A stretch of 61,952 nucleotides of DNA, counting the filler, from Hausera hauseri (lineage: Eukaryota), in the NCBI GenBank assembly GCA_046269625.1. It is 11 parts of 11 records of this genome, joined end to end, with 100 filler letters (N's around TTAATTAATTAA, not from the genome) between each part and the next. Parts side by side here need not be neighbours in the genome. Positions count along the whole stretch, not along the records: positions 1 to 8,309 come from JBJURY010690993.1; 10 more parts are not named here. The stretch is one strand, 5' to 3'. The translations under genes were made by a program, and so were the position numbers. Under the pieces are notes generated by a model. That model did not search any database, had not been told where the DNA came from, and was given only the letters and a program-made list of their open reading frames with translations. This document shows, one piece after another, positions 1-61,952 of this stretch. Within the stretch, counting starts at the first letter, position 1, and every line of letters starts with the position of its first letter.

Positions 1-178
1 TCTTTCCTTGTAGCTCTGTATTGATTTTCCTATAGATGGTTTTTGAGTTCGGAATCCGCACTGTTACGTATCGATGTAAAAATTCGTCGATACTAAGTCG
101 ACTTGTTATTTCGTCATTGTCGATGCTAAGTCGGCTCGTGACTCCTTTGGCGTCGATTCTAGTTCGGCTTGGGTCCAT
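1..178 (-). CDS. Putative accessory ORF (partial) with 11-aa SRLSID repeats
   Basis: ATG at 178, open to the window edge (MDPSRTRIDAKGVTSRLSIDNDEITSRLSIDEF...). Preceded by a polypyrimidine/AG acceptor-like site at 201-215. Confidence 0.35.
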   Translation of the reverse strand, partial: MDPSRTRIDAKGVTSRLSIDNDEITSRLSIDEFLHRYVTVRIPNSKTIYRKINTELQGK

Positions 179-298
179 ATGGATCTGATTACTTACCAAT
201 CTAAAAAAGAAAACATGAAGGTTAATCTTAAAACAAAGGATGGTTTTAAACTAAAACCAATTCTTTGTTTGATGACAGAATAACCTGATCTGTAATTG

Positions 299-1703
299 TC
301 AGGTTATTTTATCATACGGATTTACGGGGTTTTCCAATTCCCTTGGTTCCCATTCTGAATTTTTAGGACTCCTAGAATAACAGTTTTTGGTAACTAGTCG
401 AAAAATCGCAATTAGTATAATGAGAACAAACGTTGACAGTACTGCAATAGATGCAATTGGTAAAGCAGTTAATCTTAGTGGTGCTCGAATAGTAATTGAT
501 GTTGTGGTTTTGTCGTCTATATCTTCGCGTGTATGCAGTTTCGCATAAATTTCAGCTAAAGTACGCAATGTAATTGTTTGGGTTGCTTTGTTCTCTGCAT
601 ACACTTGTATTATGTATTCAGATTGTGGTTTCAGTAAATTGCACTCTGTTTGATAAGTATTTTTAAATAGAGTTACCATTTGCTTATTATACGTGGTTCG
701 ACTTATATATATCGTAATTTTGTTTTTCCTCCACAGAGAACACATTCTTAGATTGCTGTGTGGAATATTTAATAGGTATGCCTCCTATTTTTCTCTTAGG
801 CACACTGCCTGTCGTAACGGTTCTCGTAATAGCATCAACTCGAGTAGTTGGTTTTCTGGTGGTTGTCTCTACTGAAATTTTCCAAATTTTATTTTCTGGA
901 TAGTAAGTTCGAAGTTGTACACTTGGTTTGTTAGGCCGTACTTATATAAGTCTAATTTTATCTTTAATTCTTGGTTTACGGGTATCTTGAAACATGGCTT
1001 TTTGCACGCCTGCTCGAATAGAGCAATATCCTATTTTCGGGGTGGGTCCAATTGTTGCTTCAAACATGATACTAATTTCCTGACTAAGAGTTAATCCTGT
1101 TCGAGCATCTACTTGAATACATTGTTTGTCCTTATTCACGGAGTTTCTCTGGATATTTTCGTCTAATATTCTTATATCTCGGTCCGTGGATCGTAACACT
1201 TCGTTAGGTTTTACTCTATTATGTCTGTTCCACGCAGGAATATCTAATTTGAATGGTGGCTTCGTTTCAACATAAACTTCGTATGAGTCTGGTAAGTAGA
1301 GACAATAGGTAAGGTTATACGTGTGTCCAAAATTTATGTCGCAACATTGCATATAGTCTCTAGGCTCAAAATCACAATTTTTCGCTTCTTTTGTGGTTAC
1401 GTCAAGTAAGACAATTTGAAATCTTCCGAAATCATGATGCGGTTTCCAAGCTTTAAATCCAGCATATACGGAGTTTGGTGAATAATAATGAATTGTCATT
1501 GATTGTAATAATTTAATGTCTTCTTGTATTTGGATTTCTTCGGCTGTTGGTTTCTTGTCCGTTTTAACAGCTTCCGATTTTGTTCCACTTTTCCGAATTC
1601 CGTATATATCTCCTAACGTAGATTCATCATGCCACCATTGCGCTTGTATTCTTGGGATATAGGAGGCAATTAGCGATAATGCTAAAACTATTTGAACATA
1701 TGA
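299..1703 (-). pseudogene. Type I membrane protein with fibronectin type III-like domain(s), in frame with the integrase C-terminus
   Basis: Signal-like YVQIVLALSLIASYIPRIQA, FN3 signature LLKPQSEYIIQVYAEN (weaker YLPDSYEVYVET), Thr-rich linkers, TM LPIASIAVLSTFVLIILIAIF and short tail ending YDKIT. One frameshift near 880-900 plus stops. Confidence 0.65.
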
Positions 1704-1759
1704 TATTGGTCTAGTAACTATTGACAAAGTTTTTACCTCACGTTGGCGTAAATTGTAAC

Positions 1760-3257
1760 GTTTGCTGGGTCCTATTTCTGTCTTGATAACTCTTTGTACT
1801 GACACAACTTCTTCTTTTCCATTCTTGTTGATATACACTGTGGTTGGCGTGACTCCGATGATTTCATATGGTCCTCTACCCGTACGAGTCAATTTTAGTG
1901 AGGTGCCTTTTTTGGCTACCGGTTAATGTACATAAACCCAGTTTCATGATTCCAGGTCATGTGGTTTCGCTTTTTTATCACATTGCTTTTTAAGTGGCTC
2001 TTGATATTCTTGAAATAATTCCTTGGCGATTTCCCAACACTTTTGTAATAGCGTCTGTAGTACTTCCGCAAAATTTTGTTCCAAATCTTCAAGACTGACT
2101 GGGTATGGCGTCATTCTTAAGTCTGTGGGCAACACAGCTTCACGTCCGTACATCGTAAAAAATGGCGTAAATCCTGTTGCTGGATGTGGCGTGGTATTAA
2201 TTGCAAATTGAGTTCATTCTAAAAATTCGTCCTAGTCTTTTTGGTCCTTGGCCACTACTGTAGATAGTATACGCATGACGGTGGCATTCATCCGTTCGAC
2301 CATTCTGTTATATTGAGGGTGATATGCAGTTGTTGTCAATCGTTCGATTTCAAATATCTTGGTAATCTTTTCGAAAAGTTCACTGGTAAAGTTTCTACCT
2401 CTGTCCGTTAGTATTTGGTCAGGTGGTCCGTATAGACAAATGATTCTTCTTACTACTGGTTCTGTTAAAGTTTCCGCCTTCTGATCGACCAATGCTATCA
2501 ATTCGACAAAATGAGTTAATCGATCAATACACGTTAAGATACACTTATTGTTCTTGTGGGTCGTAGGAAGAGATCCTACGATATCCATCGACATGGCTTA
2601 CATGGGCCTATCGGGCACATTAATTGGTTTTAATTCAGACACGTAGTTTTTTGTTTTCTTTTGTTTAGTAGCACATACTTCGCAGGCCAATTTTTCGCAT
2701 ATCCAATTTTTTACATCGATATAGATATTAGGCCAAAAATATTTATTCATTATTTTTTCTAATGTTTTCTTCCAAGACATATGTCCAGCTAAGTATGAAT
2801 CATGTTCTGACATCAGCACTTCAGTTCGTAAACTTTTTGGGATAACTATCAATTTTCTTCCCTTTCGTTCGTAATATAAGATGTCTCCTTCATTCCCGTC
2901 ATTTAGGACGCAGTATTTATGTCCATATCTGTGTAAATATTCCTTTAACTGTCGTCCTTTTGGTATAATATCTGTTTTGTCAAATTCTATAATCTGCTGG
3001 ATAACTTTATCTTTTCTCTGTTTTGTTGAAATCTTGATTGCCCTATCCACCGTCAACGCTCGTTGGCGATCTATTATTTCTTCAAGCTGGCTTTTCTTCA
3101 TTACAGTGATTGCGCTGGTTTTGGTCTTTAATCTAGACAACGCATCGGCGTCTACGTATTTATTTCCTGGCTTATACTGAAATTCGATGTTATATATAGA
3201 GATTTCTTCGATCCATCTGTTAAGTCTGCATGTTGGATTATTTGCTCGACCCTTCAA
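1760..3257 (-). pseudogene. pol: Integrase (HHCC zinc domain, DDE core, GPY/F tail)
   Basis: H..LAGH...C..C, DIVG, TDRGRNF, AYHPQ.N.MVER, MYGRE, then GPYEI...VSVQRV. Confidence 0.93.
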
Positions 3258-4450
3258 AGTTGTAACGGCCTTGTGATCAGTGACAATTATAATTTTCTGT
3301 CTGTATACGTAAACATTTAAATGTCGCAGTGCTTCTATTACAGCTGGAGTTTCCAGTTCGGTAACATATTATTTTTTCTCGGCCTTTTTCAAGGAACGTC
3401 CTCCATAAGCAATTGGGTGTTCTAGTTCTTCGTCTTCTCTTTTCTGCGCTAATTCATAACTAATGCCTTCCTTACTGGCGTCTGTCTTGATTATGAAATG
3501 CAAGTTAAACTCTGGATATCGTAAAACTGGTTAACTTGTTAATATCTTCTTCATCTCGTTGAAAGCTTTTTGTTGGACATCTGTCCATTTCCATTTAATT
3601 CCTTTCTTAAGTAGACGGTATAAAGGTGCATTAATTTTTGAATTATCTGGTACATATTTTGCATAATATCACATAGTCCTAACCAATGCCTCAACTCTTT
3701 CTGGTTTTGTGGTTCCATACAATGTGGTATTTTGTTCAATAACGACTTATCTGGTTTCGATCCTCCTTCTCCAACTATATGACCTGGGTAAGATACGGCG
3801 TTTTGGGCCCATTTGCATTTCTTCGGATTTAATTTCCATCCGGCTTGTTCTAGTCTCATCAGCGCATGTTCGATATCTTTTAAGTGTTCCTCTTCTGTCC
3901 TCGATGCTATAATCACATCGTTTAAGTACGCAAAAGCATGATCCAATCCCATTAACATTTTGTTCATCATTCTTGTAAATATGGCTGGTCCGGTAGTAGT
4001 ACCAAACGGCATAACATTAAATTCATAAACGCCATCGTAAGTTTTAAATGCCGCTTTATAGCGGTCTTCGTCCTCTATTTCTACTTGCCAATATCCAGAT
4101 TGTATGTCCAGAGTAGTAAACCATTTTACTCCTGAGAATCTATCCAGGGCCTCTTTTACTGATGGTAATGGAAAAGAATCTTTCATCATAAGATTATTTA
4201 GAGCTCTGTAATCGATACAAAATCGGTGCTTCGTAGTGCCTTTCTTTTTAACCATAAGGATAGGTGAGTACCAGGATCTATAACTAGGCCTGATTATGTC
4301 GGCTTTAAGCATCCGTTCAACTTCCTTTGTTATCTCAGGTCCTAGCGAATGTGGTGAAGGGGACCATTTCGGCATCTGATCCTCCAGATCTATTTCTTCA
4401 TTTAAACCAGGCTTTTTCTTGAGCGGAATGGTTAATTTTAACGCTTTTGC
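3258..4450 (-). pseudogene. pol: Reverse transcriptase and RNase H
   Basis: RFCIDYRALN, LDIQSGYWQV, MPFG, YLND (decayed YxDD). RNase H motifs KTDAS, HPIAYGGR and VTDHK read at 3270-3530. Confidence 0.95.
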
Positions 4451-4672
4451 TCTACCGATATCTCCTTCATCCTTAGCAATAATCGATTTATAGCGGCATA
4501 ATAGTTCATAAAATTGACAATAAGACTCGGGTGAAAACTTGGTTTCGACGTGAGGTGGAAATTCGGCGTATTTATAAGGTTTCTCTTCGATAGTTATCGA
4601 CGATACTCTATATGTATTACCTAGAGTAGTATAAGCATGGAGTTTGATAGGAGTTGGTGCACTGTTCGCTAT

Positions 4673-5482
4673 TCAAATTGGTACACGACCGGAGTGTACT
4701 GTCGTAAGTACGTTACTGAGCATTATATTTGGATTTAACGTTTCCTTTGGCTCGAAATATACTAGCTGATTGTCATCTTGCTGAATTTGTGCATAAATTA
4801 TTATCTTTGTTCTTGGTGGTATATTCTCGTCTACTGGTATCCATGCTTCTCCAAATTTTCTATCCTTAGCGTTTTTTACGCCTTTATTGGGTCTGATTTC
4901 TATTAATTTTCCTGTTTGCAAGTCGATTGCTATATTTGGTAGCCTCTTTAATAAATCGCATCCTAGAACGACATCGTCAGTTAATTGTTCCATGATTGCA
5001 AATTCATGTCGAAATGTTTCTCCAACTAATTGGACTTCTGGGTTTTATTTAAACATTGGTTTCGACGTTTGGCCAAAAGCTCCAGTACTGCCTGGATCTT
5101 TCGTATATGGCGAATATAACTGTCCTCTTAACGTGTGAGTTATTAAATCATTTTTGATGTAAGACATTTCGGAACCCATATCGATTAGTGCCTAAACTTC
5201 CCAATCTTCAATAATGATTTTGGCGAAAGGTCTTCCTTCGATCACGGTTCCAAAACAGTTTGATACCACTTTCGAATGTTTAGTCACAGATATTTTGTGT
5301 CCGTTTATTCTTACTTCTGGGGCGGATATTATGTTTCCCGAAAACTGCCTTAACTCCTCGTTTGGATATAATTCATTGTTTTCCACGTGCAATTCTTCCA
5401 TTTCATGAATACTAATTAGCGGTTCCCGATTGTTAGTATGTAATTCAGTATGTTTGAAGGTTTTAGCCTTGGGTTGTCCCAA
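4673..5482 (-). pseudogene. pol: Retropepsin protease region of pol
   Basis: GRPFAKIIIEDWEV*ALIDMGSEMSYI (D[T>M]G active site near 5180) and downstream VLGCDLL. Confidence 0.85.
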
Positions 5483-5922
5483 ACTGACGATCTCATTTAA
5501 ATATTGTTAGGTTCTTTTGGTGAGTATATCATCTTAGGGTCATCTGCGGATTGACGGTAACACATTTTCCGTAAAATTCCGTATCATTTTGTTCTTTCAT
5601 TAGGGTCTTCTACATTAATTGTCCTTTTATAAACTTCTGTCTGGTATGAGCTCATAGATCGTTTGTCACAATCTTCGTAGAATGGAGCGGTAGGGGGTAA
5701 CATGGGTAATGGCGCTTTAACTACAGAGTACACATTGTGTCTATTCATCCCTGGGAATGCTTCTCCTCCCTTAGGCTCGTCGTCATCTAAATCATTCCTT
5801 ATTGTAATAGGTTTTGTAATCTTTTGCTTTCGTAAGAATATAAATCTTTTTCTTCGTTTGCGGTTATGATATCCGACATGACGTTCTACGTCTGATTTCC
5901 ATCTACTCTCTTCATATGCCTT

Positions 5923-7755
5923 TCAGAATTTTCCAAAGGGCGTTATGATTTCAGTCAGGATTTTACATGAGAATCCGATCAGTGTAAATATTTCGTATCC
6001 GTTTATTACTGCTTCGATGACTGCCTTAATTATTTGTATCAAAAAATATATCGCTAAGAATCCGGATGCTGCCTGTCCGAAAATCAAAAATCTTCCCCAG
6101 ATTTTGTAAAGTATTTTGGTAGTCACTCTCTGATAGTGGTTCACACCAAGTAATGATTCCCACTTAGCCTGATATCGTGTTCGTTGTCGTGGAAAGGCGA
6201 GGAATTGTCTGAAGGCCTCGATTTCCTTTGGCCTGTATATACCTTTCGACGAGGTGTCTTGAAATTTATCGTCTGTAATTCCTTTTGCAAGATTTGTCCC
6301 TGTTAACTTGTTGGGAGCGGCAGTGATACCTCCATTAGGTAGACTAACCCAGTCTGTTTCACTACGTCTAAACATGGGTTCTCCTAAGCTTGCTTTGCAA
6401 TCCTTAAGAATGGTTGGTTGTGTCGCGTTATCCAACAACACTCTCGTCAACGGTGTAGCTAATCTTGAAGTACTCTGGTAAATAACAGGAAGTTCCTGGA
6501 TACAACGTTTTTCCTCTACGTTGATGGGAACTTCTCTCTTTTCACATTTATAGGTTAGTAATACTTCACCCGTAACTCGGCCGAAAATTCCTTCTGTCAT
6601 TGGAATTATTGGAGAAGCCAATTCCGGGTTTGCATATATAAGAGCCATTTTAGTTCTCATGATTTCGGTATTCAATTTGCAGTCATTCGTTATCATTTTA
6701 TGATATAATTCCGTTATTCCGATTTGTCCTTTATGGTAGAAATAATCGTCTCTATTTTTCAGGTAGTCCTAAATCCGGACATCTTGCGTTTCCAATTTGT
6801 AGGTCCTCGCGTTTATCTCCATTTCGGCTACAAAGAAAGCTTTGTAATTCGTGGCGAACATTACTACATCGCAACGAGTCATCATCTTTTTTTTTATAAA
6901 TTTTAATCCATGTGGATCTGAGATTAATATAGTAGGTGTAGGGTGTTCTGATACATCTTCGCGTGTCCTTGAGTTTGTCTCCGATTTATCCCCATACCGC
7001 TTTCCGGTAGTTTCATTAAACTTTAGCTCCTTAATTTTGATAAAGTTACAGCTTCTTCCAGAGGGAGGTTCCAATATTATAACTGAACTTCTAAAGGCAC
7101 ATGTTCCATCTTGTAAATCACATTTTTGATTCTCAGTGTATAACTTAATGACGCTATGGAACATTACCTACTTTGATTGCATTTCTGATTCGTAGAAATC
7201 CAAAACTACTACATTGGGTTCTAATCCTTTTCCGGTATCGTATTCTGCTCCATTACAATATCCGGTGTGAATTTTCAGCCTTCCAGCCACTACTTTATAT
7301 GCTCTTATTATATTTCCTGGTTGCATCTCTAAGTGCATACTGTCCCATTGTACCCTTCCGTTCTTTTTGGCTTGTTTGCAGTGCTGACGTTCTAAATTCA
7401 TTAGAATTAACGGAGTAGTTGGCTTAATTATGGAGAAATGTCCATGTATTAGGCCGCAGTGGAAGGTACTACGTGATCGTCTCAGCATGCACTCCATTCC
7501 GTCTAACGATATCAATTCTTGTTGTTGATATAGGAAGTAACTTTTCTCTCTCGTTTCCAGTTTGTGCGGTCTGGCATCCTCGCATACTTCCAGATCCATC
7601 AAGGAATATCTCTGAACTAATTTAAACTTATCGCAATCATAGACGGTTACCGCGCTTATATGCTTTATTAGCATCATTAGGGTAAGCAAGCTAATTATCC
7701 AATTCAATTCATTTTTCCGACCTCCAACGTCTGATGTTGTCCGACTACGCAACAT
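5923..7755 (-). pseudogene. env: Envelope glycoprotein, chuvirus G-like class III fusion protein (gB/VSV-G structural class)
   Basis: ORFs 7168-7755, 6769-7164 and 5923-6696 share one frame, split only by stops. Signal peptide WIISLLTLMMLIKHISA|VTVYDC. Cys and motif series YDC, FHCG, KCDLQDGTC, GEVLLTYKC, CIQELPV, TPLTRVL, GIY, then TM region FGQAASGFLAIYFLIQIIKAVI, matches my recollection of chuvirus-type glycoproteins. Confidence 0.8.
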
Positions 7756-8309
7756 ATCGTCGAGTTTATTATTGTTTCGTTTGTCTTCTTCCTTATCAAA
7801 TAGTCATGCCCAATTTACTTCGCAAGGAACTCTTTTTGCTGCTCTCCATGCTAAGCTTATAGCCCGATTGATTTCACTCTCTCGATTAGGATTTATTTTG
7901 ATAGCCATGTATAGCAATACTTTTCTCAATTCTTCATTCGCGTTTTCCACCATGATCTTTTCGATTACCGATTTATCAGTTGAATTGCTTTTCGATAGTT
8001 TAAAACGCGAGCTTCGCATCATTTTGGCTGCATCGAAAATTATTTTTTCTTTATCATCCAACACATCTCCTCGGAATCTAGAATAATTCACAATTCGTAT
8101 TAAATTTTTCATTAACTTGCTTAATTCTTCATTATCTATGCTAAGAGTTGGGATCGACATCTGTCTCAATTCTCTAATTAGTTCTCCATTGTAATCTACT
8201 TCTTCTCACAATTTTCTAGGTCTGCCTACTGGGCGTTTCGGTCTGGGACCTTTAGTGGCTGCTTCGCTTAGTGGTACTAAATTTATGTCGTATTGTTCGT
8301 TATCTTCGT
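7756..8309 (-). pseudogene. Region upstream of env in the same frame (probable gag C-terminus or linker) with an AT-hook-like motif
   Basis: Frame is continuous with env apart from two TGA stops; contains KRPVGRPRK near 8210-8240. Confidence 0.4.
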
Positions 8310-8409
8310 NNNNNNNNNNNNNNNNNNNNNNNNNNNNNNNNNNNNNNNNNNNNTTAATTAATTAANNNNNNNNNNNNNNNNNNNNNNNNNNNNNNNNNNN
8401 NNNNNNNNN
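8310..8409. other. Artificial contig-joining linker (N44-TTAATTAATTAA-N44, stops in all six frames)
   Basis: The same 100-nt linker occurs at 8310, 13788, 18687, 23374, 28422, 34871, 39918, 44332, 50028 and 57764, giving 11 independent contigs. There is a separate 10-N gap at 48750-48759. Confidence 0.98.
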
Positions 8410-8438
8410 AATACGGGTAGGAAATAATATTAACCATC

Positions 8439-8910
8439 ATGGAATTAGTTAATCAACTGAAGCAATTGCAAAATTTTGATGGATTATTAATTTCAGACTT
8501 AGTACGATGGTGACAGGTACTTTATAGTGAACTGGTTGCGAGAGCAGCAGGTGATTTTGGAGTTAAAGGAGATCTATCGTCAATAGCATTGATGACAGCA
8601 ACAGATTGTAGCTCTATAGAAAATCTAATTATTGTGTTAAATCAAGTGTACATGCACCGATTGTACGATACAAATTACTTTAATACTGTTAAAAAGGTAC
8701 GCGGTGAATTAACCAACTTGAAAGAGAAAATAATGAACAATGTACGAGATTGTCAGTTTATGTGTGTACCATGTAAACAAAGAAAAGGGATACGGTATTC
8801 TTAATGTGCGGCCATCTCGTTGTTTGTCAAATGTGTCCACCAAAGTAACCAACCTATGTCCAGAATGTAAATGTGCTATAATGGAAATTGTACACATTTA
8901 TTACGAATGA
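8439..8910 (+). pseudogene. RING-finger (C3HC4, IAP/MDM2-type) protein, Polinton accessory gene
   Basis: Across frameshifts it reads CVPC...DTVFLMCGHLVVCQMC..KVTNLCPECK..IMEIVHIY. Confidence 0.6.
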
Positions 8911-9153
8911 CTTCTTCAATAGCAGAACGAAACAGTGTCATGGGCTTCAATGACGTGGAGGTAACTGGTATCATTGTGATATGAGACAATACTCACAAAG
9001 TAAATGTCTATTGTTTACAATGAAAACAAATCAGTATGAACAAATTTGATATAAATATGGATGCAATTTCATTTCATGTTTGTCTTATTTAAAAATGTCT
9101 TTGGAAAACTATTCAGCAGGTGACAGTTCAGCGAGTCTCTGAAACAAACCACG

Positions 9154-9535
9154 GTACAGCGAATATTCGTTCAGAAATTCCCAGTTGTATAATTGATAAA
9201 ACTTACATTATTTGAGCAATGCTATTAAATTGCCATTGACGCAAACGGTCAAAATCAAACCGGTGAAATATGGTCTATTGATAAAAAAAATCAGCGCCGA
9301 TAATTTGGATACAATGAAAGACACAATTAGAAAAGTTGGCAGTGATTTGGTGTTGAGTAACGATATCCGAGATATCGTCGATTTTCTCAAAGGAAATAGG
9401 GCGAAAATTGTCAGTTCACATGGCTTAGTAACAGCAGTAGTTTTGCTACCGGAAGGAGCTAAAGGCTACCTGACACTGAAGCTGAAAGGATTCAAGGAAA
9501 GAGGTGGCGTCAAATCCCCAATATGGAAAATGTGA
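9154..9535 (+). pseudogene. Conserved small Polinton-associated ORF, convergent with PolB
   Basis: Clear homology to 54860-55250 (GLLxKKI..D..D.M..T..K..SDL.LS..IRD; EGAKG.L.LKLKG), with the same position relative to PolB. Confidence 0.65.
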
Positions 9536-9854
9536 AAGTTTACTATGATTTAACTGACTTTCTTTGTGTGCTTTGTGATTTTAGTTTTCCTCCGATCAAT
9601 AAATAAATGTATTCGTGTTACATATTTTGTTTTCTCGTCCAAGGTTATTGTTTTACTTTTACTTCTATCTTAATAATAATATGTAAAGTAAGTAACTGGA
9701 AACAAAACACAAAAGACACTTAGCAAAATACGTTGTTAAAATATACAACAAAAAATATACAACGAATAATTGTAAATGATTGTCACAGTAACTGAACTGA
9801 ACTGAACTGATTTGCCTGAACCCAGAGAGCACCGACTGTTTGGACGTGCGTTTA

Positions 9855-12800
9855 TTTCAGCCGCCATTGTCCATACGTCCAACTTTTATTTTGCACCACT
9901 CACTTTTGCTTATCATCGTTACATGACAAGGCAACTTTCGCACTAGTTATTGTGTACAGCTGGTGCTCAATTGATCGGATAATCGTTTGAGACACAACAG
10001 CCACTGATTTTCCTTCTTCTGATGCTGCTGCTTCTTCATATATATGGTTATAATCACCGTGGCCGATTTTGGTCTACTTCAGGTGGACTCCTTTTTCCCG
10101 CATTTTCAGTCCACAGTCCATCAGAAGACTGTAAAACTTTGGGCGTAGGAATATCCATTCCCGATACTGAACCCTGCATTCACTTTCATCCTTGAAGCAG
10201 CCGATTTTGTTGGTGATCGCGCTGCTGTACAACGGATTATCCGGTGGGTAGTTTGACGTGTTCAGTAATCCATCTGACTGCATTTGCTGCAGTAGCTGTT
10301 CGCGATTGACTTTTTCCAGCCACAGGAAAAAACTGTCTCTGTCACCGGCAATTATACTAATGTCACAGCCGTCAAACATTTGCCGGTAACGCGCCAAATC
10401 GCGATACTGTAGCTCATACATCCGTAACTTGCTCAGGTCCAATACCACTTGTCCTATGTAACTTGGCAGGTCCAGAACGACTTCATCTCTGTTTAACAGC
10501 ACTGCATCCAATCCATCGGCAATGTGCATTGACCGTCGAAATTGTGCCTTGCTGTTATACGTAACCAGTCGGTTTTCGCTGTTGCATAGGCGTACATTGA
10601 GCCGCTTTTTCAGATTCGCTGCTGTTTTTCCGTACAGAGAATTGTTTTTTAGCTTGTAGTATTCCTTTTCGAACTTTGTACAAGCTACGGCTCGTTTCTC
10701 CGAATTTCCATCTATGTACGCCTTGAATATTGGAGCCTGATCAAATCGTATTGCACGATGCAGCTGTGAGACGCGAACATCCAGCTGCATGTAAAACTGT
10801 AGCAGACGCCAATGGACCACGTAATTCAGCTTCAGTTCAGGCGTCATTAGCAGTTTCTTTACTTTTGAGCCTGGCGGACATTGGTTAAATGGTGCGACCG
10901 CTAAATCGTCCGAAACATCATGCAACTCATCTGGTACCACGAGATCGACCTCCATCAGGTATCCGATTGAACATGTCATGTCTGCTCGTGGTAGGTCGAC
11001 CATTATATCGTCCAGATCTTGTCTGTCGACTACCCATTCGAATGAACCGTACAGCAAGGGTTGCGAAAGCGCTCGGCCGTACAGGTTATTAATATCAATA
11101 TGCAGAAGTGATGTGGTATCGGCGGTAGCACAGACCTGATGCTTGTTGACAAATGCCATGCCGCCGCGAATACCAACATCAAACAGCCGGTACATTTCCG
11201 GTTCTTAGAGTAGCTCAATGTCTCGATCCAGTGACATTAGAGCTGACTCCCAACTCATTCCCGGTATGGAATAGAAGTTTAGTGGCTCTAGCCTATCTTC
11301 AGCCAACGCTTTCGCTCGAAACGCTTGGAACACATCGGCTAATAAGTAAACGTCCAGTTTAAGATACTGGAGCATGTAACCCAACTAGTTTCTACAGCCG
11401 AGTTCTGTTCAACACCTTTGTGCTTTCCGGTATTCATCCTCTGCGATACCTGTTCACCGCGCTGGTAGTTCCTCTGCTGTCCGAAGTCGCTCATACGATG
11501 TTGCAAAGTCATAGGGGAATATGCCTTTGCTGCGTGCAATATGTGCGGGGAACTGCGTTAGTGCTATCGGCACATCTGGAAAGGAATTTACCAGCTTTGC
11601 CAATGATTCATTGAGAAATTTCAATGAATCAAGGAAGCGTACCTGGAACCGGTTTATACGTGTAGACAGTGACAAGTATTTCTCCTTTGTAGTCGGAATT
11701 ATGGATAATTCCCAGTGCGGAAATCCATTTATTGCCCATTTCAAAATATGATGACAATTATAACCCCTGAAATTATGAAATACCACCTTTAAGAATGGCC
11801 GCACGCCTTTCCAAATTGCACGAATTGCATGCTGCTCCGAGATATCGAGCGTAAAATGGTCGTGATCCGGTATGAGCCGTTCCAGTGCGTGGAGCGGTAA
11901 TATTTTTTGTGGCACAGGTAACATTTATCTGTGACTGCAAACGTCAGTCGTTCATTTTCATCTGTCCATATCAAGGATTTATTGCTATTTCTACTGTACC
12001 CGGGTATTATTTCAGTTTCCACTATGGTTCGCAACTTCTGCAAGAAATCTCGTACACAATTCCATCCGTGGAAAACATAATATTGAAGTTGACCTGTAGT
12101 ATTTATTGGGACAACCAACATACCGACGGCGATTGGAACATGTTTTGGTCATATATGTTGTGCCGTGGTAAGATAGCTTCGATGTCGGCATATACTACAT
12201 ATGCCGGACTATCTGTTTTTGACCAATCAGTGAACCTGAGTTCCTGTTTGACGGGCATGACATACATTGTGGTTCCTGCCGAATTTTGTCTGAACAGAGT
12301 TACCTGTTTCTCCCATGTTGTTTCCGACTTGAATCCATGAAGACATACAGGACACCATTTACACTGTATCCGTTTTTGGAGGAAATGGGCATGCTGCATG
12401 TTCAGTATTCTGTCCAGATTTGTCACTGCAACGCAATGATACTTTTCTTTTTGTTTTGGTAGCAACAAATTTACTGAGCGGCCATTAGGGTTCCGACTAC
12501 GATAGATTATATCCACATGAGGATTTTTGTAAATTTCTTCATCTTCCGGTATTTCTACGATTGTGTTGTACCGGAATACGTTGATTGCCAGTGTCAGATT
12601 ACGCCGTTCAAAAGCCGAAATGGATTTCAGTTTCATCGGCATCCAGCTTTCATCGAAATCCAATTCGGAAAAATACTGCCGATACTGTTTTGGACGAGAT
12701 GCATTATGTCTGTTAACTTCATCATACTTCAATACAGCCAGAATACTGTAAAGAAAACAGTATTCATCGTTAATATTTTTACATTCACTACCGCCAGACT

Positions 12801-13000
12801 GCTTCAGAGCTGTAGGTGTCGGTATGAATGATCACCGGACAAATATGCAATTCAACTTTGTTATAAAGCCGAGGGTGACAATTCGTATAATTCGCCATCC
12901 ACTACCCTTTTTCATGTAGTTGGCGATTTTCTCCTCGAGCTTTTCGCCGATGTCGTCAATAAAATGATTGGCATAAAGTACAGCTCGATGTGACAGTTAC
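9855..13000 (-). pseudogene. polB: Polinton/Maverick protein-primed family B DNA polymerase (family A copy 1)
   Basis: IRGG, DINNLYG, KLKNNSLYGKT, GD[R]DS, IGCFKDE, LRPKFYS, DDK. Exonuclease motifs YADIE, FHNFRGY, RFLDS. Many frameshifts. Confidence 0.93.
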
Positions 13001-13251
13001 CATTGTTTCCTGTCACCTTCAATGCTTACAAATTCTGCAAGTGCATAATATTGCATTTTGTAGTGCTGGTGTCGATGTTGGAATTTCTTCATTTCTAATT
13101 CCAACCGGTTGCGCCCATTTTGCGGAACATGATTCAATTGCGTTGCTGTTTTCGCCTACATGTTCGCTTTTATATCCACCTACGATCTGTTTAGATCGCA
13201 CTTGACTGTAATGTCCGGTTGTTCCTGTCGTATCTGTTCCTCTTGCTGCTG

Positions 13252-13787
13252 TTATTGACCATGATGTTGCTCTTCTTGCAGCTCGGTACTGGTTCTGATG
13301 TATTTGTCCAAACTTGTTAATGCCTTACGTTTCCGACTGGTTGTTGTTGTTGTTGAAGGGATGCTGCTGCTGCTGTCAACTTTTGTTGATTCCATTAACA
13401 TTTGTTTTTTCGACCACCACCGCTGAAGCTGGTTTGAGTAGTCCTGGTGCTCATTGTAAAATTGTTCATAGTTGATTTCATCAACTATTGAACAACCAGG
13501 ACAAATATAGGCCCATTTACCGTGCACCTTTGTGGCGCCATAGTATTGCTCCATTGCACTATGGCAACCATCAACGTCGTGCACTATACTTATCTAGTAC
13601 CGTGCGTACATGGGGCAATGCACTAGCATCGTCTTCGACGGTGTAAAAGGTCCGAGATGATGCTTGTGCATCTCATGAAAATCGGAGTACGCACATTTGG
13701 CTGAAATATTACACGTGGTGTCCAGTGTATTACACAGATGTGTCCATTCCAACGTTGTAATATTTCTCCAACTGTTGATGACACTGT
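13252..13787 (-). pseudogene. Hypothetical Polinton ORF upstream of PolB
   Basis: Same strand and immediately upstream of PolB; CxxC motif and basic tail; no recognised family. Confidence 0.3.
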
Positions 13788-14249
13788 NNNNNNNNNNNNN
13801 NNNNNNNNNNNNNNNNNNNNNNNNNNNNNNNTTAATTAATTAANNNNNNNNNNNNNNNNNNNNNNNNNNNNNNNNNNNNNNNNNNNNCAAGCAGGACTTA
13901 TCAAATATCAAAATAGAAAATCGTCCGATTTACCCACCAAATCTGGATTCGTTCGAAATAACTATATACTCAAATATCAAGCTAAATTTTGCAATTGGCA
14001 CACAATTTCTCCAGAGGCTTCAGTGCGTGACAATGTTGTATATTGGCTTTTGCTTCTAACAGCGTTGGCTTTGATTTTATAACGTTCAATTATCTTTCAA
14101 GAAGCTGAGTTTGTTTTTGAGTGCGTTTCCTCTGTAAATTTACTCAATCTAATTTTTGGTTGTAAAAAAATAAAAAACGTTTGTTTTAAATTTTGATTGT
14201 TGAACACCATTTTTACAGTTTTATTCAAATGAATTTGGGTGCTGACAAG

Positions 14250-15560
14250 TGTGAAATTATCGTTACGACTCCAAGGGAATTATTGAATAATACTCGTAGC
14301 CATAGTATTGGCCTTAAACACTTCTCTCATCTGCTAATTGCTAGGTTTTTCATCATGCAAACAAAAGACAACCTCTAATTTATATTAGGGATATGACAAC
14401 CCTTCACATCGACAAGAAAGTCACCCACCATACTTTTCAAAATTCAATTTTAAAATAATTTATATTTCAGCCACATAAAATCTAGTTGCCGATTCTTTAT
14501 CGAGATTAATCAACATCATTGGCGTCACACCAATTTTTCACAAAACAATTGCCTACGATACTTCTAAAACCGATAAAAAGAAGTACATGATTTCTCCGCA
14601 TTTGCCGAAAACTGAATTTTACAACATCTACTCACTTCATCATCCGTGTGCAAAAGAAACCTTTGATCTTCTTTAACGCCAAGTTATTTGGCCGTTGATG
14701 CGTTTAGACGTACAGACGTGAGTTAAGAACTGCGTGGAATGCGACAAATTCAAAATCTACAAGAATTTGAATTCATCACCAGTATCACCTTCCTGTACAC
14801 AACGCTTTGAGTCCAAGCACATTAACCTAATCGGCCCTCTTCTTCCAGACAACAATCCGCAGTTTATACGCATCATTATGTACCACTATTCTGAATGGCC
14901 AGAGGTCATTCCACTACGCTCCACTAACATAGACACCATTGCTGATGTCTTCAACAAAACATGAATCAGCAGGTTTGGCTCACCATGCTTTATAATCACG
15001 AACCTAGGCCCACAATTTGAGTCCAACTTGTTTAAATCCTTAGTCAATCGCTTGGGGATCAAATAAATACACATTTCACTCTATAACCCCCAGACGAATG
15101 GTTTACTTTTAAGATTTCACCACACAATGAAGACCTCACTTAATGTCCTTGCGCAGAGCTCTGGATAACTGGACAGCTCTCCTTCCACTCGTCTTGCTCA
15201 GATGGCAAAATATACTCTCTACCATCACGGATTGTGCACCAGCTAATTCATTGCTTTAGCCTCCCATACGTGAACTTTACGAGTTAACCGATCTTGATGA
15301 CGCGTCGACCAATGAATTTATTTGAACTGCACAGGATCACTTCGAAGCAATAAATAAAGACGCATTTTGCAAAATTGTAAAACAAGTCAAACATACAGAA
15401 TGATCTATAAACAGTCAAATTTGCCTGGCTCCGCAATTCTTCAACCTGTGGTTTTTAGTTATATTACGCTGAGCCATACAAACTTCTTGCTTTATCATCT
15501 CAAACAGCCACAATACTCAGAAACAATAAAGAACACATTGTGCACATCATCAACCTAAAA
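14250..15560 (+). pseudogene. pol: Highly decayed Gypsy RNase H-integrase
   Basis: NLVADSLSR, H..HP...WP.MR.DV...VKNCVEC, INLIGPL, WPEVIPL, YNPQTNG. Confidence 0.8.
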
Positions 15561-16495
15561 CCGGCTTTCTTTGTGGACTATTCCCCTAATGATTCACAAA
15601 GAAATCCCAATCCGCACGCACTTTCCTTGACCCTTTGGTACTGCTACACATCCGTCAGACTCAACGAACCGCACATCACCACCCGATCCAGCTTATACTT
15701 TTTTGCTTCCCACTTCGCACTTTCTAACATTTTCGTGGGCAGCTTCATTCACTCATGATCAATTACTTTACTTCCTTCCCTTGACTTACTGTTACAGGAA
15801 ACAACATCTTATACTGCAAAATCAAACAATTTTCCTACCAAATCACCTCATCAAGCGACTAGAAAAGCAAACACACATCACAAGTCAGTAACATTCCGTA
15901 ATTACGGTAGGGAGTAAAATATTGAAGGAATCTTAACGCCTCTTATACAGAGAAGTTGTATAGGCGAAACATATTTTTTTCACGGTTTCGCCTTTTTTGT
16001 TTCACTGCATAGATGTTCAAATAAGAAAAGTGGGGCGGTGATGTGGTGCCGCAGCCTCAGGCACCACTACCACCACTCGGCAATCAGTCCGACATTTGAT
16101 GCCGTTAGGATTGCGCAACTTCCATTCTATTCCATCGCCCTTTTGGCATTTGTTCGACTGGCGGTCGTACGGTCAGTCAGCAATTTCAGCATATTGATAA
16201 TATCTTAATGAATTCCAGCAATGCTGCTGAATCAACTCCAATATTAACATTTAAACCTGAACTGACGCAACTGAAATCCCACTTTAGTGACAAAAATTCA
16301 TTCCGAAAATATTTCGTATTTTCAGCCGTGATTTGCAAGGTCCGAACAATAATTTAATCACAGAAAGTAGGGGATATAAGGACACGGCATCCATATAAAT
16401 TTCCTATCTCGAGACTCCCCAGGATTGGAAATCAATATTCAATAATCAATATTTTTATATGGGAAAATTTTGGAAATCAATATTTAATATGGGAA

Positions 16496-16638
16496 AGTTG
16501 GGCGCCGTTGTGGTTTCACTATTCCCACTCCCAAGAAAATTTGGGCGCCGTCGTGGTTTCATTATTGCCACTCCCAAAAAATCAATATTTTATATAGGAA
16601 ATTTGGGCGCCGTCGTGATTTCACTATTCCCACTCCCA
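16496..16638. repeat. Three copies of a ~40-bp unit (AAATTTGGGCGCCGTCGTGGTTTCACTATTCCCACTCCCA)
   Basis: Copies at about 16496, 16537 and 16599, with AATCAATATT...ATGGGAAA repeats from about 16428. Confidence 0.85.
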
Positions 16639-16639
16639 A

Positions 16640-18686
16640 TTTGTTTAAATTTTAAATCCTTAAATTTTCCAATTACTGATGCGAAACGGGTAGAATAAAG
16701 AGGGTCTGTAGCATCATAGCTAGAAGTGTACAACTGCTCATTTGCTACCATTGCCGGTAAGAGCTGAGTTCGCAAATCAACTCCACGACACTCAAGAAAG
16801 AAACTGTCAGTGTCACCAGCAACAGTATTTAGTTCACAATTGAACTGATGTTTATATGACTCTAACTTCATGTAATTCAGTTCATACATTCTCAACTTGG
16901 AAAGATGAAGAACAGCCTGTCCGATATATGAAGGTCTATCTAAGGTAGCCATGTCTTTATCGAGAAGAACAGCAACAAGATCATCAGCTATTATAATACT
17001 CTCTTTAAACTGGGCCTTACTAGCATGTCACAAGCTTTCTAGCATTATTACATAGTCTCAAGTTTGACCTTTTTAATAGGTTTTCGACTTTCTTACCATA
17101 TAAGCTATTGTTCTTGAGCTTAAAGAAATCCTTTTTAAAAGGATTTTTTGCTGCAGCCCTCTTATCAGTGTTTAGATCAATGTAATCCTTAAAGACAACC
17201 TTGGTCAAACTCAACAACCCGATGTACCTTCTCAACTACAGCGCCTAACTGAATGTACAACTGTAAGAGGCGATAATGAACAACATAGTTGGACTTACGC
17301 TCATGTGTTAGCAACAATTTCTTTACTTTTGAACCAGGACATCGGTTGATTGTGGCTAGAGGCAGTTGATCCAACTTATCATGTTTGTCAGCCGGAATGC
17401 TTATGTCAACTTCAAAGACTAAACCTCGTTTTTCCCTAATAGTCAATGTAAGGTAATTGTTGGATCAGACTGGTCAAGACGTCCTCATCATAAATCCAAG
17501 TCAGATTCGCAAATGGTAAAGGTTGAGATAAAGCTCAGCCGTATAAATTATTTACATCTATATACAAAAGACTGGTGCTTTCATCTGTTACAATCCTATG
17601 TTTATTTACAAAAGTAATGCGACCGCGAATACAAGGACTGGTTTTCAGTGCTGTTGCCCAACTTAAACCTGGAATTGAGACAAAGTTAGCGGCTTCTAAA
17701 CCATCTTGCAATTTAACCTCTTTTCTACATCGCTCAAAGATATCGCCTAACAAATATACGTCGAGCTTCATATATATCAGCATATAATCTAAAAGACAGC
17801 TGCAACTGTATTTTGACCAAATCAGTTGTGCTTTCTCATAATCGCTCTCAATCACACCATCCCATTTTGCTGGTAAGTCCTTAATCGACTGCAATTCATT
17901 GAAAGATTTGGCTGCAGTATAAGGAAAAATACCTCTTCCCTTAATAATATCTGAAGGAAAAGCCGTTTCAGTCAATGGATAGTTATCTAAGTTTGACGCC
18001 AAAGTCTCAAGTGAAGCCGGCAAAAATTGCAACGAGTCTAGAAATCGAATAGACACAGACTTTTTACCAGAACATTGTATATATTTGCCCGCATTGTTAA
18101 AAATTTCTCTGTCGTTTGTGGAATCACACTCAAGTCCCAACTGTTGAATATACTTACTGCATGTTTCAAGATATGATGGAGATCATAGCCACACAAATTA
18201 TGGAAAATTACAGGCAAATTATATCTAATCTTACGAGCCAAGTTACATTTGTTGCAAGCCGGGCCTAAGAATTTACCTGAAACATGGCAGTGGTCTCGAA
18301 CTAATTGCGAACCGGTTTCATGACAGAGGTAACATTCTGTAGCATTTTTAAAACGAGACCATTCAGCAGATGTTAACGGAATCATGGGTTTTTTGGCATT
18401 CTGGTAGGAAGGAAAAACTGAGGTTTTCACTATGTCTACCAGACAATCTAAAAATTTGACTATACAATTTTCACCAACAAACTGTTTGTATTCAATACCG
18501 GATGATGAAACTAGTAAAAGACCGGCTGCAGCAGGCAATTGAATATGTTTAACCTTTTCGTCAGGACAAAGAACAGATTCAAGGTCGGCATATACAACGA
18601 AAGGCGGACTAATAGATTTTGACCAATCCTTAAATTTACAGAACTTATTTTCCTGCATTTTGTACAAAGTCATACACTATGCTGAA
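16640..18686 (-). pseudogene. polB: Polinton/Maverick pPolB, divergent family B, 3'-truncated
   Basis: YADLES, CYLC..DHCH.SG..LGPACNKC, FHNLCGYD, RFLDS, DVNNLYG, KLKNNSLYGK, GDTDS; ends at IGKFKD. Confidence 0.92.
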
Positions 18687-19314
18687 NNNNNNNNNNNNNN
18701 NNNNNNNNNNNNNNNNNNNNNNNNNNNNNNTTAATTAATTAANNNNNNNNNNNNNNNNNNNNNNNNNNNNNNNNNNNNNNNNNNNNATAGTCACAGTAAT
18801 GATTGAACTGAAAAGTTTAAAATCACAAAATATCGTTATTCACGTCAATGTTTCGGATCACAATCACAGTTAACAACGCATTATCTCTGATTCTCTGGAC
18901 CACGAATCGGACGCCAAAACCGGTCATTCTGGGTTCGGTTCGAAGCTCGAAGTTTGGATCGGTTTACTGTGCAGAAAAATCGCTGAATTTTGGTGATAAA
19001 TTTTTGTTTCAGTGTTTTTAAAATGTGTACTTTTTGATTTTCATTTGATGCTTTTTTGGAATTTTGTTCTGTGGCTTTTGAACTTGTTTTTTAACGGTTT
19101 CGGTTTGGATTGTTATTTTTAATGCGGTTTTCGAATTTGTTTAGCTGGATTCTTAATCTTCAAGTTCATTTTAAATTTTTACTTTTTGGGATTTTTGTTG
19201 ATTGTAGAAATGGTTATTTCTTTCACAGTTTTCAAATTCAAAAGGGGTCAGTTTGGGATTTTGATCGATTTTTGACTTTTTAATTTAGATTTTTTGCTAA
19301 TTAAGAGATCCTAA

Positions 19315-19500
19315 TACTATCGAGGATAAATTTTCTGTTGAAATCAGGGAAACCTAGCATTGGTGGTGTGACTAAGGCTCTTTAAGGCCTCATTACATTG
19401 CTCGGTCCATATCAGTTTCTTGTTATTCAATCCGCATAGTTGTTCCAATGTTTTAGACTTTGCTGCGTAACCTTGGATAAATCTTTTGTAATAGTTGTAG
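19315..19500 (-). pseudogene. pol: Gypsy RT connection-domain fragment
   Basis: NYYKRFIQGYA...LIWTEQCNEA...FPDFNRKFILD. Confidence 0.7.
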
Positions 19501-21375
19501 ATGTTAGATGACTTGTTCATCGTATAAGCGGAACAAAAATATTGCTTTGTTAGTTTCTCCACAAAGCTAAATAAAATTCACGTAACGTATCTCCGAATAA
19601 ACTGGTAACGTATAGAAATTTTCCTTCTATTTCAAATTGTGTTACTAAAATAATTTGATCAAATTGAATATAGTAGTCGAATAAATAATTCAAAATTTTC
19701 ATAATAGTGCTTATATGCACGCAACAAATCAACTAAATCAAATAAACGATTTGATATAAAAACTGCAAAATCAATCGTGATACAAATTCTTAGAAAACAG
19801 AGATCGAGTTAAAATTGATAATAGCAAAAGTCGATTTCTTCGAAGAAAAAAATATGGCGTAAGCTGAAGTCAAATCAAATTGAAAATGCAAAATTGTTTT
19901 ATTTAAATAAAACATTTTGTACACTTAAAAGAATGTCTCAAAAAAGGGTCAATAAATCCGGCAACACCACAATGACTTGTTTTATTTCACTTTGACCACA
20001 TTTTCTGGCTTTTGTTCGTTGACATTTGAGTAAATTGGAAGACATTTTATTGACGGTATGAAAACTATTATGGTTCACGTGTCTTTTATTATTGATCATC
20101 ATACGAAAAACTTCAGCCGAAACTTGGACTTGGAACGACATCTGAAATGTTTAAATTTTTAGTTTCTAAAAACATTGCCCATTCGTCACTGAGAAAACAT
20201 ATTTTTCACTGTCTCTATCTGAATGTGACAATAAAAGTGTTGTCGAGGAAGATTAAATTTGTCTACTATTTATTCATGTCAACGGATGCTGATCGACCAT
20301 TTTAAACACCAACGAACAACGAGAAATATGGCTATTTGATGAATTGACTAGAAAGTACAACTGGTTGTGGTACCGGGTCTTAATGAATTGACTGAGAACT
20401 GCCAACGAGTGTTTAAACCTCCGTAGATGTTGCTTCCTAACGACGATAATTTTGATTTCGAACACTTCGAGTCTGACTTTGAAGATATCGATGATAATGA
20501 AAGTAATTGCGAAAATCTTGCGACCGAAGATCAAGGATTATATGTGACGACTGTTTTTTATCAGCACAACATGACAAACTGAAGACTTCTTCAAGCCATT
20601 GTCATCAGTAAAATAAAAAATTAATTTCCACGCCGTTGTTAAAGAATAAAATGAAATTTTTGGAAAGTTTCGGCGGCTCAAGTTCGTTGAATCGGCTGAA
20701 CGAAACTTAGTTAGGATTGGATTCTGCTATGAACTTTTCTAAATGATTCTTCCACGATTGATATATCCGACAATTTGTTTAGTGGTCTGGAAAGGTCAAT
20801 CAAAATGAATAAATGTCGCATCGGGAATGAGAACATTGATACTTTATCGATAAAACAAAATTTTCTAATGATGGAACTGTTGGGAAGAATTTTGGAAATA
20901 TGTCAACTGACTTATTTCTTTCATTGAGCAAGATTTTGAATTAAATTGCTGCGTTGTTATTTTATTGCCTTTCGAAACGTTGTGACGATTAGGTTTCGTG
21001 ATGATATTTTGAAGGTAGGTTTGTAATAAATCTGTATTTGTCGTAGCACTTTCAGAATCATTTTGGTTTGGCATCAAAAGATTAACGTTATGACTGGAAT
21101 TATGCCGCTGTTTTATGGTGCAGTGATTTGAAAGGCACGGCTCATCAATTACGCGGCTACTGTTTATGTCATGGAGTGGAATAGAATTTATATTTAAAGA
21201 TAAGTCTAAAGTGTGTATTGGTTCTGATTTAAAGATAATCTTCTCGTCTAATTCGACGGATTAAATTTATAAGGTGGAGAGTCGGACCCGACTATCGATC
21301 CAATACGGTGACAGCGGACGCCCGGCCGTGCCCAACTAAATGGGCCAAAGGGCACCGGCCGCGGTGGGCACCACA

Positions 21376-23373
21376 GCAGATCCCTAAGAAACTTCTCCAA
21401 TTTTTGACACATTTTGGTTTCTCAAAGGACTTAGTTGTTTCCAGTTTTGATCGGTTTGTCTGTATCCACTTGTCATTCACTATATGCCCTAAAAATTTTA
21501 CTTTTTTCTTCAGGATGTGATATTCCTCATGGTTTACTCTGAGACATGCTTGCCTGATCCTCTGCAATACCTTTTCCAGTATCCTATAATGCTATTTTAG
21601 AGTCATCTAGGTATACCACTGTTTGTTCAATATCTTCTAGTACTTTATTCATTAGTTTTTGGAAGGTTCCCGGGGCTGCTAATATACCGAATGACATCCT
21701 ATTGAAACAGAACTGCCCTAATTTAGTGGAAAACGCCGTCTTCAAATTGAAGTCTTCCTCTAGCTCGACTTGGTAGGATGCGTTGCCTAGGTCGATTGAC
21801 GTGAAAAACGTGGTCCCGTATAACCTGTCCAATATCTCTACCACGTTAGGTATGGGAAAGGCCTGCCGTTCCGTTATAAGATTCAGCTGTTTGAAGTTCA
21901 GGCATATTCTGACATAGTTCTTGTCTTTCTTCAATACGCATATTATTGGTGTATTCCATGCTGAGTTACATGGCTTGATAATATCGTTTTCCCATAGGTT
22001 TCGGATAGTCTCGTCGATCTTTTTTTCTAGGTTTACTGGTTGCCTGTGAGGTTTGATATTGATCGGCGCTCCTGTCGTGTCTATTCGGTGTTTGATGAGA
22101 GATGTGCACCCTATGTCCCACTTGTCGGCCATGAATACCTCTGGGTATTTCTGTATAATGTTGAGTAGCTCTTTGTTGTCACTCACCTGAAGAGCTTCCT
22201 TCGCCCTGTTGACTTGTTCTTGGTTAGTCACCTTACGGTTGAACTTGGCTACCAGGTTGCATATATCTTGCTGTAATGTTTCCGTTTCCACGCGTTTCCA
22301 TTCCAGTTCTATTGCGAATGCCTTTTTCAGGTCCACACCACCTATTATTTTTGGGCATAATTCCGATACGACCAGAAATGTCACACGTCTCCTTAGACCC
22401 TTAATTTCTACGTCTGTTGTAAGTGTGTCCAGGCAGTCTAAGGGGCTATTGTTCGCGCATCGTAGTGTGGTATCTGATTTCTCTATGTGTGTTTGCAAAT
22501 TTATCTACGATCTTTTTGCTTATGACGTTTACCCTGGACCCTGTGTACAATAAGCAATCTTCCCATCGGTCTTGTATCTTTAATTTGATTCCTGGTCACC
22601 CATTAAACTTCCTGTATGATATCTGTTCGACATACAATTCGTCCAGCGTGAAGATCTGCGTATCGTTCCCACTTTCCTCTATTCTGTTGGAGGATACTTC
22701 CTGGAAATTTTTCGTTTCCACAAATTTCCGTACCTTATTCTTGTGTCCTTTTATCCATCACTATATCTTCGTGTCCCCTTCTTGATCCGTCTATACTGTT
22801 TCATATAATATTACTATTATACATAATAATATTCTGGGAGACTGACACGATTGTAGTGTCCCATTTGCTCCACTTCTACCGGAGCTCTGCGTTTTGGGGC
22901 AACTAACTCCTGTTCCGATTTTGCTTCCTCTTCTTCTACGTTTGCGACGTTGCCCCATCTTCTGTTCAGATAATCCCCATACCTTCTTTCCACTTTGTAT
23001 GTATCCCATCCTGGTTCTCTTTTCCCTCCATCCTGGTGTAGCACTCCTTTTTGATATGTCCCCTATGGTGACATCTTGCACAGCTAAGGTTTGTACAATT
23101 TCGTCTGATGTGCCCTGGCTGACAACATCCGTAGCATCTTATTGGTTTCCTTTCGGGACACTGCCTGCCTATGTGTCCTTCTTTTTCGCATCCAAAGCAT
23201 TTTATCGGTCTCCGTACGGTGCAAGGTCTGCTCGTATGTCCTTCCTTCTGGCATGTTTAACACATTAATCTACTATTTGATGTTCTAGTTGGGTCTTGTT
23301 GATTCTAGGAACGGATTTCCTGATATTTTGTGCTGCCACTTCCTGGTAGCTTCTTCTACCGATCCCCGGATAC
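21376..23373 (-). mobile_element. Decayed Ty3/Gypsy gag(CCHC)-protease-RT fragment
   Basis: Zinc-knuckle remnants, CLL[Y]TGSRVNV protease, DLGNASYQV, YLDD, RSFLG. Close paralogue of 55640-57763. Confidence 0.92.
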
Positions 23374-23473
23374 NNNNNNNNNNNNNNNNNNNNNNNNNNN
23401 NNNNNNNNNNNNNNNNNTTAATTAATTAANNNNNNNNNNNNNNNNNNNNNNNNNNNNNNNNNNNNNNNNNNNN

Positions 23474-24984
23474 GACCTGCTGTCAAACCATTTCACAACG
23501 CAAACCCCACTTTCAGTATCAATTAGCATGTCTGATTCACCACGACGTAATTCCTTATCGGACTTGAATGAGCATTTGGACAATCGATTATAATTGATTG
23601 TACCTATAAAAAAATCTGCCGTTCTCTTAATTTTTTCAACAAGGGCATTGTAGTGTAAAAATGGTTACAGTAAAAAAAATTTTCCGTTGTTGGACGAGTT
23701 TCACAAAGCTTGCACACAACATCTGCACAGTAGTCCAGGGAGTGTTGCGGACTTTCAAACTTATCAGATTAAATATGAAAATCATAGATTAACCCAGTTT
23801 TGCCGTAAAGTACAATGTCTTTGTATCCCCATTTAGTAGGTTTGTTAGACAAATATTGTTTCATACGACTTCTTTTGTGGAACTTTATCGTTTGTTCATC
23901 AACGCACTGAGCTGTTTTTGATCCGATTGCTCTACAGTTATTGCGCACATGATCGAGTAATGGATGAACCTTGAACAACGGATCATATCCATCTTCACTA
24001 GATCTTTTCGAATTCATGTTGTCATTAATGTGAAAATTTCTTTATTTTCTCAAATCGTTTTATAATCCCATTATATAGGCGATCTCATTGAAACGCATAT
24101 GCTAGTTCCAATATAATCTGAGATGGAAACTAAGCCGCACCAGATAGGAAAAAAATTGCAATAAAATTTTCTATTTCCGCACCTGTGCGAGCAATTGAGT
24201 CACCAGTTTCCTGAACAGAATGAAGGTTTGTTTGATCAGTCAAAACTTTAATCATTATGGTTTCAAAAATATTGAGAAGTATTCATGAGGTAAATCCGTA
24301 TTTTGTGGTTCCGTAAAGCTGTCTGTAGGCTCTTTATCAGGAAATTTTTGCTGAAAGTGTCTACGCCACTTTATGCTTTTTTCAGCGCCATTAGCTACAG
24401 AACCTTCCTCACCTGAAGTTTATTCAGGTATATCTGAATTAGTCTCCTCTGATACAGATTCACTTTCTGATACATCTCCGTTGATCTTTTTAATAGCCCA
24501 AAACTTAAAAGTAATCATCTTGAAAATACAATGATATTTTCAATGTAAGAAATATGTATTGATCCACTATCGCCAAAGATGTAAAAACAAATGCTAATAA
24601 TAGAGATCAAATAATGATGGTTGAATATTAGGACATTGTTACCATATGGCAACAAATATTAATTTTCTATATCTAAATCATTCGAATCTAATTTTTGCCT
24701 ACTAATCAATATTAACCTACATTTAATCTTTTCTGAAACATCAAAAAATCGATGGACGTTACCAGACTTAGACATAATAGCTTTCTACTTTGATATAGCA
24801 CTTTTCGCGGGCCGTTATTTCGGCCCCACCTTACAATTATGCTATAGAATACAAAATCCAATTTTTTGTGTATGGTTGCGCGCAATCATGTCCTACATGC
24901 AGTTCACGTCTCACGTGACTGCAGTGAGTTAGGCAGACAAATTTTATGTTTTGTTGCCATATGGCATCAATGTCCTTGAAAGGG
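23474..24984 (-). mobile_element. piggyBac transposon remnant with one intact end
   Basis: DPLFKV...VDEQ...KQY..NKPTKWGYK and CNHFYT motifs. TTAA|CCC terminus at 24984-24988. Confidence 0.88.
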
Positions 24985-25801
24985 TTAAAAGAACATAAGT
25001 TAGCAAAAATGTACGAAAATATGTTTAAAGTTTAAAACCCCTAAATGTAGTTGGGGTGTAGAATTGAACAAGTGCTAAATGCTGTCACGTCTAAAATATC
25101 CTATTTTGTTATTTTGATTTCGTTGTCAAAACGTTTTTTCACATTATTAATCATCATTATATTATTCACGTCCCTCTGACTATTTGTTAGAAAAAACCCA
25201 GATTTACAGTAAAATTCGTTTAATTGTTAGAATGGGCCCATTATTTGCACGTTCAATATTGATTATTTTACCCAATCATATGGGAAAACCGAAACTTATA
25301 TATTCAAATGAAATTGAGTATTTTTATACTACCATTAGGACAAACCCTCAAAATAATCGGAATATCCCTAGCACAATTAAAATGTACATTATACCATTAC
25401 ATATTGATCTAACAATGAAACCGCCATAGTTCGTCAACATTAGATGACGTCGGAATGATGTTTGATGCGGTTGTGGCGCTATATAAGATGTAAGAGATGT
25501 TTTAAGATGTCATAATGACTTCCGCTTTGTAATTTGTTCGTATTATGAGTAACTTTGAAATATTCCGGTAATGCTCAATCATAATAAAGCAATTTGCAGT
25601 ACTTTTAAATGTGACGATTAATTAATTTTAGATAATTCACGCATTACAGCCTATTAATTGTTACGGTATTGTCAAGGAAAGTGATTTAATCAAGAAATTA
25701 AAGGACAGTACTTTGATTAAATGACATTTTGTATGCGAAATATTTTCTTCGTATAATAACAAAGGCATGCTAAAACATCTCTAAATTAGAGGATCGGAAC
25801 A

Positions 25802-26340
25802 CAGGAGCGGATCCAGGATGTTTGAAGTGCCGGGAGTTATCGTTATAAAAGCGTAGCTCGAAGAGCCCAGGGGGTGGGGTTCTCTGGGAGGTTGTTGTAA
25901 CCCTCTCCCCACTAACTAGGTGCCTGTGGGAACGTTGTAAGCTCCCCCATTTGGGTCTGCGCAAAGCCCCGGCGACAAAACGATTTCGCGCATTTTATAC
26001 CCCTCAGATCGCATCCTCTGAACCATAAAATATCTTGTTGAGTATACAGTATACCATACGAAAGAACAAAGATAAAGAAGATGCATTTAGGAGCTAACAC
26101 ATGTAGGAATCCAACATTTAACTGTGTTCCGTTATGACAAAGCTAGTAACGTAGGAATTGACTACGTCACAAGAATACTAGGCTTAACATATGTGACGTC
26201 ATGGGCACCGTGGCACGTGACATATCCGTTATGGGGAGCTAGTGGAAAATTAAATATATCAGTTTATTGGATATTGGGTAGGCAGACGGACTTGCATTAC
26301 GCGGTATTACAACTTTATTCTATTGGTGGATCCGCGCTTT
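25802..26340. mobile_element. Putative non-autonomous DNA transposon (MITE)
   Basis: Imperfect terminal inverted repeats GCGGATCCA (about 25807) and TGGATCCGC (about 26327); GC-richer than the flanks. Confidence 0.4.
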
Positions 26341-26439
26341 TTTACTTTTACTCGTTGCATTGGATTAAAATTATTTTGAATATAATTATGCTTATTTACA
26401 TATAATTATCTTGAAGTGAAATTTTATACACAAATATTT

Positions 26440-26940
26440 TAGCCGAAAAGGAACAAAATTAAGATATGAGAGATGAACATTTTCAAGTTTCATTCATGAC
26501 TCATTTGCAAAGAAACTGTCACTGTTTGTAAATAGTACAATCTTCGACGTCATAATAGAACAAAGCACGAGAGACACTACAGCCAATTAGTTGGTAAAAG
26601 AGAGAACGAGAATTGTCGTCGCAAAAGCTTGTGTTTCAGAAGGTATCTGAACAGTCAGAGAATGATGTTCCAGCCCGCTTGGCCGTTGCATATTGCATTG
26701 TGAAAAATTGCAAGCCATGCTCAAATGGTCAACTTGTCAAAGAATGTATGAATGATGTGTCAATATTTTGTTCAGAGGTGCATGGTGTATTACAGAAATA
26801 CTATTGCAAGAATGGTGCAAAATTTGGGTAACAATCTGAAAGAGCATAGTACGATGTTTACTCTCGATGAAAATGAGAACGTAAATGACACAGCCCAGCT
26901 TTCCTTTACTACAGACATCTAGACATCCTTAAAAGTCAAG
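26440..26940 (+). pseudogene. hAT (Charlie/SPIN, GTF2IRD2-like) transposase remnant
   Basis: YNLRRH..TKH, AYCIVKNCKPCSNGQLVKECM, LDE...VNDTAQL. Confidence 0.75.
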
Positions 26941-27386
26941 GCCGAAGAAATTTCTGGGTACTGACGTTGTGATATCAATAATTACCATTTCGTTTGCCTT
27001 CACCGTGTAGCCATTAAAGTTTTTTTCTAATTTCCGACGCCGTACGGTAAGTGATACGAGTATAGTTTTGCCGATGGAAATGCGTTTCAACATTTTGATA
27101 GAGTTGATTCGGTCTTTGGCTCGACTGAAGATTTTTAATTAAAAACATTAAGAATCGTTGAAGACTAACATATTTACCGGTTACTCAATTTAATTTCCTT
27201 TGATATGCCATTTGAAATTTGATACCTCTATGATAAGAAATGATAAGTGAGATGTAATTTCATAGACAGTCTCAGATCTTGAATTCTCAGTATTAGCCGT
27301 ATTAACGTTAGGCGCTGTGAAGGCATCATATTGATCTTGTGTTCAAACAAGAAGACCATATAGATAAATAGTCTACGTGATTAATA

Positions 27387-28421
27387 CAGTCGTGGCCAAA
27401 AAATTAGCCTAATTTCCATAAAAGCGTTTATTTGTAATTAATACATAATGAAATACAGAAACGTCAATGATATTGTTTTAATACTTGGTATTATCACCTT
27501 TGGTCTAATAACTGACTTAATGCGCTTTGGTAATGAATCAGTAAGCTTTCTGCAATTGTCTGGAGTGATTTTTATGCACCAGATCTCCACAATAATTCTA
27601 CGAAAATCTGTGAAACTTTTGGGATTTTGAGCAGCTACAATTTTTTTGAATTCCATCCATCAATTCTTCAGAGGAATTAATTATGGACTGGAAAATGGTC
27701 AGTCTAGAAGACGAATGTTATTTGCTCGATACATGGTCTAAAACATGCTCAAACCATTACTGAGTCATGATGTTTGACTATAGGAACAGTAAATTGCGTT
27801 GACCTTTAGGTCACCTGACAGATTTCACTAGAGACGTCGCGGGTTGAATCTAAAATTCGTAACTAAATGAAACTTTAGCTTACTGCTCAGGCGACCTGTA
27901 CTTGTATTTTCTACAGAGAACAAATGTTTGCGATTCTGTAATTCACATAAGAGTGTATTTTTAGCAGGTTTTCTTGAATGTAATTCTGCATCAACCAGGC
28001 GTCGGCCATTAGTCCGAGATAAAACATGACATTCTTCTGGTAACATTAACTGAATTTCCCGGGATGATATAAATAGATTCTTCTTGAAAATTCTTATAAT
28101 GGTTCGATCGTCCCTGGCAGATGTGCATTTAATTCTTCCTGAGTTGAATTTTATGAACATTTTCCAGACAATGTCCGTAAAGAAACACTTTGAGAAATGT
28201 TTAGTCTTTTGGATATTTGACATTGCGTATACCTTTCATCTTTCAAATCTTAATGTTTGAGAGCAAAACGGAAGTCTTATCATGATGCTTACCCATCCTT
28301 GAAAAATGATTAAATTTATGCAATGTAAAGAATGACAGAAACATGAAAATAATATTATTGCAACCAAGTAACAACAAAAATTATACCTTTATATGTAAAT
28401 ACCACTTTAATATACATTCAA
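27387..28421 (-). mobile_element. Tc1-family transposon remnant
   Basis: TA|CAGTCGTGGCCAAAA terminus at 27385. GR...TSARDDR, RRL....LHSRKPAK and CRKLTDSLPKRIKSVI motifs. Confidence 0.85.
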
Positions 28422-30107
28422 NNNNNNNNNNNNNNNNNNNNNNNNNNNNNNNNNNNNNNNNNNNNTTAATTAATTAANNNNNNNNNNNNNNNNNNNNNNN
28501 NNNNNNNNNNNNNNNNNNNNNGAGAATTACACTGGCATGATCACACTCAAGTTTAGTGGTTGCCATCTTGCTAACTGTGACTGTATCACTCGGTGCTGTT
28601 TATATGCCCAAAATAATCATTGTTTATAGCTGACATATACTTTTAAATCCTTCTTTTTTCAGGTGTTATAATTGAAAGCTTTTGTTTCAACTGAGCTGTT
28701 ATAAGATTTTGCCTTAAGAGAGAAACATGCTTTTAAATCCTTCTTTTTCACATTTGAATCATTTAGTTAGGGTCTATATAAAGTGGAACTGCAATGATTT
28801 GGTCTGAATTCCTCCTTATTGCAACCCCACAAGACACTCTGTCACCCCTTTTCGGAGGTGTGTAGATCAACTCGTTTTGAGGCTGTTTCTATAAATATAT
28901 TGTGCATTCTTAATATTAAGTGAATATTTTATTATAGTTTCATGAAAAAATTGTCTAGTTATTCACAAGATATTTTGCTAACACAACATATGAAGCCACA
29001 CACAGACAAGCAAAAATTATTGACATACAGCAGCAAGTCACAATTATTCAAACTGAATCAACCATTGAAAAAAATCTCAATCCTTGAGCTCATTCATTGG
29101 ACAGCCTTTTGGTGTATTGTACTTGTGTTTATAAAGGTTGTCAATGTGTAAAACACAAAAACTGAGTGTAGCTGTGAAAAATGAAAGAAGGAATAGTGAG
29201 ACATTTTGAGAGTAGAGAGAGAATGGTCATCCCCAAATAATTTGTGCTGAACAATGAGCAGCCTCAGCCCGAGGGGTTCTGCTGAGCCTCACATCTGCTT
29301 TCAGAAACTGCACTCAAAGCAGATCCTTCACCACAGGACTGTGAAATTAAACCTCATTAAACAACACAGTAGTCAGAGGTTCCATCATGGCAACAATGAA
29401 GAAAAGGCAAAGCAGTGACTACAATACACCCAACTATTTACAACAAAATAATACCAGCTTAGTGGGCTGGCCTGTTTTAAACTGATAGCTGAAACTATAA
29501 TAAACGGGGTTTTTTCAATGGGTTTTGGGATTCAATGGTTCAAGTTGGATGCTTTTGCACTTTGAAGTAGGACGCTTAAAGAAGGCCGGCTGTTCACTGG
29601 AGCAAACAAATGCCTTGCCCCCTCAAATCAAATCCACCAAAAAATGGACAAGTTTTCTCTCATCTCTGCTTCCTTCGCTCAGTGCTGTGTGTCAGGCTGT
29701 CTGTCTGCAGGCAGCAGAGACCTGCTTTCTCAGTAAACAACCGATCACTCTTTAGTATGCAAATAAGCTGAGCCTGCCTGAACCCTCTGGTGCCAAATTT
29801 CACTCTGCCTCTCACGAGGCAGGAGGAGCTGGACCAGAACTACCTGCTGCTCAGTCAGGATTAATATTGAAGCTGTCCAGCCTCTAGGTCTGCATGTTGT
29901 TCTGAGGACAATTACAGTAATTTTTACAAATTTTCGACTCATTTTCCACTCAGGCAGCTTTCAGCGGCTCATAAAGAGTTACGAGTGGGGGCTGAATAGC
30001 TGAAATGTAATTAAATATATGTAATAAGAACATATCACCCACATGTAGATAGGCTTTAGCATGTATGAAAATACAAAAGAGTCAGAAAGCAGTGTATGTT
30101 ATGCATA

Positions 30108-33100
30108 CACACAAAAAAATAAAGGTCAACTTTTGTACCTAAAAGGTACTTATATCAGGAAAGTTCCATCCAAGTACAGAGATGGACCCTTGGGTGATTT
30201 AATGTGGACCTTCAGAGGTACAAAATCACTGATCAGAGCAAATGGTACAAAATTGTACCAGTAGGAGTCAGTGTTGGGTGGGGCATTTCCCTTGAGACAG
30301 AAAAGGCGCCAGGAATGTAAAATGGCGGATCGTCCGGTTGTACACAGCCTCTCCACCGAATAAATAAATATTTGAAACTGGAATCCAGCAATGAAGAAAA
30401 GGCAAATAAGTTCAAGGGTGAGTAAACCGACTTATTATGTTCATAGTCCAACTCAATCTCTATTAATTTAAGATTGACGTCAAATGCTAACAGTTGCCTA
30501 GCTAGCATGTTTGTGTACAGCGCATTAGCCATTTTTACTCCTATTTCAGAATATTAATATTTTAGTGAAGTACCGTCCTGTTTTGCGTTTATAAGTACCT
30601 TATTTGGTTTTCGTATTTGATGTGCACTCGCTTAAAGCTTCCTAGCTCAGCTACACCATTTATCAAAATCAAGCAAAAAACACTGCCAAGTTCTCGAAGC
30701 TGTATTTATAGCTTGTTGTTTAGATTCCGAATTATTATCAGCATTGTGTTTTTATAGCATTCAAATTCACTATACCGCTAATGTTAACCATGTTAATTTA
30801 TAAGTTTGTCACTATAAATAAAAATATGCAAATTAGCTCCACAGTTGGATTGGGCTTTGTATGCAAAATTAAACTAAAATGTTTTAAACTTGGTGTACAT
30901 GGGCACTGTCTTTAGCATGGAACCCTACTGAGCTAATGGCAGAGACCTTGTTGTTAGCCGAGCCCTTTTTTACCGTCGGAAGGCTTGCAGCCCTGGTTAG
31001 CAGGGGTTTGTGTGAGCGGGACGTGAAGCGGGTTTGTGCGCGCAGAGACAGGCGGTCCTGGCGGGATGGTACGGTTCTCCTCTTTATATTATGCAAAGTG
31101 GCTCTTTTTATGTATACTAGACTCGAACTGAGCTTTGCTAGTACAGTCACCGGTTTTTATGAGGTTCTCACCGAGAACAGGACGCAAAGCGAAGCACGCC
31201 GAGAGAGCTCCAACACACCCCGACTTTGGTGAGAGTTTCGTCAGAACCAAGCACCGAAGGCTGGGGCTTGGTGCATGGAGCTCCTCCGGTGTGCTCCGTT
31301 CCTCCGTCCGCACCGTGTACATCACAATGCACTTAATTTAACTTAATTGTGAGCTTAATCTCTCTCTCTCTCTCTGTATGGATGTGTGTGTGTTTCTTGG
31401 TAGAAAGGGATGTCGATGGAGAAAATAGATTGTGGACTGACAGAAACCATGGCTCAAAGTTTCAACAGCCAGTAAGGACCACCAGTGCCAGTGGAGGTCT
31501 ACTGTGATCTACTTCCAAACTACAGCTCCAGTGTCTGCTATCCTCTTACACAAGGCAAGTGTGTCTTAAAACTGTCTTTGAATGAATGTGTTCAGATATC
31601 TTATTCAATGCTTATTGTAAATATAAATATAAGCATGGAACCTTGAGTTTTATATATTCTGTTTGTATATGTGGTTCAGAATCAATTAAAATTCAACAAG
31701 TAGATAATTCTGGCATGTATTTCTGAAACGAATGGAGGTATAATGGTAAGGTGGAGTTCTGTGGAGTTCCCTAGGATTATTGTACACATTTTTATTTATT
31801 GTTGGGGGTTACACACTCATTTCCATATTAATGGGTTTCATTTCATTCTCTTTAACTTGGCATTTGCTGAGAATATTTATTTTGTTTATCCTTAACTTTA
31901 TCTTACATATCTGATATTTATTGGTCAGCTTATAAACAGAACAGTGAATAGTCCCAAAATTAATGCATTATACATGATTATTTACAATAGGTAAATTGAG
32001 TATAAATAGAACTGATAGAAACAATATACATTAATTTAAGAGTGAAACTATGATGTCACAGTCTCCCCAAACTTCACAATAAACTAGTCAGAGATGAAAT
32101 TATGTCACAATACACCCTACAAATAGCAGTTTAAATAGTATTGTTGTCTTATATGTGTGTGTGTTTAAAAAAAACTAAAGAAGACATACATTTCTGTCTT
32201 TGGGTCTTAGGTATCCAACCAATGTGGAGTATACTCAAGTTTCCGACTCTGATCATAAAATACATTTTCCTGAGAGACATGGAGAGGAATGGATGTGTAT
32301 ATCTTTCTAATTGTTGGCCTGAATATATCTATATGTCTGTAAAGGCTCTGTCCTCCAGGTAGTTTTCATCTAAGTGAAAAAATTGAATTATCAACTGGAC
32401 TATGGAGGACTAAAACTTACATAATTAAAAAACCCAAAATAAATAAATGGACCAATAAATATATGTAATGCACAAATAAATTCACAAAAGGAGAACTTTA
32501 CCTAATGTTTTTCAATATAATTCACCTTCATATATTTTTTTCCAGCTTAGTACCAATAAATTTCACATTTTAGCACATAATTAAAATTTTACTGCTTTTA
32601 AAAATATATGTTTTTTTCCTTTTACTTATAAATGCATTTGTGTCACTCAAAGCTTGTTATTAAGATAATTTTATTGTTTTTCCCCCTCAAGTCTTTTTAT
32701 TTCAATACATTGTTATTACATTTCTCTGTCTCTTACTTTACTGCATTTCTGACTTGAGCAAATAAGGTGGGCAGTTCTTCTTGGGTTACCTCCTCTACTA
32801 TTTGTCAACAGACAGGAAGGAGCATGATCTACTCATGGATCCCGCTCCTTCCTGTCTGACCAATACTTTTAAGAGACACAAATGCAACTATAACTAAAAG
32901 GGAAAACAAAAAGGTATATTTAAAAAAAACAGTAAAATTTTATTTATAAGCTAGAACATAAAATTTGATGGAGCACAGTCATCTTGCTAATAAACGTGAA
33001 AATAGATCTGCTGTAGTTGTATTCTGTAATCTATGTTTTATTTATTTTATTGTTTATTCAATTTTTTTTTTTTTTGCATTTGAGGAATCGACTCATGGGC

Positions 33101-34795
33101 TGGGCTCATCGTTTTTCCATCCATCTTCAGAGAGAAGATTGAACACTACATCACTTTGGTAGAGGTAGGCATCTTAACTACAGTAAGATCTTGTTCAAAT
33201 AAGTAAAGAGGGAAAGGGAAGATAACCAGAATAAGGATTTTTTTTGTTTGATATTTTGCACCCAATTTAATATATTTTAAGTTGTATTGCTCAATATTTT
33301 AAATCTGTAACTTAACACTAAGATCTTTACATTATTTTAGATAAATTAATTGGTACAATATTAATTGATTTATTTTTATTTTTTTTAATTTATACAGAAG
33401 GATTCTGCTACACCCTTTCCAACAAACCAACTCATGGATAAAGAGTAGAAGATGGTGATGACCAGTGCCGGGCTCAGTGTGGTGAAAGCAGATGGAGTAG
33501 ATGTGTACCACTGCATGAGTCTTGATGAAGCCTTTATAACAGCTTTCAGTATGTACTTTGTTTTCAGCTTTGCTCACCACACCTAAAAACACCCTGATCT
33601 TTCTTCAGAGGCACATTGTGGTAGAGCCACGTGCTCCTGATCCTCAAATATTTGAGCCAAATTTAGAGGCACTACTTGTGGAAATGAGAGATAATCTGTT
33701 CTGTTTTGTTCTTATATGCAGAGAGAAAAATGTTTACATTTATCAATTCAACAGGAGATAACTGATATTCAATCTTTTCAATGAAAATTATGATGAATTT
33801 ATTGCTTATCTTGAAAAAGTGGTTTTGATGTTTCAAAATGTTCTGAACTTGAGCAAGTTCTACATTCGTCTGATTTCTTTGTCAAGCCTGTAAGGCTGTT
33901 CGTTCCCCATATTAAAGAACGTTGCAACGCCAAGATGGACTATACAGAACCTGTACACTATGTGGGAGCACATGAAGGACTTATTCTTATGTTCTTACAT
34001 GTGATGTTTTGCAGAAGTTCTCATGAATATGTCTGGGATGAAATACTATCTGAAACAAATTAAATCAAAGATAAAGATACTCTGGCAAATTAAGGATTAA
34101 CTGTTTTTCAAGGAGCATCCAAATGATTTAAGGGTTTATTTATATGAAGATGAATTTGAAATTGTTCACATTTTAGGATTAAAGAGAACCAAAGAAGTTG
34201 TTAGAATTTTACTACACCATTGATGACAGTTTCTATGTTGGATTAAGATGTTCCACATAAACAATTCTTCAGATTTTGCAAGGGTATAGGACTGTATAAT
34301 GATAGACAATCTGCTTGTAACACTACATGTTTCTTTGATTCAGCTCTATATTGTTTAGCTTTTAAGTTAAAGACAAATGTTTTAGAACATTATTAAAATA
34401 GATTGAGAATGGACATGTTCACATTTATGTTTTGATCTTGTTTTAAACTGAATGGACAGATTTAAAATGAAGGAATTTTGCTAAATAAAGAATGTTTTTG
34501 CAAATTTATGGGTTTGTTTTTGTCTCTTAAAGGTACAATTTGCCTTGTCGCTCCAGCTGTACCTCAGTGGGTACATAATTTGTACCTTTTTAATAGGTAC
34601 AGTTTTGTACCTGTACATAAAGGTACATATTTGTCACTAGAGGTACATAAATGTTCTTTCAAAGGTACAGACAATAAGGTACAAAATTGTTCCTAGGTTA
34701 GGAGGTACAATATTGTCCTCCACGAGGGTACAGCTGGGGCGACAAAGCCTTTGTACCTTTTTAGGTCCATATCTGTCCCTCTATTTTTTTGTGTG
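30108..34795 (+). mobile_element. EnSpm/CACTA-type DNA transposon, decayed, of the kind seen in teleost genomes
   Basis: Imperfect TIRs CACACAAAAAAATA(A/G)AGG at both ends and subterminal AAAGGTACA/TGTACCT arrays. Remnant motifs LYEDEFEIV..LG (about 34140) and AFSMYFVF...NTLIFLQR (about 33540-33610). Confidence 0.7.
31359..31393. repeat. (TC)n and (TG)n microsatellites
   Basis: Direct reading. Confidence 0.8.
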
Positions 34796-35839
34796 TGGAG
34801 TCAGAGATGAAGGTAGGAACAAACCTGTTTGTTGACGTGTGCTGCAGTTTCCTGTGTCATTTAACCTTTTNNNNNNNNNNNNNNNNNNNNNNNNNNNNNN
34901 NNNNNNNNNNNNNNTTAATTAATTAANNNNNNNNNNNNNNNNNNNNNNNNNNNNNNNNNNNNNNNNNNNNCAATTAATTATTAGGAAAGAGGGGCGTCGT
35001 ACAGTGTGATTTTGATGACGTAGACGAACAACGAAAACTATGGAAACTCGTCCCGCGTAAGTCCTTGGTTACCGAAGCACACGTGCCGCGCCGCGCCACA
35101 TGGTTATCACTGCTCATTGAGCAACATGAGGTTACCCCGGAAGGTGGTCCAGAATCAGCATTTTCCTCCTCTATAACGAAATTTTTAAATTGTTTGAATG
35201 TACAGTGATCAAAAGTCATGAACACTGTACTTTAAAAATTTAATTTCCACTATTTCTGCTGACAAATAAAACCCTGCTTTCGTCTATAAAAATTAATTTT
35301 CGTCAAAAGTCCTAAGGTATTTTGGACCATTTCCATGAAAAAGCCAAATTCATTTGCCTGTGTCGTTTAGTCACGAGCGGCTTAACCGTCTTGAACTTTG
35401 ATCAGAACCCAGATTTTTAAAAATAATTTCCAATAGTTTCCGTTGAAAATTCCTTTGAAAATGTTTCAGTTACATATGCTTTCAATTGAACAGCTGTAAT
35501 CAGTGGATTACTCCGGAGACGCAATATCAATGAACGTTGTTTGCTCAATGTCAACTTTGGTTTTCTACCACAATTTTACATCCCGTTACCAATATCTCCT
35601 GTATTCGTGTTCTGCTCATGATTTTAGCAACAATGATATTAATGAAATTGAAACAAATTTGTTGGTTAAAACAATATTAAGTGTATGAAATGTCACATTT
35701 AAAGCCGCTGACTTTGAGAAATAGCATATTGCATTAATGATAAATATATATTTTTATGATTTATGAAGTTTTGTTTATAGCGTTCCCAACTATTGTCTCG
35801 GTCACTGTAGTCTATGCGTTGATAAATACACAATAATTT

Positions 35840-36330
35840 TACAGAATACATTTCGACAAACAGCGAATGAAGAGAATAGAATCATAATCAACCTTCACAA
35901 TGATGTCCAGTTATACCGAAATATTTCAAAAATAATCGGTAAATTGTCGACAGCAGTCATTAAAATCGTGAAAACTGACTATGATCATAATAGACTATTT
36001 CGTTTACCATGATCCGGACGACCAAGAATCACGACAAAACGGGTCGATAGGCGGATTTCTGACATTTCAAGAGCAGATAATTACTTATCGGTTCCAAAAA
36101 TTCAAGGAAAGTTAAGCGAAGAGAATAAAACTGCACCATCAACATCAATCATTCGTGGTCAATTGCGTAAATATGTCACATGGCCGAGTCGCTCGTAATC
36201 TACCATACATTAGTCCCATAAATATACGAAAAAGAATGGATTTTTACCACTGCCATGTTCTTAAGACTCCAGATTTTTGCGTTTCAATGGAAAACAAAGT
36301 GGTGTCAACATACTTTTGACACACACTTGT
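35840..36330 (+). mobile_element. Internally deleted Tc1-like transposon (HTH region plus terminal repeat-like end)
   Basis: SGRPRITTKRVDRRI...GRVARNLPYIS..NIRKR, then TACTTTTGACACACACT near 36311-36328. Confidence 0.65.
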
Positions 36331-37899
36331 TGTGCCGACCAATAATCCAGTCCGATCTTCAACTTTGGACAGTTTTACCGTTAGATCACCGATTAGAGAT
36401 CGGTACTAACTGTGCATTTCAGTCGTCAATGATTAAACTCCTTCCACACCATTTGAATTATTATGAATTTGAGAGTCGTATTCGTCGACAAATTATCAAT
36501 CATTCGTTTTATGTTTCTCGATGCTGTACCTGTACTCTTTTATTTTTTTATTTCTGTAATTTGACTATTATTGATTGAAAAACAGGTACATATGAATCTT
36601 GTAAACAAATATTCATTGAGTTCTGTAAATTTACCTTTTTAGTCAAACAATTTTAATAGAAATTACAAATAGATGGTGTGAAATATTTTATTTAAAACAT
36701 CTTGTCATGTTTAAGACGTTGATGTACGACGTTGTGTAGGCACCATTTGACTCGCCCACTTTTGCTCGTTTTGCCTAGGATTGGAACAATAAATTTCTGG
36801 AAAGAGCAGAACATTTTTCTAAGGTTGACCAGCCCATAGTTTTTCAATGTCACAAAAGACCTCCAAAAGCCTATAATTGGCTAGGCATCTTATAATCAAG
36901 ATTAAATGAAGCCAAGAAACAAAGGAGATCATTAAGAAATGGAATAACGATTGACAAGATTGTAGATTGACAATGAGAAAAATACCGGGTGATAACGTAA
37001 ATAATTTTGACCATGAAGGTGTTGAAGCAACCTTCGAGATATCTTTTGATAACATAGCCGAAGCTGATACACCAAACAACAAATTACTTGCTGACATTTG
37101 TAGGAAAGGTTTAAGAGAATTTGATTACGCTATGAAAAGTTTAAATTTTATCAAGCTCTTCGTTTCTGTGTTCTAAACTCATTGTTTATTTTCATCATTT
37201 TTAATATCCCTGAAATTATTTTTTATTCAATACTCAAAATCGGATTTCCAGGAATTCTTCAGACTTGTAGTGATAATTATGCCGATTTTCTTTTTTATAC
37301 TTCTGTGCCATACAATTTTTACATAAAGAGCCGAAATTAAAGCAATTCGCAATACTAAATAGACATTGAAACGGATAATTTCCAGCAATGTAGAACATTC
37401 AAATGGTGACATATCTCATTTAGAGTGAACATAAAAGTCGTTCAGTGAAACTTTATCTGCCAGTGCCTTTAAAGAATCTTTTTTATATTTTCTACATTTA
37501 GTTCTATAATTCTGAATTGCAATTTTCTGCTTTTATGGAATAAAACATTCTCATAAATGTACTATCATTTTACAAAGCACCTATAGGAAAGTATTTATTT
37601 CAATCTCTGTTATATTTTAGATAATTATTAAAGTTATTGAACGATTTATTTTCTTATTTTCAATTTTTTTGTGAAATACAAACGTGTTTAGCACATTGGT
37701 TTTCGTATGAAAAGGTATTGACGCCTTGTACAGAAAATTGTAAGATATTGGTTACTGTGAATTTAAAAAATATAAAGTTTAAAATTGTTGCTCCTATTGT
37801 TGAAATCGTCATTATTGTTGTGATCACGGTTTGTTGATAGAATTACGCCAAATCCCGGAAATAACCATAAAACTACATTGGCCAACTGCTTTTCGCTAT

Positions 37900-50164: not shown

Positions 50165-51364
50165 TTAATGTAATGCCCCGACTAGCTCCACTTCTGTCGA
50201 GGCTTTTGTATTTATCGACTCTGTGATGGATTCTTCGTAGTCTTCGTCAATATTTGCAACGTATTCATGCCTGCTGTTCACTCTTTCTCCATATTTTTTC
50301 TGACTATACCCCGCACGTTTGAAATTGTCGGTATGCGTGTTTTGTCCTCTTCTGCTCTTGTTCAATTTTGTATAGCACTCTTCTTCCCTGTGCTCTCTAT
50401 TGTGACATCGATTGAATTTTATGTTTATGCAATTTCGTCTTATGTGCCCTTGTTGACCGCACCCATAGCATATTATGGGTTTTCTTTCCAGGCAATTCCT
50501 GTTAATATGTCCTTCTTTCTCGCAACCAAAACATCTTGGTGCTTGTTGGAGGTTGCATTTCAGGCTTGTATGCCCGCCTTTCTGGCATGACCAACATTTC
50601 ATCGTCGTCGTTGCCTGCGTATTGTGCAGATTGAAATCCTTCCTTTCCTGTCTTGGTTTGTCCCGTTTATTCACCGCCACATCCCGGTAACTCTGTCGAC
50701 ACTCTGTAGTGTATTCTCTGACTGTGTTTAACTCTTTCGTTTTTGTTTCCACTTCGTAGACCTTCCGTATTTTTTCTTTGATCTGTTCCACGCTTTTTTC
50801 GTCACTACGATAGATTTCTTTTCTCATCTCTGGATTGTCGCAACAGTGGATCATCAATTCCTCTGATAGGGCTTTCAATGTTACTTTGTGGCTAAGAATG
50901 CTCTTCGCCAATTGTTCAATTTTGTTGAAATAGGCGTCCGGTTCTGTCCCATTCATTCTGTAATCCAATGCCTCCTGCAAATCTCGGCACAGCGTGGTGG
51001 GTTTTGCAAAGGCTTGTCTCAAAGTATTTTGGTAACCTTTCACCTTCTGGCTCACCAGCCGGTATTTTTCCTGTTCTTCGTCCGCCAATGGGCACAGGAC
51101 CGCGGTTTCCCGATCCGACTCCAACATCTTTATGAAGTCGAAGGATCTGTCGCATTTTCTAATAAAGGTTTTCACGTTATCACATTTCTGGAATTCTTTT
51201 CGCACCAATTTCTTCTTGAAGAAGTCTCTTGAAGCGTGGTTCGCCATGTTAGTAGATCGCGTTTCTACCATTCCGACCTCAACGTCATTCGATGATTGTA
51301 AAATTGAATTTTGCATAAGGAATTTATTATAAATGTTTGTATAAGAATTATCTCCTTCCCTCAT
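50165..51364 (-). CDS. gag: Ty3/Gypsy Gag with four CCHC zinc knuckles (uninterrupted ORF; true start may be M32)
   Basis: CWSCQKGGHTSLKC, CFGCEKEGHINRNC, CYGCGQQGHIRRNC and a degenerate fourth knuckle. Homologous to 55692-56600. Confidence 0.9.
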   Translation of the reverse strand: MREGDNSYTNIYNKFLMQNSILQSSNDVEVGMVETRSTNMANHASRDFFKKKLVRKEFQKCDNVKTFIRKCDRSFDFIKMLESDRETAVLCPLADEEQEKYRLVSQKVKGYQNTLRQAFAKPTTLCRDLQEALDYRMNGTEPDAYFNKIEQLAKSILSHKVTLKALSEELMIHCCDNPEMRKEIYRSDEKSVEQIKEKIRKVYEVETKTKELNTVREYTTECRQSYRDVAVNKRDKPRQERKDFNLHNTQATTTMKCWSCQKGGHTSLKCNLQQAPRCFGCEKEGHINRNCLERKPIICYGCGQQGHIRRNCINIKFNRCHNREHREEECYTKLNKSRRGQNTHTDNFKRAGYSQKKYGERVNSRHEYVANIDEDYEESITESINTKASTEVELVGALH

Positions 51365-51559
51365 TAAATGATTCTTCTTTTCATCCTTTTTTGAATTTCC
51401 TTACTTTATATTGGCTGTTTATTGATTTAACTTTAAATTGAATTTAAACATTAATATTCGCTTAAATTCCTCCTCACAATCACAACTGCATTATGAACTT
51501 GCAGAATTCGAAAACGTGCAAGGCGACAGAAACAACGGTACCTGTCACATCGAGCTGTA

Positions 51560-54548
51560 CCATATACTGAGGATTTTATCTCTGAGATTGGCTAAATGCT
51601 CAAGGAGGAAATCGTCAACTACACGGAAAAGCATAGTGCATGGCGAATTGTAAAGATCGTCATTCTCGACTTTATCATTACAATGTCGAGTGACATGAAT
51701 TACTTGTCGGAGCGATCATTCATACCGACACCTGCAGCCCTAAAGCACTCTGAAACTGTAGTCAATGTAGAAAATAATAGCGTCGAATACTGTTTTCTTT
51801 ACAATGTTTTAGCATTATTAAAATATTACGAAGTGCCCAGAAATCGTGCAAATCTTTCTAAACAATATCGTCGGTATTTTTCCGAATTTAACTTTGATGG
51901 AAGCTGGATGCCGATGAAACTCAAAACCATTCCGGCTTTTGAATCGCGTAATCCGACATTTTCAATCAACGTTTTCCGGTACAACTCAGAAATAGAGATA
52001 CCGGCAGACGAGAAAATTTACAAAAATCCTCACGTGGACATAATCTATCGAAGTCGAAACCCGAATGGACGTCCAATATACCTGTTGTTGTTGCAGCAGG
52101 CTGCTAAACATGGACTATGACCAGGTCATCCAAAAACAAATACGCTGCAAATGGTGCCCCATATGTTTTCATGACTTCAGATCAGAAGCGAGACTGGTCG
52201 AAAACGGACAGTCCAACATATGTGGTCTATGCCGATGTTGCAACAATTCTACCGCGGCACAACATATACGACCAAAAGCACAATCCAATCGCCGTCGGTA
52301 TGTTGGTAGTACCAATAAAAGCTACCGAACAACCACACTATTACGTTTTCCACGGATGGAACTGCACCAGTTGGAGGCAATAGTGGAAGAGAAAATCGCG
52401 CCGTGGTACAGAAAGAAAAGCCCTCAGCCTTTGATCTGGACAGACGAATACGAACGCCTTACGTTTGCGTTCACAGACAAATGCTACCTGTGCCACAAAA
52501 TATTACCATTTGATAAACAAGAACGGCTCGTACTTGATCACAACGACTTTACCGGACAATACCTGGAAGCAGCATACAATTCATGCAATTTAGCACGGTG
52601 TGTGCGGCCATTCCTTCCGATGAAATTTCATATAACTTCCGGGGTTATGATTGTCACCATATTCTGTAATGGTCCATTAATGGATTTCCACATTGGGAAC
52701 TATCTATAATTCCAACAACGATGGATAAATACCTGTCTCTGTCGGCACGCATAAACCGGTTCAAGATGCGACTCCTTGACTCATTACAATTTCTCAATGA
52801 GTCTCTAGAAAAGCTGGTAGATGCCTTGCCGGATGTGCCGTTAATATAAACGCAGTTTTCGATGCATATTCCCGTATGATTTTGCTGTATTGTACGAGCG
52901 GCTTCAGACAACAGAGGAATTTCCGCCGCAGTGGCCAAGTATAACAGAGCACAGGAATCTTGGTCAGAGCTCGGCTGCAGAAGCCTATTGGATTGCATGC
53001 TCCGGTATCTGAAACTGGACGTGTACTTGGTGGTCGACGTGTTTTAGACATTTCGGACTAAGGCGTTGGCAGAAGATAGGCTGGAGCCACTCAAATTTTA
53101 TTCCATACCGGGAGTGAGTTGGGCGTCGTCTCTGACATCATTGGATCGGCACACTGAGCTGTTGCAAGACCCAGAAATGTACTGACTGTTTGCTGTTGGT
53201 ATTCATGGCCACATGACATTTGTGAACAAGCACCACGTAACTAGTGATGATAACACCAGATCACTGCTGTACTTTGACATTAATAACCAGTACGGTTGGG
53301 CGCTTTCACAATCCTTGCTGTACGGTTCATTTGAATGGTTAACGGACAAGCAAGATCTGGAGGCAATATTGGAAAATTTACAGAGAGCACACACTGCAGA
53401 AAACAGCTCATTCCGTTACCTGATGGAATTTGATCTCGTGGTACCAGATGAGTTGCATGACGCTTTTGACCAATTGTTTGTCGCGCCAATCAGCCAATGT
53501 CCGCTCGGCAGCTCAAAGGTAAAGAATCTCATGACTCATGAACCAAAGCTGAATTACGTGGTCCATTGGCGTCTGCTACAATTCTACATGCAGCTCAGTG
53601 TATGCATCACACAGCTGCATCGCGCAATCAAATTCAATCATGCGCTTATATTCAAGGCATACATTGACGGAAATGCAGAAAAACGAGACGCAGCTTGTAC
53701 AAAGTTTGAAAGGACTACTACAAGTTGAAAAATAATTCTCTTTACGGCAAAACGATAGAAAACCTCAAAATGCGACTCAATGTGCGCCTATGTAACAACT
53801 AAAAGCGGCTGGTTACGTACACCAGCAAGACTCAGTTCAGATGGTCAATGCACATTGCAGATGGATTGATCGCCATGCTGTTAAACGGGGAAGAAGTCGT
53901 AATGGACCGATCAAGATATATCGGACAAGTGGTATTTGACCTTAGCAAGTTGCGAATGTACGAGCTCCAATATCGCGACTTGGCACATTATCGGCAAATG
54001 TTCGACGGCTGTGATATCAGTATCGTTGCCGGTAACACAGGCAGCTTTTTCCTTGAACTAAGAAACGTCAGTCTCGATTAACTGCTCCGCCAAATTATGG
54101 CAGATGAACTACTGGACACGTCAAATTACCTGATGAATCATCTGCTATATAGTAACGCCATCACAAACAAAATCGACTACTTTAAGGATGAAAGAGAAAG
54201 CCGTGTTCAGTACCGATAATGGATATTCCTGTGCCCAAAGTACTACAGTCTCCGGACGAACTGTGGACCGAAAATGAGCACAAAAGGCGTTCAGTTGGCC
54301 CAGACGAAAATCGACCACGATGATTATTGCCGTATCTATGAAGCAGCAGCAGCAGAAGAAGAAGAAGACGGAGGACGACAAGAAGGAGGAGGAGGAAAAT
54401 TAATGTCTGTGTCAAACGACCATATTATCGATTGAGCATCAGCTGTATACTATAACGAACACGAAAATCGCTTTGTAATGTAATGATGATAAGCGAAAGT
54501 GGGTGGGGCAAAATGAGACTTGGGCATATGGCATTGGCGTTTGAAATA
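51560..54548 (+). pseudogene. polB: Polinton pPolB family A copy 3, nearly full length, heavily decayed
   Basis: Collinear with 9855-13000: EYCFLY, DINNQYG, NNSLYGKT, DDKRKW...AYG. Confidence 0.93.
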
Positions 54549-54859
54549 ACACACACGTGATTCCTTATGTGCTCCGACGATTCAAGACAGACAGTTACAG
54601 TCATTTGTACGTTGTGACAATTACTGAAATTTTGTGATTTTTATTGCTGTTATGTCACAATAAGGTATTTTTGTTCACCGACTTTTTTCTTTCTGCTTTA
54701 TATTTTTATTTAATTTTCTTCACATTAAATAATGAACAAGAAAACGTTAGTTATGATGAAATTTTAATACAGAATTAAAAAGTCAATTTAACATTACAAG
54801 TGTAGGTAAGTTTATTAAGCATTAATCACAAATCACAATATCACGTCAAATCAAACTGA

Positions 54860-55250
54860 ATTATGCCCGTTTCCACATCGGGGATTTCACGAACATAATC
54901 TTGGGCCTTTCAGCTTCAGAATTAAGTCGCCTTTAGCCCCTTCAGCTGGCAATGCTTCTGGTGCTTTTCCATTTGAACGGACAATTTCTCGCATATTGCC
55001 CTCGAGAAAAAATGAGGAGGTATCTCGGATATTTTTAGATAGCTCCAAGTCACTGTCGAGTTTTTTCATTGTTTCCTCCATTGCATCCATATCATTGTCG
55101 TTGATTTTCTTGGCCAGCAGACCACACTTCACCTGACCAGTTTTATCGGTTGAGCCAACGTCAATCGAACAGGCGTTCGTATAAAGTTCAACTTGTAAGC
55201 GTTGTACAACTGGGCCGGTCTAACCGAATATTCGTTGTATAGTCAATGGA
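54860..55250 (-). pseudogene. Homologue of the small ORF at 9154-9535, convergent with PolB
   Basis: Protein-level alignment by eye and identical arrangement. Confidence 0.65.
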
Positions 55251-55639
55251 AAGCCGTAGATATTTTTTAAAGCACAAATTGGTCCATGATCACGATACGG
55301 ACATCTAATATTGTCAGGTACTATCGCCAGCACGCTGTTCAATTTTGACTATGTTGTCATTCGCAACTCGGGAAAGTGTAAATGTAGTTGCGTAAACTTT
55401 TGTCCGTCTGTGAGGATATAATCGATAATTGAAATACTAAAATTAAGTTAAAAGCATTTTAAATTTTAAAATTCGACAATGAATTTAAAATTAAAAATGT
55501 AAATATTAAAAGTGTGATTTGATTTTGGAATTTTTAAAAATTTGTTTCAAAATCAGTATTTTGAGATATAATAAAAATGTTCAACAACTGGTGTTAACTT
55601 TTCAATAAATAACTATAAACGATCCTATTTTGCTTCTAA

Positions 55640-57763
55640 GGACATACCAGGGAGCGGGGATTTTCTAACCCTCCCCAAGATTGTCGACGATGTGGACCGT
55701 GTGGATGCGCACGCAACCAACATGGCGATTTACGCCACAATGGACATCTTCGCGAATCAATTGTTGCCCAGCAAATTCAGGAAAGGCTACGACGTGAAGA
55801 AGTTCATTAAAGGATGTGCAAAATTCTTTAAATATATGAACACCCCGGCGGCAAAGCGAGAGATCATGGTTGAATGTTCCTTGGAGGAAGATGCACTAAA
55901 AAGCTACAAGGCAGTAGATGCAAGAATAACGGGATATCAAAACCGACTACAAAAGGCTTTCGCCCGATCCTCAACGCTATGCGAAGATCTAAGAGAAGGG
56001 CTCGAGTACAGAATGAATGGAGCGGAACCGGAGGCTTACTTCGAGGCAATCGAAAAACTTTTAGACAAAGTCATGAAGCACAATCTTTCATGCGAGGCTC
56101 AAGGCAGCACAAAATATCAGGAAACCTGTTCCTAGAATCAACACAACCCCAACTAGAACATCAAATAGTAGATTAAAGTGTTGGACATGCCAGAAGGAAG
56201 GACGTACGTGCAGATCTTGCACGGTACGAAGACCTATAAAATACTTTGGATGCGGAAAAGAAGGACACATAAGCAGGCAGTGTCCCGACAGAAAACAAAC
56301 AAGATGCTACGGATGTGATCATCTAGGGCACATCAGACGAAATTGTACCAACCTTAGGTGTGCGAGATGCCACCATAGGGGACATACAGAAAAGGAGTGC
56401 TACACCAAGCTAAAAGGGAAAAGAGAACCAGGATGGGATATATACAAAGTGAAAAGAAGGTATGGGGATAATCTGTACAGAAGACGGGAGAAGTAGCAAA
56501 CGTAGTAGAAGAAGAAACAGAATCGGAACAGGAGTCAATTGCCCCAAAAGACAGAGCCTCGATAGAAATGGAGCAAATCGGGGAGCTACAATAGATTCAG
56601 GCTCCCACAATATCGTTATGTATTATAGTAATAGTATATAAAACAGTATAGATGGATCAAGAAGAAGGGGGCACGGAGGTATGGTGATGTATAAAAGGAC
56701 ATAGGAAAAAGTACGGAAATATATGTAAGCGGCAAATTTCCAGGAAGTGTCCATCAATGGAACGGAAGAAAGTGAGAACGATACGCAGATCTTCACGCTA
56801 GACGAATTGTATGTCGAATAGATATCATACAGAAAGTTTAATGGACGACCAGGAATCAAATTAAAGATACAACACAGATAGGAAGATTGCTTATTGGACA
56901 CGGCAGCCAGGGTAAACGTCATAAGCAAGAAGACCGTGGATAAACTTGCAAACACGCACATAGAGAAACTAGATACCACACTACAATGTGCGAATAGTAG
57001 CCATTATATTGCCTGAGCACACTGTCAACAGACATAGAAATCAAGGGTCTAAGGAGATGTGTGGCATTTCTGGTAGTGTCGGAATTACGCCGAGAAATAA
57101 TAGGTGTTGTAGACCTGCAAAAGGCATTCGCAATAGAACTCGGATGGAAACGCATGGAAACAGAAACATTACAGCACGATATATGCAACCTGGAAGCCAA
57201 ATTGGCAGTAAGGTGAGTAACCAAGAACGAGTCAACAGGGTGAAGGAAGCTCTTCACGTGAGTGACAACAAAGAGGTACTCAACATTATACAGAAATACC
57301 CAGAGGTATTCATGACCAACAAGTGGGACATAGGGTGCACATCTCTCATCAAACAACGAATAGACATGACAGGAGCGCCGATTAATATCAAACCTCACAG
57401 GCAACCAGTAAACCTAGAGAAAAAGATTCACGAGACCATCCGAAACATATGGGAAAAGACATTATCAAGCCATGTAACTCTGCATGGAATACACCAATGA
57501 TATGGGTATGGAAGAAAGACAAGAACGATGCTAAAATATGCCTGGACGTCAGACAGCTGAATCTTATAATCGAAGGGCAAGTCTTCCCCATGCCTAACGT
57601 GATAGAGATATTGTACAAGTTATACGGGAATAAGTTTTTCACGTCAATTGACCTAGAGAACGCATACTACCAAGTCGAGCTAGAGAAAGACTCCAAATTG
57701 AAGACGGCGTTTTCAACCAAATTAGGGCAGTTCTGTTTCAACAGGATGCCATTCGGTATAGCA
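55640..57763 (+). mobile_element. Decayed Ty3/Gypsy gag-protease-RT
   Basis: Gag similar to 50165-51364; CLLDTAARVNV protease; DLENAYYQV and RMPFG in RT. Confidence 0.92.
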
Positions 57764-57869
57764 NNNNNNNNNNNNNNNNNNNNNNNNNNNNNNNNNNNNN
57801 NNNNNNNTTAATTAATTAANNNNNNNNNNNNNNNNNNNNNNNNNNNNNNNNNNNNNNNNNNNNTTTTAT

Positions 57870-59104
57870 TTATACAATGACGGTTCCGTTTTTCGTTATT
57901 TCCACCTCGGCATCAAATACACCGTAAATGTACATCACGGCAGATTGCTCCAACACTATAGCAAAGTGAACCTCCAGTCGTAGGTTTCCCTGCTGAGGTA
58001 CTTGAGTCTGTTCAACGTCATAGTCTGGAGCCAAGACAAAGGTGAAGAATGGATAGGTGGACTTGAACAAATCCATTGATATGCCATTGTTGATGTTTTT
58101 GTTAAGCAAACCCATGTTGCGCACGATAGACTGCATATATGTGCAAACGTAATCATTAGACTCAAATTCTTGTTTGTACGTCTCAACGAAATCCGCATTC
58201 GGACCCAAATTGATGTAATTCACATTGCTATGGGTAAACGTTTCCGAATCTGTCGTGTAACTGCCCGTTTGTTGAACAGTCGTTTGAAATGTAACGAGCA
58301 CAAATTTTGGCAATCGCATGTCGCAAAACAGTGCATCTTTGTAAAACGTAGTTGACCCTTTCGTATGGTGTAGAAGACGAGTTCTGTGCGTTGTATCGGG
58401 TAACAAGCATTTTGCATTTCCAAGCCCAATCGACGTCCCATGAGCACGGATGCTTCTACCTTTACTCGACGTACGTATAATCGCGCCTCGGTAATTTTCA
58501 TTATGGGTTTAAGCTGTGCAACCGTGGTTTTCAAACAAAAGACATTGTCGCTGCGTTTAAGCCTAATCATGGCTTTAACACCGAGCAGTAGGTATTTTGG
58601 CTGATCAAAAAAGTCAAAGTACAGCGGTCCACACATGGTAAGAGGTTTTGATTCTGTCACCCATGCCTGACGGTGTGCTGTTGTGGCATCATATCCGATG
58701 GTTTTCTTCAAATAAATCGTTTTCGTGTCAGTACTGTAATTCACAGCCGTTTCAATGAATGCTTTGATACTGTATAAAATTGTGTTGCCTTCGATTTTGA
58801 CGCTGTTCATAGTCAGTGAAGCCTCCTGGAACAGTGTGAGGAAAGGGTAATTGGCCGGTGTGACAGTGTTTGTTGCAGCGAGAACCGTTGACGAATCCTT
58901 TTTAACAATGACTTTTACATAGAGTAGCGTATCGTTCAAATCCAGGTATTCATTGGCCGATGCAATAATATTGAATTGAATGTCAATGTTATCATTTATT
59001 GAAACCGAATCAACGGGGTAGATTTCTTCAAATGCCGCATTGTCAGTAACAACTTGTGGCGCGCCTTTGTCAAATATACACAATTCAGATTTTTCAGATG
59101 CCAT
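57870..59104 (-). pseudogene. Polinton/adintovirus major capsid protein (double jelly-roll), one frameshift near 58370
   Basis: KSELCIF...PQV, EYLDLNDTLLYV, HF/LF..ASL, FFDQPKYLL.GV, ARLYVRRV, GNLRLEVHF, YGVFD..VEITKNGTV. Confidence 0.9.
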
Positions 59105-59127
59105 TTGTCTGTCTTTCTGTCAATCAA

Positions 59128-59490
59128 TCAATCGAAAATCATACGACGACGACATATGTTTATAGTTGAAAAGCTAGCTGATCTACCACGTCCACGTTTT
59201 CTCATCAAGCCACTGCCAGCGAATTGTTTTTTGACTGATTCAACGACTCACAGTGCAGCGCTTTTTATTCTCGACAAGGCGTGTTCCTTCAGTGATGGTA
59301 AAATCGATTTGTTTTCATATAGTACGCCCTGTGCTGTTTTTGCTGCCACAGCACCGATACGCTTCAACACCGGAAATGCTAAACGTGCCAATTTGCTCAA
59401 CCATCCAGAGCCATACTGTTTACCAACGAAATATGGTAGTTCACCGCCCTCCTGAGGTTTACTGTAAATGGAAACGATTTCAGAATCAAT
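59128..59490 (-). pseudogene. Small Polinton core/membrane-active protein (QxGxG motif, amphipathic helix, Arg-rich tail); missed by the ORF track
   Basis: Reads ...QEGGELPYFVGKQYGSGWLSKLARLAFPVLKRIG...AGSGLMRKRGRGR...; one internal TGA at 59248-59250. Confidence 0.7.
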
Positions 59491-60571
59491 AATGTTTTTG
59501 TTGTTGGATTCGACGGAATTGAAGAGTTAGACTGATTGCGGTACTGTACGGAAATTCAATGAGGTAGTCCGCGTCACATCGGATATTCACTTCAACATTG
59601 TTTATAAATGTAAATGCCACAGGTAGGTACATTGCATTATCAAGCTTGACAGTGACATTGTCGCCGGCAGTATACTTGCTGCTTTCCGTATAAATTACAC
59701 GGATTAGCAGTACACGTACTCCACCAACCAAAATCGGTTCGGTGACACTCAAGTAAATGTAAATTTGATTTAGTCCCGTTTTCAGTTTGAGTTTGAGTGT
59801 TGCAACATGTGCCACCCCCGTCTTCGATGCCTCAAACCGCTGTTTTCCAAAACCCAATACATGGCCAAAGCTTTGTCCAATGAAATGTCAACAATAGCCT
59901 TAGCCAGTCCAAATTTAATGTACCCATTTGCATCTGACTCAAAAACTTTAAATATCGCCTTGTACTTTTGATTTGAAGAAGAAACGTGTAGACAGAAATG
60001 TGCTACAGATTCGCAATATACATTGTCTCCAATCGATACGTATGACGTTGACAGCCTTTCTGTTGTATAGGTAAATTTCACCGTTGTCTGGCAATATACA
60101 GGACTTAATCTAGGAGCAACTATATCTTCACTTTCAATACTTGTACCTTTGTACTCTGTATTTTTGAATCCAAATTTCTGCGCCATCTCAGAGAACTCAA
60201 AAGTAACAGTAAATTCAAAATTACCATAAAATGTAAGTATTCCCCTAAAATAAAAACACCGATCTTGCCATATACACAGTAATTTTTACTAGTCGTGCAA
60301 AACCCGATTTTCCAACTGTTATTTTATTGTCAGTAAGTGTCAGAGGGCAAGAATATATTTTGGTTTCAGTAGAAGTCTTGTTGTGCGTTATTTTCATAAT
60401 ACCTTTCAATGTCATCGGTGCGTAGGGAAAGTTAAAGTCCGTCAGTGCAACCTCCCGTTGTCCAGCAGATAAATCCAAAGGATTGTTTTAATCTACAACG
60501 CATTCACTGGCGGAATTGTTCAAACGAGTCGTCGGACAACTGTTGCTTGGAAACACAATGTAAATACTCAT
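59486..60571 (-). pseudogene. Polinton minor capsid protein (penton), copy B
   Basis: N-terminus IYIVFPSNS...NNS...PLDL...EVALTDFNFP. C-terminus IYIY....EPILVGG....LIRVI...MYLPV....INNVEVNI...LTLQFRR. Confidence 0.82.
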
Positions 60572-60625
60572 GATATCGATGATAATGATGATAATGACGC
60601 ATTTTGTTTATTATTGATGACTACG

Positions 60626-61625
60626 TCAAAAATGTAACCGCAAATGTGTCGTTGACCCGAATAGAAATTTAATGGGTTCCCAAAATTCATCAAGCATATA
60701 CACGGAAATACTGTGCACAATATTGCGAGACAATGATAAGTACATGAGTCTGAACATAATAATGCGAACAGTTTTACCCGATGATGATGTTTTGTACGAG
60801 TCAGAATCCAGTTTGATAGAAGCCAGCAGTTGTTTACGTCCTCCACCAACGAGTACAAATACGGTTAAGTCCGTTAAAATGTTGGTTTGGTGAAATGCTC
60901 CATAGAGTTGTGGTTTGTATTTGGCAACGATAGATCGTCCAACAATGTTTTGATGGAATTCGGGTTGTGAAAAACCCACATTTCGAGCCAATAATTCATC
61001 AAAGGCAAAATATGTAACCTTGTCATGTAGTATAATCGAAATATGATCATCTGAGTTTATTTCACATGTCTTTACGGCTAATGTAGCCGTTTTCTTGACA
61101 CATTCACACAATTTCAGTTTCGTTACCATTAGTAAATCGTGTGGTATAATATAAGAAAGGTCCAATTTTTCACCAATTATAACATGCTCACATAGCTGTG
61201 ACGTTTGAGTGTACATTGATTGATCGAAAATCCCATGCCTGAGCATCAACTATAGATTTAAACTGCATTTCAATGGAATTTCGATGCATTAGTTTCCTAC
61301 GGTAGTTTGAAAAATAAGCATAAATCGAGAAACTTTGTCGCGAATAATTGCAAAGATTATATCGATTATTGCATCGGATTGTACCCAAACGACTTGAAAT
61401 AGGGTACCTTTCTTGCCTGGTAAAGTAAATACCATTGTTCTGACGCATTGTCAATGGTGAAAATGTAAATGTGAATTCCATCAAAACCACTTTCCAGACT
61501 CCGTGGCGTAAATCGACAGGTTGGTACAAGTGCACGGTAAACTGTTTAACGGTATTGTCATTATTGTCGTCATGTTGTGATAATAATCTGTTACCATCAA
61601 GTACCAAGTAAATGCTGCTGCTCAT
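60626..61625 (-). pseudogene. Polinton minor capsid protein (penton), copy A
   Basis: N-terminus IYLVLD.N...DNTVKQFTVHL..PVDL..GVWKVVLMEF. C-terminus TDL...VLVGG...QLLASI...MYLSL....VHSISV...DEF.EPI.F.....LRLHF. Confidence 0.8.
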
Positions 61626-61952
61626 TGAATCTGTGATACAAAAATCCAACTCGGTACAATGTATCCGTGCCACGTGACGAAATATTGATTATTCGAAACT
61701 TTGCTGCATGAAAGTAGAATGTCCTAAATACGATATACATCGGGTTTCTCGGGAAGTACCTGCAGTCCCTGTTCGTAGAATTTACCGCGTATTTCCTCGA
61801 CTTTTTCATCCTCTAAAACGTACATGACAGGTCTTTGTTTTGTGTTGATTGCCGAAATGCGGAAAACCTCGTCGTTCCAGTTCTGATTGAAATTCTTAAT
61901 GAATGGCGTCGTACTTATTTTTGAAATACGTACATAATCACCGATTTTATAT
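61622..61952 (-). pseudogene. Polinton integrase C-terminus (chromodomain-like), partial
   Basis: IGDYVRISK...F.K...QNWNDEVF.I...P..Y.LED...EEI.GKFYE..LQ...YFVTWHGY..PSWI. Its stop overlaps the penton ATG (ATGA). Confidence 0.85.

Follow-up and report, generated by a model that had tools for sequence, protein, structure and literature searches.

In the 61,952-nucleotide stretch of Hausera hauseri DNA analysed here (hereafter the window), a Ty3/Gypsy retroelement carries, 3′ of its integrase, a gene for an accessory protein with three FN3-like domains. This accessory FN3 protein is a real feature of the element. Arguing from analogy with viruses that divide binding from fusion, we propose, with slightly less than even confidence, that it is the accessory surface glycoprotein of a likely flatworm (Burro-like) errantivirus, translated at the 3′ end of the pol frame and acting as the attachment partner of a gB-type fusogen.

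The window consists of 11 contigs joined by N-padded linkers, and because of these joins an apparent 132-nt repeat family recurring every 5 kb was set aside as assembly linker, not genomic repeat. The accessory gene sits on the minus strand of the contig at 1–8309, where the order from 5′ to 3′ is a segment without family match, the gB-type fusogen, a protease-like segment with spacer, reverse transcriptase (RT), RNase H, integrase and the accessory gene. Both ends of this contig truncate the element, and its LTRs and gag therefore lie outside view. Its features are:

7807–8307, minus strand: segment without family match, in frame with env and running off the contig; no match above cut-off
5584–7803, minus strand: gB-type (Monjiviricetes) fusogen with internal signal segment, interrupted by stops; PF24664, E 7.8e-37 and 5.2e-17
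3554–5190, minus strand: protease-like segment, spacer and Ty3/Gypsy reverse transcriptase; RVT_1, E 2e-32, protease by eye only
1746–3368, minus strand: RNase H and integrase (H2C2, rve) with GPY/F and RYNLR tail; Pfam PF17917, PF17921 and PF00665; signal segment in the same frame
1641–1718, minus strand: signal-like segment that continues the frame of the integrase tail; best 12-residue Kyte-Doolittle (KD) mean 2.48
1236–1517, minus strand: FN3-like domain 1, with four Cys, two of them a CC pair; 29/91 residues identical to P0001 73–163
882–1163, minus strand: FN3-like domain 2, paralogous to domain 1 within the gene; frame broken twice, near 1005 and 945
810–881, minus strand: Thr-rich stalk 1; T/S in 10/24 residues, 14/37 in the P0001 equivalent
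560–786, minus strand: FN3-like domain 3, LKPQSEY signature; 31/74 residues identical to P0001, frame break near 703
458–559, minus strand: membrane-proximal stalk, including a brief run of Thr/Ser; 5/26 residues identical to P0001, T/S 6/26 in P0001
401–457, minus strand: TM helix; KD 2.92 over 19 residues, modelled helix pLDDT 85–95
299–400, minus strand: short tail with YDKIT-stop end (YxxPhi); YDKI at 316–305, stop at 301–299, P0001 ends YDRIT

The order of protease (by eye), RT, RNase H and integrase, together with a Ty3-type RT (Ty3 RT being its top match in the PDB by sequence, E 6.5e-40), is that of Ty3/Gypsy elements (Metaviridae). The PF24664 match (7803–5926) lies on the same strand and 5′ of the RT, placing env before pol, an order reported for Nematoda, Bryozoa and Platyhelminthes (PMC13524379). 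The earlier note had thus been correct in locating a separate fusogen elsewhere in the element. The internal signal segment of this fusogen reaches KD 2.51. The window copy of the element is dead: the RNase H-integrase frame holds five in-frame stops, and the accessory gene is broken three times. In this decayed copy env, protease-RT and RNase H-integrase occupy three different frames, and env and the segment upstream of it share one.

In the Burro elements of planarians a mononegavirus-like env lies between gag and pol and shares their frame, and accessory ORFs may be separate or fused; Burro has BIR, BCL2-like and MATH domains and carries apoptosis and ubiquitin regulators (PMC6431247). In Burro the BCL2-like domain stands just before env and a dUTPase-like domain between protease and RT; the window segments in these positions, the first of them 7807–8307, returned no family above cut-off in Pfam, NCBIfam or PDB searches. 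By eye, the cysteine pattern of env domain I-II resembles that of six Schmidtea rows in PMC13524379. For a late env motif, four 4-letter variants searched in the supplement of that survey were Schmidtea-only (5 matches), and the window's own variant gave 0 matches. Gene order and this by-eye comparison of env suggest that the element is likely Burro-like and its host a flatworm.

Many of the 11 contigs (4–8 kb) are mobile-element fragments, and the window probably unites eukaryotic repeat contigs in a single record. Related decayed protein-primed PolB genes with similar upstream ORFs occur at 8410–13787, 13888–18686, 34971–39917 and 50128–57763 (PF03175 at 10077–11204); we take these four contigs to be Polinton/adintovirus-like. 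By eye, an ORF cluster at 57864–61952 (58223–59119, 57873–58508, 59489–59887 and 60629–61249) resembles genes of Polinton/adintovirus capsid type. At 46557–46892 (minus strand), 3′ of an integrase fragment, a 112-aa frame combines a Cys/Gly/Ala-rich body (GYGACQSVC...) with a signal-like segment, and may hold an intron. Other Gypsy-like gag (with multiple CCHC knuckles), protease and RT fragments lie at 21376–23293, 55575–57763, 50168–51400 and 40318–42518, two of them 85–94% alike; no copy of the FN3 gene was found in these four fragments.

The accessory gene spans 1718–299 (minus strand); it encodes a signal segment followed by three FN3-like domains, with two stalks, a TM helix and YDKIT at the C terminus. 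Much of this had been described in the earlier note, and its landmarks were recovered on the minus strand: the GPY/F tail (GPY at 1874–1866) and RYNLR (1760–1746) of the integrase, followed by the signal-like segment, Cys-containing ectodomain, Thr-rich stalk, TM helix and YDKI. The label of receptor-like protein given there also agrees with the predicted type I membrane topology and with an FN3 fold for two of the three domains.

A deep search of 1.84 billion proteins with 945–1922, from the integrase tail into domain 2, as query gave four matches at E ≤ 0.001. P0002 and P0004 were dropped as bacterial VCBS/cadherin-like repeats with about 50–65 residues matched, and P0003 was dropped with a match limited to the GPY tail. 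The sole intact relative was P0001, a natural protein of 479 aa (E 1.2e-36), which aligns end to end with the accessory region at about 35% identity; because the match is this strong and runs the full length, the accessory region is more than a chance open frame. P0001 has all modules in the same order as the window copy, including a terminal YD[KR]IT, and their retention at about 35% identity therefore points to long protein-level constraint on the frame.

The P0001 alignment fixes the frames of the window copy as 1718–1011, about 1003–948, 941–708 and about 700–302, with breaks near 1010–998, 950–942 and 708–698. In other contigs, too, indels and loose ends fall near these three sites. The single frameshift near 890 proposed earlier was not found: one frame aligns continuously to P0001 over 941–708 (E 1.6e-13), and the breaks lie near 1005, 945 and 703.

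Signal peptides usually drift fast. Here no part of the gene is better conserved than the signal segment, in which 19/26 residues are identical to P0001 versus 142/403 elsewhere (Fisher p 0.0002, for a region picked after looking, one of ten). Cleavage is predicted after IQA, before QW. The segment likely has a second role, for example as an internal signal that also needs release from integrase, or as an overlapping RNA element; RNA folding of the region gave nothing unusual (z -0.17). Contig depth is raised over the signal segment and the TM region, and is a measure unable to rank the parts of the gene.

P0001 was folded with the window pieces as alignment rows (4 rows), giving a mean pLDDT of 48 and a pTM of 0.30 overall. 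In the predicted structure, residues 72–165 form a seven-stranded sandwich and residues 188–262 a near-complete one, at pLDDT about 51–76. Foldseek matched the model to 121 PDB chains at E ≤ 0.001 (best E 6.9e-6, 7–15% identity); the matches listed, from ranks 1–50 with gaps, are by title fibronectin, tenascin, adhesion and cytokine/growth-factor receptor chains. With VIA, the domain 1 model aligned 85 of 89 residues to an FN3 monobody (Z 7.9, rmsd 3.0 Å); the remaining rows are mostly FN3 chains with a few bacterial Ig-like domains, and none attains Z 8. Atlas leads were FNDC5 and IL11RA at 0.85–0.87, all below 0.9. An FN3 fold is thereby supported by modelling for domains 1 and 2, each of which gave, on P0001 and at moderate confidence, a seven-stranded sandwich matching FN3.

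Domains 1 and 2 of P0001 align to each other with a score of 75 that 0/2000 shuffles reached, and judged by sequence they are duplicates. Domain 3 is more weakly similar to domain 2 (50/2000 shuffles reach the score) and is modelled at pLDDT below 50; its Pfam fn3 match (PF00041, 555–700) has 15.8 bits and E 0.017, under the gathering threshold of 25, and motif evidence makes an FN3 fold likely for it. P0001 itself gave no fn3 row in Pfam at E ≤ 0.5, and single-sequence folding of 302–784 modelled only the TM helix with confidence. Structure prediction, which had been suggested as the check on an FN3 ectodomain, thus yielded FN3-type sandwiches for two domains, and the ectodomain appears to hold three FN3-like domains, not one.

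The proposal that the gene is host-derived is plausible from the modelled fold. It is unproven, as the searches gave no cellular donor and the FN3 fold is known from phage and giant-virus proteins as well. Protein and PDB sequence searches, in which flatworm proteins may be sparse, returned no cellular relative of the accessory protein, and the structural matches have 4–15% identity. A PDB sequence search with query A2 gave chance matches only. Scans that need exact short peptides found no related loci in viral contigs (RT, integrase, env and alignment A3 queries), in metagenome contigs (C-terminal piece and P0001) or in prokaryote genomes.

In the window copy the accessory gene is fused to integrase: from the GPY region (1922) to the signal segment (1641) there is neither a stop nor an in-frame ATG on the minus strand. 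Record 10 of X2, one of two sequencing runs analysed, bridges 1678–1932 with 44/255 letters different (83% identical) and zero gaps; this diverged copy therefore shares the frame joining integrase tail and signal, which does not imply that it is free of stops. Both observations speak against the gene being a separate ORF translated from spliced or subgenomic RNA, with the integrase fusion a lineage-specific or decayed state, an alternative that concerns expression only and that we hold to be a serious though not a probable one. In its favour, P0001 is called with its own Met just before the signal and has no RYNLR upstream, so that fusion to integrase may not be general; P0001 is known here as a protein sequence. 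ORF3s of LTR elements typically come from spliced messages (PMC5408684), and an acceptor-like tract stands ahead of the next ORF, near 199–215. An in-frame, stop-free adjacency over 12 codons would arise by chance with a probability of about 0.14, a point against the proposed reading. A word-based protein search, a weak method, found no longer, fused form, and near the expected length only P0001 itself. The claim of fusion to integrase accordingly stands for the window copy, and is compatible with the bridging record, but may not extend to P0001, which is called as a free-standing ORF.

Directly 3′ of the accessory stop codon, at 219–290 (minus strand), lies a long imperfect hairpin (z -1.99; 9/200 shuffles fold equally well). 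Further on, within 2–215 (minus strand), a pyrimidine tract ends in TAG (about 215–199) with GTAAGT four bases on, and an ATG at 181 opens a frame that runs off the contig and contains an SRLSID repeat whose spacing differs between contigs. This frame is possibly a further accessory ORF expressed via splicing.

The element is present in two sequencing runs with different organism labels, X1, which may be the source sample, and X2. Contigs matching 1–8309 number 29,651 of 15.5 million in X1 and 2,198 of 9.55 million in X2, covering 30/30 bins, and no single contig spans the element. The interval 560–1760 is matched by 2,109 contigs in X1 and 137 in X2, again over 30/30 bins in both, with 1,011/2,109 and 85/137, respectively, less than 90% alike. 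Because diverged contigs cover the region and one of them bridges integrase tail and signal, the accessory gene belongs to a high-copy family, and its presence in other copies, named in the earlier note as a point to check, was found in both runs. These many diverged contigs, together with an intronless gene colinear with the intact 479-aa P0001, already largely refute the idea that an inert host-gene fragment or nested insertion merely lies beside this one copy; the broken state of the window copy would fit that idea, which we regard as very improbable.

Among copies, variable sites in the accessory gene show no third-position excess (14/38, p 0.38, counting 38 of 40 listed sites; 698 is at a break and 1726 beyond the gene, and both were excluded). 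This comparison has little power, because pol and env sites are likewise without third-position excess (8/29). The listed sites are mostly differences of the decayed window copy and therefore yield no dN/dS.

On the reading proposed at the outset, the ribosome would continue through the integrase tail into the internal signal segment, the ectodomain would pass into the ER and signal peptidase would cleave after IQA. The TM helix would then halt transfer to leave a type I membrane protein, which the YxxPhi end would direct to the budding membrane beside gB, itself presumably delivered by an internal signal. There, the stalked tandem FN3 domains could attach to a surface protein or glycan of the host, with fusion left to gB.

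A 2026 eLife survey of envelope-carrying retrotransposons calls the entry mechanism of gB errantiviruses unexplained, because gB of HSV needs gD/gH/gL (PMC13524379). A conserved, receptor-like second surface protein is a concrete candidate for answering this entry question. It is conceivable, although we think it rather doubtful, that a lineage of gB-type errantiviruses uses two-component entry, with a class III fusogen and an FN3 attachment protein both cut from one Gag-Env-Pol-FN3 polyprotein threaded through the membrane. If so, a retroelement would have evolved a herpesvirus-like split of binding and fusion, and the missing receptor-binding partner of the flatworm-element gB would have been named. 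Mononegavirus-type glycoproteins of the PF24664 family can bind and fuse alone, and a partner is therefore not required for a gB-type env. In planarians such elements are abundant and can be de-repressed by piwi knockdown (PMC8532177), which makes the question of a gB partner testable.

The same protein could instead work on the surface of the producer cell, blocking or removing the entry receptor (superinfection exclusion) or holding the producer to a target for gB-driven transfer. The conserved terminal YxxPhi would suit endocytic down-regulation, the architecture is like that of adhesion receptors, and a nectin3 captured by a crocodilian ERV occupies its env position (PMC4299795). Co-translation with pol, however, would couple its amount and timing to particle production, and we consider this role unlikely. 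Less likely still is a signalling decoy or host-modulating cargo comparable to the BIR, BCL2-like and MATH domains of Burro, in which tandem FN3 domains with paired cysteines would absorb a cytokine-like or growth signal. The structural matches do include gp130, IFNAR1, IL-12/IL-31 receptors and Tie2, and the Atlas leads and the apoptosis and ubiquitin regulators carried by Burro (PMC6431247) point the same way. However, these receptor matches tie with generic FN3 chains at 4–15% identity, no WSxWS box was seen by eye in P0001 or the window pieces, and the tail is too short for signalling. Even as a cell-surface modulator, the protein would add an extracellular FN3 member to a Burro-like cargo known so far for intracellular regulators.

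Returning to an attachment partner of gB, the proposed likeness is to herpesviruses, where a binding protein (gD or gH/gL, as in HSV; PMC13524379) stands beside a dedicated fusogen. For the accessory protein, no homology to the entry proteins of herpesviruses or paramyxoviruses and no fold in common with them was found, and the likeness would be functional. In paramyxoviruses, H, HN or G is a separate binding protein beside the fusogen F.

With Burro/GYPSM1 and the GAG-ENV-POL errantiviruses of Schmidtea the element shares a Ty3/Gypsy pol, high copy number and a gB env upstream of protease, in frame with an upstream coding segment; it appears to differ in its second membrane protein: neither such a protein nor FN3 is named in the portions of PMC6431247 and PMC13524379 available to us. 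Burro/GYPSM1 is longer than 30 kb and has an ORF1 of about 4,900–5,100 aa with AIR1, SMC, MATH, BIR and ankyrin, whereas only 8.3 kb of the present element is seen. The word fibronectin had no match in PMC6431247, PMC13524379, PMC8532177 or PMC5408684, nor had FN3 in the main texts of the first two. A search of the literature on retrotransposons or ERVs and FN3 gave no FN3 cargo among the matches listed; the original Burro description or Repbase may already annotate the ORF.

Type I membrane proteins of animals with FN3 domains (fibronectin repeats, gp130, Tie2, LAR, NCAM, FNDC5) share tandem FN3-type sandwiches, a single TM helix and a short tail with the accessory protein, but identity is only 4–15%, neither an orthologue nor a donor was found among them, and domains 1 and 2 of the accessory protein have paired cysteines. 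LTR elements of bdelloid rotifers also carry non-fusogen ORF3 cargo 3′ of pol, some of it with a TM segment, but as separate ORFs and with no FN3 reported in the portions available of PMC5408684. The closest precedent is CrocERV31, a crocodilian ERV that captured nectin3 (PMC4299795). Like the accessory protein, this nectin3 is a three-domain beta-sandwich adhesion protein, situated in the env position and proposed to aid infection. The CrocERV31 protein, however, is of Ig type, shares about 76% identity with the host gene and stands in place of env, whereas the accessory protein described here is of FN3 type, lacks a recognisable donor and occurs together with a fusogen.
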